DNA from: an uncultured Gammaproteobacteria bacterium
Lineage (GTDB): Bacteria > Patescibacteriota > Microgenomatia > CAZETR01 > Amesbacteraceae
Assembly: GCA_964356225.1 (NCBI GenBank)
Contig: CAYHGA010000001.1
Location: 29,573 to 93,572, forward strand
Direction of reading: 5' to 3'
DNA: 64,000 nucleotides
Shown here: in pieces, positions 1 through 64,000 of the stretch
Numbering within the stretch: position 1 is the stretch's first letter
How the letters are laid out: the number at the start of each line of letters is the position of its first letter
Notes under the pieces: generated by a model
Databases searched by the model: none
The model's input: the letters and a program-made list of their open reading frames with translations, nothing else
What the model was told of the DNA's origin: nothing
Translations under genes and position numbers: made by a program

Positions 1-134
1 ATAGTTTCCGGCTTGGTGACTTCACCGTGGGACCAGGTTTTTATAATATCGGGGGAAGCCAGCTTAATTTGCAGACTGGTAAAGTCGAGGATGTTTTTGA
101 ACGAATCTTGATGGTCTATAGGTTTGGTGGTCAT
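1..134 (-). CDS. rpoC: DNA-directed RNA polymerase subunit beta' (N-terminal fragment, runs off the window)
   Basis: Minus-strand translation from 134 gives [45 protein letters not shown], the conserved beta' N-terminus. The ATG overlaps the rpoB TGA stop (ATGA). Confidence 0.85.
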
Positions 135-3100
135 ATTTGAACTGGAACCGCGGTTTCTTCCGCGATGGGGGCTACTTTAAGCTGAACTCCCTGGGGAATA
201 ACTTGCAGACCTAAACTTTGAAGTTCTTTGACCAGGACGTTGAAAGATTCCGGGACTGAAGAACTGGGAATTTCCGTGCCTTTAACGATGGCCTCAAAGG
301 CTTTGGCCCGGCCGACAACATCGTCAGATTTAATGGTTAACATTTCCTGAAGAGTGGCGGCGGCTTTGTGGGCCTCCAGACCCCAGACTTCCATCTCTCC
401 GAGACGCTGGCCACCCATTTGGGCTTTACCTCCCAGGGGCTGTTGGGTGATTAGAGAATATGGACCGGTGGAGCGGGCATGAGTTTTATCCTCCACCATG
501 TGGGACAGTTTGAGAATGTAGCCAATACCAACTACAGTGGGCTGTTCATACGGAAGCCCTGTCCGGCCATCAATAAGAGTGGCTTTGCCGGAAACCGGTA
601 AACCGGCTTGGGTTAAGCTTTGAGCAATCTGGTCTTCGGAAACTCTTTCAAAAACCGGAACTGCAACTTTTTGGCCCAGCTTGGACATAGCCCAACCCAA
701 GCGAGCTTCCAAAAGCTGACCCAAGTTCATACGAGCTAAAACAGATAAAGGGGAAATCATGATGTCGACAGTGGTGCCGTCAGCCAGATGAGGCATGTCT
801 GCGACGGGGACAATTTTGCTGATGACGCCTTTGTTACCGTGACGGCCGGCGAGCTTATCACCGACGGTGATTTTTCTGATCTGGGCTACTTTAGTAATGA
901 CCCGTTTATGGGTGCCTGGAGGAAGTTCGTCTCCGGTGTCGCGATCGAGAATCTGAATGTCTACCACAATTCCCCGCTCGCCGTGAGGCATGCGGAGTGA
1001 GGTGTCGCGGACGTCGCGGGCTTTTTCCCCAAAAATGGCCCGGAGCAAGCGCTCTTCGGCCGAAAGTTCGGTTTCTCCCTTGGGAGCAATTTTTCCCACT
1101 AAAATGTCGTTGGGGCGGACTTCGGAACCGACGGTAACAATGCCGCCTTCGTCAAGATTGGCCAGATAGATTTCGCCAACATTGGGAATGTCGCGAGTTA
1201 ACTCTTCCGGTCCAAGTTTAGTATCCACTACGTCGGCTTCGTATTCTTCGATATGAATAGAGGTTAACAAGTCTTGAGTGACCAGCTTGTCGGAGATAAC
1301 TATGGCGTCTTCGTAACCTAACCCGTCAAAAGAAGTGTAGGCAATTACCAGATTTTGTCCTAAGGATAATTCTCCGCTGTCGGTAGCTGGTCCGTCGGCC
1401 AATAAAGTACCAGGGATAACTTTTTGTCCGGTAGTAACAACCGGTATTTGGTTGTAACAAGTGCTGTGAGAAGTGCGTTTGAATTTAGTGAGATTATAAG
1501 TCTGCAAATCTCCCTTAAATGAGATGGTTTCGGTGCTGGGAGGAAGAGGAGATTTTTTGGCTAGTTTGACAACAATTTTTTGAGCGTCGACGTAGGTAAC
1601 GACACCAGGAAGAGTGGCGTAGACGGCCCAATTCATAGCGGCGGCAACATCTTTTTCCATGCCAGTACCAACTACCGGGGCGGAGGGGCGGAGAAGAGGT
1701 ACGGCCTGGGATTGCATGTTGCTGCCCATGAGAGCCCGGTTGGCGGCGTCGTTGGCCAGGAAGGGAATTAGGGAAGCAGAGGTGCCGACTACCTGGCGGG
1801 CGACTACGTCTACAAAATCCACTTGGGAGGACGGTCCTTCTGTAAAAATGTTAGCGTGGCGAATGGGCAGCCATTCGTCCAAAATATAGCCCTTGGCGTC
1901 AAGTTGCAGGTCTGAATAGGAAATTTTATATTGTTCCTCGTCGTCCGCAGTCAAATAAACGATTTCATCGGTCACATGGCGCTTAACCACCCGGCGATAC
2001 GGAGCTTCTAAAAATCCATATTCGTTAACCCGGGAATACAAGGATAAGTACGTAATTAAGCCGATGTTTGGCCCTTCCGGAGAACGGACCGGGTCGATAC
2101 GGCTATATTGGGAGGCGTTGATGTCGCGGATGCTGAAAGAGGCCCGTTCGCGAGTAAGACCGCCGGGGCCGAAAACAGATAAACGGCGAAGGTGGTCTAT
2201 TTCGGATAAGGGATTGGTCTGATCTAAAATTTGGGAGAGCTGGGAGCTTCTAAAAAATTGATTGATGGCGGAAATGACCGGCCGGGCGTTAACCAACTGG
2301 GTAGGACTGACCAGCTCCTCGGTGGAAACTAAACTCATTTTTTCGCGGATGGCCCTCTCTAAACGCAGAAGTCCTTCACGCAGGGCAGTTGCGGCTACCA
2401 GCTCACCTACCCGGCGGATGCGGCGGTTGGCCAGGTGGTCGATATCGTCGGTTTTGCCCGTGCCTTGAGAGAGGCCGATCAGGTATTTGATAGTGGAGAC
2501 TAAGTCGTCGCGGGTCAGAACCCGGGAGTCGGAAACCGTGGCCAGACGCTTGTTGATTTTGTAGCGGCCGACTGTTCCCAGATCGTAGCGGCGGGGATTA
2601 AAAAACAAATCATAAAGAAGTTTTTGGGCGTTTTCTAAGACAATGGGTTCTCCGGGGCGCATTTTTTTATAAATCTCGATCAGGGCTTCTTCGACAGTTT
2701 TAGTGGTATCTTTGGCAACGGTGGCTTCTAAACCGAAAGGGAAGAGTTCGTCAGACAAACCCATGGCCCGGAGAATGGTGGTAGCTAAAAATTTGCGGCG
2801 GCGATCGACACGGATAGAAATTACGTCAGTTTTGGAGATTTCAAATTCCAGCCACGTGCCCCGAATCGGCCGTAGTTCTGCCGTGTATAGAAGCTTACCG
2901 GTAGCTGCGTCTAGCTCGGAGCCGAAGTAGACGCCAGGGGAACGAACTATCTGATTAACGACCGCCCGTTCGACGCCGTTAATAATAAATGTGCCCTGGG
3001 GAGTCATCTGAGGAATATCCCCTAAAAAAACCTCCGAGAGGCTAGTTTTGTTGGTTTGCTTGTTGAGAAGCTTGGTATGGATACGGAGAGCGGAAGAATA

Positions 3101-3340
3101 AGTCAGACCTTTGCGCTCGGCCTGGAGTGGAGAGAGAGTAGGTTTCTCGACGGAATATTGACCAAACTCCAGCAGCCAGTTTTTACCCGTAAAATCTTCG
3201 ATGGGGGAAATTTCGGCAATAGCTTCTCCAATGCCGACACTAATAAACCACTGCCATGAATCGAGTTGGATCCGGGTCAAATTGAGGGGAGGTAGGCGGG
3301 CGGATTCCTGTCCCCAGATAAGACGGTGAGATACTGGCAT
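131..3340 (-). CDS. rpoB: DNA-directed RNA polymerase subunit beta
   Basis: 1069-aa ORF. N-terminus and the RpoB signature blocks (GNKGV, PSRMNIGQ-like, C-terminal clamp) are recognisable throughout. Confidence 0.95.
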
Positions 3341-3412
3341 TTGCTTCCCTGTAGCGCAAAAAGCCCCTCCGGTATCTCTACCGCTTGGGGTTTCTAAGCT
3401 GAGTCGACTTTA

Positions 3413-4420
3413 TCAGCGGGTCAGATATTTGTCAATATTCAAATTGTGTTCCTCTATTGTGGCAGCGAAATGAGTGGTGCCGTCGGGGGCGTGCAGGTAA
3501 AACCAATAAGGTGTGTTTTGGGGATGGCGGGCGGCTTCAATTGAAGCTAAGCCGGGGTTGGCGATGGGAGTAGGCGGCAGGCCGGTATGGATGTAAGTAT
3601 TATAAAGAGAGGGATAGCGGGTATCGGTGACGGGGGACCAGTCGCCATAAGCATATTGAACAGTGGCGTCTATTTGAAGAGGCCAACCAGCTTTGAGGCG
3701 TTTGAGAAGAATTCCGGCTACGATGGGACGATCGACGGCTGTTTTGGTCTCCCGTTCGACTAAGGAAGCCAAGATGAGAGTGCTGGTATCAATGGGGCCA
3801 ATTTTACGATTAAAGGTGGTGGTCATGGTGTTTACGATATCCGCAGGAGCGGCATAGGTAGGAATGAGGTAGGTATCAGGAAAAAGACGGCCTTCGAGGG
3901 TGGCGGTGAGAGATAAAAAATTGGCGGTCTCAAAATTTTCTAAGCTGGAAGCCAGGCGGGCGGCAATTTGTTCCCGGCGCCAGCCTTCAGGAAAAGTCAC
4001 CCAGATATCCCGGGGGCCGGATGTTAAAGAGGTGAGAAGATTTTTGAGATCGGTGGTGGGGGAAAGAAGGTAGGTGCCGGGTTTGATTTTTTTGTCCAAA
4101 CCGGAAAACACAAAATATATTTTGGCTACCTGGGGAGAGCGGATAAATTTTTGTTCAAATAGGGCTTGAGAGATGGCCGAAGCTGATTGATTGGAAGCAA
4201 TGATAAACGGGCGGGTTTGGTCAGAAGCGGGATTTAGAGGAGAAAGCTGGCGGGTCCACCAGACAAAGCCCAAAAGCGATGTTAAAGCGAGAAGGACGAA
4301 CAAACTGGCCAGGAGTTTCACCACCCTAGACCTCCTCGAACAAGGCCCGACGGTATTTGCCAGTTTCTGTTTCTTTGATAAAAATGCGGCCGCATTTTTT
4401 ACACACGATTTTGGTGCCAC
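3413..4420 (-). CDS. mltG: Endolytic murein transglycosylase MltG/YceG family
   Basis: YceG-like blocks are present: FPEGWR, LVERE, YNTY..GLPPTPI.NPG. The N-terminal TM is LLASLFVLLALTSLLGFVWW. The true start is probably an internal GTG near 4324, just after the upstream zinc-ribbon gene stop. Confidence 0.8.
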   Translation of the reverse strand: MAPKSCVKNAAAFLSKKQKLANTVGPCSRRSRVVKLLASLFVLLALTSLLGFVWWTRQLSPLNPASDQTRPFIIASNQSASAISQALFEQKFIRSPQVAKIYFVFSGLDKKIKPGTYLLSPTTDLKNLLTSLTSGPRDIWVTFPEGWRREQIAARLASSLENFETANFLSLTATLEGRLFPDTYLIPTYAAPADIVNTMTTTFNRKIGPIDTSTLILASLVERETKTAVDRPIVAGILLKRLKAGWPLQIDATVQYAYGDWSPVTDTRYPSLYNTYIHTGLPPTPIANPGLASIEAARHPQNTPYWFYLHAPDGTTHFAATIEEHNLNIDKYLTR

Positions 4421-4562
4421 TGGTGTGCTTTACGGACTTGCCGAGAACCAGATCTGTGCCGCAGCCTACACAACGGCCCTGGGAGAGAAGCCAAGCTTGG
4501 ACCGGAGCAATGACGTTTTTAAACATCAAGGTGACTTTAACTGTTTTACAGTTTTGAGTCAA
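4326..4562 (-). CDS. Small zinc-ribbon protein (CxxC-17-CxxC)
   Basis: 66–78 aa ORF between ruvX and mltG with CVGCG...CKKCG. The likely start is the ATG of MFKNV near 4526. This is the position occupied by a small conserved protein in the Firmicute-type alaS–ruvX–mltG neighbourhood. Confidence 0.55.
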   Translation of the reverse strand: MTQNCKTVKVTLMFKNVIAPVQAWLLSQGRCVGCGTDLVLGKSVKHTSGTKIVCKKCGRIFIKETETGKYRRALFEEV

Positions 4563-4896
4563 GCCAACCTTGCAAAATGACGGCGGCGGAGACTGCGTGT
4601 TCAGAAAGACGGCGTTTTTTTTGCGAGGTGTGTAATAAAGATTGGCGGGCGTCGTGAGATGAAAGAGTTTCGTCGGCTTGATGTACGACTGCTAAATCAG
4701 ATAATTTATCCAAAAAAATTTCCGGACAGTCCCCGACTACAATGCTGTCGATATTATGTTCATTAATCAATAGTTTAATTGACTGAAGTGCTTTTTCGGT
4801 TTTGATAGTTGTTAAAGGTTCGGCTAACGGCCCGGTGGCCAACGCCACTCCGGTCCTAACCGCTCCATAATCAATCCCCAAGTAATTCATACACAA
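4546..4896 (-). CDS. ruvX: Holliday-junction resolvase-like RNase YqgF/RuvX
   Basis: N-terminal GIDYGAVRTGVALA motif (YqgF family); about 115 aa. Confidence 0.85.
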   Translation of the reverse strand: MCMNYLGIDYGAVRTGVALATGPLAEPLTTIKTEKALQSIKLLINEHNIDSIVVGDCPEIFLDKLSDLAVVHQADETLSSHDARQSLLHTSQKKRRLSEHAVSAAVILQGWLDSKL

Positions 4897-4936
4897 ATTA
4901 TACTCTATAAGTTATTAGTAACTCACCCCCATCCCC

Positions 4937-4961
4937 TCTCTTAATCTAAGAGAGGGGCGTT
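4937..4961. terminator. Perfect 11-bp stem / 3-nt loop hairpin (CCCCTCTCTTA-ATC-TAAGAGAGGGG)
   Basis: Read directly from the sequence. It lies in the 188-nt gap between the sortase stop and the ruvX start, with a T-rich tract on the plus side. Confidence 0.5.
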
Positions 4962-5003
4962 ACTTTTAATTTACTAATCCAGCACGGGCAGTAACTAGTG
5001 AAA

Positions 5004-5025
5004 TCCCACCTGAAAGGTGGAATCG
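5004..5025. repeat. Hairpin motif aatcccacctgaaaggtgg, copy 1
   Basis: Stem CCACC/GGTGG with loop TGAAA. The same 19-nt motif recurs at 51697..51722. Confidence 0.5.
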
Positions 5026-5056
5026 ATACCAGCTTATTAAGCGCTGGAGAAAATAA

Positions 5057-5081
5057 TGTTCCACCTAAGAGGTGGAACATA
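5057..5081. terminator. Perfect 11-bp stem / 3-nt loop hairpin (ATGTTCCACCT-AAG-AGGTGGAACAT)
   Basis: Read directly. It sits immediately 3' of the sortase stop on the minus strand. Confidence 0.5.
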
Positions 5082-5084
5082 CAA

Positions 5085-5735
5085 TTAATTTACCAGTTCG
5101 GCGCGGGCGACGAAGCGGCGGAGGTAGGTGCCCAGGGGGACGCAAGTGATAAGGGTGAGCTCGTTTTTATCATAGCGCTGGGCCAGGACTTCGATTTGGG
5201 AAGGGTCGACTTCGGTAGTGTTGCGCACTACATATTTATAGGTCACGCCGTCGTATTGGATGGTAATGGCATCGCCGACTTTAATTTTGGGGAGAGGATT
5301 AAAAATGGAAATGGGGTCATTAGGTTTGTAGAGAGCGGGTAAAGTAGAATGGCCAAAAATAACGGTGTTGCCATAATCTCCAGGAAGGGCCGTGCCAGAA
5401 AAGTGAATGGCATTTTTTTTCAAATCTGTGCCATTGATTTCTACAGGAACATCGCGAAGACCGAGCTTGGGTATAGATAGTGTGTAGTAGCGGACGCGGC
5501 TGACAGTGGGAGTAGAACTGGAAGCAGGAAACCAGGTGGTGGATTGAGTGTAATCTGGAGTGGTGATTCCTAAAACGCTGGCGACAAAAGGTACCGGAAC
5601 CAGGGCAACAGCAGTGGGATCTAAGAGGCGGGGACGAAGACTGAAACTCAACTGAGAAAGGCCAATGGGAACGATGACGCTGACAAGGAGAACTAAACCC
5701 ACTACTACAAGAGAGAGGGAGAGAAAACGGCGCAT
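5085..5735 (-). CDS. Sortase-family transpeptidase
   Basis: N-terminal signal anchor. Catalytic His (IFGHST), TLITC active-site Cys motif and a downstream Arg. 216 aa. Confidence 0.8.
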   Translation of the reverse strand: MRRFLSLSLVVVGLVLLVSVIVPIGLSQLSFSLRPRLLDPTAVALVPVPFVASVLGITTPDYTQSTTWFPASSSTPTVSRVRYYTLSIPKLGLRDVPVEINGTDLKKNAIHFSGTALPGDYGNTVIFGHSTLPALYKPNDPISIFNPLPKIKVGDAITIQYDGVTYKYVVRNTTEVDPSQIEVLAQRYDKNELTLITCVPLGTYLRRFVARAELVN

Positions 5736-7819
5736 TATTTTAGAGAACGGACGGAGACAGTAATGTGCTTAGACAAGCGGGGCAGTGTGGCTATAAAGGC
5801 GGGAAGCCGGGGAGAAATCAGAATATCAATCTGACCGACAGCGGGTAAGGATTGGAGATATTCTTTAGCCCGAACCGGATATTTGCCAGCTATGTCTTTG
5901 GCGATTTGGGCTGTGTCTACTTGAGGCAGAAGCTGGGCAGTCACCCGGACCTGAAAAGTGACGGTGTTTTTGTCGGCTTTTTTAACAGTCATGCTTTGGG
6001 AGACGTCGGTATCAAAAACATAACCTGTGGGAATTTGCGGATTGACCTGGGCATCAACAATAGACTGGAGGTCTGATTTAGAGACCACCAGTCCGCGGGC
6101 TGTGGCCGAGAGTTTAAGAGAGACGTTGTCTGCCTCTTCCTCTACTTTGTGACTAAAGTTTTCGGACGTTGACTGAAGACTAATTGATTCGGTGATAAGC
6201 TGCTGATCGGCGCTTACTTTTTGGGTGAGCTGATCCCGGCCAAGGTTTTTTAAAGTGTCGGTCAAATCAGAACGGAGCTTGGCGACGTCGTCTTTGGCAA
6301 CTACTTTGGCTTGGCGGCTGGTGCCGCCAGAAATCGCGGCTTCGTTCTTAGCCGCAGTTTCGTTTTCAGCATAAGTGCCGACTTTAAAAACTGTTCCTGC
6401 GGACAGATTAGAGTCCCCTCCAATCTGGACTGCGGTGATCTTGGCGACGGCCTTGGCAGGTTGGAGATTAAAAACATCGCCGCTTCCCGAGGCCACAGTA
6501 ATCGTTTCGTCTAGAACAAACTTCAACCCGGAAGGAGAGGTAAGAATGGTTCCGGCGGGAAGGGAGCGGGCTGTTTTGACATTGTTGGCAACAGAGACGG
6601 CTCCGGTAGCCTTGTCACCCACCAATTTGGATCCGGTGGTGGGGACGGATTTTTCGGCAGATACGGCAGTCTCTAAATTATCTGCAGGTAAATCCTTTCC
6701 ACCTGCTATTAATTCAAACTGGTGCTCCAGATTTTTGGGGGTGACAAACAGGATAACTTCAGCTTTGGGTAAGTACCAGTAAGCTGCGCCCAATCCGCCG
6801 ACGATGGCAAGAAACGCAAACACAGAAACGAGCGCCAGTGCAGAAAAATTGAGGTGAATTTTTGGCAAGTGAATTGCGGGAAATTTAAACTTGGGTTTGG
6901 GTGGGAGAACTACCGGAACAGGTTCCGGTTCTGGGGGAGGCGGAGGTGAAGATTGGACGGCTATATCTAGATCCTGAACAAAGCCTAGATCTGCGGCTGA
7001 ATGGGTAGATTCGGAAGGGACCTCTGTTTCGGCTTCATTAGGATTAATAAGACCGGTGGCCCGGGCGACTTCTGACCCGCCGGAAAGGGCGATGGCCCGG
7101 ATGCTGAAATCAGCGGGTAAAATCTCTACCTTGGGGAAATGAAGGAAAGGTAGATGTTTTTGGGGAGACTGCCAGGGATGAGCTAAAAGCAGTTGCTTGA
7201 TTTCTTCCAGATCTATGCCGGAATCGTACAAAAGCATGCGGGAAGGAAGCATGTCTATATCGGAAAAACGGGAAAGGCCTTCGACTACATCGTCGGCCAA
7301 ATGAGAACTTTTTTGCACCAGATGAGTACCGTCAATTTTGCCTAATCTGACCAGAGTAATTTCCAATGCATGCGGCCAAAACCCAATGAGGATAATGGTG
7401 GGGGGAACGCCTTCGGTGGATTGGAGATATTTGGTAGCAGCTTCGGGAGTAACTACAAATCCTACCGGGACTAAATCCAATTTTTCGGAGAGGGCCTTAA
7501 GGAGATGAAGCTGGGAAGAAGAAATCTTGTCTACCCCAACCCAATCGGCAGGCAGACCAAAGATAACTTTGTGAATTTCTACTTTACCGGAGGGGTCGAG
7601 ATGGGAAGACGCGTCGGAGAGGGCGGCGTCGGCGGCAGTGATAAGAGAGTTTTCGGCTTTATCATCCCATGGCTGGTTGCTACTGACAGCCAAGACCTGG
7701 GGTTTGTCGTTGATGACTGACCAGACAGCGCTTTTGACTAAACCATGATCGATTTCTAAAGCGAAAAAATATTCCCGGGAAGATGAGTTTTCGTTTTTTT
7801 TAAGAAAGGGCAGTTGCAT
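5735..7819 (-). CDS. Membrane protein with an N-terminal actin-like (FtsA/PilM-like) domain, a Pro-rich linker, one TM helix and a large extracytoplasmic C-terminal domain
   Basis: FFALEIDHG and ILIGFWPHALEITLVRLG resemble the phosphate-1 and phosphate-2 motifs of the FtsA/PilM fold. PPPPPEPEPVPVVLPPKPK is followed by the hydrophobic stretch ALALVSVFAFLAIVGGLGAAYWY. Its stop overlaps the sortase start by 1 nt. Confidence 0.4.
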   Translation of the reverse strand: MQLPFLKKNENSSSREYFFALEIDHGLVKSAVWSVINDKPQVLAVSSNQPWDDKAENSLITAADAALSDASSHLDPSGKVEIHKVIFGLPADWVGVDKISSSQLHLLKALSEKLDLVPVGFVVTPEAATKYLQSTEGVPPTIILIGFWPHALEITLVRLGKIDGTHLVQKSSHLADDVVEGLSRFSDIDMLPSRMLLYDSGIDLEEIKQLLLAHPWQSPQKHLPFLHFPKVEILPADFSIRAIALSGGSEVARATGLINPNEAETEVPSESTHSAADLGFVQDLDIAVQSSPPPPPEPEPVPVVLPPKPKFKFPAIHLPKIHLNFSALALVSVFAFLAIVGGLGAAYWYLPKAEVILFVTPKNLEHQFELIAGGKDLPADNLETAVSAEKSVPTTGSKLVGDKATGAVSVANNVKTARSLPAGTILTSPSGLKFVLDETITVASGSGDVFNLQPAKAVAKITAVQIGGDSNLSAGTVFKVGTYAENETAAKNEAAISGGTSRQAKVVAKDDVAKLRSDLTDTLKNLGRDQLTQKVSADQQLITESISLQSTSENFSHKVEEEADNVSLKLSATARGLVVSKSDLQSIVDAQVNPQIPTGYVFDTDVSQSMTVKKADKNTVTFQVRVTAQLLPQVDTAQIAKDIAGKYPVRAKEYLQSLPAVGQIDILISPRLPAFIATLPRLSKHITVSVRSLK

Positions 7820-9551
7820 AGATGCGGCGGACGCCAGCCGATACCGCTTCCTGGCGGGTTATCTTTATCCTACCAATTTCCCCCGTGGATTGCACATGAG
7901 GACCGCCGCACAGCTCTTTGGAAAAGTCGCCGATAGTGTAAACAGAAGTCATTTCCGGGTATTTTTCCGGGAAAAAGGCCATGGCGCCTTCGGCCAAAGC
8001 TTGAGATTTTTGCATTTCTTTTCTTGATACTGGAATATTGGCATCAATTTTTTCGTTTATTAAATCCTGAACTTTTTTAATTTCTTCTTCAGAAAGTTTT
8101 TGGGGATGCAAAAAATCAAACCGCAATCTCTCTGCTGTAATATTGCTGCCCTTTTGGGAAACGTGAGCTCCTAATACTTGACGTAGAGCTGCGTGCAGTA
8201 AATGAGTGGCGGTATGATATTTGGTAGCTATTTCAGAGTGATCTACTAATCCCCCCTTAAACATTCCCGCCGAAGCCGTACGTGAGAGTTCTTGGTGTTT
8301 ATTAAATTCTTTTTGAAATTCTGACCGATTAATTTCATTTCCTTTTTCTTTAGCTAATTCAGCTGTCAATTCCCAGGGGAAACCGAATGTTTGAAATAGA
8401 TCGAAAGCGATTTTGCCATCAACCAATTTTAATTTATTAAACTCTCTTAATCCGCGATCTAAAGTTTTTTCAAATTTACCAATTTCTTCTTGAAGGATAC
8501 GATGTATAAGAGATTTGTGGGTTAATAATTCTGGATAAAGCGGTGACATTAGGGAAACAAATACGTCGACGAGGTCGCTGGCGGCAGAAACATAAGATTT
8601 AATTCCCAATCTGTTTAATTGAAGTGTCGCCCGGCGAATGAGCCGCCGGAGAATATACCCCCGCTCTTTATTTGAGGGAGTTACGCTGTCACAAATTACA
8701 AATGCGGTGGCTCGGATATGATCAGCAATAATACGAAAAGATTTTTCATTTCTTAAATATTGCCGGTTTGAAAGTTGAGAAATTTTTTGAATTGCGGGCT
8801 GCCAAAGTTCGGTCAGATAGTCATCGTCTAGTCCGTTAACCACAGCTAGTGTTCGTTCCAATCCCATACCAGTGTCGACATTGGGTTGGGGAAGTTTTTC
8901 AAATTCACCCTTGGCATTTTTGTTGTATTGCATAAAGACATCGTTCCAAATTTCGGAAAAGCGGCCACAAGAACAGCCAGGTTTGCAACCTGGTCCGTGA
9001 GGTTTTTGGGTTATATCGTAATACATTTCAGTGTCTGGGCCACACGGGCCGGTAGCTCCAACTGGTCCCCACCAATTGTCTTTTTTAGGATAAAAGAAAA
9101 TTCTCTCATCGGGAATTCCCAGAGATTTCCAGATTTCGGCTGACTCGATATCTTTGGGCGCATCTTGATCCCCAGCAAAGCAGGTAATGTAAATTCTGTT
9201 GGGATCCAAATTTAACTCCTTGGTAAGAAACTCGTAGGACCAGGCAATGGCCTCTTTCTTGAAATAGTCTCCCAAAGACCAGTTACCCAACATCTCAAAA
9301 AAGGTGTGGTGAATTGTATCCCCTACCTCATCGATATCATCAGTGCGCAAACATTTTTGGACATCAACAAGTCGTTTTCCGGCTGGGTGGAGTTGGCCTA
9401 AAAGATATGGGACCAGAGGGTGCATGCCAGCGGTGGTAAAAAGAACCGAGGGATCGTTTTCGGGAACCAGGGGGGCGGAGGGAACTTCTACGTGTCCCCG
9501 GTCTTTAAAAAACTTCAGATATTTTTGCCTAATTTCGTTGGCTGTAATCAT
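7800..9551 (-). CDS. alaS: Alanine--tRNA ligase (short form: catalytic, tRNA-binding and editing domains, no C-Ala domain)
   Basis: AlaRS N-terminal blocks (EIRQKYLKFF..GH, LFTTAGM) and the editing-domain HxxxH (HTATHLLHAAL). 583 aa. Confidence 0.88.
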   Translation of the reverse strand: MITANEIRQKYLKFFKDRGHVEVPSAPLVPENDPSVLFTTAGMHPLVPYLLGQLHPAGKRLVDVQKCLRTDDIDEVGDTIHHTFFEMLGNWSLGDYFKKEAIAWSYEFLTKELNLDPNRIYITCFAGDQDAPKDIESAEIWKSLGIPDERIFFYPKKDNWWGPVGATGPCGPDTEMYYDITQKPHGPGCKPGCSCGRFSEIWNDVFMQYNKNAKGEFEKLPQPNVDTGMGLERTLAVVNGLDDDYLTELWQPAIQKISQLSNRQYLRNEKSFRIIADHIRATAFVICDSVTPSNKERGYILRRLIRRATLQLNRLGIKSYVSAASDLVDVFVSLMSPLYPELLTHKSLIHRILQEEIGKFEKTLDRGLREFNKLKLVDGKIAFDLFQTFGFPWELTAELAKEKGNEINRSEFQKEFNKHQELSRTASAGMFKGGLVDHSEIATKYHTATHLLHAALRQVLGAHVSQKGSNITAERLRFDFLHPQKLSEEEIKKVQDLINEKIDANIPVSRKEMQKSQALAEGAMAFFPEKYPEMTSVYTIGDFSKELCGGPHVQSTGEIGRIKITRQEAVSAGVRRIYATALS

Positions 9552-9634
9552 ACCCCTATTTTACATCAACGCTCCCAATAACTCCCTCTTACTCTCCGCA
9601 TAGCTTAATGAATAACTATGATTAGATTTACTAA

Positions 9635-10387
9635 TTAACTCAATACGTAATCCAGTTGACTTGCAATTACTTTATTGAAATCCTGCAAAAATTGGCTTAG
9701 AAAAACTTTGGATTCAACGAGAGGAAAGAGATCATTGTAGACAAATTGGGGATCTACTAAACCGACTTTGGTTTTCACCAAGTCCCGTATTTCCGAAAGA
9801 GTCTTTTTTTCTAAAAGGGACATCAATTGTTTGATATTTGGTTTGAGCGAATAGCCGGTTTTGGCAGAAAGCTGAAGTAACCAATATATGTCGAAAACAT
9901 CCCGTCCTTTAAACGGAATTTTTTGAAACTTACCCTTGAAAAAATTTCTATTTAAAAATGCAACTATCTTATTGGCGTAAAGAGTGGGCAGATCATAAGT
10001 ATTGACAAAAAATTGACGGTTATCAGCTGTAATTAAGCTTTTTTGTACATGATATTCTTTAGTAGTAATTTTTGAAAAATCACATCTCACAAAAATATTG
10101 TCAGGAAATTTTACAAACACGGTCGCATTATTACCGGATATCTTAGTTCCGGCTGATAGATATTTACCAAGATCTTTGGCAAACGTCTGAATATCAAATG
10201 ACGTGCTTGCCGGAATATCAAAATCCAAATCTTCAGACAAACGGTTTAAACCATACACTTTACGCAAACAGGTCCCACCGGTAAAGACTAACCTGTTATA
10301 AATCCCATCGTTATATACAAAATTTAGAATCTCGTCTTGCCAACGTTCCTTTATTAGATTCCTCTGATAAGTATTATCGTCGCTCAT
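9635..10387 (-). CDS. AbiEii/AbiGii-family nucleotidyltransferase (type IV TA toxin-like)
   Basis: LVFTGGTCLRKVYGLNRLSEDLDFD is the GGT..R.S.DLD signature of the DUF1814/AbiEii nucleotidyltransferase fold. It overlaps the upstream AbiEi-like gene by 14 nt. Confidence 0.7.
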   Translation of the reverse strand: MSDDNTYQRNLIKERWQDEILNFVYNDGIYNRLVFTGGTCLRKVYGLNRLSEDLDFDIPASTSFDIQTFAKDLGKYLSAGTKISGNNATVFVKFPDNIFVRCDFSKITTKEYHVQKSLITADNRQFFVNTYDLPTLYANKIVAFLNRNFFKGKFQKIPFKGRDVFDIYWLLQLSAKTGYSLKPNIKQLMSLLEKKTLSEIRDLVKTKVGLVDPQFVYNDLFPLVESKVFLSQFLQDFNKVIASQLDYVLS

Positions 10388-11057
10388 ATAAATATTGCAA
10401 TATTTTACTCATTTTTTTTGACTTGGATTTAGTCACAATCTCTTTAAATTCTTGCATGTCTGCGGCTGTAAAAACAGTCCAATTAAACCTTGAACCGAAT
10501 AAAAACTCCCGTGTTAACTGGTCAGTTATAAGCGGAGTCAGATATATAAAATCAAACATCGCCTTGGCTGGACTGGCAATTTTGTAAGAGAAATCTCCAT
10601 AGAATCTTTGTGTATACCCCCAAAACAAACCGGGTTTGATATTCCGGTATCTAAAACTCATAAGTTTGCTCTGAAACGTCCTGGTCTTCTTGGTGGTCAC
10701 ATTTGTGATGGTATATACACTTTCTGCTAATATTCCGTAAAGTGCCAATGCGTACTCTAAAGATATATAACTATCCCGCACTATTTCGCATCCAATATAT
10801 CTTGCCAATTCTTCTGGCGCGGATGATTTTTGATACAAAGTTTCGTTTAGATAAAATCCGGGTTTAATTGTATCCAACAAGCCTGCCTTTATGAGAGACC
10901 TAATGCGATAATCCAAAGTGCGGCGGTTGTTACCTAAAAGCACCTCTAGATTTTGCCTGGTAAAAAATGGGGCCGTGCTTTCTGAGATCAGTTTCTTGTA
11001 GTCTATTTCCATATGCACATAATTATATGTGCAACCGGAAACGGAGTCAAGTAGCAA
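10374..11057 (-). CDS. AbiEi-like antitoxin / transcriptional regulator
   Basis: N-terminal wHTH-like region (TRQNLEVLLGNNRRTLDYRIRSLIKAGLL) followed by a C-terminal domain. The probable true start is the ATG of MEIDYKK near 11012. Confidence 0.6.
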   Translation of the reverse strand: MLLDSVSGCTYNYVHMEIDYKKLISESTAPFFTRQNLEVLLGNNRRTLDYRIRSLIKAGLLDTIKPGFYLNETLYQKSSAPEELARYIGCEIVRDSYISLEYALALYGILAESVYTITNVTTKKTRTFQSKLMSFRYRNIKPGLFWGYTQRFYGDFSYKIASPAKAMFDFIYLTPLITDQLTREFLFGSRFNWTVFTAADMQEFKEIVTKSKSKKMSKILQYLYERR

Positions 11058-11099
11058 TTATGTTGCAAATAGGGGTGAGAAAGTAGATAATAGCAAGTA

Positions 11100-12374
11100 A
11101 TGGATCAACTTATTCCAACTATTACGGCAGAACCTCCTAAAACTAACTGGTTACTATTTTTGTTGGTGGGAATAGTTATTTTGAGTATGGGAATTGGGAT
11201 TGGATTATTTTTGGCAAAAAATATTTATCCGCCTTTGCAAAGTCTGCCCGCTTCAACTCCTTCTCCAACCCCAATCGCCGACCCCACCGCCAACTGGAAA
11301 ACATATACAATTGAAAAATTTGGAATCCAATTTAAACTTCCAAGCAAACTAAGCACTCTCGGGGATCTGGATATAAAAGAATGTGCTGGCGAAAAAGGCA
11401 TGGAATTTAGCGCCACACTACCCTCCAACAAATCATCCGGATATCTCATTTCCGTAGTCTATGCGGGAGGAGGATGTGCCGCACATAATCTATTCAGTAT
11501 GGGTGCAGTATCTTCTGATTATGAAGCCGGAAGAAGCAGGAGATTTACCGATACAAATGGGTACGTTTCCAAAACCGGAACATATTATTGCGTTGGCCCC
11601 GGTGCGGTCAGAAATGATGAAGTTCCGAGCCATCTCGCAAAAGAAATGGTTTCTAAAAATGGAGTTACCGTGTTGAGGATCATGGGTGAAGATGAATCCT
11701 ATGGAACTTGGCCAAAACTCTGTACTCCCGGCAGTGGCAAGATAGGAGCCTTAGTTAATCTTTCCAATAATAAAACGTTCCCGGGAATTGCAATCCAAAT
11801 GGATGTGACAGATCAACTTTCAGAAAACCTATTTGACCAAATCCTCTCCACGTTTAAATTCACGGGTGTCTCGGTCACTCCAACGCCAACTCCAACTCCA
11901 ACCATCACGCCAACCTCTAATCCAAAGACAACATATATCGTTCCCACTAGCTGGAAAAGACTTACCACCCAAAGTGGCCTGAATCTGTGTTTGCCACCCA
12001 AATGGGAAGTTGAGGCCTACGACCACCTTATTTTTAATCGGGATGAGGGATACAAACCGAGCATTACCTATATTACAAACCTTCCTTATTCAGGTGGCTC
12101 ACGGCGTGAAGCGTATTTTGCCTATTGGGTACAGGAATATCCGGATGTAAAGCAATTAGTTTCCGTAGCGGACACCGATATAAACGGAAATTCCGCCCTG
12201 ACTATCTATCCGGCGAACTCTTCTGACCCCAAGACATCCCCCGAGGGGTTAACGGTAGTCTGGTTTTCCGCCGGAAAACTATGGAAAGCGGGCCTGTCTG
12301 GTTGGAATATGACCAACGCCTCGCAAACGTCTTTTCTGAAGGACTTTTACACGATGATTAGCTGTAGCTTCTAA
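11100..12374 (+). CDS. Membrane-anchored secreted protein, paralog A (signal anchor, DPTANWKTYT motif, TP linker)
   Basis: N-terminal TM helix, TPSPTPIADPTANWKTYT, an internal TPTPTPTPTITPT linker and the QILSTFKF motif shared with the 13324..14019 protein. Confidence 0.6.
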   Translation: MDQLIPTITAEPPKTNWLLFLLVGIVILSMGIGIGLFLAKNIYPPLQSLPASTPSPTPIADPTANWKTYTIEKFGIQFKLPSKLSTLGDLDIKECAGEKGMEFSATLPSNKSSGYLISVVYAGGGCAAHNLFSMGAVSSDYEAGRSRRFTDTNGYVSKTGTYYCVGPGAVRNDEVPSHLAKEMVSKNGVTVLRIMGEDESYGTWPKLCTPGSGKIGALVNLSNNKTFPGIAIQMDVTDQLSENLFDQILSTFKFTGVSVTPTPTPTPTITPTSNPKTTYIVPTSWKRLTTQSGLNLCLPPKWEVEAYDHLIFNRDEGYKPSITYITNLPYSGGSRREAYFAYWVQEYPDVKQLVSVADTDINGNSALTIYPANSSDPKTSPEGLTVVWFSAGKLWKAGLSGWNMTNASQTSFLKDFYTMISCSF

Positions 12375-12421
12375 GTAACCGGCACTCACTAATCTGTCGT
12401 AGTTTGGGGTATAATTGAGAT

Positions 12422-12667
12422 ATGAGCTCTACCAGACCATATTTTTTGTGGGATTATGATTTGACCGAGAATGACGTCAGGAGGATTCTGCGTGGGGAAA
12501 ATCAAACAGACAAGATTTGGATTATGTCGAGGATTCTGGAAAGCGCCAAGTTTGAAGATGTTTGGAAATATACAACCTTGTCTGATGTCAGATCGATGAT
12601 GCCGATATTAAAAATCAAAAAACCTATCCGTCAAGCCTGGGAACGGGCCTTAACAATATGGCAGTAA
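12422..12667 (+). CDS. Small protein resembling the C-terminal domain of the AbiEi-like antitoxin (truncated antitoxin?)
   Basis: YFLWDYDLTENDVRRIL...MSRILE aligns by eye with FLFGSRFNWTVFTAADMQEFKEI...MSKILQYL at the C-terminus of the 10374..11057 protein. A TATAAT sits directly upstream, and the ORF overlaps the following NTase gene by 10 nt. Confidence 0.4.
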   Translation: MSSTRPYFLWDYDLTENDVRRILRGENQTDKIWIMSRILESAKFEDVWKYTTLSDVRSMMPILKIKKPIRQAWERALTIWQ

Positions 12668-13320
12668 ATTACGTACTCCAAGACAAATTTTTGAATTTAT
12701 TTTTTTTCGGCCGTTTTGCAGCGGATTTTTATCTGACGGGCGGTACAGCTCTGGTACGATTTTATTTTCAGCACCGCGAAAGTGTAGATTTGGATTTGTT
12801 TAGCCAAAATCAACAGTTGGATTTTTCGGCTGTAAATTTAGAGGTTGAACGTATTGGCCGTGAGTTAAAACTAATAACTATCAAACAAGTGACCACGAAC
12901 ACTTTTTTGCAATTTATATTTGAAAGTACAGAGGGAGATACATTGAAGGTGGATGTAGTTAAGGATATTCCGGTACATTTTGGAGAGTTTAAACAAGAGG
13001 GTAAAGTGAGATTGGACTCATTGGAAAATATAGGTTCAAATAAAATCACAGCTATTTTTGGCCGGACTGATCACAAAGATTTTATTGATTTATATTACAT
13101 TTTAAATAAGACAGATTTTACATTCGAACATTTGGTTTCGCTGGCTAAGCAGAAAGATTTGGGGTTAACCGAATTTTATCTGGCCAATTCGATTGATCAA
13201 ATTGAGCAGACTTCACAAATGCCGGTCTTACTAAAACCACTTGATATAAAGAAATACAACGAATTTTACAAAAAACTTTCCCGGGATTTATTTTTAAAAA
13301 TCAAACCAGAAGATAAATAA
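12658..13320 (+). CDS. AbiEii-family nucleotidyltransferase, second copy
   Basis: FYLTGGTALVRFYFQHRESVDLDLF carries the same GGT..R.S.DLD signature. Confidence 0.7.
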   Translation: MAVNYVLQDKFLNLFFFGRFAADFYLTGGTALVRFYFQHRESVDLDLFSQNQQLDFSAVNLEVERIGRELKLITIKQVTTNTFLQFIFESTEGDTLKVDVVKDIPVHFGEFKQEGKVRLDSLENIGSNKITAIFGRTDHKDFIDLYYILNKTDFTFEHLVSLAKQKDLGLTEFYLANSIDQIEQTSQMPVLLKPLDIKKYNEFYKKLSRDLFLKIKPEDK

Positions 13321-13323
13321 TCT

Positions 13324-14019
13324 ATGGATCAACCTATTCCAACTATTTCTCCGGTCGCCCCATCTCCCAAAACCAACTGGCTATTATTTTTGTTGACAGG
13401 AGTTGTGATTTTATTGGTTGGTATCACTGCCGGGCTTGTGATCGGAAAGTATATTTATGCTCCCAAACCCACCCCAACGGCCGACCCCACCGCCAACTGG
13501 AAAACATATACCAGTAATAAATATGATTATCAATTCAAATATCCCCAAATTCCACCCGAGGCCTCCAGCGCATTTAAATTTTCACTTAACGACAAACTGT
13601 CTGAACTATGGGGACCAGACAATCTAATTTTTAGAATTGAAGTATTTGAAAATATCAACAATCCGCAACTTTGGTGGGAAAATCAAGCTATTGAACCATT
13701 TACTAAACTGGCGGTGAACAACTTTGACTTCACAGAGACAACGCTAAACAGCTATCCAGGATACTCTGCTCAGGTCAAAACAGAATTTCAAGAACCAAAA
13801 AAGGTGTTTAGAACGTATGTGCTTAGCAATAATGATAATGTGTATCTAATTCACTCAGATTATGGTCAGTGGAGTAACCAAATCCTCTCCACGTTTAAGT
13901 TTGTGGAGCAGGCAACGCCGAAGCCGACGTGCAAGCCCAGACCGGCTTGCTTAGATACTTCACCCCGCTGTCTGCTTCCGGAAACATCTGACATGTGTCC
14001 ACCAAATCAGAAGTTATAA
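13324..14019 (+). CDS. Membrane-anchored secreted protein, paralog B
   Basis: The N-terminus (MDQPIPTISPVAPSPKTNWLLFLL...DPTANWKTYT) and the C-terminal NQILSTFKF are near-identical in pattern to the 11100..12374 protein. It starts 4 nt after the NTase stop. Confidence 0.6.
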   Translation: MDQPIPTISPVAPSPKTNWLLFLLTGVVILLVGITAGLVIGKYIYAPKPTPTADPTANWKTYTSNKYDYQFKYPQIPPEASSAFKFSLNDKLSELWGPDNLIFRIEVFENINNPQLWWENQAIEPFTKLAVNNFDFTETTLNSYPGYSAQVKTEFQEPKKVFRTYVLSNNDNVYLIHSDYGQWSNQILSTFKFVEQATPKPTCKPRPACLDTSPRCLLPETSDMCPPNQKL

Positions 14020-14403
14020 CGAATGGGAGTGTGATTTAAGCCAGGATGAGATTTCTTTGACTCCTGGTTTGGAATTGTCGACATAAACCATAAAATCTGC
14101 GGCTTCTTTGCGGTTTGATTTGAGGTGATAACCATTATCCCAGAGAAATTTATGAGTTACGGTCCAAGCTGTGCGTTTGTTGCCGTCGGTAAACGGGTGA
14201 TTTAAGCAAACGGATTGCAGGAGGGCCGCGGCTTTGGCAAAAAGGGTGGGGTAAAGATCTTGACCAGCGTAGGTAGCTTTGGGCCGCTCGAGGGCAGAAT
14301 GGAGGAGAGCAAAATCGCGAACCGCTGCTTTGGTGCCAGCCCTGACAATGATTATTTCATGAATACGATAGGCCTCTTCTATATTAACGATCTGCCAGTT
14401 CAT
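14014..14403 (-). CDS. doc: Doc (death-on-curing) Fic-family toxin
   Basis: HPFTDGNKRTA matches the Doc variant of the Fic motif, HxFx(D/N)GNKR. Confidence 0.8.
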   Translation of the reverse strand: MNWQIVNIEEAYRIHEIIIVRAGTKAAVRDFALLHSALERPKATYAGQDLYPTLFAKAAALLQSVCLNHPFTDGNKRTAWTVTHKFLWDNGYHLKSNRKEAADFMVYVDNSKPGVKEISSWLKSHSHSL

Positions 14404-14665
14404 CGAGAATTTCGGCGTTCTCTTTCATAAAAACGCTAAGCCATTTTTGAAAACCTGCGTCGGATTTTCTAATTTTGGGAGAAGTTTTTTTTATAACAAT
14501 GGTAGTATCGTCTGCTGTCCCCACTAAGACCTTGCTACCAATTTTGAGATTGAGATCGGCCAGGACATCGCTAGGGATAGCGATAACTTGACTATTGCCG
14601 GCTTTGAAAATAGTTTGGAGTTGCATTGTACTAACAATGTTAGTACATAAAATTTTGCTTGTCAA
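14384..14665 (-). CDS. AbrB/MazE/SpoVT-fold antitoxin (Phd functional equivalent)
   Basis: IFKAGNSQVIAIPSDVLADLNLKIGSKV is a swapped-hairpin AbrB-type DNA-binding domain. The ORF overlaps the doc start. Confidence 0.65.
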   Translation of the reverse strand: MTSKILCTNIVSTMQLQTIFKAGNSQVIAIPSDVLADLNLKIGSKVLVGTADDTTIVIKKTSPKIRKSDAGFQKWLSVFMKENAEILDELADR

Positions 14666-14865
14666 GAGGGCTTGAGAGGCGTACCACCACGGTGGAAAAA
14701 GTGGCGGAGATGGGTGGAGAGTTCTTTGGGAGATTTGCCTTTAAACTGTTTGACGGAGGTGCGGATATCGCGCAAGAGGAGGACGGTTTCAATGGCCACG
14801 AAGACCAGAAGAATGGTCAAGGTGACAATAACTACAACGAGTAAGAATTGAGCGAGATTAGTCAT
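14662..14865 (-). CDS. Small single-pass membrane protein
   Basis: FLLVVVIVTLTILLVFVAI TM helix; coupled by 4-nt overlaps to rodZ upstream and the antitoxin gene downstream. Confidence 0.4.
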   Translation of the reverse strand: MTNLAQFLLVVVIVTLTILLVFVAIETVLLLRDIRTSVKQFKGKSPKELSTHLRHFFHRGGTPLKPS

Positions 14866-15494
14866 TTTTTAATTACGGTACGAATTTGGCTTGCCGTTTT
14901 ACCGGATTTAGAGGTGGCAATTACGGAAATAATATTGTCTCCGGCGGTTAAAGGCAAGCGGAGGAAAAAACGGCCGCCTTTTTCCAGGGCAACTAAATCC
15001 CCATTAACGGAAATGGTGGCTTCCGGGCTAGTGGTGCCTGTGATTTCTATAGTGGATTCAGTGGTCACTTGCTTATTGATGGGAGTGATTAGGCGCAGGG
15101 GGGGCGGACCGGTAAGCACCCGGTATTGAAAAATTAAATATGCCCCAAAGAGAGTGAAAATAAAAGTGATGACGGCGATTAAAGTAGTACGCGGGGTCCA
15201 AAAGCTGATTTCACTTACCGGTTTGACCATGCCCCGGGGGACAATTTGTCCTTGTTCGTTTTCCACAAAATCCCGGCGGAAAATAGCCTGGGTGGCCAAG
15301 CGGTTCAAACTCAAAAATTCGCAATAATTACGGATGAAACCCCGGGCTACGGCCCCAGAAGGCAGACGGCCATAGTCGTCGGCTTCGATGGCCTCTAGAA
15401 AACTAACCCGGATACGGGTGATGCGAGAAACGTCTTTAAGATCGAGCTTTTGGGCGTTACGGGCTGCCTGGAGGACTTGACCGACTGTCTTCAT
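14862..15494 (-). CDS. rodZ: RodZ-like cytoskeleton protein (XRE HTH, TM, C-terminal domain)
   Basis: N-terminal HTH (GQVLQAARNAQKLDLKDVSRITRIRVSFLEAIE), a central TM helix and a C-terminal beta-rich domain. Confidence 0.65.
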   Translation of the reverse strand: MKTVGQVLQAARNAQKLDLKDVSRITRIRVSFLEAIEADDYGRLPSGAVARGFIRNYCEFLSLNRLATQAIFRRDFVENEQGQIVPRGMVKPVSEISFWTPRTTLIAVITFIFTLFGAYLIFQYRVLTGPPPLRLITPINKQVTTESTIEITGTTSPEATISVNGDLVALEKGGRFFLRLPLTAGDNIISVIATSKSGKTASQIRTVIKK

Positions 15495-17604
15495 TTCTGA
15501 TTTGGTCTAGATTTTTAATAAGAATTTCCCGGGGTTTGGCGCCGTCCGCAGGACCGATCATGCCGGCCTGTTGAAGCTCATCCAGGATCCGGGCGGCCCG
15601 GGCATAGCCAATACTCAACTTGCGCTGCAAGAAGGAAGCCGAGGCGTTGTTGGCTTGGAGAATAAGACGGACAGCGTCTTCGAATAAAGGATCGCGGTCT
15701 TCACCGTTGGGAGAAATAAAGGAACTACCAGCCCGGCCTTTAATACCGACCGGCATAGAAGTGACTTCTTCGGTGTAATGAGGGGCAATCCCCTGTTTTT
15801 TCAAAAATTCGATCAGGGAGTGAATTTCTTTATCGGAAACAAAAGCCCCCTGAATACGGGTGGGTTTGGCCTGGTCCGGAGGAATGTACAACATGTCTCC
15901 CCGTCCCAGTAATTTTTCGGCGCCGGGTTGGTCGATAATGACTTTGGAATCAATCATGGAAGAAACTGCAAAAGCGATGCGGGTGGGAATATTGGCTTTG
16001 ATCAGACCGGTGATAATGTCCACAGACGGGCGTTGAGTGGCCAAAACCAAGTGAATACCGGTAGCCCGGGCCATTTGGGCAATGCGGGTGATGGCGTCTT
16101 CTACTTCTACCTGGGCGTAGAGCATAATATCGGCCAGTTCGTCGATAATGATAATGATGTACGGCAAGGCTTGAAATCCGGAAAGTTCATTGTAGGCGTC
16201 AATATTCCTGGCACCAACTTCAGCGAAAAGTTTGTAACGGCGATCCATTTCGGCGGTGGCCCACTTGAGGGCGGAAAGGACTTTGGCCGGATCGACTATG
16301 ACTGGACACAACAAGTGGGGAATACCGTTGTAATTGGTCAGCTCGACCCGTTTGGGGTCGACCATGATGAGATTGACTTCGGCCGGTGAAGTCCGGAAGA
16401 GCAGGGAACCGATAAAAGCATTGATGCAGACGGATTTGCCGGAGCCGGTGGCGCCAGCGATGAGGACGTGGGGCATTTTGGCGATATCCGCGACAAGGGC
16501 ATTTCCGGAAACGTCCAGACCTAGAGCCACGGCGAGTTTGCTCTTGTGATGCTTCATGGCATCGGATTCGAGCATTTTTCGCAAAGACACGAATTCGGGA
16601 GAGCGGTTGGGAAGCTCGATTCCCACTAAAGAACGGCCGGGAATGGGGGCTTCGATACGGACCTGGCCGGTGGGGGCAGCGAGGGCTAAGGCTAAATCGT
16701 TGGACAGGGCAGAAATTTTAGAAAGTTTTGTGCCAATGGCCACTTCCAGAGCATATTGAGTAACAGCGGGACCATAATTAATCTCGGCAACTTTAGCGAT
16801 AATACCAAAAGCATCCAGGTTTTTTTCGATGGTGTCGGCGTTGGTTTTGGTGTCTCCCCGATCGGCTTTGCCGGAAATATTTTCAGAGAGGAGGGACAGG
16901 GGTGGGAAATGCCAGGGAGAGTCGGTGGCGGAAGGTGGAGTGGGGCGGAAACTAGAGGCTGGAAACGCCGGAGTGAGAGGAAGTTTTTGTTGAGGTGGAG
17001 GCGGAGTATTGGAAGAAGCCATGCCAGAAAATTTGATGACTCTTTGGGGAAGAGCTGAGGTTTTTTCGGAGATTTTTTTGAATCGGGAAAGAAAATTTTT
17101 GAAACGGGTGAATAATTTGACAAAGAAAGCCAAAGCGTCTTCGAAAGGAATATTGAGCATAATAATCACTCCGATAAAAAGTCCGGTCAGTAAAAACAAA
17201 GCTGCGCCCGGGGAAGACAAAAAAGTGCTGCTACCCTGCCAAAGCTGAAATCCCAACTTGCCGCCGCGGGATAGACCGGAAAGGGCGGCTAAAATTACAA
17301 AGCTGCCGACGAAAACGTGGGGCTCGGCCAAGGAAGATCTGATTTTGGTAAGCATGAGGCCACCGACTATGAAGGGAAATGGCAAGAAAAAAGTAGTGAG
17401 AATGCCGAATTGAGTAGTAAGAAGAGTGTAGAGGGTGGAGAGGAGTGAGCCTTGTTTGGTGAAAGACAGCCAGATGAGGCCGGCGATGGCAAAGAGAAGG
17501 ACGGCAGTGATGGAATTAATGGTGGTTTTTTTAAGCTTAACCTTGAATGAAGTTTTACGACCAAAGAAAGCGCGTGTTCTGGGCATGAAGTTATTATACC
17601 TCAA
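15457..17604 (-). CDS. ftsK: DNA translocase FtsK/SpoIIIE
   Basis: N-terminal TM helices, Walker A (GATGSGKS), Walker B and a C-terminal gamma wHTH domain (LFEDAVRLIL...FLQRKLSIGYARAARILDELQ). Confidence 0.9.
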   Translation of the reverse strand: MRYNNFMPRTRAFFGRKTSFKVKLKKTTINSITAVLLFAIAGLIWLSFTKQGSLLSTLYTLLTTQFGILTTFFLPFPFIVGGLMLTKIRSSLAEPHVFVGSFVILAALSGLSRGGKLGFQLWQGSSTFLSSPGAALFLLTGLFIGVIIMLNIPFEDALAFFVKLFTRFKNFLSRFKKISEKTSALPQRVIKFSGMASSNTPPPPQQKLPLTPAFPASSFRPTPPSATDSPWHFPPLSLLSENISGKADRGDTKTNADTIEKNLDAFGIIAKVAEINYGPAVTQYALEVAIGTKLSKISALSNDLALALAAPTGQVRIEAPIPGRSLVGIELPNRSPEFVSLRKMLESDAMKHHKSKLAVALGLDVSGNALVADIAKMPHVLIAGATGSGKSVCINAFIGSLLFRTSPAEVNLIMVDPKRVELTNYNGIPHLLCPVIVDPAKVLSALKWATAEMDRRYKLFAEVGARNIDAYNELSGFQALPYIIIIIDELADIMLYAQVEVEDAITRIAQMARATGIHLVLATQRPSVDIITGLIKANIPTRIAFAVSSMIDSKVIIDQPGAEKLLGRGDMLYIPPDQAKPTRIQGAFVSDKEIHSLIEFLKKQGIAPHYTEEVTSMPVGIKGRAGSSFISPNGEDRDPLFEDAVRLILQANNASASFLQRKLSIGYARAARILDELQQAGMIGPADGAKPREILIKNLDQIRNEDSRSSPPGSP

Positions 17605-19249
17605 CTACGACCGGGAGAATCATGGGGCGGCGGCCGGTACGGTCGAAGAAGAAATGTTCCAAGACATCGGCGGCAACTTCACGCACTTGACGATCAGAAT
17701 CAATATGCCCTTGGCGCTTGGCCAGAGCAAGCTTTAAGGTTTGGCTGCCCTGGTTTAAGAGATTGGAATTTTCCTTACCAAAAACAAAACCGCGGCTGAT
17801 AAGATCTATGTTTTCGATTTGGGAGAGCTGGTTTTGTTTGGCTTGGATAACGGCGACCACTACGCCTTCTTCGGCTAAAACCTGACGATCACGTAAGACC
17901 ACGTGGCCAACATCACCGACTCCCAGGCCGTCAACCATGACGTTTTTAACGTCAACTACCGGGCCGGTTTTAACGGTTTCGGGGGTGACTTCAATAGTCT
18001 GGTTATATTCCGGCAAGAGAATTTGCGCTTCTTGGTAGCCCATGGATTGAGCAAGCCGGGAATATTGGACCATGTGGCGGTAAGTGCCGCCAATGGGGAT
18101 TAAATATTTGGGCCGGGTGAGAGCCATCATTAAAAGCAGATCCTGTTGGCTGCCGTGGCCGGAGACGTGCAAATTGTCGGTAATATTTGAGTAAACCACG
18201 GTGCCTCCCAATTTGGAGAGAGAGTCAATAAGGGACTGGGTGGCAGACTCGGTGCCGGGGATATAATCGGAGGAGAAAACTATTTTGTCTCCGGGTTTAA
18301 TAGTAGCGTCCTGATGTTCGCCCATGCCGAGGCGTTCCATAGCCGATCCGGTTTGGCCCTGGGAACCGGCTACTAACAAACACAAATTTTGCGGGGGCAT
18401 GCGGCGGGCTTGTTTGGGGTCGATAAGTACTCCTTTGGGAACTTTGATGTACCCTAAGTTTTGAGCCACGTTTAAATTGCGGCCAATGGAACGGCCAAGA
18501 ATAGCCACTCTGCGTCCGTGGCGGATGGCGGCGTCGATGGCCTGGCGAAAACGGCTGATGTTGCTACCCATAGTGGTAACGATAAATTTTCCGGGGCAAT
18601 TATTGATTTCCCGCTCAAACATCTCTTCCAGAGTTTTTTCGGAAGGCGTGTACCCCTTGCGCTCACTACCTAGACAATCGGAAAGAAGAAGGTGCACCCC
18701 GGAATTGCCGGCGGCGGCGATGCGGCCAACGTCGGGAAGGACGCCATCTACAGGGGAAAAATCGAACTTAAAGTCACTGCCGTGGTAGATGGTACCGACG
18801 GGGGTTTTAATAATTAAATTGGTGGCGTCGGGGATGGAATGAGATATGCGGGTAGACTCGACTGTAAATTTTCCTAAGGTCAGCGGTTGGCCGGGAATTA
18901 AGATGTTGACTTGTTTAGGAACCCCTTGATATTCGGCTAGTTTTTCCATGACCAGGTGAGCGGTGAGTTTACTGGCGTAAACCGAGACGCTTTTGAGTTG
19001 AGGGAGGATATAAGGGAGAGCGCCGGTATGGTCTTCGTGACCATGAGTAAGAACCAGGGCTTTGATGTGATTAATTTTGTTCTTGAGATATGAAATGTCG
19101 GGAATCAATAGATCCACCCCCAGCATGTCTTCGGTAGGAAAACCGATGCCGCAATCGACCAGTAAAATATCGTCTGCGTACTCATAGACGAACATGTTGG
19201 AAGTGACTTTGCCAAATCCCCCGAGGGAAATTATTTTTAAGCTATCCAT
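17594..19249 (-). CDS. rnj: Ribonuclease J (metallo-beta-lactamase / beta-CASP)
   Basis: HGHEDHTG metal-binding motif and a beta-CASP arrangement; 551 aa. Confidence 0.88.
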   Translation of the reverse strand: MDSLKIISLGGFGKVTSNMFVYEYADDILLVDCGIGFPTEDMLGVDLLIPDISYLKNKINHIKALVLTHGHEDHTGALPYILPQLKSVSVYASKLTAHLVMEKLAEYQGVPKQVNILIPGQPLTLGKFTVESTRISHSIPDATNLIIKTPVGTIYHGSDFKFDFSPVDGVLPDVGRIAAAGNSGVHLLLSDCLGSERKGYTPSEKTLEEMFEREINNCPGKFIVTTMGSNISRFRQAIDAAIRHGRRVAILGRSIGRNLNVAQNLGYIKVPKGVLIDPKQARRMPPQNLCLLVAGSQGQTGSAMERLGMGEHQDATIKPGDKIVFSSDYIPGTESATQSLIDSLSKLGGTVVYSNITDNLHVSGHGSQQDLLLMMALTRPKYLIPIGGTYRHMVQYSRLAQSMGYQEAQILLPEYNQTIEVTPETVKTGPVVDVKNVMVDGLGVGDVGHVVLRDRQVLAEEGVVVAVIQAKQNQLSQIENIDLISRGFVFGKENSNLLNQGSQTLKLALAKRQGHIDSDRQVREVAADVLEHFFFDRTGRRPMILPVVVEV

Positions 19250-19250
19250 A

Positions 19251-19937
19251 TCAAAACAAGCTAGGTTGACTGGGGGTATTATCCTCTATTTTTGGTTGAG
19301 GCGCCAGCAGGTTTTTTAACTTGGCAAAGTCTTCTTTAAATGCGTTCATCATGGCGGTGCCGCGTAAAGCCGCCGCCGGATGATACATGGGGAATATAAT
19401 TAGTTTATAGTTCATTGTTGATAGTTCGTAGAAACGCGCTTGGCCGTGGATTTGGGAAATAGTCGCGCCAGGGATAAATTTGGCCATACTGAAGCGACCT
19501 AAAGTGACAATAATTTTGGGAGAAATGATTTTTATCTGGCGGTCCAGCCAGTCGGCACAAGCGGCAATTTCGGAATCATTCGGGTCGCGATTATCCGGAG
19601 GCCTAAATTTGACAATATTAGTAATAAATACTTCTTCCGGTTTGATGCCGGTAGTTTCGAATAAAGTTTTGCGCATAAGTTGTCCGGATTGGCCTACAAA
19701 AGGCCGACCGGTTGCGTCTTCCACCTGGCCCGGAGCTTCGCCGATAAACATGATCTTTGCGTCGGGGTCACCTTCGCCTGGTACGGCATGGGTGGCATTT
19801 TTGGCAATATCCAAACCCTTAAAATTTCTAATTTCATCGGCAATTTTTTGCAGTTCTGTCTTTTTTTCATCTGTGGTCATATTTCTTTCCAAATTTTTTC
19901 TAATCTTTCTTTCACAGAAATATATGAGATAGGCCAA
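19251..19937 (-). CDS. Uracil-DNA glycosylase, family 4
   Basis: GEAPGQVEDATGRPFVGQSGQLM is the family-4 UDG motif. The true start is probably MTTDEKK at about 19880, directly after the upstream stop. Confidence 0.8.
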   Translation of the reverse strand: MAYLIYFCERKIRKNLERNMTTDEKKTELQKIADEIRNFKGLDIAKNATHAVPGEGDPDAKIMFIGEAPGQVEDATGRPFVGQSGQLMRKTLFETTGIKPEEVFITNIVKFRPPDNRDPNDSEIAACADWLDRQIKIISPKIIVTLGRFSMAKFIPGATISQIHGQARFYELSTMNYKLIIFPMYHPAAALRGTAMMNAFKEDFAKLKNLLAPQPKIEDNTPSQPSLF

Positions 19938-20299
19938 AGATAAAGCCAGCCGGAAAGGTGTTTGGCGCTGTTATTTATGTCCCAGGTTAATTTTTTTGAT
20001 TTGATGAATTTCATGCTCGCTTTGATGGCGATTAGCTCCTCGGCAACCCTAAACCCTGGATCAAAAAAATATTTTAAGGCGAATTTAAGAACACCGGCCT
20101 TTTTGATTCTTTTGATGTGGGTTTGTTCGTGAATTAGATGAGCGATATTTAACGAGTCGGGGCTAGTTTTTTGCAAATCTTTGTGTATGTTCTTTGGGAA
20201 ATAAATATTGGGGTACAGGGCCGTGGCAGTTTGATCAGATATCCATGGAATAAGATTCCAATATTTAGATTTTAATTTGACATTTGAATCGAGTTTCAT
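19877..20299 (-). CDS. Putative zinc metallopeptidase (HExxH protein)
   Basis: Single HEQTH motif in a 140-aa protein. No other family features are recognisable. Confidence 0.35.
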   Translation of the reverse strand: MKLDSNVKLKSKYWNLIPWISDQTATALYPNIYFPKNIHKDLQKTSPDSLNIAHLIHEQTHIKRIKKAGVLKFALKYFFDPGFRVAEELIAIKASMKFIKSKKLTWDINNSAKHLSGWLYLWPISYISVKERLEKIWKEI

Positions 20300-20330
20300 A
20301 TTAATTATAAAAAATAAAAAACTTAACCTT

Positions 20331-20750
20331 TCATGTTAATGGGTCAACAATTTTAATATCTCTCATAGGGAAATGCCTGGTATTGCAAGTAATGAGGGCT
20401 ATTTTTTTTATCCTGCAAGTCGCAGCGATCAAATAATCTATCAAATTACTATTAACACTTCGGTATCTATGCCAATATTCTCCCGCTAGTTTGGCTATCG
20501 TAAAATCTATGGGGATCTGATTATGCCACTTGAAAAAATGCCGGTTTGATGGTTCTTCTTCGGGAAAAGAATTTTTGTAAATTTCGCTAACGGTTAAAAC
20601 AGAAATAACTACGGACTGGTCATTCACTATTTTTGAAACGGCTTCAATTATCTTTTTATTTCCTCTGATTATCCAAATTGAAACATCTGAATCAAGCAAA
20701 AATCTACTTTTTGCTTTTGGTTTTGGCATAGGGAATATATGAGTAATCAC
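20331..20750 (-). CDS. vapC: PIN-domain toxin VapC
   Basis: LLDSDVSIWIIRG and the downstream acidic residues fit a PIN fold. The ORF overlaps the vapB stop. Confidence 0.7.
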   Translation of the reverse strand: MITHIFPMPKPKAKSRFLLDSDVSIWIIRGNKKIIEAVSKIVNDQSVVISVLTVSEIYKNSFPEEEPSNRHFFKWHNQIPIDFTIAKLAGEYWHRYRSVNSNLIDYLIAATCRIKKIALITCNTRHFPMRDIKIVDPLT

Positions 20751-21015
20751 GATTAGCCGCAGCCCGACCTTTGTTTACCCAATTTACAATATTTTCTATA
20801 TTTTCCCATCCGGGCCTACTTCTTATACCCAACACGCCGGTAAATTTTCTCAACGCGTCTGCGTAGGAAGTCTTTTTTCTTCCCAATTTCAACTGTTTGC
20901 TAACAGCCATGGCCACAAAACGACTTCTTTGTCTAGTGGATACCCGATCTTTTAAATCCAAATATAAATCCCAAGGTAATGTAAAATTTACTCTGGTCAT
21001 TGTTTGCATATACAC
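20704..21015 (-). CDS. vapB: Ribbon-helix-helix antitoxin VapB
   Basis: TRVNFTLPWDLYLDLKDRV...RSRFVAMAV reads as an RHH/CopG-like N-terminus. Confidence 0.6.
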   Translation of the reverse strand: MYMQTMTRVNFTLPWDLYLDLKDRVSTRQRSRFVAMAVSKQLKLGRKKTSYADALRKFTGVLGIRSRPGWENIENIVNWVNKGRAAANRDYSYIPYAKTKSKK

Positions 21016-21042
21016 ACTTTATATACCATCTCTACACACTTG

Positions 21043-22023
21043 TCAATAAGTGGGCAGGAATTGTTTGAGATTATCGGCTGTAATGTAAAATTCCTTGCCT
21101 TTGCCTTCAACTATGAGTTTGGCGGTTTTTCTAACGATACCCTGAATCGTGCGCTCCAGAGTTCTAATGCCGGCGTCAAAACCTAAGGGGCGGACGATTT
21201 GGGGCCAGACGGCATCGTCAATTTTGAGAGCTGTTTCAGGAAGAGACGCGTTTTTAATTTCGATAGGCAAGACATAATTGCGGGCGATTTTGATTTTTTC
21301 CTCGTCGTTGTAAGACGGCATGGTCAGAGGCTCGAGGCGATCCATAACGGCCGTGGAAATATTAGTGGTGTTGTTGCAGGTAGCAATGAATAAAACCTGG
21401 GAAAGATCGAACGGATAATCGATGTAATGATCGGTAAAACCAGCGTTTTGTTCAGGGTCGAGAAGCTCGACTAAAACTCCCATAATTTCGGATCTGGTGG
21501 ATTCGGCTACCCGGTCGATTTCATCAAGTAGAATGACCGGATTTTTGGCTCCGGCCCGGCGGATATTTTTGATGATCTGACCCGGCTCGGCGTCGGGATA
21601 AGTGCGGGATTGACCACGCAATTCTAGAGCTGAGCCCATGCCGCCAAAAGGAATACGCACAAATTTGCGGCCCATGGCCTCGGCAATTGATTTGGCGAGA
21701 GTTGTTTTGCCGGTACCGACCAAGCCGACTAATAATAAAATCGGGGCATGGTAGATGAGGCTTTTTTGCTGATTTAAAATGAGAACGGAGAGATATTCTA
21801 AAATGCGCTGTTTCAAATCTTCTAATCCGTAATGATGCTGGTCAAGAATTTGCTTAGCGTGACCTAAATCCAGGATATCTTTAGTGGTTTTGTCCCAAGG
21901 AAGAGAGGTGATCCAGTCTATGTAGTGAGTGGTTTGTTCGGGATTGGTACCACGAGTCAAGATTTCTTCGGCTCTGGCACGGAGATCATCGGGTAACGTG
22001 GCAGATTTTAATTTGTCATCCAT
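21043..22023 (-). CDS. Lon-like AAA+ ATPase with no peptidase domain
   Basis: Close match to the Lon AAA+ module (HYGLEDLKQRILEYLSV, Walker A GLVGTGKTTLAKSIA, LLDEID, sensor region). The protein ends at 326 aa with no Ser-Lys protease domain. Confidence 0.75.
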   Translation of the reverse strand: MDDKLKSATLPDDLRARAEEILTRGTNPEQTTHYIDWITSLPWDKTTKDILDLGHAKQILDQHHYGLEDLKQRILEYLSVLILNQQKSLIYHAPILLLVGLVGTGKTTLAKSIAEAMGRKFVRIPFGGMGSALELRGQSRTYPDAEPGQIIKNIRRAGAKNPVILLDEIDRVAESTRSEIMGVLVELLDPEQNAGFTDHYIDYPFDLSQVLFIATCNNTTNISTAVMDRLEPLTMPSYNDEEKIKIARNYVLPIEIKNASLPETALKIDDAVWPQIVRPLGFDAGIRTLERTIQGIVRKTAKLIVEGKGKEFYITADNLKQFLPTY

Positions 22024-22063
22024 TAGTTTAAGTATATCTCATGAGTGCCAATATTGTGGATCA

Positions 22064-22201
22064 ATACTTCGGAATGAGATGAGCTTGCCCGGGATCTTCG
22101 GCGAAGCCGTTTAGCTCTTCTATTATCTCTAAGCGTAGGCTCTTTTCCAGTTTACGAAAATTTTTTTCAAATTGGGGAGAATAGTAAAATTTCTTAATCA
22201 T
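22064..22201 (-). pseudogene. Truncated RelE/ParE-like toxin remnant (about 45 aa)
   Basis: Minus-strand ORF MIKKFYYSPQFEKNFRKLEKSLRLEIIEELNGFAEDPGQAHLIPKY* overlaps the Phd stop by 8 nt, as in a TA operon. It terminates before the conserved RelE C-terminal half. Confidence 0.4.
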
Positions 22202-22472
22202 CTAAAAACTCGGAAAAATCGGTGGTAGATTTGAGCTTGCCTGCTTTAAAATCCACTTCAGTCTGTTTAATACCCTGTAACAGCTTCTCGTCTTCCAGCT
22301 CTTGGATCCTGTCGAGAATTTTTTGCAGTTTTCCGACGTTTAGCATAGCCACTTCCGGCTTGTTATTACGCATTACAACCACTGGCTGGTTTCCAGATTT
22401 GGCCAGGTTTAAAATCCTGGCAGAATCCCGTTGCAAATCGGAAGCAGAAACAAGAGTAGGAAGTATGTTCAT
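22194..22472 (-). CDS. Phd/YefM-family antitoxin
   Basis: A 92-aa protein with the typical Phd/YefM N-terminus (SASDLQRDSARILNLAKSGNQPVVV). Confidence 0.7.
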   Translation of the reverse strand: MNILPTLVSASDLQRDSARILNLAKSGNQPVVVMRNNKPEVAMLNVGKLQKILDRIQELEDEKLLQGIKQTEVDFKAGKLKSTTDFSEFLDD

Positions 22473-22517
22473 ATATATATATTATCTTATGTATTAAACT
22501 ATGTCAAGAAGTATATA

Positions 22518-24656
22518 TCAAAAGCGGCGGCGGTCGTCACGACGTTGGGGAGCACGGAAAGGGCCGCGGTCGTCTCTGCGTGGACCGAAGTCCCGACGTG
22601 GAGCACGCTCTTCGCGGGCTTTGACCAGAGGTTGGCCGGCGGCATCAAAAAGCATAGAGAGATTGATACGATTTTGGGAGTCAATTTCAGTGACCCAGAC
22701 TCTAACTTTATCGCCTTCGTGAACGACAGTGTTGGGATCAGAGACAAAACCCTGGGCCATTTGAGAAACGTGGACCAGGCCGTCTTTGCCGGGGAGGATG
22801 TTTACGAACGCGCCAAAAGGCTGGATGCGGGCCACGGTGCCTTCATAGACTTCTCCGGGTTTGGCTTCTTGGCCTAAAGAGCCAATCCAGCCAATGGCGG
22901 AGCTGACTCCATCTTGATCGGTGCCGGAAACGAAAACTGAACCATTGTCGTTGACGTCGATAGTGACATTGAAGTCAGCCATGAGTTTTTTGATGACCTT
23001 GCCGCCCGGGCCAATGAGCTCGCCGATTTTGTCTACGGGAATGGTGACGACATGAATCTTGGGGGCATATGGGGATAATTCTTTTCTAGGTTCGGGAATG
23101 GCTTTGAGCATAGTAGAGAGGATAGCCATGCGGGCAACCCGGGTCCGTTTGAAAGTTTCTTCACAAATTTCCAGAGAAATCCCTGGGATTTTAACGTCCA
23201 GCTGGATAGCGGTAACGCCTTTTTCCGTGCCGGCCACTTTGAAATCCATATCTCCATAATGATCTTCGCCGCCATTGATATCAGTGAGAAGAACGTATTT
23301 ATCTGCCTCTTGTATCAAACCTGTGGAAATTCCGGAGACGGGGGCCAAAAGCGGAACACCGGCATCCATGAGAGATAAAGTGGATCCACAGGTGCTGGCC
23401 ATAGAGGTGGAGCCATTGGAACTCATAATTTCAGAGACAACCCGAATAGCGTAAGGGAAATCAGTTTCAGTGGGAATAACCGGGGCCAGGGCCCTTTCGG
23501 CTAAAGCTCCATGACCTATTTCCCGGCGGCCGGGTGAGCCCATGCGGCCAGTTTCTCCGGTGGAAAACGGAGGAAAATTGTAGTGGTGCATGTAACGCTT
23601 GGTTTCCTCGCCTTCGGCGGATTCTAGAGATTGAGACAAAGAGGGAGCTCCCAGGGTGGTGACGGTTAGGGCTTGAGTTTCTCCACGCTGAAAAATAGCG
23701 GAGCCATGGACCCGGGGCAAGACTCCGACTTCGGCTGAGAGGGGGCGGATTTCATCCAGTTTACGGCCGTCGGCCCGCTTGCCGGCCAGAATATTTTTGC
23801 GGAAAGTTTGGGAGAATAATTCTTCGACAATTTCTTTGACTTCAGCCTGATCTTTGGAGTCAAAACTGGAAACAAGGGGTTCTATTTCAGTTTCATCTTT
23901 TAAGTCTTTGGCAGCTTTTTGGACAGCGGAAAGCAGTTCCGGATTATGATCTTTAGAGGGGACGGGGATTTTGGCGTGCCCAACTTCTTTAACCAGATCG
24001 TTAATGAGGGCGATAATTTTTTTGTTCTCTGCAAACCCGATTTTTAGAGCTTCTAAAACTGTTTCCTCCGGAACTTGGTTGGCGCCGGCTTCGATCATGG
24101 GGATGACAGATTCTGAACTGGCGATAACCAAGTCCAGGTCCGCACCGAAGCGGTTTCCATTTTCTGGATTAATCACTAATTTGCCGTCGATTAGGCCCAT
24201 ACGAACTGCGGCTACGGGGCCGTTCCAGGGAATGGGAGAGATGGCTAAAACGGCGGAGGTGGCAATGAGACCTAAAACGTCAGCGTCGTTGGCAGTATCC
24301 ACAGAGAGAACGGTAATAACTACCTGGGCTTCATTTTTAAGGTTTTTTGGGAAAAGCGGGCGGATGGAGCGGTCGATAAGCCGAGCCGATAGAACTTCGG
24401 CGTCGGTAGGACGACCTTCACGTTTGACCCAACGGGAACCTTTGATGCGGCCCCCGGCATATAAACGTTCCTGGTATTCGACAGACAAAGGAAAATAATC
24501 TTTTTTAAGGTCTTCTTTACCGAGGACCACTGTGGCCAAAAGTGTAGTGTCGCCGTAACGGGCAAAAACGGCCGATGTAGCCCGGGCGGCAAAACGGCCG
24601 ACTTCCAGGGTAAGCGTGCGTCCGGCTAATTCTAAAGTTTTACTGACTAATTTCAT
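22518..24656 (-). CDS. pnp: Polyribonucleotide nucleotidyltransferase (PNPase)
   Basis: Two RNase PH domains plus KH and S1 domains, followed by an Arg-rich tail. Confidence 0.93.
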   Translation of the reverse strand: MKLVSKTLELAGRTLTLEVGRFAARATSAVFARYGDTTLLATVVLGKEDLKKDYFPLSVEYQERLYAGGRIKGSRWVKREGRPTDAEVLSARLIDRSIRPLFPKNLKNEAQVVITVLSVDTANDADVLGLIATSAVLAISPIPWNGPVAAVRMGLIDGKLVINPENGNRFGADLDLVIASSESVIPMIEAGANQVPEETVLEALKIGFAENKKIIALINDLVKEVGHAKIPVPSKDHNPELLSAVQKAAKDLKDETEIEPLVSSFDSKDQAEVKEIVEELFSQTFRKNILAGKRADGRKLDEIRPLSAEVGVLPRVHGSAIFQRGETQALTVTTLGAPSLSQSLESAEGEETKRYMHHYNFPPFSTGETGRMGSPGRREIGHGALAERALAPVIPTETDFPYAIRVVSEIMSSNGSTSMASTCGSTLSLMDAGVPLLAPVSGISTGLIQEADKYVLLTDINGGEDHYGDMDFKVAGTEKGVTAIQLDVKIPGISLEICEETFKRTRVARMAILSTMLKAIPEPRKELSPYAPKIHVVTIPVDKIGELIGPGGKVIKKLMADFNVTIDVNDNGSVFVSGTDQDGVSSAIGWIGSLGQEAKPGEVYEGTVARIQPFGAFVNILPGKDGLVHVSQMAQGFVSDPNTVVHEGDKVRVWVTEIDSQNRINLSMLFDAAGQPLVKAREERAPRRDFGPRRDDRGPFRAPQRRDDRRRF

Positions 24657-24681
24657 GTACTCTTATTCAATCAAGAAGTCT

Positions 24682-24706
24682 GAAGAAGAGGGTCACTTCT
24701 CTTCGC
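24682..24706 (-). promoter_or_regulatory. rpsO–pnp intergenic stem-loop (rpsO terminator / pnp leader)
   Basis: GAAGAAGAGGGTCACTTCTCTTC hairpin lies between the rpsO stop and the pnp start. By analogy to E. coli this could be the RNase III-processed or terminator hairpin. Confidence 0.4.
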
Positions 24707-24720
24707 ACCTCTCGATTGAT

Positions 24721-24990
24721 TTATTTTGTTAAACCTAACTTTTTAACCAGGTCATTATACCTTTTAATATCTTTCCTCTGCAAGTAGAACAATAACCGGC
24801 GGCGTTTGTTGACCATGGATAAGAGGCCGCGGCGGGAATGCTCGTCCTTTTTGTGGGCCTGCAAATGTTCGGTAAGTTTACTGATTTTTTCAGTCAGCAG
24901 GGCGGCCTGGACTTCGGGAGAACCGGTGTCCCCTTTGCCCTGGGCAAATTTCTTGATGACGTCTACTTTTGATTTGGGATCTAGTGCCAT
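24721..24990 (-). CDS. rpsO: 30S ribosomal protein S15
   Basis: 89-aa full-length S15. Confidence 0.93.
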
Positions 24991-25271
24991 ATTTGCGAAT
25001 TTCTAATTGACCTAATTTCCAAAAACTAAATAATAAGAGATAGGGCGAGTGCGAGTCCGATGAACTTCGGACAAACCTCCGTTAATGTCTCTTAGTGCCT
25101 GCAGTATACCATACTGTCTATTCTATTCGGAAGGGGGATTTTGGGATGGAACGTAACACACCCACGGGTTCTGATTATCGTTGGTTGAATACGAATTTGT
25201 TATAGTATTTGTTACTTGACTCACCAACAATAAAACTGTTTAATTAACTCAACCAAATAAAACCCAAATTT

Positions 25272-26135
25272 ATGCTTCAACCAAGAACATCAAACGTTGT
25301 AAATTCGCAGTGCCGTCATAAAAAATACGGAATTGAACAGTTTCTTAATGAGGTGATAGAAGGTGACTGTCTAGATGTGATGGTCGGTATTCCTGATAAA
25401 TCAGTAGACATGATTCTTTGTGATCTCCCATACGGTACAACCCAGAACCAGTGGGATAGTGTTATTCCGTTGGATGAACTATGGGAGCAATACGAAAGAA
25501 TAATAAAAGATAAGGGAGTAATTGTGTTAACATCGCAGGGAATATTTACTGCAAAGCTAATTTTAAGCAACGAAAAGCTCTTCCGATATAAAATCGTTTG
25601 GGAAAAATCGAAACCAACGAACTTCCTAAACGCAAAAAAGCAACCATTGAGAGCCCATGAAGATATATGTATCTTTTACAAGAATCATAAAAACCAACCA
25701 ACATACAATCCGCAGATGAGTAGTGGGACTCCCTATAACAAAGGGACTAGAAAAAATCAACATAGCGGTAGCTACGGGAACTTTGACCCAGTAGTGGTCA
25801 AGAGTGATGGACAAAGGTATCCTCTCGACGTTGTTTACTTCAAAACCGCCGAAAGTGAAGGTCGTATATATCACCCCACTCAAAAACCTGTGGAGTTGGC
25901 TCGCTATCTAATAAGAACATATACAAACGAAGGAGATACTGTCTTAGATAACACTTGCGGAAGTGGGAGTTTTCTTGTTGCTGCCGTGCTTGAAAAAAGG
26001 TCTTTTATAGGTGTAGAAAAAAATGAAGAGACAATATTGCATAAAGAAAAGAAAATAGATCTTATAGAAGTCTGCAACGCGCGAATAAAAGAAGCTCAAA
26101 ATTCTATGGAAAGTATGTTGCCTATATTCCTTTAA
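25272..26135 (+). CDS. Beta-class N6-adenine/N4-cytosine DNA methyltransferase (Type II modification)
   Basis: Motif IV (CDLPYG) precedes motif I (DNTCGSGS), and HPTQKP is present. Confidence 0.8.
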   Translation: MLQPRTSNVVNSQCRHKKYGIEQFLNEVIEGDCLDVMVGIPDKSVDMILCDLPYGTTQNQWDSVIPLDELWEQYERIIKDKGVIVLTSQGIFTAKLILSNEKLFRYKIVWEKSKPTNFLNAKKQPLRAHEDICIFYKNHKNQPTYNPQMSSGTPYNKGTRKNQHSGSYGNFDPVVVKSDGQRYPLDVVYFKTAESEGRIYHPTQKPVELARYLIRTYTNEGDTVLDNTCGSGSFLVAAVLEKRSFIGVEKNEETILHKEKKIDLIEVCNARIKEAQNSMESMLPIFL

Positions 26136-27042
26136 AATCTTCCCTCGGTAAAATTTTTTGAACCTTTTCTAAAACTGTGTCATCTACTTTATTTTTCTCC
26201 TTTAACCACACAAGAACGTGGCGATATTGATTAGGATGTAGAAATGGCTTAATAACTGTCTCTACTTCGAGCTCTTTCCTAACATATTTCAAATGCTCTT
26301 CTTTAAGTAAACCTCTACCGATTAAATCGTAAATTATTCTAACGGCGTCAACAGAAGTTAGATTAAGACCTCCTAATCGTTTTTCGTCCTGACCTACGTC
26401 TTCCTTCGTTAATTCAAATAACTCTTCCACGGCACTGATCCCGTTGAGGTTTTTATTATAAAACTCTATCTCCTGTCCTCTGTACGGAAACCATCCAGAA
26501 ATACCCCGTTCAGTCAAAGATCCACGAGGGAGGTAAACCCCTTCCCTTTTCGCTCTTCCTTTAGAAACCCAACCACATACATAAAGCTTCCATTTTCTCT
26601 GCCTCGACGTGCCAGGCAACGTTCCAGGCTTGGGCCTTTCTAGATGAGTCATCAAGTAAATATCAGTATCTAGTCGGTTGTCAAATACCTGTCTTGCAAA
26701 GAGGTTGTGTTTTGCTTCTCTAGGGATTCCATCGCTACTTGTGTATTTCTCCAAAAAGGGCTTTTCTCCACCTCTGCACTTAACGTCAATCTTTATACCG
26801 TTTGGTGTAAATATGTCATAAGCAAGAGATTGATTTTTATCTTTTTCAACTTTCAACCCTAACTCTTTTCTTATTACCATTTCCGTTAACAACCCATATC
26901 CTTGCTGGTCTTCAGAACCCCGTTCTGCCCCAGACATATTCTTATTTTTCTGAAGGTGTTTATAGGCCTCATTTCTTAATTCAAAACCGCTACTACCAGA
27001 AAGGTCGATTGCGAAAGGTGTAGGCCAACGGTATTTGTACAT
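26122..27042 (-). CDS. Putative Type II restriction endonuclease (PD-(D/E)xK)
   Basis: Convergent with the methyltransferase with a 14-nt overlap. Candidate catalytic core is YDIFTPNGIKIDVKCRGG (D..(I)D-V-K). Confidence 0.5.
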   Translation of the reverse strand: MYKYRWPTPFAIDLSGSSGFELRNEAYKHLQKNKNMSGAERGSEDQQGYGLLTEMVIRKELGLKVEKDKNQSLAYDIFTPNGIKIDVKCRGGEKPFLEKYTSSDGIPREAKHNLFARQVFDNRLDTDIYLMTHLERPKPGTLPGTSRQRKWKLYVCGWVSKGRAKREGVYLPRGSLTERGISGWFPYRGQEIEFYNKNLNGISAVEELFELTKEDVGQDEKRLGGLNLTSVDAVRIIYDLIGRGLLKEEHLKYVRKELEVETVIKPFLHPNQYRHVLVWLKEKNKVDDTVLEKVQKILPREDFKGI

Positions 27043-27064
27043 TTGGTCTTTTTATTCTAACAGA

Positions 27065-27823
27065 TTACGAAACTGTGGTGCCGGAAAAGACTTTGGGAGT
27101 ATACCAGTCGGGTTGAGGTGGTTGGTCGTTAGTCATTGGCTGTTGGTCGCTGGCTGGAGGAGTGTAGACGTCGTGGCGGCGGGCACCGTGGCGCATGAGA
27201 GCGGCAGCAATTTCAAAAGTATCGGCGGTGACGTTGGTTGTAAAATTGGAGGTGGATTTTTCTATGCCGGCTAAAAGATTTGAGGCTGCGTCGTTGGAAA
27301 TGGGGAGTTTGAGGGTTTCAAGAAGACGAGCTGTTTCCTGTGAAGTGCTCAAAGAAAATTGCTTGGATTGGGCAAAAACTTCCGGAATTTCTGCGCCTCC
27401 AACTGGAATTATGAGATCGGCTTGAGCGCCTCCTGAAATGAAATTCAATTTACGGTGGTCAATGCCCGGAGTGTTGGGTTTGGGAGTGACCACCAGATTC
27501 AATTCTCCCCGATCGTCAATATGATAACTGACTTTATCGACAATTTCGGTTTGGCCGGGGAAAGTGATAACCAGATTGCGGCTGCCAAAATTGGAAATAA
27601 CCGTATCCGCCCCAACCAGACGATGAAATTCTACTGTCATGGAGTCGGGGCAGGTGACCAGGGCGGGTTTGCCAAATTGGTCTAAGGAAAGTTTGAGGGA
27701 GAGGGCGGCGGCCACAGCGTCTAATTCCGGATTTTTGGGGAGAAGAATGGCCACCGAATGAGCAGAATCCAGCAGGCTTTTGAATTGATTGGTATCAACT
27801 GGCGCCATGTATAGTGACGGCAA
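27065..27823 (-). CDS. DHH-family (NrnA-like) protein with degenerate catalytic motifs
   Basis: Pattern SVAILLPKNPELDAVAAALSLKL...GK parallels the NrnA N-terminus (IHRH.RPDPDAxGS), but His/Asp are replaced. The DHH position reads IDDR. Confidence 0.4.
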   Translation of the reverse strand: MPSLYMAPVDTNQFKSLLDSAHSVAILLPKNPELDAVAAALSLKLSLDQFGKPALVTCPDSMTVEFHRLVGADTVISNFGSRNLVITFPGQTEIVDKVSYHIDDRGELNLVVTPKPNTPGIDHRKLNFISGGAQADLIIPVGGAEIPEVFAQSKQFSLSTSQETARLLETLKLPISNDAASNLLAGIEKSTSNFTTNVTADTFEIAAALMRHGARRHDVYTPPASDQQPMTNDQPPQPDWYTPKVFSGTTVS

Positions 27824-29309
27824 TTATAGTATCGCCAATCTTGAAGTCAACAGGAGGAAAGAAAACGGCTCCGAATTCCTGACCGGTTTTGATTTTTTCA
27901 ACTTCGGTTTTGCCGACTTTAAGTGATTTAATTTTAGTAATTTTATCAACCACCCGAATCGAATCGGTCTTGAGTATCTCCCCTTCTATACATTTGCTAC
28001 CAGCTACCTGGAGGTTGCCTATTTTAAACTCGGCCAGAATTTGGGCTCGGCCGGTAATAGTTTCAGTTCCGGGAGAATGGATTAATTTTTCAACAGCGTC
28101 TAACAATTCGTAAATAATTTTAAAATTGCGGATGATAATTTTCTCGGTTTCGGCTAATTTGGCGACGCTCCCAGGAATTTTGACGCTGAAACCCACCAGA
28201 TGAGCGTTGATGGACTGAGCCATTGAGACGTCCGACTCGGTGATGTCTCCCGTGCTGGAGAAAACAACTTCGATTTCAGCAGGCAAAGCAGCCAAAACTG
28301 CTTCGAGGGAACCGAGAGTGTCGGCCTTGAGAATGAGTTTGACTTCTCCGGGTACCTCACCCTTTCGTCCCTCTCCTAATTTCTCGCTAGCTCGTGGCTG
28401 TGCCGCAGGAGAGGGAAATAGTATGGAACCGACGGGGATGACGGAGGTGAGGCCCAGTATTTCAACTGGGGTAGAAGGCAAGGCAGGATCGACGGACAGA
28501 GCTTTGGCCTTGCCGACTAATTTATCTAAAAATAATTCCTGACCGGTTTTCAGAGTGCCGTTTTTGACGATAACGACGGCCAGAGGACCGCGACGGGTAT
28601 CAAGGTGAGACTCTAAAACCACGGCCTCGAGAGGAGCGGAGGGATCGGAAGTTGGAGGTTGGAGGCTAGAAACCAAATTAATCATCTCCAAAAGTTCCGG
28701 GAGGCCGGCGCCGGTTTTGGCAGATACGGGTACTACGGGCACGTCTCCTCCGAAACCCTCAACTAAAACTTCATTTTCGGCTAATTGGGATTTGATGGTA
28801 TCTATGGAGGCGCCGGGAAGGTCCATTTTATTAATGGCGACTATCATAGGAATGCTTGCGGCTTTGATAGTGGCAATGGATTCCTTAGTTTGGGGCATGA
28901 CTCCATCTACGGCAGAAACTACCAAGATAGCAATATCAGCAATATCGGCTCCCCGGCTGCGCATCTGAGAAAAAGCAGCATGCCCAGGCGTATCAATAAA
29001 TGTAATATTGTTTACTTGAAAAGCTCTGGTGCTTTGAGTTATGCCACCGACCTCATGGGCGGCAACATCGGATTTACGTAGAGCGTCAAGAAGGGAAGTT
29101 TTGCCATGGTCTACATGGCCCAAAATGACGACGATCGGTGGTCTGTTTTGCATTTCATTCTTTCTTTTCGGAGGTGCCTTTTTCACCAACGATATCGATA
29201 TGATATCCGGTAAGCTTGCCGGCCAGTTTGGCGTTTTGACCTTCACGGCCAATGGCGAGAGATAGTTGGTCGGCAGGAGCCGTGACAACTGCTTCGGCTT
29301 TTTTGGCAT
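27795..29309 (-). CDS. infB: Translation initiation factor IF-2 (short form)
   Basis: G domain ([12 protein letters not shown]) plus the downstream IF-2 domains. The ORF track start overlaps nusA by 155 nt; the real start is probably the Met of [13 protein letters not shown] near 29153. Confidence 0.9.
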
Positions 29310-30147
29310 TGATTTTGACTGTCAGGCCAGTGGCTGGAGAGAGAGCGGAAGCGATAAATTTATCCGTTTCTTCACTAAATTGGATAATGTCGATTTTTTC
29401 GCCGTTGAGCTCACCGATGACAGCCTGAACCCGGACCCCTTTTTGGCCCACGCAAGAACCAACCGGGTCGACGCCGGACTGATGAGAGTAAACGGCAATT
29501 TTAGTGCGGGATCCGGGGTCACGGGCAATAACTTTGACTTCTACAGCTCCGGAATTAACTTCGGGGACTTCCCTTTTGAAAAGTTCTTTGATGAGGCCGG
29601 TGTTGGCCCGGGAAACAATCACTTCCCGACCGCGCAAAGAGTCACGGATGGAATCCAGGTAGAAAGTTAAACGCTGGTTGATGTGATAGTCTTCGGAATA
29701 GACTTGTTCGGCAGGAGGCATAACCGCTTCGGTTTTGCCAATGTCTACAATAATATCGTTACCGACGAAGCGGAGGATCATACCATTGACCAAAGCGCCC
29801 AGGCGTTTTTCGTATTCGGCAACTGTAGCTGATTTTTCGGCTTCGCGGATTTTTTGGAGAATAACCTGCTTAGCGGTTTGGGCAGCAATGCGGCCAAAGC
29901 CGGGAGGCGTGATATCGGTTTTCTTCTTGTTATCAATTACGTAAACCTTGGCTTCTCCGGATTGGGAATTGAGGTCCACGTCGTAAGTTTTGGTCTCGTC
30001 GTACTGACCAGGGTGATCTTTCCTGAAAGCGGCGATAATGGCTTGTTTAATGGTATCCAAAACCACTTCCGGGTCCAGGTTGCGTTCGTGCGCCACCTGA
30101 TTTAAAGCGGAAGCAAATTCAGTTCTTGCTTGTAAAACTTTGGCCAT
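29155..30147 (-). CDS. nusA: Transcription termination/antitermination factor NusA (short, no C-terminal AR repeats)
   Basis: N-terminal domain, S1 and two KH domains; 330 aa. Confidence 0.88.
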
Positions 30148-30163
30148 ATAGTGGCCAATTTTA

Positions 30164-31015
30164 TCACTCTTCTGCGAATTCTTCTAGGAGCTCTTTTTGA
30201 CGACGAGAAAGGTGGGAGGGAAGGCCGATGACCAGGCGGATGTAGAAGTCGCCACGATTGGCGCGGGACAGGGCGTGGAGCTGGGGGGCACCCTTACCGG
30301 ACAATCTAACCATGGTCCCCGGTTGAGTACCGGGGCGGATTTTGAGCTTGAGATTTTCTTCCAGGGTGGGTACTGAAGTGGTGCCACCGAGAATAGCCAA
30401 AGTGAAAGGAATTTTGTGGTCTATATATATGTCTGCCCCGTCGCGACGAAAAACCGGGTCGGACTCGACTTCGAAAGTAATATCAAATTCGGTAAAGCGC
30501 AAGTGAGTCCCAGTATCGGCACCGGCGGGAATTTTGATGGCGTGAGTTTTGCCGTCGATGGTGACGCTTTCGGTCCCGCCCTTAATGGCTGTCATAAAGG
30601 GAATGCGCAGAGAATAGTGGGGTTTGGCGGGCCGGCTGCGGCCAAAGGGCGAAGCGCCACCAAAAAACTGTTCAAAGATTTCAAATGGATCTCCCATATC
30701 TCCAAAGGGGTTTTCTCCGCCGGGAGTGGAGTATGAATATTGGAACGGACCTTGCTGTTGGAAACCACCAAAACCTCCAAAACCGGGCCCGCCGGGCGGA
30801 GTGTGACCAAATTGATCGTATGTTTGTTTCTTTTGAGAATCAGATAGAATCTGATAGGCTTCGTTAATTTCTTTAAATTTGGCTTCGGCTTCGGGGGATT
30901 TGTTTTTGTCGGGATGCCACTGCATGGCCATCTTGCGGTAAGCCGATTTAATCTCGGCGTCGGAAGCGTTTTTAGAAACACCCAAGACGTCGTAATAATC
31001 TCTCTTTGCAGCCAT
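30164..31015 (-). CDS. J-domain chaperone (DnaJ class B/CbpA-like, no zinc-finger domain)
   Basis: J domain with HPD (YRKMAMQWHPDKN), a G/F-rich region and C-terminal substrate-binding domains. There are no CxxCxGxG repeats. Confidence 0.75.
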   Translation of the reverse strand: MAAKRDYYDVLGVSKNASDAEIKSAYRKMAMQWHPDKNKSPEAEAKFKEINEAYQILSDSQKKQTYDQFGHTPPGGPGFGGFGGFQQQGPFQYSYSTPGGENPFGDMGDPFEIFEQFFGGASPFGRSRPAKPHYSLRIPFMTAIKGGTESVTIDGKTHAIKIPAGADTGTHLRFTEFDITFEVESDPVFRRDGADIYIDHKIPFTLAILGGTTSVPTLEENLKLKIRPGTQPGTMVRLSGKGAPQLHALSRANRGDFYIRLVIGLPSHLSRRQKELLEEFAEE

Positions 31016-31017
31016 AG

Positions 31018-33225
31018 TTGTACTGGCAATTGTACCCCAAGACTGCTAATGATGCCAGTGTGTTAAAATTACGTGCTATGGCTGCGGATATAAAGACTAC
31101 TAATAGGATAGTGCCGTTGGATCGGGTGCGGAATATTGGCATAATTGCCCATATCGACGCCGGAAAAACGACGACTACGGAGCGGATTTTGTTTTATACC
31201 GGTAAATCCTACAAGATCGGAGATATTGATGAAGGCGACACGCAAATGGACTGGATGGAACAGGAGCGGGAACGGGGAATTACCATTGTCTCTGCGGCCA
31301 CGACGACGTTTTGGACTGTAAACGACCCGGTTTCCCCTGTCGAGACCGGCTCGTACCGGATTAATATCATTGACACCCCGGGGCATGTGGACTTTACGGC
31401 GGAAGTAGAAAGATCTTTGCGGGTTTTGGACGGAGCAGTGACTGTACTGGATGCAGAAGAAACTGTGCAATCGCAGACGGAAACGGTGTGGCGGCAGGCG
31501 GATAAATATAAAGTGCCGCGGATAATTTTTGTGAATAAGGTGGATAAGCTGGGAGCGAATTTTGAAGGGACAGTAAAAGCCGTTATCGATAGATTGGGGG
31601 CCAACCCGGCAGTGATGGCTTATCCGATCGGAGCTGAAAATACTTTCCGGGGGGTGGTCTTGCTACTGGAAAGAAAAGCTTTGATTTGGCAGGGTGACGA
31701 GACCGGGGCCAAGTTTGTGGAAGAAGAAGTGCCAGCAGATATGAAAGAGGTGGTAGAGAAATGGCGGACTAAACTTATCGAGCAAATTTCAGAAACAGAT
31801 GATGGTCTGTTAAACAAATTTCTGGCAGGAGAAGAGCCGGGTATCGCTGAACTGAAAGCAGCACTACGCCGGGCAACGATTGCTTATAAATTGGTGCCGA
31901 TGTATTCCGGAGCCAGCCTTCGCAACAAGGGAGTACAGCCGCTTTTGGACGCGGTCGTAGAATTTTTGCCGTCACCGGTGGATATTGATCATGTCAAAGG
32001 TTTAAACCCTAAAACCGGGGGAGAAGAAATAAGAAAAACCATTAATGAGGAAAAATTTTGCGGGTTGGCTTTTAAGATCCAGACCGATCCCCACGTGGGC
32101 CGGCTGACGTATTTAAGAATTTATTCGGGTAAATTAGAAGCAGGACAGGGTTTGTATAATGCCTCCAAGGATAAAGAAGAACGGATTTCGCGGATGCTTC
32201 TAATGCACGCTAATAAACGGGAAGAGATTGACGCGGCATACGCGGGAGAGATTGTAGCTTTGGTAGGATTACGGGAAACGAGTACAGGACATACTCTGTG
32301 TGACAAAAGCGCACCAATTATACTCGAGTCTATTACGTTTCCAGAACCAGTTATCTCGCTGGCTATTGAGCCAAAAACCAAACAAGATCAGGAAAAGATG
32401 GGGTTGGCTTTGAATAAATTATCCGATGAAGACCCAACTTTCAGGATTAAATCGAATTTGGAAACCGGGCAAACGATTATTTCGGGCATGGGAGAGCTGC
32501 ACTTGGAAATTATTGTGGACCGGATGAAACGGGAATTTGGAGTAGAGGCCGCCACCGGCGCCCCGCAGGTTGCGTATAAAGAAACTATTAGAAAAACCGC
32601 GGAGGCAGAAGGTAAGTACATTAAACAGTCCGGCGGACATGGCCAGTATGGTCACTGCTGGATTAAACTGGAACCCCTTCCCCGGGGCAGCGGGTTTGAG
32701 TTTGAAAATGACATCAAAGGGGGTGCCATTCCTTCTGAATTTATTCCGGCAATTGAAAAAGGAATTAAAGAGGCTATGGAAAACGGAGTCCTGGCAGGGT
32801 TCCCGGCGGTGGATATTAAAATTTCCCTGTATGACGGGACTTATCACGACGTGGACTCTTCGGAGATGGCGTTTAAGATCGCCGGGTCGATGGCTTTTCA
32901 ACACGGAGTGAAGCTGGCTGATCCATGCTTGCTGGAGCCAATTATGAAAGTGGAAGTGTCTACCCCGGAGGAATATATGGGGGACGTAATCGGCGACTTA
33001 TCCAGCAAGCGGGCACAAATTTTGGGAACGGACAAGCGGGGACACCTAACGATCATCAATGCTTACGTGCCTTTAGCTGAACTTTCTGGATATTCCACCA
33101 AGCTGCGGTCTATGTCTGCCGGCCGGGCCACCTATTATATGGAGCCGTCACACTACGAAGAGGTACCGAAGAATATTGCCGAGAACATCATTGCTAAATC
33201 TGGTAAAGTAGCGGCAAATGCTTAA
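31018..33225 (+). CDS. fusA: Elongation factor G
   Basis: [15 protein letters not shown] domain plus EF-G domains II–V. The probable start is MAADIK near 31078. Confidence 0.93.
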
Positions 33226-33793
33226 GTGGATTGTCATAATTTTGGTTTTAATAGGCGGAATGATATGGCTGGTAAGTGGACAGGGAAGTTTGCCGGGGGA
33301 AATGGTTGTAGATCAGGGGCGGGAACATTGGGAACACGCCAAACTGGATGAGTTTAAGTACAATTCTAATCCCCCGGTTTCCGGGCCCCATGATGTCGAT
33401 TGGATCCGCCCCGGGATTTACGGCGAGGTGCAGGATAAATATAAATTACTGCACTCACTGGAGCATGGATATATCGTCGCCCACTATAATTGTGGGCTCC
33501 AAATTTCTAATTTTCAATTTTTAATTTTTAATGCTAGTGCACATGAAGATAATGGAGTAGCAACGGATAGCGGGACAGTTAAAACTAATTGCGCGCTGGG
33601 GCAGACTTTGGGAGATTTTGCCAAGAAAATGACACTGTTTAAAATAATCGTGGCGCCAAATCCGACAATTGATAAACCCATAATTATGACGGCGTGGGGC
33701 AGAATGCTAAAAATGGACGCTTGGGACGAAAAGCAGGCGGAAAAGTTTGTAAAAGCCTTCCGCAATAAAGGCCCAGAAGCTACAATGGAGTAG
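33218..33793 (+). CDS. DUF3105-family membrane protein
   Basis: N-terminal TM helix, then NPPVSGPHD ... [19 protein letters not shown]. The HxxEHG motif is the DUF3105 signature. Confidence 0.55.
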
Positions 33794-33794
33794 T

Positions 33795-34355
33795 ATGGCT
33801 GAACCGGGGTACAAGTCACTACTTTCCTATAAGCTTGCTCAAATTGCTTTTGATTTGGGATGGGGGTTTGTGCCCCTTTACTACTGTAAATACGAAGACA
33901 ACCGCCAACGCGATCAGATCAAACAGGCTTTACGCTCGTTAAAACAAAACATCGTAGAGGGTTCTTCCGAAAGAAGTCTTTCTACTAAACTAAAGCTTTA
34001 CGATGTAGCCAAAGCCTCAGGCATGGAAGCTCGAGAAGATTTTGAGGATATTCTGCGACGTATGGGGCTATCGCGCTGGAGCAAAGATGATTCCCGACTG
34101 GCTAAAACCCGGAAGATTTTTGAGTCTTCTCCTTCTATTTCCCCCTCACTTCTCCCTATTTCCCTCTGGGTAACCAAGAAGGAAAAAGAAGGAAGAGAGG
34201 GATTAGAGGAAATAGTAAATTATGAACTGGATCTGCTAATCCGCTGTGGATATTTACTAGATCAGCAAATCCGGGCGGTAGAGAAAAAGCACATGGAAGA
34301 GGGCGGATACTCCGAAAAACTACTTAGAAAGCGCTTAGAGTATCGCAGATCGTGA
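33795..34355 (+). CDS. Four-helix-bundle protein (23S rRNA IVS-protein-like), extended C-terminus
   Basis: QNIVEGSSERSLSTKLKLYDVAKASGMEAREDFE resembles the NIAEG...ARGS..E block of TIGR02436-type four-helix-bundle proteins. Confidence 0.4.
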   Translation: MAEPGYKSLLSYKLAQIAFDLGWGFVPLYYCKYEDNRQRDQIKQALRSLKQNIVEGSSERSLSTKLKLYDVAKASGMEAREDFEDILRRMGLSRWSKDDSRLAKTRKIFESSPSISPSLLPISLWVTKKEKEGREGLEEIVNYELDLLIRCGYLLDQQIRAVEKKHMEEGGYSEKLLRKRLEYRRS

Positions 34356-34417
34356 ATAATGGAGTGAATTTCCCCCTTGCGTAGAAAAAAGTTATCGTTT
34401 AGAATTGAGAGCGTCGT

Positions 34418-35596
34418 ATGGCTACATTTGTGAGAAATAAACCACATGTGAATATCGGAACCATTGGTCACGTGGATCACGGGAAGACGACTTTGACGTC
34501 GGCTATTACCATGGTTCTCGCTAAAAAAGGAATGGCCACCGCTAAGAAATATGAGGAAATTGATTCAGCTCCGGAAGAAAAAGCCCGCGGAGTAACTATT
34601 AATCTTTCCCATCAAGAATACGAAACCGAAAAGAGGCATTACGCTCACATTGACGCTCCGGGTCACGCAGACTACATCAAAAATATGATTACGGGGGCCG
34701 CCCAGATGGACGGAGCTATTTTGGTGGTCTCGGCTCCAGACGGACCCATGCCCCAAACCCGGGAGCATATTCTGTTGGCCAAACAGGTAAATGTGCCCGC
34801 AATCGTGGTGTTTTTGAATAAGTGTGACATGGTGGATGATGCAGAACTTCTGGATCTAGTGGAAATGGAAGTCCGGGAACTGTTAACTAAGTACGGATTC
34901 CCCGGCAACGAGGTACCCATAATCCGCGGGTCGGCTCTGAAAGCTACCGAAGGAGATGCCAAGGCAGAGGAAGCAATTTTAGAGTTGATTAAGAAAGTGG
35001 ATGAATATATTCCAGACCCAGTGCGGGAACTAGACAAGCCGTTCTTGATGCCAGTCGAGGACGTCTTTTCTATTAAGGGCCGGGGAACGGTGGTGACGGG
35101 GAGAATTGAGCGCGGAAAGGTGAAGATTAACGAAACGATCGAGATTGTGGGAATCAAGGCTACGCAGACTACGGTGGTTACGGGTGTAGAAATGTTTAGA
35201 AAACAACTGGACGAAGGGTTGGCCGGAGACAACGTGGGTATATTGCTAAGAGGAATTGAAAAAGATCAGGTAGAGAGAGGCCAAGTATTGGCCAAGCCAG
35301 GAACGATTACTCCACATACAGAATTCGATGCCGAAGTATACGTCCTGACTAAAGAAGAGGGGGGAAGGCATACTTCTTTCTTCTCCGGATACCGACCTCA
35401 ATTCTTCATCCGAACCACGGACGTGACGGGTGAAGTAACATTGGCAACCGGAGTGGAAATGGTGATGCCGGGAGACAATGCTAAAGTGAAAGTAAAGCTA
35501 ATTGCTCCAGTAGCTTTGGAAGAGGGACTGCGGTTTGCTATCCGTGAAGGCGGCAAGACCGTGGGAGCAGGCGCGGTGACCAAGATCATCGCTTAA
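34418..35596 (+). CDS. tuf: Elongation factor Tu
   Basis: [15 protein letters not shown]; full-length 392 aa. Confidence 0.95.
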
Positions 35597-35613
35597 TTTT
35601 CAAGCACCTTAAT

Positions 35614-35922
35614 ATGGCAAAAGGAAGACTACGTGTCCGCTTAAAGTCTTTTGACCATCGAGTCATTGACGAAACGGCGGCCAAAATACTAGAAACAGCT
35701 CTGGCTACCGGAGCTAAAGTTTCGGGACCTATTCCTTTGCCGACTGACCGAAAATTAATAGTAGTAACCTCTTCACCTCATGTAGATAAAAATGCCCGGG
35801 AACACTTCGAGATGCTGGTGCACAAAAGATTGATAGATATTCTGGATCCCACCCCTAAGACAATTGAATCTCTCTCCAATTTGGAACTGCCCGCGGGAGT
35901 GGATATTGAGATTAAGATGTAA
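35614..35922 (+). CDS. rpsJ: 30S ribosomal protein S10
   Basis: 102-aa S10. Confidence 0.93.
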
Positions 35923-35925
35923 GTC

Positions 35926-35934
35926 TGGTATAAT
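35926..35934 (+). promoter_or_regulatory. Extended -10 promoter-like element (TGGTATAAT) directly after the rpsJ stop
   Basis: TGnTATAAT read directly from the sequence, about 70 nt upstream of the hairpin/T-tract. Confidence 0.3.
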
Positions 35935-35936
35935 GG

Positions 35937-36572
35937 TTGCACTGTCGTGATTACAGTACGCATACTGCGGTTAACGTAAGTGCGGAAGGGACTTGTTTAT
36001 TGAAGTGCCGTCCGGCACTTTTTTTATTGCACAGCATAGACATGCTAAACACTATATTTGCCAAAAAAAAGGAGATGAGCATGAGGTACACTCCTGACGG
36101 GAGACAGCTAGGCGTGACTGTACTGTCTATATTACCGGCTACTGAAGCCGGTTCACGCACAAAAGAAAAACATGGATATGAGGCGAAACAACTCAAAATT
36201 CAAATGTCAAAATTTAAAACTATAATAAGAGAAGTCCGCGATTCAAAAGAGGCGGACTTTTTAGTTGGGGACGTGGTGCAGGTGAAGGGGATTTCCAAAG
36301 GCAAGGGATGGGCGGGAGCGGTGAAAAGACATGGATTTGCGGGCGGACCGAGAACTCATGGTCAATCAGATAGAGAAAGGGCGCCAGGATCAAGTGGACA
36401 AACTACAACTCCGGGACGGGTGCTGCGGGGAAAAAGAATGGCAGGACGGATGGGGGGAGAAACCGTGACGGTAAAGGGGTTGAAGATTCTGGATATTAAC
36501 GAAAAAGAGATGGCGGTTATTGGCGCAGTCCCCGGACACCGGGGATCTTTTGTAACTGTTTCAAAAATATGA
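35937..36572 (+). CDS. rplC: 50S ribosomal protein L3
   Basis: L3 sequence. The true start is probably MLNTIFAKK at about 36042, downstream of the hairpin. Confidence 0.9.
36003..36026 (+). terminator. Intrinsic-terminator-like hairpin plus T7 tract between rpsJ and rplC
   Basis: AGTGCC-GTCC-GGCACT followed by TTTTTTT, about 15 nt upstream of the rplC ATG. Confidence 0.5.
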
Positions 36573-37183
36573 TTTCAGCAATAACTTATAACTTGAAGGG
36601 AGAAAAAGTCGAGTCAACTCCCCTGCCCGGCTCCATTTTTGAAATTAAAGTCGAGCCGGCACTGCTAGCACAGGCGGTGCGGGTGTGGCTATCTAACCAG
36701 CGGCGGGCCGGAGCGTCTACAAAAACCAGGAGTGAAGTCGCTAAGACTACGGCTAAGCCGTATAAACAAAAAGGCACGGGTAGAGCGAGACATGGCAGCT
36801 CGGCCGCCCCGATATTTGTGGGCGGGGGAATTGCTCATGGACCAAGCGGGGAACAAAACTACAAAATGACAATGCCGGCTAAAATGAGGAGACTGGCTCT
36901 GCTGGGGGCTTTGTCGGCAAAAGCTGAGGCTAAACAAATTATGGTAGTTACTGGAGCCGAGAAGGCCAGCGGAAAAACAAAGCAAGTGAGTTGGCTGGCA
37001 GATGGAAGGTGTCTAGTGGTAACCGCCAGCGGCCAAGATAAATTCAAACAAGCCACGCGGAATTTAAATGCCGCTCAATTAAGCGGCGTGAGCAGCTTGT
37101 CTGCCTACACGGTGCTAGCTCACAAACGGCTGATATTAACCAAGGAAACGTTAGCTGAAATTAAAAAAACATATGCTGCTTAA
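36569..37183 (+). CDS. rplD: 50S ribosomal protein L4
   Basis: L4 family sequence; overlaps rplC by 4 nt. Confidence 0.92.
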   Translation: MISAITYNLKGEKVESTPLPGSIFEIKVEPALLAQAVRVWLSNQRRAGASTKTRSEVAKTTAKPYKQKGTGRARHGSSAAPIFVGGGIAHGPSGEQNYKMTMPAKMRRLALLGALSAKAEAKQIMVVTGAEKASGKTKQVSWLADGRCLVVTASGQDKFKQATRNLNAAQLSGVSSLSAYTVLAHKRLILTKETLAEIKKTYAA

Positions 37184-37448
37184 AGCCGTGGTCACTGAAA
37201 AATCTATGAGAGAGGCCCAAAATAAAAGGTACACTTTTGCGGTGACTCCGGAGGCAACTAAGCCGAAAATAAGAAAGGCGGTAGAGGAAATGTTTGGGGT
37301 GGAAGTGCTAAGAGTGCAAACTCTGATTATGCCCGGTAAGTCCCGGCGCAGCCGACGGATGGGTGGAGAAACCACGGCTCCGGACTGGAAAAAAGCGATA
37401 GTACATATTAATTCTAAACAGAGCATTGACCTATGGAAAAAAGATTAA
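37173..37448 (+). CDS. rplW: 50S ribosomal protein L23
   Basis: 91-aa L23. Confidence 0.92.
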   Translation: MLLKAVVTEKSMREAQNKRYTFAVTPEATKPKIRKAVEEMFGVEVLRVQTLIMPGKSRRSRRMGGETTAPDWKKAIVHINSKQSIDLWKKD

Positions 37449-38173
37449 CTTGGACTTTACCTAAAAACTCCGGCCGGAATTCTACCGGGGTGGTGACTAC
37501 CCGGCATCAGGGAGCCAGAGAAAAGAGACGCTACCGGGATATTGATTGGAAACGGGATAAGCGGGATGTGCCGGGACGAGTGGTGGCTATCGAGTACGAT
37601 CCAAACCGCACGGCTGATGTGGCTTTGATCCAATACGCGGACGGGGCCAGAAAATATATCCTGGCACCGGATGGAATGAAAGCGGGACAACGGGTAGTGA
37701 GCGGAGAAGCCGCCCCACTGACTGCGGGAAACGCTTTGCCCTTGAAAGCAATTCCGGTGGGCACAATGATACACTGTCTAGAGGTAACGGTTGGCCGAGG
37801 GGCAAAACTAGTGCGCGGGGCTGGAGGAGCAGCGGTAATTCAGGGTTTCGAAGAAGGGTGGGCTCTGGTAAAATTGCCATCGGGCGAAATCCGACGCATA
37901 AGGCCCGAAGCGTATGCCACAATTGGGCAAATCGGTAATTTAGTCTGGAAGAATGTAAATCTGGGCACGGCGGGAAGAAAGAGGCATATGGGAATCCGGC
38001 CAACTGTCCGGGGAACGGCACAAAATCCCAGGTCCCATCCTCACGGCGGCGGAGAGGGTCGGTCTGGAGAGGGAATGCATCCCAAGACGCCGTGGGGTAG
38101 ATCAGCCAGAGGGAATAGGACCAGAAATAAATTTAAATATTCGCACAAGATGGTTGTGCAAAGACGCAAATGA
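37433..38173 (+). CDS. rplB: 50S ribosomal protein L2
   Basis: L2 with the conserved C-terminal GGGEG...HP region. Confidence 0.94.
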
Positions 38174-38424
38174 AGGCACCATATATTGATCAGAAATTAA
38201 TGGCCAAGGTGGGTAAAAAAATGAATCCCATCAAGACCTGGGCTAGAAATAGCCAGATACCTCCGGAGTTTGTGGGGACGACTTTTCAGGTGCACGACGG
38301 CCATAAATTTGTGGACGTATTTATCAATGAGTCGATGGTGGGACACCGTTTGGGGGAGTTCTCTCCAACCCGAACATTTAGGGGCCATGGAGCAATAGTT
38401 AAGAGAACCATGGAGAAAACATGA
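38170..38424 (+). CDS. rpsS: 30S ribosomal protein S19
   Basis: 84-aa S19. Confidence 0.93.
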
Positions 38425-38780
38425 CGACGGTTAAAGCCAAAGCCAGTTTTATCATGTCCAGTCCACGCAAGTTGCGGCTGGTAGCAGACGCAGTCCGGGG
38501 TTTGTCTCCAAAGACCGCTATCGATCAACTAAAAATGCTTCCTAAAAGAGCCGCCGGAGTATTGCTGTCCGTTTTTGAGCAAGCGATGGGCAATGCAAAA
38601 AATAATTTCAAATTGTCCCCAGAAAATTTGAGAATTAAATCGCTATCGATTAACGATGGGCCGCGGGGGCCAAAACGAATGGACCGGTCTCACGGAGCCA
38701 GATTTGATAGAGGTGTGAAAAGACGAAAGTATGCACATGTTAGTTTAGAGCTGGAGGAAAAAACCGCAGATGGGAAATAA
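38421..38780 (+). CDS. rplV: 50S ribosomal protein L22
   Basis: L22 family. Confidence 0.92.
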
Positions 38781-39429
38781 AGTTAACCCGGTAGGATACC
38801 GGCTACCACTGTCCCCGACTGCAACCTGGAAATCCAGGTGGTTTACTACCAACCCCAAAAAATACCGGGGGTATTTGGCTACGGATGTTAAATTAAGAAA
38901 AGCGCTGATGGAAAAACTTAAAGTGGCCGGAGCAACAAGAGTGAATATTGAAAGATCGCTGAAAAACATGAAGGTGGTGATCTATGTAACCCGCCCGGGG
39001 GTGGTGATTGGGCGGGGGGGGGCGGGAATCGACGAGCTGAAAAAATTCATTTCCAAGACTTTAGGCCGCCAAGATCTAAAAGTGGAACAGCCGCAAATTG
39101 AGGAAGTAAAAATGCCGGACTTGAATGCGCACCTGGTAGCGTCTAAAATTGCCGAGCAAATTGAGCGCAGATTGCCAGCCCGGCGGGTAGCTAAAAAATC
39201 TATCGAACGGACCATGCAGGCGGGAGCAAAAGGCATAAAAGTATTGATTGCCGGCAGAATTAACGGGGCGGAAATTTCCCGACGGGAGCTGTATCACGAA
39301 GGATCGGTGCCGCTACAGACCTTGAGAGCGGATATTGATTACGCCCAAGTACCGGCACTGACCCGCTCCGGATACGTGGGAGTTAAAGTGTGGATTAATC
39401 GAGGAGAAACAAACTATGCTACAACCTAA
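38770..39429 (+). CDS. rpsC: 30S ribosomal protein S3
   Basis: KH domain plus the S3 C-terminal domain. Confidence 0.93.
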
Positions 39430-39826
39430 AAAACAAAAATACCGAAAACAGTTCCGGGGCCATATGAATGGGTCGGCCAGCCGGGGCAACGCTTTGAGTT
39501 TCGGAGAATACGGCATGAAAGCTATAAGCCGGGGGTGGTTATCAGCAAAGCAAATTGAAGCTGCCAGAAAAGCCATTACTCATTATTCCCAAAGAGGGGG
39601 TAAAGTATGGATTCGGGTTTTTCCAGATAAACCGATTACTAAGAAAGCTCTGGGGACAAGAATGGGTTCTGGTAAGGGGGACATTGTCGATTATGTAGCG
39701 GTAATCACTCCGGGCAGAATTATTTTTGAAATCGCCGGAGTAAGTGAAGATGTAGCCCGAACGGCGTTTGCTAGAGCGATAGCCAAATTACCGTTTAAAT
39801 TCAGGATAATTTCTAAAAATGATTAA
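39416..39826 (+). CDS. rplP: 50S ribosomal protein L16
   Basis: L16 family. Confidence 0.93.
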
Positions 39827-39986
39827 ATTTAAATCCCAAGTTAAAATATTGAATCCTGAGGAGCTGGCGGTCAAGATCAGGGAGCTGGTGACTCAGATCG
39901 CCAGAGCCAGGGTGGAAAAGAAACCGACCCATAAACTGCTTAAACAGTTAGCTATTGTAAAAACATATGCGCGTAATAACCGGTAA
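39819..39986 (+). CDS. rpmC: 50S ribosomal protein L29 (55 aa, below the ORF-track length cutoff)
   Basis: Hand translation gives [55 protein letters not shown]. The ATG overlaps the L16 stop and the stop overlaps the rpsQ start. Confidence 0.8.
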
Positions 39987-40191
39987 AGTCATCTCGGACA
40001 AAATGAATAAAACTGTAGTGGTAGAGGCGGGGCGGTTGGCTGTTCATCCTAAATATCATAAACGGATAAAAAGAACGCAAAAGTTTCATGCCCACAACGA
40101 GCTGGGGGTAAAAGTGGGAGATGTGGTAAAGATTGTAGAGGTTAAGCCGGTTTCGGCAACTAAATCCTGGAAAGTGACTGAAAAAATATGA
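39967..40191 (+). CDS. rpsQ: 30S ribosomal protein S17
   Basis: 74-aa S17. Confidence 0.93.
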
Positions 40192-40559
40192 TTCAACTAC
40201 GCACTATATTACAACCTGCGGATAACAGCGGTGCTAAAAAGCTGCGGGTAATCCAGATTATGGGATCCTGGAAGCGCAAATGGGGCACTTTGGGAGATGT
40301 AGCTACCGCTATAGTAGACGGAGCGGACTCTACCGGCGTGGTTAAAGATTCAGAAGTGGTAAAAGTGGTTATTGTGCGTATCCGCAAAGAGAAGAGGCGG
40401 AAAGACGGCAGCTACATCCGCTTTGACGATAACGCCGGAGTCGTGATTGATCCTAAGACCGGCGAACCCAGAGGAAGCCGGATTTTCGGGCCGGTGGCCC
40501 GGGAAGTAAAAGATGCCGGATTTAATAAAATTGCGTCGCTGGCGGCTGAAGTCATATGA
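40188..40559 (+). CDS. rplN: 50S ribosomal protein L14
   Basis: L14 family. Confidence 0.94.
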
Positions 40560-40897
40560 AACTACATAAAGGAGACAAAATTCTAGTAACCGCCGGAAAA
40601 GACCGGGGGCGGGAAGGCGTGGTGGAGAGAACCTGGAAAGAGGCGGCCAAGGTGTTAATTCCCGGGATAAACCAGTACAAGAAACACCGCAAACCCCAAG
40701 GGGAAAATCATCCCGGAGAAATTTTGACGCTGAACCGGCCGCTACCAATAGGCAATGTGGCCCTGGTTTGCCCAAAATGTAAACAACCAACCCGGATAGG
40801 ATACCGGATAGTGGGAGACAAGAAAACAAGGATCTGCCGCAAATGTGATATGGAAATAGATGAAAAACCTAAGTTAAAAGCTAAAAGTAAAAAATAA
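40556..40897 (+). CDS. rplX: 50S ribosomal protein L24 with a C-terminal zinc-ribbon extension
   Basis: KOW domain ([17 protein letters not shown]) plus a C-terminal CPKC...CRKC. Confidence 0.9.
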
Positions 40898-40899
40898 AT

Positions 40900-41379
40900 A
40901 TGTGGGAACCAAAAATCACTAAAGTTGTTTTAAATATCGGTCTTAAAGAGGCAGTGCACGATAAAGGGGTACTGGAAAAAGCCTCCGAACAATTGGCAGC
41001 AATTGCCGGACAAAAGCCTAAAGTTACCCGGGCAAAAATATCTATTGCCAATTTTAAGGTGCGGCAAGGTGACCCGGTAGGGCTAACGGTCACCCTGCGA
41101 GGCAAAAGAATGCAAGATTTCGTGACTAAGCTAATCAGCATCGTCTTGCCCAGGGTGCGGGATTTCCACGGAGTATCCGGAACAGCTTTTGATAAAAAGG
41201 GGAATTACACATTGGGATTTACGGAGCAGATCGTTTTCCCGGAAATAGATTATGCAAAAATTGATAAAATCAGAGGCTTGGAAGTTACTTTAGTAACCTC
41301 GGCTACAAATCCAGAGCAATCCAGAAAGTTACTTGAATTATTGGGCATGCCTTTCAAAAAAAATGGCAAAAACATCTAA
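40900..41379 (+). CDS. rplE: 50S ribosomal protein L5
   Basis: L5 family. Confidence 0.93.
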
Positions 41380-41551
41380 AGTTGTAAAACAAGAAAAAGG
41401 TTACTTAAAGTATCCGACGCAATACCGCAACCGGTGCGGACGTTGCGGGCGACCGCGAGGCTATATGCGGATGTTTGGTTTGTGCCGGCTGTGTTTTAGA
41501 GAGCTGGTGCACCGCGGCGAATTGCCAGGAGTGAAAAAAGCATCATGGTAA
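41333..41551 (+). CDS. rpsZ: 30S ribosomal protein S14, type Z (zinc-binding)
   Basis: CGRCGRPRG...CRLCFRE. The likely start is MAKTSKV near 41363, giving 61 aa. Confidence 0.9.
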
Positions 41552-41925
41552 ACGATCCCTTATCAGATTTGGTGGCCAGAATTAAGAACGGTTACCGGGC
41601 CGGAGCTCGTGAAGTACGTCTGCCGTGGAGCCGGATAAAAGAAGACGTGGCCCGGGTGTTAACGGAGCAAAAATTGGTGGAGAGACATGAAAAGAAAGAG
41701 AACGAGTTAGTGATTGGCTTGCGGTACGACGGTAAAACTCCAGCACTGACCGATATCCGCCGGGTAAGCAAACCGGGGGTACGGATTTATTCCGGAGTGA
41801 AAAAACTACCCCGGGTTTTGGGAGGATTGGGAATTAATATTTTGTCTACACCTGCCGGCATTATGGCGGATAAGCAAGCTAAAAAGTTACATGTGGGGGG
41901 CGAAATTATCGCTCAAGCTTGGTAA
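41545..41925 (+). CDS. rpsH: 30S ribosomal protein S8
   Basis: S8 family. Confidence 0.93.
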
Positions 41926-42481
41926 AAATATGTCAAGAATAGGTAGATTACCGATCATCATTCCAGAGACAGTCACTGTGTCTATAAACGGCAGCAAGGT
42001 AGGGGTAACCGGGCCTAAGGGGTCGCTGGAATGGATGATGCCTGGCGGAGTTGAGGCAAAAAATGAAGAAGGGGAAATTGTGGTAAGTGCAAAACTATCA
42101 AATTTGCACGGCTTATCCAGGTCTCTGATTGCCAACATGGTCAAAGGGGTAAGCGACGGATGGAGTAAAACTCTAGAATTGTCCGGAACCGGATACCGGG
42201 CCAGCACTAACGGAACAGAGTTAAATTTATCTTTAGGGTTTTCGCATCCAGTAGTGGTCAGGGCGCCGGAAGGGATGAGCTTTGAGGTGGTGGAAAATAA
42301 AATTAAGGTCTTAGGAATAGATAAGGCGAAAGTAGGAGAAATGGCTGCTAAAATTAGGCTACTGCGGCCGGCTGATCCTTATAAGGCCAAGGGGTTAAAA
42401 TACGAAGGCGAAGTTATCAGGCGGAAAGCCGGAAAAGCGGCTAAAGCCGGAGCTGTAGGAGCCGGTACCGGAGGAAAATAA
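41891..42481 (+). CDS. rplF: 50S ribosomal protein L6
   Basis: Two L6 repeats. The likely start is MSRIGRLPI near 41930. Confidence 0.92.
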
Positions 42482-42482
42482 T

Positions 42483-42722
42483 ATGAGATTAACTGTATTC
42501 CGATCAAATAAATATATTTATGCCCAAGCGATTGACGATGCCAAGAGGGTGACTGTCGCGGAGGCACACGGGAAAAATCCCTCTGAAGTGGGCAAGCTGG
42601 TGGCCCAAAGAGCAGTGAAAGCGGGAGTAAAGAAAATTGCTTTTGACCGGGGACGTTATCGATACCATGGCCAAATTAAAGTTTTGGCGGATGGGGCCCG
42701 GGAAGGAGGGTTAGCATTTTGA
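42483..42722 (+). CDS. rplR: 50S ribosomal protein L18 (short)
   Basis: L18 family, 79 aa. Confidence 0.85.
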
Positions 42723-43192
42723 GACCATTTGTAAGAACCGGACAATTTAGCGCTGAACCCCGGGAGTTTGATGAAAAAACGGTGCAAGTGAACAGGGTAA
42801 GTAAAAAAACTAAAGGCGGGAACCGGGCTAGTTTCTCGGTATTGGTAGTGGTGGGAAACAAAAAAGGCCGGGTAGGGGTGGGCCTGGGAAAAGCGGCGGA
42901 TGTGACTTCGGCTATGCGGAAAGCCAGCCTGTATGCCCAAAAACATTTGATTACTGTCCCCTTGAAGGGCAGAACAATCCCCCACGAAGTCCGGGTTAAG
43001 GTGGGCGCAGCGCAGATAATTATGAAACCGGCCCCAGACGGAACCGGGGTTATCGCTGGCGGTCCGGTGCGGGCAGTGGTAGAAGCGGCAGGTATCCGGG
43101 ATATCGTGAGTAAAATTTTAGGAACAAAGAATAAGGCGTCTAATGTATATGCGGCGTTTGAAGCGCTAAAGCGACTGCGGCCGCTTAGTTAA
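42719..43192 (+). CDS. rpsE: 30S ribosomal protein S5
   Basis: S5 dsRBD plus the C-terminal domain. Confidence 0.93.
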
Positions 43193-43196
43193 TAAT

Positions 43197-43616
43197 ATGG
43201 ATATAAATAAATTACCAAAAATAATTACCAGACCCAAGAAGAGGGTGGGACGGGGTATGGGATCAGGTAAAGGCAGTCATACCGCGGGGAGAGGTACAAA
43301 GGGGCAAAAAGCCCGCGGAAAAGTGCATATTTTATACGAAGGAACTAAAACCAAAAAATCTCTGGTGAAGCGCATCCCAAAGTTGCGCGGCAAAGGCAAA
43401 TTTGAAGCTAAAAAAGGACGGGTTATTTTGCATTTAGGAGATTTGGCTGATCTGCCGGCCGGGTTTGAGGTGACGCTGGAAAGCTTAATTAAAAAAGGGT
43501 TGCTAGAAGAAGGAACGAAACGGGTCAAGATTCTGGGCGGGGGGGAAGCTAAACAGGCTCTAGTCATCAAAGTACCGGCATCGGCCGCAGTGGTAAAATT
43601 GAAGGCGAATGAATAA
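43197..43616 (+). CDS. rplO: 50S ribosomal protein L15
   Basis: L15 family. It follows S5 directly, with no L30 gene. Confidence 0.92.
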
Positions 43617-44895
43617 AGTACTGACTAGTCTGAAACAAATTTGGGGGACGCCAGAGATACGCAGGAAGTTATTGTTTACGGCGGCCATACTGCTGGTGTA
43701 CCGGATGCTGGCCCATATTCCGGTGGCCGGGATTGACCGCCAAGCTCTAGCTAATTTATTTTCCGGGTCACAGCTGCTGGGACTTCTGGATATTTTTTCC
43801 GGAGGAACACTGGCTAACTTCTCCCTAATCGCACTGGGCCTGGGACCGTACATTAACGCCTCGATCATTTTGCAGCTGCTAACGATGGTGTTTCCTAAAT
43901 TGGAAGAGCTGTCTAAAGAGGGGGAATATGGGCGGGAGATGATTAATCAATATACCCGGTGGCTGACGGTGCCGATCGCGGTATTGCAGGGGTTTGGAAT
44001 GTATACTCTGCTGCGGGGTCAAAATGTAATCGGGCAATTAAATATAGGATCGCTGGCGGCGCTGATTGTAACAATGACTGCGGGGACAGTGTTGGCGGTA
44101 TGGTTGGGAGAGTTAATTACTGAATATGGAGTAGGCAATGGAGTATCTCTGCTCATTTTTGCCGGAATTGTGGGCCGGCTGCCGGTAACTCTAGGACAAA
44201 CTGCGGTGACTCTGGAAACTTTGTCTTTGGGAAATTTGGGAGTGTTTGGACTAGTGGGGCTAATATTGGTTGCAGCGGTAGTATTTATGAACGAGGCCTC
44301 GCGAAATATCCCGGTGCAGTATGCCAGGCGGATCCGGGCTGGAAAAGTGTACGGCGGACAATCAACGCATTTGCCACTGCGGGTAAATCAGGCGGGGGTG
44401 ATTCCGATTATTTTTGCCGTGTCGCTGGTGTTGCTCCCCTCTTTAGTGGGACAATTTTTACAAAATGTAAATAATCTCCAGGTGGCTTTAGCAGCCAGAT
44501 CGGTGCTAGCTTTTATGCAACCAAACGGATGGGCATATAACCTAATTTATTTCTCTCTAGTAGTTGGGTTTACTTATTTTTATACAGCCGTGGTGTTTAA
44601 CCCGGTAAAGATCTCTGACGAGATTAAAAAACACGGAGGTTTTGTGCCGGGGATTAGACCGGGAGAGGCCACGGCTCATTATTTAAATGGGATTATGAAC
44701 CGGGTAACTTTGGCGGGGGCGGTGTTTTTGGGAACGATTGCAATTATGCCGGCAATTGTGCAGGTGGCGTTTAGAATTCCTACCTTGTCACTGGGGGGAA
44801 CGGGAATTTTGATTGTAGTCTCGGTGGTATTGGAAACCGTGAAATCTTTGCAGTCCCAATTATCTGTTAGAAATTACGACAGCTTCTTGTTGTGA
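43609..44895 (+). CDS. secY: Preprotein translocase subunit SecY
   Basis: Ten-TM SecY, 428 aa. Confidence 0.94.
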
Positions 44896-45440
44896 ATATA
44901 ATCATCTTGGGACCACAGGGATCGGGAAAGGGAACACAGGCGCAATTGTTGGTTGAGAAACTAGGATTGTCTTATTTTGAGGTAGGGAAAATTTTGCGGA
45001 GTATCGCCGCTTCAGATAACCAACACGCGGAAACAGTAAAAATGGCTCTAAATAGCGGTAATTTGGTACCAGATGAATTAGTAAGATTGCTTGCCTGGGA
45101 TTTTATTAACAAACACAAAAACGGAGGATTTATTTTTGACGGGTATCCCAGATCAGTGGCGCAATACGAACATTTGCAAGATATGCTAATGAAATTCGGT
45201 AAAAAAATTGACAAAGTAATTGACCTGGAAATTTCGGGGGAGGAAACTATTAAGAGGTTAATAAAAAGGGGGAGAGAAGACGACACTCCGGAAGCGATTA
45301 GAAAAAGGTTAGAGCTGTGGCGGCAGCAAACTAGGCCGGTTGTGGAAAGAGCAAAACGTGAGGGAATTTTGTTGGAAATTGACGGAGAAAGGCCGATAGA
45401 GGTTATTCGCCAAGATATTTATGACCAAATTAAGCATTAA
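44892..45440 (+). CDS. adk: Adenylate kinase
   Basis: P-loop [10 protein letters not shown], short form without the zinc lid. Confidence 0.92.
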
Positions 45441-46170
45441 GTCAGAGGCGGAGATAAGGGTGATGGCAGAGGGAGGACAGCGGTTGGCAGAAATTAGAGA
45501 TAAAGTTGCAAGAGCTGTAAAGCCGGGAATAACCGGGTTAGAACTGGACAGACTAGTTGATAAACTGATTGCAAAGGCTGGAGGAGAAGCGTCGTTTAAG
45601 ATGGTGCCGGGGTATAAATGGGCGACGTGCGTAAACATCAACGACGTGGTAGTGCACGGTATACCAGACGGTTACAAAATTAAGATAGAAGACAAAGTGG
45701 GAATAGATGTGGGGATGTATTACAAAGGATTTCACACAGATACGTCAATAACGGTGGGTGGGCCGGAAAAATTTCTGGAAGTTGGCCGGCTGGGGCTGAA
45801 ACGGGCGATTGCGCAAGCCCGGATTGGGAGAAGGGTGGCGGATATTTCGGCTGCTATGCAAAAAACTGTGGAGGAAGCTGGGTACAATGTGGTACGGGCT
45901 CTGACTGGACATGGGGTAGGAAGAGAGCTGCATGAAGAACCGGCTATCCCCTGCTTTGTGATAGATAAATACGAGCGCAGCCCGAAGCTGACTGCCGGGA
46001 TGGTTATCGCCATTGAAATTATGTATAACGCCGGTTCAAGCGAGGTGGTGTATAAGAACGACGATGGTTGGACAATAGTCACGGCTGATGGTAAAATATC
46101 GGGGCTGTTTGAAGAGACCGTGGCTATAGCCAGTCACGGTCCGATCGTTTTAACATGCCAAACTCATTAA
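45421..46170 (+). CDS. map: Methionine aminopeptidase, type I
   Basis: MetAP fold with its metal ligands. Confidence 0.92.
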   Translation: MTKLSIKSEAEIRVMAEGGQRLAEIRDKVARAVKPGITGLELDRLVDKLIAKAGGEASFKMVPGYKWATCVNINDVVVHGIPDGYKIKIEDKVGIDVGMYYKGFHTDTSITVGGPEKFLEVGRLGLKRAIAQARIGRRVADISAAMQKTVEEAGYNVVRALTGHGVGRELHEEPAIPCFVIDKYERSPKLTAGMVIAIEIMYNAGSSEVVYKNDDGWTIVTADGKISGLFEETVAIASHGPIVLTCQTH

Positions 46171-46376
46171 CTTTCGAGGTAGAAGGGGAAGTCGTAGAAA
46201 ATCTACCTAATACCTCTTTCCGGGTCAAGTTAAACGGCTCGGGAAAGATCGTGCTGTGCCACCTGGCCGGCAAGATGCGAATCCACTGGATCCGCCTGCT
46301 GCCCGGAGACCGCGTGAGAGTGGCAATGGCGGGTCCTGATGAAACATTAGGAAGAATTATTTTTAAACTAAAATGA
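46155..46376 (+). CDS. infA: Translation initiation factor IF-1
   Basis: S1-like IF-1, 73 aa. Confidence 0.93.
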
Positions 46377-46486
46377 AAGTACAAGCTAGTGTCAAAACCA
46401 GATGTAGAAACTGCAAAATCGTAAAGCGGAAAGGGGTGTTATTTGTGATTTGCACCAACCCCAAGCATAAACAGCGCCAAGGATAA
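46373..46486 (+). CDS. rpmJ: 50S ribosomal protein L36 (37 aa, below the ORF-track length cutoff)
   Basis: Hand translation gives [37 protein letters not shown]. The ATG overlaps the infA TGA (ATGA). Confidence 0.85.
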
Positions 46487-46488
46487 AT

Positions 46489-46896
46489 ATGCCGAGAATT
46501 GCCGGACGAGATATTCCAGAAAATAAAAAAATAGAGTTTTCGCTGCGGTATGTTTACGGCATCGGATCGACAAACGCCTTAGAAATATTGGCTAAGGCAA
46601 AAGTGGACGAGAATAAAAGGACGAAGGATCTAACAGCCGAGGAACTGGCGAGACTGCAGAAAGCGGTGGACGAGGTAAAAGTAGAGGGAGATTTACGTAA
46701 GGAAATTCAGCAAAATATATCCAGATTAAAAGAGATCGGATCTTACCGGGGACACAGACACTCTAAGGGGTTACCGGTGCGGGGCCAGCGGACCCGGACT
46801 AATGCCCGGACCAAGCGGGGAAAGAGAATGACTATCGGAGCGTTGAAGAAAGAAATATTGGCCACCAAAGAAGCGCCTAAGGAGGAAAAGAAATGA
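46489..46896 (+). CDS. rpsM: 30S ribosomal protein S13
   Basis: S13 family. Confidence 0.93.
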
Positions 46897-47234
46897 CCGG
46901 AAAAGCTTTTATTACAGCCACTTTTAATAATACGCTGGTAACCATAACTGATATGACTGGCAACGCTATCGCCTGGGGATCGGCGGGAGCGGCCGGGTTT
47001 AAGGGGGCCAGGCGGGCAACTCCATACGCGGCCACAACGGCGGTGGAAGCGGCGGCCAGGAAAGCCATCGTGGCCGGAATTAAAGAGGTGGAAGTATATT
47101 TGAAGGGCCCCGGATCCGGGCGGGATGCGGCCTTACGCGCATTAAAAGCCGCCGGATTAAAAATGAATCTGATTGCCGACGTCACTCCCGTTCCCCACAA
47201 CGGAACCAGGCCAAGTAAAAAGAGGAGAGTTTAA
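46893..47234 (+). CDS. rpsK: 30S ribosomal protein S11
   Basis: S11 family. It is the last gene of the run, convergent with dnaK. Confidence 0.93.
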
Positions 47235-49108
47235 TTTACTACTTCGCCTTCTTCGGCTTTTTTGGCGTCGGCCGGTTTTTCTTCTGTGGGTTTTTCTTCT
47301 GTGGGGGGAGGAGTTTGTTTGTACATTTCGGCTCCTAATTTCTGCAGAGAGTCCATGAGGTCTTTGGATTTGGCTTCCAGATCTTCTTTAGTACCGGACT
47401 CGAGAATGGCTTTGAGAGCGGCCACTTTATCTTCCACTTCTTTTTTCAAGTCTGCGGGAGCTTTGTCGCCGGTGTCTTTGAGAGTTTTCTCAGCAGTAAA
47501 GATAAGACTGTCGGCTTGATTTTTAGCCTCTATTTTGGATTTCTTTTCGGCGTCCTCGGCAGCATGGGCTTCGGCTTCTTTGCGCATGCGCTCGACTTCT
47601 TTCTCGTCTAAATTGGTGGAGTTAGTAATGGAAATATGTTGCATTTTGTTGGTGGCTTTGTCGAGGGCTTTGACGTTAAGAATGCCGGAGGCATCAATAT
47701 CGAAAGTAACTTCTATTTGAGGCACTCCGCGGGGGGCGGGAGGAATACCGTCTAGAATAAAACGGCCGAGAGTTTTGTTGTCGGTGGCCATAGGCCGCTC
47801 CCCCTGGAGGACGTGGATTTCGACGGAGGTTTGGGAATCGGCGGCGGTGGAAAAAACTTGAGATTTAGAAGTGGGAATGGTGGTATTCCTCTCGATGAGA
47901 GGAGTCATGACAGATCCTAGAGTTTCCAACCCCAGAGTTAGAGGAGTGACGTCTAAAAGAACGACGTCTTTGACGTCGCCCGTAAGAACGCCTCCCTGGA
48001 TGGCCGCGCCGACAGCGACTACCTCGTCGGGATTGACGGATTTATTGGGCTCTTTACCAAAGAATTTCTTGACTACTTCGATAACGGCCGGCATACGGGT
48101 CATGCCGCCAACCAGGACCACCTCGTCGATTTTGGAAACATCGGTCTTGGCGTCTTTGAGACAGGCTTTAACGGGAGCGATAGTTTTTTGAATTAGAGAG
48201 TCAACTAGAGACTCCAGCTTGGCCCGGGTGAGTTTGAGATTGAGATGCAAGGGTTGGCCGTTATTTTGAGTGATGTACGGCTGGTTAATCTCCGTCTCCA
48301 TGGCAGAAGATAATTCAATTTTGGCTTTTTCGGCGGCATCGCGGACACGCTGTAAAGCCTGGGTGTCTTTTTTGAGATCCAGGCCATTGTCTTTCTTAAA
48401 CTCGGAGACAATCCAATCCATAATAACCTGATCGAAATCGTCTCCGCCTAAGTGGGTGTCGCCGTTGGTGGCTTTAACTTCAAAAACGCCATCGCCCAAC
48501 TCGAGGACAGAAATGTCAAAAGTGCCTCCGCCTAAATCATAGACGGCGACGGTGTGAGCGTTTTTCTTATCCAGGCCGTAGGCTAATGCGGCCGCAGTGG
48601 GTTCGTTGATAATGCGTTCTACTTTGAGACCGGCAATTTCGCCAGCTTGCTTGGTAGCCTGACGCTGGGAGTCATCGAAATAAGCAGGAACAGTAATGAC
48701 GGCCCGATCAACAGGGCCGCCGAGATAGGCTTCGGCGTGGGTTTTCATGGCTTGGAGAACCTTAGCAGAAATTTCCTGGGGAGTATAAACTTTGCCGTCC
48801 ACTTCGACGCAAGCCATATTGTCTTTACCGGATACAATTTTGTAAGGAACCATTTCTATGGTCCTTTTAACCTCGGGGTCGGAGAATTTGCGGCCCATCA
48901 AGCGCTTGATGGAATAAATAGTATTTTTGGAGTTAAGGATCATCTGGCGTTTGGCTATGTCACCCACCAGATTTTTGACCGGTTCTACGATGGAAGGAGT
49001 AGTGTTGCGGCCGGTGTCGGCGGCAGGAATTACTTTAGGAGTTCCTCCCTCCATGACAGTCACGCAGCTGTTGGTAGTCCCCAGATCGATGCCGATAATT
49101 TTACTCAT
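47231..49108 (-). CDS. dnaK: Chaperone DnaK (Hsp70)
   Basis: [10 protein letters not shown] and DLGGGTFD motifs with an acidic C-terminal tail; 625 aa. Confidence 0.95.
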
Positions 49109-49517
49109 GTTTAAAAACTTTTACTTTAGCTGGGCGAATAACATAATTGTTAATTTTATAACCCTTGGTGATGATTTCTGCAAGGGTATTATCGGGCTCT
49201 CCGGGCAAAGTTTCAAGACACTCATACAGTGAATGGTCGTAAACATCGCCTACTGCGGGAGAAATTTCCTGCAGTCCTTCTCCGGCTAAAACGTCTTTGA
49301 ACTGCTTGACAGCCATTTGTACTCCTTGGTCTTGGGAGTGGGCGGCGGCTAATTCTAAAATGTCCAGAGTGGGCAGAAGCTTGGCCATAATGTTGGCGGT
49401 GGCGTAGGTGACAAAATCTTTTTTGTCGGCATCAACGCGTTTAACCAAATTGTGATAATCGGCCAGGGCGCGTTTCCAATTTTCTTCGAGAGTTTTATTG
49501 GTGATTTTTGCAGGCAT
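49101..49517 (-). CDS. grpE: Nucleotide exchange factor GrpE (short)
   Basis: GrpE C-terminal coiled-coil and beta-sheet domain. It lies between hrcA and dnaK. Confidence 0.8.
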
Positions 49518-49519
49518 AG

Positions 49520-50263
49520 TTACCAGCTGGCGGTCATGCCAGAAATTAATTCAGAAAAATAACGCAGGGTGGGAAGGACGACAGGAAAATTGAGACGGCA
49601 AGGACCAATAAGGCCCAGAATGCCCCGGCGGCCGGAGCCGGCAGCAAAAGGAGTAAAGGCGAAACCTACCGGCTCGAAAAAGTCTCCCCAGCCTAAGTCT
49701 TGGCCAAAGACGATATGGACCGCTTCGGCGGGATCGTACTGGCGTTCAAAAAAGAGCTGACGGATGCGGGCCTCCTGATCCAGGAGAGTCAGGACGGTGC
49801 GGGTGACATCGATATCAAAAAATTCCGGGGTGGAGAGAATGTTGGCGGTTCCGGCGTAATAGACGTCGCCGGCATCGGTAATCGCCACGGATAGGTTTTT
49901 AGTGCGGTCTGCCAAAGCCAGGGTGGTGTGACGCATGAGGTGATCGAAATCGAAACGGGAGTCCCAGATTTTTTCCTTGGCGGCCACTTCTTCGGTGACA
50001 GACATTTTTTTTTCCTGCATGAGATGGTCAACGTAGAAACGGAGAGCGGTTGGGGTGGGTACCCGGCCGGCGGAGGTGTGAAGCTGTTTTAATAAGCCTT
50101 TCTTAGTAAGGGCGGCCATTTCGTTACGAATGGTGGCCGGGGAAATGCCTAAGGAATATTTGCGGTCTAAAACTTCACTGCCTACAGCCTCGGCGGTATT
50201 GATGTATTCCTCGACCAGGTGTTTAAGGATTTGGGTTTGGCGAGGGGTGAGATCGATATCCAT
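49520..50263 (-). CDS. hrcA: Heat-inducible transcription repressor HrcA
   Basis: N-terminal wHTH (LTPRQTQILKHLVEEYINTAEAVGS) plus the HrcA C-terminal domain. It directly precedes grpE–dnaK. Confidence 0.85.
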   Translation of the reverse strand: MDIDLTPRQTQILKHLVEEYINTAEAVGSEVLDRKYSLGISPATIRNEMAALTKKGLLKQLHTSAGRVPTPTALRFYVDHLMQEKKMSVTEEVAAKEKIWDSRFDFDHLMRHTTLALADRTKNLSVAITDAGDVYYAGTANILSTPEFFDIDVTRTVLTLLDQEARIRQLFFERQYDPAEAVHIVFGQDLGWGDFFEPVGFAFTPFAAGSGRRGILGLIGPCRLNFPVVLPTLRYFSELISGMTASW

Positions 50264-50264
50264 G

Positions 50265-50291
50265 TTGTCACTCTTATACCAAGAGTGCTAA
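50265..50291. promoter_or_regulatory. CIRCE operator (TTGTCACTC-N9-GAGTGCTAA)
   Basis: A 9-N9-9 inverted repeat matches the TTAGCACTC-N9-GAGTGCTAA consensus at 16 of 18 positions, 2 nt upstream of the hrcA start codon. Confidence 0.8.
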
Positions 50292-50329
50292 CGGTTGTCA
50301 AGGGGGAAGCCTTAGGATAGAATCAGAGG

Positions 50330-51649
50330 ATGAAGAGAGATCAGATTATTTCATTTGGGGGAGTGGCTATATTGGCTTTGGCTTTGCCCTTACTGCTGAA
50401 GGGAGTAAATTACGTTCAGAGGCTGATGATAGGGGCAGAGGGAAGATTGGCGGCGATTACAGTAGAAACAGACCATGTATTGGGGCCGATGCCACAACCA
50501 TGGCGGGCGCTGGCCCAAGGCGGTGAAGATCTATTGGGTTTTATGGATCAGGCCGGGGGGCAAGTGGCAGGGATGAAGACGCAGTATGTACGCATAGATC
50601 ATATTTATGACGGTTTCAATGTGGTGGGGCCGGGTTTGACTTTTAACTGGACAAGTTTGGATCAGGTGGTAGGTAAAATCCGGGCGGCGGGAGCGACGCC
50701 GTTTCTATCATTGTCTTATATGCCAATCGCTATTTCCAAGAGCGATATTTTGGACGAGCCAAAAAACTGGAACGATTGGACTCAAGTAGTCCAGAAGACA
50801 ATTGAACACTTTAGCGGAGAAAAAAATATCCCGGGAATGTATTACGAAGTATGGAATGAGCCGGATTTGTTTGGTAAATGGAGGATGGGCGGAGCTAAAG
50901 ATTACAAAAAACTGTATTTGTATGCTTCGCGGGGGGCGCAAGCGGCCCGGGTATTACAGACATTTAAATTTGGCGGACCGGCGACGACCGGTTTATATCG
51001 AAATTGGCTGGACAGCTTTTTTCCGTTTATATTGGAAAACCGGTTAAGACTGGACTTCTTTTCCTGGCATAGATATGACACAGATTTGAGTAAATACAGC
51101 GGGGACGTGGCCTCTGTAAATTTGTGGATAGAAAGCCATCCGTATTTTGCCAATGTGGAGAAAATAATTTCGGAAATGGGGCCGAACAGCGAGAAAGGCG
51201 GGGAAAACGATACCCGGGCGGGAGCAGCTCATTTACTGGCAGTGACAAGAGAGGTGCTGTCACAAATAAAATACGTGTTTACTTTTTCAGTGACCGGGCA
51301 GTGGGGAGTAGTAGGTAAACCTAGGTACGAAGCCTTGAAGCTACTATCTGACCTGGGGGATCAACGATTGGCGGTAACGGGGGACGGAACGTGGGTAAAA
51401 TCTTTTGGAGCTAAAAATGGGAATACATATCAAATATTAGTAGTAAACTATGATCCCAAAGGAGCGCATAGTGAGGTAGTGCCGGTGACGTTTGTAAATT
51501 TGGTTAATCAGAATTTTTTGCTGCGGCAGATAACTATGGGCGGAGGGACAACCCAATCCGAAGTGGCCACAACGGAAGCTATGCTGCAAAGAGAAATATC
51601 CCTGACTCCTAACTCCGCGGTGTTGTTGGAGCTTACACCTAAACCATAA
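50330..51649 (+). CDS. Secreted glycoside hydrolase (clan GH-A-like, NEP catalytic motif)
   Basis: Signal peptide, then YYEVWNEPD. The NEP acid/base motif is typical of GH5/GH39-type (beta/alpha)8 hydrolases. Confidence 0.45.
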   Translation: MKRDQIISFGGVAILALALPLLLKGVNYVQRLMIGAEGRLAAITVETDHVLGPMPQPWRALAQGGEDLLGFMDQAGGQVAGMKTQYVRIDHIYDGFNVVGPGLTFNWTSLDQVVGKIRAAGATPFLSLSYMPIAISKSDILDEPKNWNDWTQVVQKTIEHFSGEKNIPGMYYEVWNEPDLFGKWRMGGAKDYKKLYLYASRGAQAARVLQTFKFGGPATTGLYRNWLDSFFPFILENRLRLDFFSWHRYDTDLSKYSGDVASVNLWIESHPYFANVEKIISEMGPNSEKGGENDTRAGAAHLLAVTREVLSQIKYVFTFSVTGQWGVVGKPRYEALKLLSDLGDQRLAVTGDGTWVKSFGAKNGNTYQILVVNYDPKGAHSEVVPVTFVNLVNQNFLLRQITMGGGTTQSEVATTEAMLQREISLTPNSAVLLELTPKP

Positions 51650-51689
51650 GTCTCAAATCCCAATATCTTTTCTGCATTCTAGAATCCCA

Positions 51690-51723
51690 GAATCCCACCT
51701 GAATCCCACCTGAAAGGTGGGAT
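51690..51723. repeat. Hairpin motif copy 2 (gaatcccacctgaatcccacctgaaaggtgggattt) between convergent genes
   Basis: Direct triplication of GAATCCCA(CCT) followed by the stem AATCCCACC/GGTGGGATT with loop TGAAA. It shares aatcccacctgaaaggtgg with 5004..5025. Confidence 0.5.
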
Positions 51724-51742
51724 TTGAGGTTTGATGTCATTT

Positions 51743-53530
51743 TTAAACTTTCAAAATTGACAGGAAGGCTTCTTGGGGGATGTCGATGCGGCCGACACGC
51801 TTCATGCGGGCTTTGCCTGCTTTCTGTTTTTTGAGAAGCTTGTCTTTGCGGGTTTGGTCTCCCCCACTAAGTTTGGCGATAACGTCTTTGCGGTAAGCTT
51901 TGACGTCGGCCCGGGCTAAAATTTGGCTGCCGATAGCGGCTTGAATGGAAACTTCAAAATTCTGGCGGGGGATGATGTTTTGCAAAGTGACAACCAGGTT
52001 TTTAGCTAAATACGGAGTCAAGGCTTGGGGAACAATTTGAGACAAGGCGTCTATTTTGTCACCAGCGACGAGAATGTCCAGTTTTACTAAATCTGCGGCT
52101 TGGTAGCCGGCTAATTCGTAATCCAAGGTGGCGAATCCCTGGGAGACGCTTTTGAGGGAATCGTTAAAGCCGCGGATAAGTTCGGCCAGGGGCAAAATGT
52201 AAGATAACTGGACTAAACGGGATAAATATTGAATGTGGGTTTGAGTACCACGATGGTTTTGACAGAGCTGGATAACCGGACCGACGTATTCCTGGGGAAC
52301 AAAAATTGAAAGGTTTAGTATGGGCTCGCGAATTTCTTTTATCACGGACGGGTCGGGTAAGCCTGAAGGCTGGTTAATAGTTATTAGTTCATTGTTCATA
52401 GTAAGAACTTGATAGGAAACGGATGGGGCGGCGGCGATAAGGTCCAGACCGAATTCGCGCTCCAGCCTTTCTTGAACAATATCAGCGTGAAGCAAACCCA
52501 AGAAACCAACACGGAAACCGTTACCCAGAGCCGGAGAAAATTCCGGGGTAAAAATGAGAGCCGAATCGGAAAGCTGAAGTTTGCCTAAAGCGCTGCGCAG
52601 AGTATTTATTTCAGACCCTTGGGTAGAATAAAAACTGACGAAGACTACCGGTTTGATGGGTTTGTAGCCGGGGAGCGGGTTCATAGTTCTTAGTTCATAG
52701 TTCATAGTAGTAAGCGTGTCGCCGACGGTGAGAAGAGATAAATCTTTGAGGTTGGTGACGACATAACCTACAACGCCTGCGGAAAGAAGAGGGACCGGGG
52801 TGCGTTGGGGAGTGAAAAATCCAACTTCGATAGCGGTAGCCGGAGCGTGGGTGCCCAGTAAAAAAAGTTTGTCGTGGGTGGAAATTTGACCGTCGACGAT
52901 GCGCACCCAGGCGATAACACCCAAGTGGGGGTCGAAATTGGAATTAAAAACAAGAGCTCTGGTTAGTTGGTTAGTTGGTTTACGGTTTATAGTAGATGGG
53001 GAAGGAACGCGCTTAATAACTGCTTCCAGTAATTCCGGGACGCTGGCGCCGGTTTTGGCGGAGACCAAAAGTATCGAGTCTAAGTCTAAGTTTAAGATTT
53101 CAGAAAGCTGGCGTCTAGTGCCTTCGATGTCCGCAGTGATTATGTCTATTTTGTTAATGACAGGAATAATGGCTAGGCCTAACTTTTGGGCTTGATGATA
53201 GTGGGCCAAGGTTTGGGCCTGAACGCCCTGGGTGGCATCAACAAGTAAAATTGCTCCTTCACAGGCGGCCAGAGAACGATTAACCTCATAGGAAAAATCC
53301 ACGTGGCCGGGAGTGTCGATGAGATTAAGAATGTAATTTTGATAATGCATGCGGACGGGGGCAAGTTTGATGGTTATCCCCCGCTCGCGCTCGATGGGAT
53401 TGCTGTCCAGAAGCTGGGACTGCATGAGACGTTTAGAAACTGTGCCGGTAATTTCCAGAAAACGGTCGGCCAGCGTGGACTTGCCGTGATCCACGTGGGC
53501 AATAATGGCGAAGTTGCGAATGTTCTGCAT
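51743..53530 (-). CDS. lepA: Elongation factor 4 (LepA)
   Basis: AIIAHVDHGKSTL G domain plus LepA-specific C-terminal domains. Two short low-complexity inserts are encoded by nucleotide tandem repeats. Confidence 0.93.
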   Translation of the reverse strand: MQNIRNFAIIAHVDHGKSTLADRFLEITGTVSKRLMQSQLLDSNPIERERGITIKLAPVRMHYQNYILNLIDTPGHVDFSYEVNRSLAACEGAILLVDATQGVQAQTLAHYHQAQKLGLAIIPVINKIDIITADIEGTRRQLSEILNLDLDSILLVSAKTGASVPELLEAVIKRVPSPSTINRKPTNQLTRALVFNSNFDPHLGVIAWVRIVDGQISTHDKLFLLGTHAPATAIEVGFFTPQRTPVPLLSAGVVGYVVTNLKDLSLLTVGDTLTTMNYELRTMNPLPGYKPIKPVVFVSFYSTQGSEINTLRSALGKLQLSDSALIFTPEFSPALGNGFRVGFLGLLHADIVQERLEREFGLDLIAAAPSVSYQVLTMNNELITINQPSGLPDPSVIKEIREPILNLSIFVPQEYVGPVIQLCQNHRGTQTHIQYLSRLVQLSYILPLAELIRGFNDSLKSVSQGFATLDYELAGYQAADLVKLDILVAGDKIDALSQIVPQALTPYLAKNLVVTLQNIIPRQNFEVSIQAAIGSQILARADVKAYRKDVIAKLSGGDQTRKDKLLKKQKAGKARMKRVGRIDIPQEAFLSILKV

Positions 53531-53542
53531 GTGGGTATTCTC

Positions 53543-53932
53543 TCACAAACTAGTGGCTTCTTGTATTCCATCAGACAAACATTTATACGATTGTAATTGG
53601 TATTTTAGGGGTGATGGATACAATTCCAGGTGAGTAGCAGCAACTGCTATTGGTTCGTGAAGTTGATCTTTGCTTGAAAGCATCGTTAATTCCTTTGGTT
53701 TTAAAGACTTAAGCATGTTCTGTATATTTTGGTCTGCAGCATGGGACAACTCCAAACTTGCTCGGACTTCCTCGTACACCATTTCTATTTCAGGTGGAGG
53801 AATTACGGTATGCAGCAAAAGGGCGGTAGCTATTTTTGGATATTTTTTTGATATTTCTAACGCACGGGCGCCATTTAAATTAATACGTTCAATAAGGGGG
53901 GCGTAACTTTTTAATGGTTCCTGATCTTGCAT
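53543..53932 (-). CDS. Hypothetical 129-aa soluble protein
   Basis: No recognisable motifs. The start codon overlaps the stop of the upstream 33-aa peptide gene. Confidence 0.35.
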   Translation of the reverse strand: MQDQEPLKSYAPLIERINLNGARALEISKKYPKIATALLLHTVIPPPEIEMVYEEVRASLELSHAADQNIQNMLKSLKPKELTMLSSKDQLHEPIAVAATHLELYPSPLKYQLQSYKCLSDGIQEATSL

Positions 53933-54033
53933 TATTTTCTAGTGCCCAAATACACTACTAAGGCGAGGATACCGACCAAGACAATGAGCGTCCAGGGGTT
54001 GTTAACAACTTTTACAAAGAGCTCTGGATTCAT
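53932..54033 (-). CDS. Small hydrophobic peptide (33 aa, single TM helix)
   Basis: Hand translation: MNPELFVKVVNNPWTLIVLVGILALVVYLGTRK*. The stop overlaps the downstream ATG by 1 nt. Confidence 0.35.
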   Translation of the reverse strand: MNPELFVKVVNNPWTLIVLVGILALVVYLGTRK

Positions 54034-54035
54034 GG

Positions 54036-54152
54036 TTACTTACGCTGGGATTTAGATTTGTTGGCCAAATAAAGGATCCATGCAGCAAAAAGGATAGAGG
54101 CAATTAGGCCACTAACAAAAGCAAAATTTATGCGAGTAGTTATGTCATTCAT
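54036..54152 (-). CDS. Small hydrophobic peptide (38 aa, single TM helix)
   Basis: Hand translation: MNDITTRINFAFVSGLIASILFAAWILYLANKSKSQRK*. The ATG overlaps the stop of the 70-aa ORF, and its own stop lies 2 nt from the next ATG. Confidence 0.35.
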   Translation of the reverse strand: MNDITTRINFAFVSGLIASILFAAWILYLANKSKSQRK

Positions 54153-54357
54153 TGTGTATACTCTGACTTAATTTTAACCCAATCTGGACAAATATCCAGC
54201 ACGAAATGGTGCCAACAACAAAGAGAGCTAGTCTGAGAGATGAAACAATATCCGAAACACTGATTGATCCGATGACTCCACTGATGAACCACGCTTTAGC
54301 AAGATCAAAACAAAGGTTAGAAAGAGACTTAAATTGAAATTGATTTAATTTATCCAT
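54145..54357 (-). CDS. Small membrane protein (70 aa)
   Basis: ORF-track ORF with a C-terminal TM helix (LALFVVGTISCWIFVQIGL). An extended -10 (TGGTATATT) sits about 8 nt upstream. Confidence 0.4.
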   Translation of the reverse strand: MDKLNQFQFKSLSNLCFDLAKAWFISGVIGSISVSDIVSSLRLALFVVGTISCWIFVQIGLKLSQSIHNE

Positions 54358-54377
54358 TAGAGTTTAATATACCATAA

Positions 54378-56018
54378 CTAATTTTGATCCGGGGCGGAGA
54401 GGATGACGGGCTCGGCGGGGACGGGAGATAAGATGTTTTTCCACTGGGCAATTCGTTTAATTAAATCGATGAAAGTTGCTAATTCGGGAATTTTGAAAAA
54501 CGCAGACAGGGAAAAATAAACCGATAAGCCAATGAGGGTAGTGATCCCCGTCAAGAGAAGTAAAGGAAGAGTACGGGTGGTATCAAAAACAAATTGATCC
54601 AGTAAACGCATGGGTATCCATAGGAAAAGGCCGGTGACGAGGCTGGTAAAAATCATTTTGGCCAGAGGGATAAAAACTTTATGCGGGGCCACTGAAACAC
54701 GGTGGTATAACAGCCAGGAAAGAACCAGAGTTTCCAAAATGGCGGTGGTAGAGATGGCTACCGCTATTCCCAGAATTCCCCACCCTAACCAGGTGACGGC
54801 TAATATGGATAATGTCGAACTAAAAATGGCGGCGATTATGCCGACTATAAGCGGGGTGCGGGTATCGTGCAGGGCATAAAAACCGCGAATGACTAACTGC
54901 ATGACGGCGTAAAAAGCGGCCGAAGCACAGAGAATGGCCAGTGTTTTCCCGGTCAAAAGAGTGGCGGTCCAAGGAAAAGTTTTGGCACCAAAAATGATAC
55001 GGACGATGGGGATCCTCAAGATAATGAACAAGGTGCTAAGAGGAAGGGCCATAAAAGCGATTTGCAAAAAGGAGGAAACCAGAGTGCGCCTGAATTGGTC
55101 CAGATCGGAATGGGCCGCTTCTTTGGAAAGCTGGGGAAAGGCGGCCTGACCAATGGTAACTCCAAAGAGAGAAGTGGGAATAGTAAAAAGGAGGCGGGAA
55201 GCATTAAGAAGGGACAAAGAGCCGGAAGCCAGAAGCGAGGCTAGAGTGACGGCCACAAATTGCTCTATTTGATCAATGCCCAGAGCCAGGACTCGGGGGG
55301 GCATAAGACGGCCTATTTCACGAACCCCGGGGTGGAAAAAATCCAAAGATAAAGAGGGGCGAAAACCTAGGCGGAAAGCCAAAGGCAATTGGATAAACAT
55401 ATGCAAAATTGCTCCCAGGACAACTCCCAAGGCCGGACCGAGGATGCCCAGGGTGGGAGAAAGGAAGACGATGCCGGCGATAATCCCCAGGTTGTAGGCT
55501 ACGGGGGCCAAGGCAGGGATAAGAAAACGCTGGTGAGATTGGATGATACCGGTCAAAAAACCGGAAATGGAAAAGAATATTTGAGCCACAAGCATGATCC
55601 GCAAAAGTTGAACCATGACACTAATTTGGGAAACGGTGAAGCCGGGAGCAATCAGCCGAGAGAGGGGGTATGCAAATATAAAGATGACGGTCGAGAGAAG
55701 GGTAAAAACAAGAATAATCAGATTCATGGTGGTGGAGGTCATAGCCCAGGCTTCTTTTTCGTTCTTGGCCAGATACTTGTTAAAGGTGGGAATAAAGGCG
55801 GCAGAGAGGGAACCGATGACTAGAAGCTGAAAAATAGTATCCGGGATAACAAAGGCGGCATAGTAGACGTCAAGCAGCGGGGATTGAGTGCTAAAAAAAG
55901 AGGAAATCAGCAGGCGGGTCTTGACCAAACCAATGAGATGAGACAGGCTATAAGTGGCCATGATAATGAAGGCGGCAGAAAGAATGTGGTTTTGGCGCCG
56001 GAAGAAAATATCCCGCAT
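54378..56018 (-). CDS. murJ: Lipid II flippase MurJ/MviN
   Basis: A 546-aa polytopic protein with a MOP-superfamily MurJ pattern. The true start may be the internal Met of MATYSL. Confidence 0.85.
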   Translation of the reverse strand: MRDIFFRRQNHILSAAFIIMATYSLSHLIGLVKTRLLISSFFSTQSPLLDVYYAAFVIPDTIFQLLVIGSLSAAFIPTFNKYLAKNEKEAWAMTSTTMNLIILVFTLLSTVIFIFAYPLSRLIAPGFTVSQISVMVQLLRIMLVAQIFFSISGFLTGIIQSHQRFLIPALAPVAYNLGIIAGIVFLSPTLGILGPALGVVLGAILHMFIQLPLAFRLGFRPSLSLDFFHPGVREIGRLMPPRVLALGIDQIEQFVAVTLASLLASGSLSLLNASRLLFTIPTSLFGVTIGQAAFPQLSKEAAHSDLDQFRRTLVSSFLQIAFMALPLSTLFIILRIPIVRIIFGAKTFPWTATLLTGKTLAILCASAAFYAVMQLVIRGFYALHDTRTPLIVGIIAAIFSSTLSILAVTWLGWGILGIAVAISTTAILETLVLSWLLYHRVSVAPHKVFIPLAKMIFTSLVTGLFLWIPMRLLDQFVFDTTRTLPLLLLTGITTLIGLSVYFSLSAFFKIPELATFIDLIKRIAQWKNILSPVPAEPVILSAPDQN

Positions 56019-56030
56019 GTGTGATATTAT

Positions 56031-56279
56031 ATGGCGGATATGCCTATAACTAAAGGTGCAATCAGGAAGCTACGGGCGGATAAAGGTAAGGCCCGGGTTA
56101 ATAACGTAATAAAACGGGCGTTTAGGGAATCCGTGTCTAAGATGCGCAAGCATCCGACCGTAAAAAATTTGGTGGAGGTCTACCGGAAACTGGACCGGGC
56201 GGCTAAATCTAAAGTGATTCACAAGAATAAAGCGAATCGGTTGAAATCTAGACTGTCCAAGTTGCTGAAAAAGAAGTAG
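56031..56279 (+). CDS. rpsT: 30S ribosomal protein S20
   Basis: 82-aa S20. Confidence 0.9.
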   Translation: MADMPITKGAIRKLRADKGKARVNNVIKRAFRESVSKMRKHPTVKNLVEVYRKLDRAAKSKVIHKNKANRLKSRLSKLLKKK

Positions 56280-56296
56280 TGTTGTACACTGGAAGA

Positions 56297-58114
56297 ATGC
56301 TACGAAAAGGATTTGTTGGTATCGAGTTGGCAGTAATGGTGGTGATGGTAATGGGGCTGATCGCTGGAACAAAGCAAATTTCAGATCTCACCCAAAAGTT
56401 CCTAATCAAGAACAAAGCGGCTGGACAAGTTACTTGTTCTTCAAATTGCGCATCTGGTTCCAGTGGTGAATATAATTTCTGCTACAACGAATGCGTTCCG
56501 GGGAAAACCGGTTACTCCCGGCCCATTGGTTGTAATTCCAGTGGTTGGGTGAGAGGAAATGATCAAGTTGATTCGGCTTGCGGCTCCGCACCCGCGCCTA
56601 CTCCGGTATCCCCAGGTCCCACTCCGACTGGCGCTCCAACTCCAGGTGATGGACCTTACGGTAAAAATTGGGGGAATACGTGTAACGGTATAAATTATGG
56701 GGGCTGCAGTCCTGGTTACCGTTGCGTAGGCAATCTTTGTAGTGGATATAACTGTTTTAAGCTTGATTCGTCATGTGGGGGAGTACCACCGTCAACTATC
56801 TGTCAACCTGGCCATTGTGATTACGGAGGATCAAACCTAGGCTGGAGAAAGTGCAATGGCAACGGCACGGCTTACGACGGAAATAAATACACAGATAATA
56901 CTTGCTCCACTGTCGCCGGTGGAGGACCTACCCCAACTCCAAAATCCGGTGCGACACCTACGCCAAGACCTACTCCGACTCCACCTTCGACATGTGCTCA
57001 ATATTACAGTCTCGCTGATTGTAATAGTGCTTCATGCTCTTGGTATAACTGTGGGGGCAAGTCTCCGGGCTGTTTCCCGGGTGGGACGTTGATGGCGGTT
57101 GCCTGTCCCACCACCCCAACCCCAACGCCGACCCCAAGACCTACTCCAACCCCGACTCCTGTTGTGGATTGTACCAAGATTCCCTACTCTGACTGTAATA
57201 CTTCACTTAACAATGGAAACTCTCGGTGTGCTTGGTACAACTGTTATGATGGAACAGCTGGCTGTTTTTCTAAAGGTACGCCAGATACTGTTGCTTGTCC
57301 AAACCTCGCTCCAACGCCAACCCCAACGCCAACCCCAAGACCTACTCCCACCCCGACCCCAAAACCCACGCCCACTCCGACTCCAACCCCTAAATCCGAA
57401 CCTAGATATAATTATGATCTCTCTACTTATCGCTGTGTTGAGGCTCAAGATGGATATTATCCTTCTTTCTCCGCTTGTGAACAGAACTATGCTGTACTAA
57501 ATGTGCCATACTGTAAGTCGGATGGGTTTCTGTGTTATGCAGCAAATACCGATGGATCTTGTAAGACTACAATACAATGTTATCCAGGAACTGTTTGCAC
57601 AGGCTCACCAAGATTCGCTAAATGTGCTCTCGCTTCTTCTCCCCCCACTCCCACTCCAACTCCGACGCCTGCTGCTGAGAATAACGGCTGGACTGGTCAA
57701 TACTGTGCTGGAGGGCTCCTTGGATCTCCGAAGAGTATCTGCAAACCCGGTCTGCCTCCTACATGCGAGCCCTGCAATAGTTGCTCCGGAAATTACGGAT
57801 ACGCCGTAGGCGCTGGTTGTTCTCCAATTTCAACCCCAACTCCAACCCCAACTCCAACTCCTACGCCCGTCGCTGGCCAAGGCTGGACTAATCAATACTG
57901 CACAGGAGGGTCTTCGAGAAGTATCTGCACTTTTAGTTTCCCTCCTACATGTTCCCCTTGCAACAGTTGTTCCGGAAATATTGGGTATGCCGTGTGCAAC
58001 GGTTCTTCGCTAATTCCTACGACCGATTCTACTCCCGCGGTTGCTCCTAAGACCCCTCGTCCTTTCTACTGCATAAACTTCTTTGGCTGGAACCCATGTG
58101 GAGTTGTCCAGTAG
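56297..58114 (+). CDS. Type IV pilin-like protein with a large C-terminal region of Cys-rich modules separated by (TP)n linkers
   Basis: Class III signal peptide MLRKG|FVGIELAVMVVMVMGLIAG (cleavage-site Gly, Phe at +1, Glu at +5). The following ~580 aa carry more than 60 Cys in repeated modules (DC..C.WYNC...GCF..GT...VACP twice; GW..QYC.GG......C.....PPTC.PCNSCSGN.GYAV twice) joined by TPTPTP runs. The ORF track's 56279 start is a GTG overlapping the rpsT stop. Confidence 0.6.
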   Translation: MLRKGFVGIELAVMVVMVMGLIAGTKQISDLTQKFLIKNKAAGQVTCSSNCASGSSGEYNFCYNECVPGKTGYSRPIGCNSSGWVRGNDQVDSACGSAPAPTPVSPGPTPTGAPTPGDGPYGKNWGNTCNGINYGGCSPGYRCVGNLCSGYNCFKLDSSCGGVPPSTICQPGHCDYGGSNLGWRKCNGNGTAYDGNKYTDNTCSTVAGGGPTPTPKSGATPTPRPTPTPPSTCAQYYSLADCNSASCSWYNCGGKSPGCFPGGTLMAVACPTTPTPTPTPRPTPTPTPVVDCTKIPYSDCNTSLNNGNSRCAWYNCYDGTAGCFSKGTPDTVACPNLAPTPTPTPTPRPTPTPTPKPTPTPTPTPKSEPRYNYDLSTYRCVEAQDGYYPSFSACEQNYAVLNVPYCKSDGFLCYAANTDGSCKTTIQCYPGTVCTGSPRFAKCALASSPPTPTPTPTPAAENNGWTGQYCAGGLLGSPKSICKPGLPPTCEPCNSCSGNYGYAVGAGCSPISTPTPTPTPTPTPVAGQGWTNQYCTGGSSRSICTFSFPPTCSPCNSCSGNIGYAVCNGSSLIPTTDSTPAVAPKTPRPFYCINFFGWNPCGVVQ

Positions 58115-58159
58115 ATTGTAAATACTACTAAAGCCGGAAATAATTGTTATACTAAGAAC

Positions 58160-58687
58160 ATGGCTGCCCTGGGTAGTATTAATTTGTTGCCTAAGTCTGA
58201 TTTTGAGGCTTCTTTCTGGGGGAAATTTTTGAAGTGGGGACTGACCACCGGGAGATACTTAGTGATTTTGACGGAGCTAGTAGTAATCGCCGCGTTTTTA
58301 TCCAGATTTAAATTGGATTGGGATTATGCGGCAGTAAGAGACAGAATTAATGGAAAAAGAGCGGTGTTGACGGCGATGGCCGAAACGGAAAGAAGATTTA
58401 GATTGGCCCAGAGCAGGCTGGGAGCAGCCGGAAAAATTATGGGGGGGCAATTAGAAGCGGCGAAGGAAATCGAAAAAGTGACAGCCAAAGTTCCCGCGGG
58501 AGTGGTGTTAACTGATGTGACCGTGTCTGACAAAATGATAACGGTTTCGGGAAGCGCCAGCAGTGCGGATAAATTTGGAATCTTTTTGTCCCGTTTGACG
58601 GCAAGCGGTGACTGGAAAAGCGTAGGGGTGAAAAGTTTATCAGATGACGGACAAGCGGGATTTAAATATTTAATATGGCTCAATTAG
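58160..58687 (+). CDS. PilN-like pilus assembly protein
   Basis: N-terminal INLLP signature, a single TM helix and a periplasmic domain. Confidence 0.6.
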   Translation: MAALGSINLLPKSDFEASFWGKFLKWGLTTGRYLVILTELVVIAAFLSRFKLDWDYAAVRDRINGKRAVLTAMAETERRFRLAQSRLGAAGKIMGGQLEAAKEIEKVTAKVPAGVVLTDVTVSDKMITVSGSASSADKFGIFLSRLTASGDWKSVGVKSLSDDGQAGFKYLIWLN

Positions 58688-59235
58688 ATTACAAAAGCAG
58701 TTTGGCCCAATACCGCAGATATTTGGCGGCGGTGCGAGAGCAACCCTTATTTGCCGCCAGTTTGGGGTTGGTGCTGTCTCTGACGTTAATAATAATTCTG
58801 GTGTTAGCAGCCCTGCGGCCAACTTTAGTGACTATTGCCTCACTGCTAGGAAATATTCAGCAACAAAGCGATGTGGAGAAAAGACTGGACAAAAAAATTG
58901 CAGAGATAACTGCGGCCCAAGCAGAGTATTTGAAAAACGAATCCAGGTTGGGTGTGCTGGATGAAGCATTGCCGGTGGGCCAGAAATATGCGGCCTGGGG
59001 AATGAGATTGGAGACCGCCGCTTCTGAAAGCGGTGTGAAAGTGATGGAATGGTCGCTTCTGGATGGAAAAGATTTCAGTGTTTCTTTAAGCGGAGACGTG
59101 GCGGGATTGAAACGGTTTTTGGCCACTATGGAAAACTTGCGGCGGTTGGTGGAAGTCAAGAGTATACAGTTTGCTAAAGAAAAAGAACTGACGTTAGTTG
59201 TGAAGGGAGTCTTAAAATCATATGAAGAAAAATAA
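58675..59235 (+). CDS. PilO-like pilus assembly protein
   Basis: TM helix plus a coiled-coil and PilO-like periplasmic domain. It overlaps the PilN-like gene. Confidence 0.45.
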   Translation: MAQLDYKSSLAQYRRYLAAVREQPLFAASLGLVLSLTLIIILVLAALRPTLVTIASLLGNIQQQSDVEKRLDKKIAEITAAQAEYLKNESRLGVLDEALPVGQKYAAWGMRLETAASESGVKVMEWSLLDGKDFSVSLSGDVAGLKRFLATMENLRRLVEVKSIQFAKEKELTLVVKGVLKSYEEK

Positions 59236-59422
59236 AACTGACCGGCAAGTTGTGGTAGTGCTGGTTATGACTTTGATTACGCTGGTAGCCTGGGTGGGGT
59301 TTGAAGTTTACCGGACATATACTCTGGTAAACATCCCCCCAGTTTCCGACAAACTGCTGCTGGAGTTGTCTCCCACGCTGGATATTTCCGTGCTGGAAAA
59401 ATTAGAAAGCAGGACACCATGA
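59222..59422 (+). CDS. Small membrane protein in the pilus locus
   Basis: 66 aa with one TM helix, overlapping both neighbouring genes. Confidence 0.35.
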   Translation: MKKNKTDRQVVVVLVMTLITLVAWVGFEVYRTYTLVNIPPVSDKLLLELSPTLDISVLEKLESRTP

Positions 59423-60690
59423 GAAAAAGAGAGCTGACTATTCCTACAATTTTGGGAGTTCTGGCTATAATCGGAGGGCTGATAGGGGGAGTAGTGTTAT
59501 TGAACAAACCATTAAGAGGTTTGGTGGGGGCTAGCCCGGAAGAAACTCCAAAAGAAGTCAAGATTACTAATATTTCCGACACCAGTTTTGTGGTGAGCTG
59601 GGTGACAGACAAATCCACTTCCGGTTATGTCCAATATAACGGAGGATTGGTGGTGTCCGATGACCGGGATCAAGAACGAGGGGAAATCGGAAACTATTTT
59701 ACCCATTTGGTGACTATTAAGGCGCTCAAAGCGGAGACGGGGTACAGTTTTAAAATAGGATCGGGGAAAAGTTTGTATGATAATTCGGGGAAGTTGTATC
59801 AGATAACAACGGCTACCGCAGTAAGCCAGGTTCCGGTAGCGGACGTGGCTTATGGGCAAGTGGTTACAGCCAGCGGTGATCCGGTAGAGGGAGCAATTGT
59901 ATATTTGTCCCTGCCAGGAGCGGTTTCCCAGGCAGCACTAACTAAGTCTTCGGGGTCATGGGTAATTCCAATGGCGGTTGCCAGAAGCGCAGATCTAACT
60001 GGTTATGCGGCTTATGACCGGGAAAAAGAAAAGATCGAAATAACGGTTCAAGCCGGAGCATTGGGAACTTCTGTGGTCAATACTACGACGGGGACGACTA
60101 AGCCGGTGGCAAATATAACTTTGGGGGAAAACAGAAGCGGAGAAACACCGGCACCTACACCGGTAGCGGGATCAAAGTTTTCCCCGGGAGCGCTGGCCAC
60201 TGATACGGGGGAGACTCTGGTGATTTTGACTCCTAAATCCGGGGAAAAAGTTAATTCCCAGAAACCGGAAATTATGGGTAAGGCCCCGGCGGGAAGCAAA
60301 GTGACTATTAAAGTGGAATCTTCCCAATTATTTACCGAGACTTTAACTGCGAGCGAAAATGGGGACTGGACTTATGGAGTTCCGGAAGACTTGGAACCGG
60401 GTGAGCATACGATAACAGTAACTTCGATTATTGATGGGGTAACAAAAACTATTAAGAAAAGTTTTGTGGTGGAAGCGGCGGGAGTTTCCAATGCCCCCGC
60501 CAGAGTGGCCACTCCGTCAGCAACACTAAAACCCACTCCTAAACCGACGCCCACAATTGCTCCAAGGGTGGCTTACCCGTCTACTGAATCCGGGACGCCC
60601 ACGTCCGGTAACTTGACTCCGACTTTAATTTTACTCATACTGGGAGCGGGGCTGGTGTTAGCTGGTGCCACTTCATATAGAAAAATCTAA
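59419..60690 (+). CDS. Membrane-anchored surface protein with FN3-like and Ig-like domains and a C-terminal TM anchor
   Basis: N-terminal signal anchor; KEVKITNISDTSFVVSWVTDKSTSGYVQY is FN3-like; a later Big-like region; C-terminal LTPTLILLILGAGLVLAGATSYRKI. Confidence 0.45.
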   Translation: MRKRELTIPTILGVLAIIGGLIGGVVLLNKPLRGLVGASPEETPKEVKITNISDTSFVVSWVTDKSTSGYVQYNGGLVVSDDRDQERGEIGNYFTHLVTIKALKAETGYSFKIGSGKSLYDNSGKLYQITTATAVSQVPVADVAYGQVVTASGDPVEGAIVYLSLPGAVSQAALTKSSGSWVIPMAVARSADLTGYAAYDREKEKIEITVQAGALGTSVVNTTTGTTKPVANITLGENRSGETPAPTPVAGSKFSPGALATDTGETLVILTPKSGEKVNSQKPEIMGKAPAGSKVTIKVESSQLFTETLTASENGDWTYGVPEDLEPGEHTITVTSIIDGVTKTIKKSFVVEAAGVSNAPARVATPSATLKPTPKPTPTIAPRVAYPSTESGTPTSGNLTPTLILLILGAGLVLAGATSYRKI

Positions 60691-62012
60691 TGGATCCTGT
60701 CCAAGACCCGAAAACTAATTTACCGCCAACGATTATGCCAACGACTGAAGACGTTGTTCCTACTCCCCCACCTACTCCCATATCCCCTCCCTCACCCGTC
60801 CCGATAATTGAGCCCCCAATAGGTCCGGCGCCGGTTCCGGCGAGCGACAGTGGCGACAACGCCCAGATTATAAAACCAAAGGTTAAATGGGGCAAGGGAG
60901 CGCTGATCGGAAGTGTGGCGGCATTGATGGTGCTGGTGGTGGGGTTGGGTTTTGGGTTGTGGCAGATAAGACAAAATCAAAATATAAAACCTTTAAAAGC
61001 AGGGCTTTGTGATTCCACCTCCCCCAATATCACTTGTGTAATTACTGACAACAAATGCGTCTGGAAACCAGATAATTCAGGGGCCTGTCTGGATAACTGG
61101 TATATTCCGGGTACTGAATATTTTTGCGGTGAAGGAGCTCCTGGGCAAACCATAACTTATGGTTGTACGGATGGATATTATCCGACCAAGGCAACTTGTG
61201 ACGCAAGAGACGGGGGAGTTCAAGGATCTAGCGTATGTCAGGGTTCTAGCGGTGGGCCGACGCCGACGCCGACACCGCCGGGGGCGACGTGTAATTCGAC
61301 AACCACAGCGGAAGTAAATATAAACGGGAGTGGATGGACAAGTAGTAATGGGCTAGTGAGACCGGGAGATAGTGTGCAATTTAGAGCGGCACCGGCTGGC
61401 GGGAGAACTGCGCTGCTACTTAATACCACTGGGCAAACGGGCAGCCAGTGTTCAAGCGACCCGGGAGCAGGGGTTGCATGTCCAGGCGGGCCGGTGTTGA
61501 TGGATAACGGTTGGTGGGGAAACTATGTGGGGCAAACTATAAGTGTGAGTGCGTTTCAATTCGGAAGTAACTGGTACACGTCGCTCGGCGGAAGTTGTGA
61601 AGATAGTTTGAGCTTGACGATTGTGCCTATTGGCCCCACTCCGACGCCCACTCCAACACCAATTTCTACCCCGACCCCCACTCCGACGCCCACTCCAACA
61701 CCAACGCCGCCGCCGGGGCCGAGTTCGCAGTGTCAGAGAATGATAGCTATCCGAGGTACGGAGGAAATTGCTTCGGCCAATTGGGTCACCACTTTACAGC
61801 CCGGAGACGTGGTGGTGTTCAGAGGGTTTGCCAGTGCCAGTAACACTACGGTGACGGCAATTAATTTCTCGATTACTATAAATGGCGGAACTCCACAGCA
61901 AATTCCGGGGACTAATTTTCAGCTGGTGGGGGGCGTGTGGCAAGCGGATACGGGATCGATAACTATTGCAGCCGGAAGTTATTCGGTGGTGGCTACCCCG
62001 ATTTACCCATAA
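60690..62012 (+). CDS. Membrane-anchored Cys-rich surface protein with (TP)n linkers
   Basis: Pro-rich N-terminus, a TM helix, Cys-rich modules, and PTPTPTPP and TPTPTPTPISTPTPTPTPTPTPTPPP linkers. Confidence 0.45.
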   Translation: MDPVQDPKTNLPPTIMPTTEDVVPTPPPTPISPPSPVPIIEPPIGPAPVPASDSGDNAQIIKPKVKWGKGALIGSVAALMVLVVGLGFGLWQIRQNQNIKPLKAGLCDSTSPNITCVITDNKCVWKPDNSGACLDNWYIPGTEYFCGEGAPGQTITYGCTDGYYPTKATCDARDGGVQGSSVCQGSSGGPTPTPTPPGATCNSTTTAEVNINGSGWTSSNGLVRPGDSVQFRAAPAGGRTALLLNTTGQTGSQCSSDPGAGVACPGGPVLMDNGWWGNYVGQTISVSAFQFGSNWYTSLGGSCEDSLSLTIVPIGPTPTPTPTPISTPTPTPTPTPTPTPPPGPSSQCQRMIAIRGTEEIASANWVTTLQPGDVVVFRGFASASNTTVTAINFSITINGGTPQQIPGTNFQLVGGVWQADTGSITIAAGSYSVVATPIYP

Positions 62013-62586
62013 TTTTATGGATGCAAAACCACAAATTAATGTTATCAGACCAAAGGGCGGTTTTAGCCTGCCGAAACTGCCTAAACTCAACCCGGTGATG
62101 ATAGTGGTGGCTACGGTGATTTTAGCTCTGGTGTCGGTAATTTCGGCCATACTGCTGTATCAGAAAAAACAAGAGCCAGTGGCGCCGAATGTGGGCGTGC
62201 CCAGCCGGGCAGCGGAAGGAACAGCGTGTGTGGCCAACTTTATAATATCTGCTTCCCCAACTCCTACACCAACTGAAGGACCAACGCCTACCCCAACACC
62301 GACACCCACGCCAACCCCCACGCCGGGATCCGGGAAGCCAAATAATTGTGGTGGAACTTGTGGATCAAATGCCAATTGTGAAGGCGGGCTGTTCTGCTAT
62401 GACACCGGAGTGCAAAAATATTGCCGGAACCCGCAAAATCCAACCAGCGAGACGTGTGCTGGAGCGGCTCCAACACCTACTCCAGCGGCATTGCAACAAG
62501 CTGGAGACGTGATGGGGACGTGGACTGTTTCAATCGCGGGAGCGATATTACTAATACTTGGATCTGTGGTAATGTTTGCGCTATAA
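61966..62586 (+). CDS. Small Cys-rich membrane protein with a TP linker and a C-terminal TM anchor
   Basis: The probable start is MDAKPQ near 62017. It has a TM helix, PTPTPTEGPTPTPTPTPTPTPTPG, the module CGGTCGSNANCEGGLFCYD...C and a C-terminal hydrophobic anchor. Confidence 0.4.
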   Translation: MQPEVIRWWLPRFTHNFMDAKPQINVIRPKGGFSLPKLPKLNPVMIVVATVILALVSVISAILLYQKKQEPVAPNVGVPSRAAEGTACVANFIISASPTPTPTEGPTPTPTPTPTPTPTPGSGKPNNCGGTCGSNANCEGGLFCYDTGVQKYCRNPQNPTSETCAGAAPTPTPAALQQAGDVMGTWTVSIAGAILLILGSVVMFAL

Positions 62587-62589
62587 AAA

Positions 62590-63786
62590 TCAGCGCCAGG
62601 AGGGAAGCCAAAAGTATTGATCGACCAAGGTTTTAGGAAGGTGAATGCCTACCCACATTGGATAAAAATAGATAAAGGCTCCCAGAATTAAGATACTAGA
62701 TGTTATGGTGGCCCATCTGGGCAATTTAGAAAGAGTATAGGCCAAAGCAATGCAGAGAAAAGGGACCGAGGGAAGATAATGATAGAGAAACATAATGCGA
62801 GGAGCGCGGGCCCAGGGGAGCCAGAAAGTTAAATATCCAATCACGATAATTCCCAATTTCCAATCACGTTTTTTCAAGGCGTGATACGCTGTAAAAACAA
62901 TGGCCGGGATGCCCAGCCACCAGAGAATGGGGTTGCCCATACCGTAAATGTTGGCGATTTTATCGCCGGCGTAATCTACAAAGTACCAAACCGGCCGGAG
63001 CATAACAGGCCAAGTCCACCAGGAGGATTGGTAAGTATGAGTGGCTTTGAGGCTAGTGTTGTACCACCACATTTGATTTTGTAATTCCAGGAAATTTTTC
63101 CAGGAGCCGCCGAGAATAAAATATTGAGAATATGAAAGAACATATAAAACTGCAGGAATAAAAATCAACGAAATAAAAATAGAGGGCCATTTGCGAAAGC
63201 GGGTAATATTCTGTAAACCAATCCATGTTCCAAAAACAGCAATGGCGTAAAGGCCTGTCCATTTGGTAGCAATCAAGAGACCGAGAGAAAACGCGAGAGG
63301 GATTAGGTTATAGGTTCTAGGTTTTAGTTGATAGCGAATAAAGGTCCAGAAAGATAGCAGAATGAAAAAGGTGGCGACAATGTCGTTCATATTAATACGC
63401 GATGAAGTAAGAAGCAGGCCATCGAGGGCCGCCAGGGCGGCTGCGAAAAGAGCCCAACGCTTGGAGCTTAGTAAATCACTGGAAATTAAATAAACAAGAT
63501 AAACAACGCCGGTGCCGATTAAAACGTTGGCGATGCGCCAGCCGAAAGAATTGGGGCCAAAAATGAGAATACCGGTGGCGCCCATTAACTTAGCAAGTGG
63601 TGGGTGTGTCCAACCATAAGCGGTACCCGGAGGGGTGGTATGAAACCATTCGTAGGCGTCTTTGTTACCTTTAGCCATTTCCAGAGTAGTAAATGCGTTA
63701 TAGACCTCGTCGAAATAAAAGTTGGGCGGGTAGGAAATATTGAAAACGCGGGTTATAAAAGTAAAGGCTAGAATTAGGCCGAGCAT
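62590..63786 (-). CDS. PMT-family (GT39/PMT_2-like) polyprenol-phosphate-sugar glycosyltransferase
   Basis: The N-terminal loop-1 motif FDEVY and the HPPLAKL block are characteristic of protein O-mannosyltransferase-type GT-C enzymes. It is polytopic, 398 aa. Confidence 0.6.
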   Translation of the reverse strand: MLGLILAFTFITRVFNISYPPNFYFDEVYNAFTTLEMAKGNKDAYEWFHTTPPGTAYGWTHPPLAKLMGATGILIFGPNSFGWRIANVLIGTGVVYLVYLISSDLLSSKRWALFAAALAALDGLLLTSSRINMNDIVATFFILLSFWTFIRYQLKPRTYNLIPLAFSLGLLIATKWTGLYAIAVFGTWIGLQNITRFRKWPSIFISLIFIPAVLYVLSYSQYFILGGSWKNFLELQNQMWWYNTSLKATHTYQSSWWTWPVMLRPVWYFVDYAGDKIANIYGMGNPILWWLGIPAIVFTAYHALKKRDWKLGIIVIGYLTFWLPWARAPRIMFLYHYLPSVPFLCIALAYTLSKLPRWATITSSILILGAFIYFYPMWVGIHLPKTLVDQYFWLPSWR

Positions 63787-63802
63787 ACGCTAAAATAATA
63801 GC

Positions 63803-64000
63803 ATGATAGAGTTGGTTTTGGGGACATTGTTAGGAACTTGGGCAAGTTTCCTGGCGTCTTTGATGACAAAACAGGTTGAGGTATGGCCGTTTGTGGCAGT
63901 ATTTGCCGCGTGCACAGGGTCTCTCCTTGTACGTCTGCGGCCGAACAAGGAAAGACCCTCTTCTTGGTTGTTTTGGCTGACAATCGTGGGGTGGGGGGCG
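63803..64000 (+). CDS. Partial ORF for a membrane protein (runs off the window)
   Basis: Hand translation from the ATG at about 63803: MIELVLGTLLGTWASFLASLMTKQVEVWPFVAVFAACTGSLLV..., hydrophobic with no stop before the window end. Confidence 0.3.
   Translation, partial: MIELVLGTLLGTWASFLASLMTKQVEVWPFVAVFAACTGSLLVRLRPNKERPSSWLFWLTIVGWGA

What the first reader, a model, noticed from the sequence alone, without database searches (positions are those of the whole stretch)
62590..63786. PMT/GT39-like protein O-glycosyltransferase encoded tail-to-tail with genes for Thr-Pro-linker surface proteins
FDEVY...HPPLAKL marks a GT-C protein-O-mannosyltransferase-type enzyme. In Actinobacteria, PMT homologs O-mannosylate Thr/Pro-rich stretches of secreted proteins. 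This gene ends 3 nt from the stop of a (TP)n-rich surface-protein gene, and the locus is full of TPTPTP linkers. The inference is that the enzyme glycosylates these linkers.
Basis: inference. Interest (0 to 1): 0.6.

Follow-up and report, generated by a model that had tools for sequence, protein, structure and literature searches.

The report
Compact protein O-glycosyltransferase beside Thr-Pro surface proteins
A groundwater ultra-small (CPR, Microgenomates) bacterium encodes a minimal but apparently intact relative of the protein O-mannosyltransferases of fungi and Actinobacteria, and in about 60 related species the gene sits next to genes for wall-anchored proteins with Thr-Pro stalks, its probable but untested targets.

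Summary
ORF 62590-63786 (-) encodes a 398-aa polytopic membrane protein. It passes the Pfam cut-offs for PMT, PMT_2 and the GT39-specific PMT_4TMC. Its AlphaFold model (pLDDT 91.7) matches fungal Pmt1/2/4 (TM 0.79-0.83) much better than ArnT or oligosaccharyltransferases. The four active-site residues proven essential in M. tuberculosis Pmt are kept (D26, D135, R330, F333). Its stop codon lies 3 nt from the stop of a convergent TP-linker gene.

The functional inference gains comparative support but stays unproven. In 63 of 69 informative species-level Microgenomates loci, the PMT gene lies beside the same cluster: PilN, PilO, a small protein, an fn3/Big_13 protein, a Cys-rich protein and a T/P-rich protein. 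The T/P-rich family ends in sortase-type LPxSG/LPxAG signals.

No lipid-phosphate-sugar synthase lies in the 64-kb window. A GtrB/PgfS-like GT2 directly follows PMT only in two Curtissbacteria relatives, so the donor sugar is unknown.

A second, unclassified GT-C glycosyltransferase starts at 63803 (+), divergent from PMT. PMT is fused to a GT87-like GT-C in most Woesebacteria-type relatives. An LCP ligase is a conserved neighbour.

Verdict: a new, compact member of a known enzyme kind, with a testable substrate hypothesis. Moderate interest.

The parts
62590..63786 (-). Compact (398 aa) GT39/PMT-family GT-C glycosyltransferase. Catalytic D26-E27 lie at 63706-63711 and HPPLAKL at 63586-63606.
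   Evidence: Pfam PMT, PMT_2 and PMT_4TMC all above cut-off. The only PDB sequence hits are yeast/fungal Pmt1 and Pmt4-type PMTs. AF2 pLDDT 91.7. Foldseek top 7 hits are all PMTs, TMq 0.79-0.83. D26, E27, R130, D135, R330, F333 and H336 are invariant in 39 homologues.
62017..62586 (+). 189-aa T/P-rich surface protein (the ORF can also be read from TTG at 61966). It has an N-terminal TM helix, TP linkers, a small 6-Cys knot, a second TP stretch, then LQQAG plus a hydrophobic C-terminal tail. It is convergent with PMT across a 3-nt gap.
   Evidence: Its family is present in 51 related loci and ends in LPxSG/LPxAG plus a hydrophobic tail.
60690..62012 (+). 440-aa protein with a Pro-rich N-terminus, one TM helix, and a Cys-rich ectodomain carrying three TP linkers (PTPTPT, PTPTPTPT, (TP)7).
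   Evidence: Its family is present in about 45-49 related loci between the fn3 gene and PMT.
59419..60690 (+). 423-aa fn3 / CarboxypepD_reg / Big_13 surface protein with an N-terminal TM helix and a C-terminal PTSGN + TM + YRKI sorting-like signal. It has a short TPKPTPT stretch before the anchor.
   Evidence: Pfam. Sequence. Homologue found beside PMT in 62 loci.
59222..59422 (+). 66-aa single-TM protein that is a conserved member of the cluster.
   Evidence: cluster 9, 48 loci.
58675..59235 (+). PilO-like protein.
   Evidence: Pfam PilO E = 2.8e-4, 21.5 bits, just below the cut-off of 22. Family conserved in 61 loci.
58160..58687 (+). PilN-like protein.
   Evidence: Pfam PilN 29.4 bits, above the cut-off of 22.8. 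Family conserved in 59 loci.
56297..58114 (+). 605-aa modular protein (the ORF can be read from 56279). It has 50 Cys and seven TP linkers, with about 30 Thr/Ser in the runs. Its N-terminus MLRKG|FVGIE resembles a prepilin cleavage site. It is specific to this genome among the loci examined.
   Evidence: No homologue in other loci. No N_methyl Pfam hit.
63803..64000 (+). Start of a roughly 575-aa polytopic membrane protein that runs off the window. It is divergent from PMT with a 16-nt gap. It is an unclassified GT-C-fold glycosyltransferase-like protein.
   Evidence: Translation matches L010 residues 1-66. AF2 pLDDT 93.3. Foldseek hits are STT3/AglB/PglB, DPY19, ArnT and AftA. No Pfam or NCBIfam family. 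Found adjacent to PMT in 27 loci, including a relative with only 32% identity.
54378..56279 (.). Context genes that bound the conserved block: MurJ lipid II flippase (54378-56018, minus strand) and ribosomal protein S20 (56031-56279, plus strand).
   Evidence: Pfam MurJ 5e-77. Synteny.
5085..5735 (-). Sortase gene, the candidate enzyme for anchoring the LxxAG/PxSG-ended proteins. It is distant in the window.
   Evidence: Pfam Sortase 3.8e-25.

Best explanation
The gene encodes an active, minimal GT39-type protein O-glycosyltransferase.

Proposed mechanism: it sits in the cytoplasmic membrane as a roughly 11-helix GT-C enzyme. Its D26-E27 loop, D135 and the R330-x2-F333 loop form a pocket on the outer face. 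It takes a hexose from a polyprenol-phosphate-sugar made on the inner face by a GT2 enzyme encoded elsewhere. The sugar is mannose by family precedent, but it is unverified. The enzyme transfers the hexose to Thr/Ser hydroxyls in extended, Pro-rich segments of proteins as they are exported.

The most probable substrates are the TP linkers and stalks of the adjacent cluster: the 189-aa LQQAG-anchored protein, the 440-aa Cys-rich protein, the 605-aa pilin-like modular protein, and the pre-anchor segment of the fn3/Big_13 protein. Glycosylation would stiffen these wall-spanning spacers and protect them from proteases.

What is shown: family membership, an intact active site, fold, conserved gene neighbourhood, and the T/P-rich, sorting-signal-bearing nature of the neighbours.

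What is inferred: activity, sugar identity, and that the neighbours, rather than exported proteins in general, are the targets.
For: - Family membership: Pfam PMT, PMT_2 and PMT_4TMC are above cut-off. NCBIfam's best hit is the Pmt model. The only PDB sequence hits are fungal PMTs.
- Fold: the AF2 model has pLDDT 91.7. Foldseek's top 7 hits are all PMTs at TMq 0.79-0.83, against 0.62-0.66 for ArnT and 0.54-0.58 for OST.
- Active site: the alignment to ScPmt1 places query R13, D26-E27, R130/D135 and R330/F333 on ScPmt1 R64, D77-E78, R184/D189 and R649/F652. These equal MtPMT D74, D176 and R441/Y444, which mutagenesis shows to be essential (PMC12331936). All are invariant in 39 homologues.
- Acceptor groove: a beta-hairpin (266-273/276-282) sits where MtPMT has the EL4Cter hairpin implicated in Pro-rich acceptor choice.
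- Neighbourhood: 63 of 69 informative non-redundant loci link PMT to the PilN/PilO/fn3 cluster. 60 are convergent. In 3 only PMT is inverted yet it stays adjacent. This holds down to about 40% PMT identity.
- TP enrichment: ORFs between PMT and the fn3 gene carry TP-type runs in 59 of 146 cases, against 49 of 1113 elsewhere in the same loci (odds ratio 14.7).
- Surface location: the neighbours carry sortase-type C-terminal signals, so their T/P stretches are extracytoplasmic.
- Precedents: Cellulomonas GH6 linkers are O-mannosylated by GT39 (PMC11727336). Streptococcal GtrB plus GT-C enzymes glycosylate S/T-rich disordered regions and protect them from proteolysis (PMC12041528).
Against: - There is no biochemical evidence for any CPR PMT. 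No paper was found that mentions both Patescibacteria and O-mannosyltransferase.
- The genes are convergent, so they are not co-transcribed.
- The conserved block also holds housekeeping genes (S20, MurJ, LepA, HrcA/GrpE/DnaK). Adjacency may therefore be inherited synteny.
- The TP-run enrichment counts members of two or three homologous families. The p-value overstates independence.
- In six informative loci (Daviesbacteria, Curtissbacteria, Gottesmanbacteria-type) the PMT sits in a different context, without these neighbours.
- No GT2 donor synthase lies in the 64-kb window or in the Pil-linked loci.
- The NCBIfam Pmt equivalog score is 117 against a cut-off of 800, so this is not an orthologue of actinobacterial Pmt.
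- The N-terminal P/T-rich segment of the 440-aa protein is probably cytoplasmic. P/T richness alone therefore does not mark a target.
Confidence: 0.58

Rival explanations
1. General exported-protein O-glycosyltransferase with no special tie to the neighbours. Like actinobacterial Pmt, it would modify many exported proteins with disordered S/T/P-rich segments. Its position next to the TP-linker genes would then be inherited synteny in streamlined CPR genomes.
For: The conserved block includes S20, MurJ, LepA, HrcA, GrpE, DnaK, UvrD and FemAB. The orientation is convergent. In six loci PMT is elsewhere. A fourth TP-run protein lies 50 kb away at 11100-12374.
Against: The number and identity of ORFs between the fn3 gene and PMT vary from 0 to 7 while adjacency is kept. 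In one lineage only PMT is inverted and it still stays in place. Even under this reading the neighbours would remain probable substrates.
Confidence: 0.22
2. Cell-envelope glycopolymer or lipoglycan synthesis. The PMT-like enzyme would act with the adjacent unclassified GT-C, the GT87-like GT-C (fused to PMT in relatives) and the LCP ligase. Together they would build or attach a wall polysaccharide, with a lipid or glycan acceptor rather than a protein.
For: A second GT-C gene is divergent from PMT. GT87/PMT_2-like GT-C is fused to PMT or lies directly upstream in most relatives. LytR_cpsA_psr lies within 0-4 kb in 57 of 86 non-redundant loci (43 of the 63 Pil-linked ones), with MurJ and FemAB nearby. 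In Actinobacteria, GT-C enzymes that use polyprenol-P-sugars build lipomannan and arabinan (established knowledge; Emb and Aft structures appear among the fold hits).
Against: All characterised GT39 enzymes act on protein Ser/Thr. The model matches PMTs far better than Emb/Aft/PimE-type enzymes. The peptide-groove elements are kept: F25, H250, the hairpin and F333.
Confidence: 0.13
3. Inactive or decayed remnant. A truncated PMT (398 aa, against about 500 aa or more in Actinobacteria and 750-800 in fungi) that no longer catalyses transfer.
For: It is short, with a very short first helix and no MIR domain. It scores far below the NCBIfam equivalog cut-off.
Against: The length and start are shared by dozens of homologues at 100% coverage. 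44 columns are invariant, including all catalytic residues. The model is a confident, complete GT-C fold.
Confidence: 0.03

Closest known systems
Actinobacterial protein O-mannosyltransferase Pmt (GT39; M. tuberculosis Rv1002c, S. coelicolor Pmt, C. glutamicum and Cellulomonas GT39)
   Same: Same Pfam architecture (PMT plus PMT_4TMC) and no MIR domain. Same DE motif, EL2 Asp and EL5 R-x2-aromatic motif. A hairpin sits in the loop before TM8. The expected acceptors are Pro-rich, disordered Ser/Thr segments and interdomain linkers of exported proteins.
   Different: About 100-120 residues shorter, with almost no cytoplasmic N-terminus and a shorter EL4. It scores only 117 bits on the NCBIfam Pmt equivalog model (cut-off 800). 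It comes from a different phylum (CPR/Patescibacteria). The donor synthase is not identified. The WW-like signature matches only partly.
Fungal and animal PMT/POMT (Pmt1-Pmt2, Pmt4; PDB 6P25, 9I5K, 9E61)
   Same: Best structural matches (TMq 0.79-0.83) and the only PDB sequence hits. The transmembrane catalytic core and the FLxHYLP loop are conserved.
   Different: No luminal MIR beta-trefoil domain. Half the size. No evidence on dimerisation. The donor would be a bacterial polyprenol-phosphate sugar, not Dol-P-Man.
Streptococcal GtrB + GT-C (PgtC2) and Pgf (PgfS/PgfM1/PgfE/PgfM2) O-glycosylation of Ser/Thr-rich disordered regions and of sortase-anchored adhesins
   Same: A monoderm-type envelope. 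A lipid-phosphate-sugar made by a GtrB-like GT2 is used outside the membrane by GT-C enzymes to decorate S/T-rich linkers of membrane- and wall-anchored proteins, protecting them from proteolysis (PMC12041528). The GT2 next to PMT in Curtissbacteria relatives scores best on the PgfS model.
   Different: Those GT-C enzymes are not GT39 and the sugars are Glc or GalNAc. No such GT2 is seen in this window.
ArnT (GT83) and oligosaccharyltransferases (STT3/PglB/AglB)
   Same: GT-C fold and a lipid-phosphate-linked donor. Pfam PF02366 and PF13231 also cover ArnT-like proteins.
   Different: Clearly weaker fold matches (TMq 0.54-0.66). No PDB sequence hit at E <= 1. No C-terminal periplasmic domain. 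PMT_4TMC is present instead.

Membership tests
GT39 protein O-mannosyltransferase (PMT) | N-terminal PMT domain (PF02366) above the Pfam gathering score | tested here: met
   67.1 bits against 22.7, residues 5-218
GT39 protein O-mannosyltransferase (PMT) | C-terminal four-TM PMT_4TMC domain (PF16192), which separates GT39 from ArnT-like GT83 | tested here: met
   91.6 bits against 32.4, residues 229-397, covering the full profile
GT39 protein O-mannosyltransferase (PMT) | Asp-Glu motif in the first extracytoplasmic loop (ScPmt1 D77-E78, MtPMT D74-E75) | tested here: met
   D26-E27 aligned to ScPmt1 D77-E78. Invariant in 39 homologues.
GT39 protein O-mannosyltransferase (PMT) | Second essential Asp in loop 2 (MtPMT D176, ScPmt1 D189) and the R-x2-Y/F motif in loop 5 (MtPMT R441/Y444, ScPmt1 R649/F652) | tested here: met
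   D135, R330 and F333 aligned and invariant. Their roles are taken from PMC12331936.
GT39 protein O-mannosyltransferase (PMT) | GT-C fold whose closest solved structures are PMTs | tested here: met
   AF2 pLDDT 91.7. Foldseek ranks 1-7 are all PMTs at TMq 0.79-0.83. ArnT scores 0.62-0.66 and OST 0.54-0.58.
GT39 protein O-mannosyltransferase (PMT) | Luminal MIR beta-trefoil domain (eukaryotic PMT1/2/4 subfamilies only) | tested here: not met
   No MIR hit and only about 40 residues in that loop. Bacterial Pmt enzymes also lack it, so this excludes only the eukaryotic subfamilies.
GT39 protein O-mannosyltransferase (PMT) | EL4 C-terminal beta-hairpin with a WW-like signature that selects Pro-rich acceptors (MtPMT) | tested here: inconclusive
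   A hairpin at 266-273/276-282 is present, with P265-x-W267, Y281 and W289/W290-x3-P294. The spacing differs from the published motif. No MtPMT sequence was available to align.
Actinobacterial Pmt equivalog (NCBIfam NF058602) | Whole-protein score above the curated equivalog cut-off | tested here: not met
   117.1 bits against a cut-off of 800. It is a family member but not an orthologue-level match.
GT39 protein O-mannosyltransferase (PMT) | A polyprenol-phosphate-mannose synthase (Ppm1/DPM1-type GT2) in the same genome | not testable with these tools
   None in the 64-kb window or in the Pil-linked loci. A GtrB/PgfS-like GT2 directly follows PMT in L090 and L036 only.
GT39 protein O-mannosyltransferase (PMT) | Transfer of mannose to protein Ser/Thr | not testable with these tools
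   Needs biochemistry or glycoproteomics.
ArnT / GT83 | Best profile or fold match to ArnT, plus a C-terminal periplasmic domain | tested here: not met
   No ArnT model among the NCBIfam hits. No PDB sequence hit. Foldseek ranks ArnT at 11 and 20.
Oligosaccharyltransferase (STT3/PglB/AglB) | Best match to OST, with a C-terminal soluble domain carrying WWDxG | tested here: not met
   TMq 0.54-0.58 with rmsd 9-13 A. The protein ends after the last TM helix.
Archaeal Agl23 (TIGR03663) | Score above the curated cut-off | tested here: not met
   37.8 bits against 126.25

The most novel reading that the evidence does not exclude
The PMT is one component of a conserved, Microgenomates-wide surface-appendage module. 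A PilN/PilO-like pair and a small membrane protein would assemble sortase-anchored, disulfide-rich proteins on T/P stalks. A dedicated set of up to three GT-C enzymes would glycosylate these: PMT, a GT87-like partner that is fused to PMT in most Woesebacteria, and a wholly unclassified GT-C family. An LCP enzyme would link them to the wall. This would be a glycoprotein attachment organelle specific to these episymbiotic-type bacteria. The GT39 enzyme might use a non-mannose donor.
Probability: 0.2. Interest if true: 0.75.

Novelty: new member of a known kind. Interest (0 to 1): 0.45.

Why it matters
Protein O-mannosylation by GT39 enzymes has been studied experimentally in bacteria almost only in Actinobacteria. 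CPR/Patescibacteria are largely uncultured, depend on cell-surface contact with hosts, and their surface biology is mostly unknown.

A minimal 398-aa PMT keeps every catalytic residue. It is a compact template for structure-function work on the family.

The conserved pairing with sortase-anchored T/P-stalk proteins gives a concrete enzyme-substrate hypothesis. It can be tested by heterologous expression without culturing the organism.

The side findings point to a richer extracytoplasmic glycosylation system in these bacteria than their small genomes suggest. These findings are an unclassified GT-C family next to PMT, and GT87-like-PMT fusions.

Tried and rejected
- **Longer N-terminus or frameshift.** Rejected. 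There is an in-frame TAG directly upstream, and homologues of 398-408 aa align over 100% of the query.
- **First neighbourhood sample.** Three distant homologues (L006-L008) suggested that the TP/Pil linkage was confined to close relatives. The 80-locus scan overturned this. Those three belong to a minority context.
- **Search for a Ppm1/DPM1-type GT2.** Pfam scans of the window's larger ORFs, apart from the ribosomal-protein stretch (~35.9-47.2 kb), found none. The L090 GT2 hit nothing else. A database search with that GT2 returned 8000 relatives, but none could be tied to a contig that carries a Pil-linked PMT. The result is inconclusive.
- **Prepilin nature of the 605-aa protein.** The KG|FxxxE-like motif is there, but there is no Pfam N_methyl hit. 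I left this as a remark.
- **Other features of the locus.** Rfam scan of 54-64 kb: nothing. The promoter and terminator scan of 62-64 kb was no better than shuffles. No tRNA in the window.
- **AFDB fold search.** The library was unavailable.
- **Literature.** No paper in the library links CPR/Patescibacteria with protein O-mannosyltransferase.
Full report
**1. What is there**

The window is a housekeeping stretch of a Microgenomates-type CPR genome. It carries rpoB, alaS, ftsK, RNase J, PNPase, IF-2, NusA, EF-G, EF-Tu, DnaK/GrpE/HrcA, LepA and MurJ. The ORFs at 35.9-47.2 kb, which look like a ribosomal-protein operon, were not scanned. The exact PMT protein occurs on contigs from Hainich groundwater metagenomes. 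The closest named genome is Candidatus Amesbacteria GW2011_GWC2_45_19, at 78% identity.

The ORF at 62590-63786 (-) is real. It encodes 398 aa and has a stop codon directly upstream of its ATG. Dozens of homologues of 398-408 aa cover 100% of it, so the short N-terminus is genuine.

Its TGA lies 3 nt from the TAA of the convergent gene that ends at 62586.

**2. Identity of the enzyme**

- Pfam PMT_4TMC, PMT and PMT_2 are all above their gathering scores (91.6, 67.1 and 44.1 bits). PMT_4TMC is the GT39-specific half.
- NCBIfam's best hit is the Pmt model. The score is 117 bits against an equivalog cut-off of 800. It is therefore a family member, not an orthologue of actinobacterial Pmt.
- The only PDB chains hit by sequence are fungal PMTs: S. 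cerevisiae Pmt1 and Pmt4 and C. thermophilum Pmt4.
- An AlphaFold2 model built from 39 homologues is confident (pLDDT 91.7, pTM 0.93).
- Foldseek puts seven PMT chains first, at TMq 0.79-0.83. Archaeal, yeast and bacterial oligosaccharyltransferases follow at 0.54-0.58, and ArnT at 0.62-0.66.

**3. Active site**

The phmmer alignment to ScPmt1 gives these equivalences:

| Query | ScPmt1 |
|---|---|
| R13 | R64 |
| D26-E27 | D77-E78 |
| R130 / D135 | R184 / D189 |
| R330 / F333 | R649 / F652 |

The 2025 MtPMT study equates ScPmt1 D77, D189 and R649/F652 with MtPMT D74, D176 and R441/Y444. It shows by mutagenesis that all four are needed for mannosylation (PMC12331936).

All of these positions are invariant in the 39-sequence alignment, as are H250, H336 and others.

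The same paper attributes the Pro-rich acceptor preference of MtPMT to an aromatic cradle and a beta-hairpin in the C-terminal part of loop EL4. The model has a hairpin at 266-273/276-282 in the equivalent place, inside the W/Y-rich stretch SSWWTWPVMLRPVWYFVDY...NIYGMGNPILWW. The published WW-like spacing is only partly matched, so I count that feature as inconclusive.

Compared with MtPMT, the protein lacks about 48 N-terminal residues and about 60 residues between D135 and H250. It is a minimal PMT core.

**4. The neighbours**

Upstream on the plus strand lie seven genes:

| Coordinates | Product |
|---|---|
| 56031-56279 | Ribosomal protein S20 |
| 56297-58114 | 605-aa protein with 50 Cys and seven TP linkers |
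| 58160-58687 | PilN-like |
| 58675-59235 | PilO-like |
| 59222-59422 | 66-aa single-TM protein |
| 59419-60690 | fn3/CarboxypepD_reg/Big_13 protein ending PTSGN + TM + YRKI |
| 60690-62012 | 440-aa protein with one TM helix, a Cys-rich ectodomain and three TP linkers |
| 62017-62586 | 189-aa protein: TM helix, TP linkers, a 6-Cys knot, a further TP stretch, LQQAG and a hydrophobic tail |

Only one other ORF in the 64 kb has such TP runs (11100-12374). The linkers use mixed codons.

On the other side of PMT, 16 nt from its start and divergent, a gene begins at 63803 and runs off the window. In the same genome (L010) it encodes 575 aa. It has no Pfam or NCBIfam family. Its model (pLDDT 93.3) is a GT-C fold whose best matches are STT3/AglB/PglB, DPY19, ArnT and AftA, at TMq about 0.5. 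The PMT is therefore paired with a second, unclassified GT-C enzyme.

**5. Comparative genomics**

My first three distant samples (L006-L008) showed PMT in other contexts. A scan of one genome per species returned 80 more loci, all Microgenomates: Amesbacteria, Woesebacteria, Beckwithbacteria, Curtissbacteria, Gottesmanbacteria and unnamed Patescibacteria. I called ORFs and ran BLAST clustering on all loci.

- 63 of 69 informative non-redundant loci link PMT to the PilN/PilO/fn3 cluster. 60 are convergent. In 3 only PMT is inverted, yet it stays in place. This holds down to about 40% PMT identity and 35% MurJ identity.
- Between the fn3 gene and PMT there are usually two ORFs. One is a Cys-rich protein of 300-570 aa. 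The other is a T/P-rich protein of 150-300 aa (T+P fraction 0.21-0.39).
- TP-type runs occur in 59 of 146 of these intervening ORFs, against 49 of 1113 other ORFs in the same loci (odds ratio 14.7, Fisher p about 1e-31). These ORFs belong to two or three homologous families, so they are not independent events. The honest reading is that the families sitting next to PMT are characteristically T/P-rich.
- The small family ends almost everywhere in LPxSG or LPxAG plus a hydrophobic tail, preceded by a T/P/A-rich segment. This is the layout of a sortase substrate with a wall-spanning stalk. A sortase gene is in the window at 5085-5735.
- In 43 of the 63 linked loci, PMT is the C-terminal half of an ORF of about 800 aa. 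The N-terminal half is a GT87/PMT_2-like GT-C. Elsewhere that gene is separate and lies directly upstream (L002, L007, L029, L044, L090).
- An LCP (LytR_cpsA_psr) gene is present in 57 of 86 non-redundant loci (43 of the 63 linked ones), 0-4 kb from PMT on the side away from the cluster.

**6. Donor**

No GT2 of the DPM1/Ppm1/GtrB type is among the window ORFs scanned with Pfam.

A tblastn probe over the window and all loci (1.6 Mb) hit only L090 and L036, both Curtissbacteria in the non-Pil context. There a 328-aa GT2 with C-terminal TM helices directly follows PMT. Its best NCBIfam models are streptococcal PgfS (276 bits) and ArnC (175 bits), both below their cut-offs. This places it in the polyprenol-phosphate glycosyltransferase family with unknown sugar specificity.

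A database search with this GT2 returned 8000 relatives. None could be tied to a contig that carries a Pil-linked PMT.

The second refutation criterion, no Ppm1 in the genome, therefore could not be tested. Mannose is an assumption resting on family precedent.

**7. Mechanism and rivals**

The best-supported reading (about 0.58) is an active extracytoplasmic protein O-glycosyltransferase that decorates Thr/Ser in Pro-rich linkers and stalks of exported proteins. The adjacent cluster proteins are the prime candidates.

Precedents:
- Cellulomonas GH6-CBM2 linkers are O-mannosylated by GT39 (PMC11727336).
- MtPMT prefers Pro-rich sites.
- Streptococcal GtrB plus GT-C enzymes glycosylate S/T-rich disordered regions and thereby protect them from proteolysis (PMC12041528).

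Rivals:
- A general glycosylation enzyme whose position is inherited synteny (about 0.22).
- A role with the other GT-Cs and the LCP in a wall glycopolymer (about 0.13).
- An inactive remnant (about 0.03, disfavoured by the conservation).

One counterpoint is that the first 66 residues of the 440-aa protein are P/T-rich but precede the TM helix and a Lys-rich patch. They are probably cytoplasmic and out of reach.

**8. Novelty and score**

Databases already label such CPR proteins 'phospholipid carrier-dependent glycosyltransferase' or 'dolichyl-phosphate-mannose-protein mannosyltransferase'. GT39 is reported in more than 3,800 bacterial genomes (PMC11727336). The gene is therefore a new, unusually compact member of a known kind.

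I found no paper on protein O-mannosylation in CPR.

What is new here is the conserved pairing with a PilN/PilO-plus-sortase-substrate cluster, the GT87-like-PMT fusions, and an unclassified GT-C partner. A specialist would find the core inference expected rather than surprising, but it is directly testable. Interest 0.45.

Noticed in passing
window 63803-64000 (+), continuing beyond the window (L010:2718-4445, minus strand in locus coordinates): Start of a roughly 575-aa polytopic protein, divergent from PMT across a 16-nt gap. It has no Pfam or NCBIfam family. Its AF2 model (pLDDT 93.3) is a GT-C fold nearest to OST, DPY19, ArnT and AftA. D90 and H94 (GDWAGH) are invariant. It sits next to PMT in 27 species-level loci, and relatives also occur outside CPR (for example Nitrolancea).
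   Followed up: yes
window 56297-58114 (+): A 605-aa protein with 50 Cys and seven TP linkers joining repeated small Cys-rich modules. Its N-terminus MLRKG|FVGIE-LAVMVV resembles a type IV prepilin cleavage motif, and it sits just before PilN/PilO. No N_methyl Pfam hit, and no homologue in the other 90 loci.
   Followed up: partly
window 62017-62586 and 59419-60690; loci L012-L091: The T/P-rich family next to PMT ends in LPxSG/LPxAG plus a hydrophobic tail without a basic end. In the window lineage this is LQQAG/LTQAG. The fn3/Big_13 protein ends PxSGN + TM + YRK. These are probable non-canonical sortase signals. A sortase gene lies at 5085-5735 (-).
   Followed up: partly
L020-L091, e.g. L027:3713-6076, L032, L058: In 43 of 63 Pil-linked loci, PMT is the C-terminal half of an ORF of about 800 aa whose N-terminal half is a GT87/PMT_2-like GT-C. 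In other loci the two genes are separate but overlap by 3-69 nt. This is a Rosetta-stone link between an initiating enzyme and a possible extending enzyme.
   Followed up: partly
L090:11343-12329 and L036:2236-3219: A GtrB/PgfS/ArnC-like GT2 with C-terminal TM helices directly follows PMT in two Curtissbacteria. The gene order there is GT87-like, PMT, GT2.
   Followed up: yes
L009:11775-13097 compared with window 60690-62012: Another Hainich sample carries the same locus with a single nucleotide difference. It splits the 440-aa Cys-rich gene into ORFs of 218 and 178 aa. This could be a strain variant or a sequencing error.
   Followed up: partly
window 9635-13320: Two AbiEii/AbiEi-type toxin-antitoxin modules flank an uncharacterised 424-aa single-TM protein (11100-12374). 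That protein carries the only other TP linkers in the window.
   Followed up: no
window 5735-7819 (-): A 694-aa protein directly upstream of the sortase gene. It has a central Pro-rich segment, one TM helix and a weak Baseplate_J hit (E = 1.5e-4). Function unknown.
   Followed up: no
loci L020-L091 upstream of PMT (e.g. L075:7628-8803, L054:7618-8727, L061:6102-7625): Further polytopic membrane proteins recur near PMT. One is a 391-aa family found in 34 loci, with a weak hit to a putative LA_3751/LA_3752 glycosyltransferase family. Others are PMT_2-like proteins of 369 and 507 aa. The neighbourhood is unusually dense in GT-C-type enzymes.
   Followed up: partly
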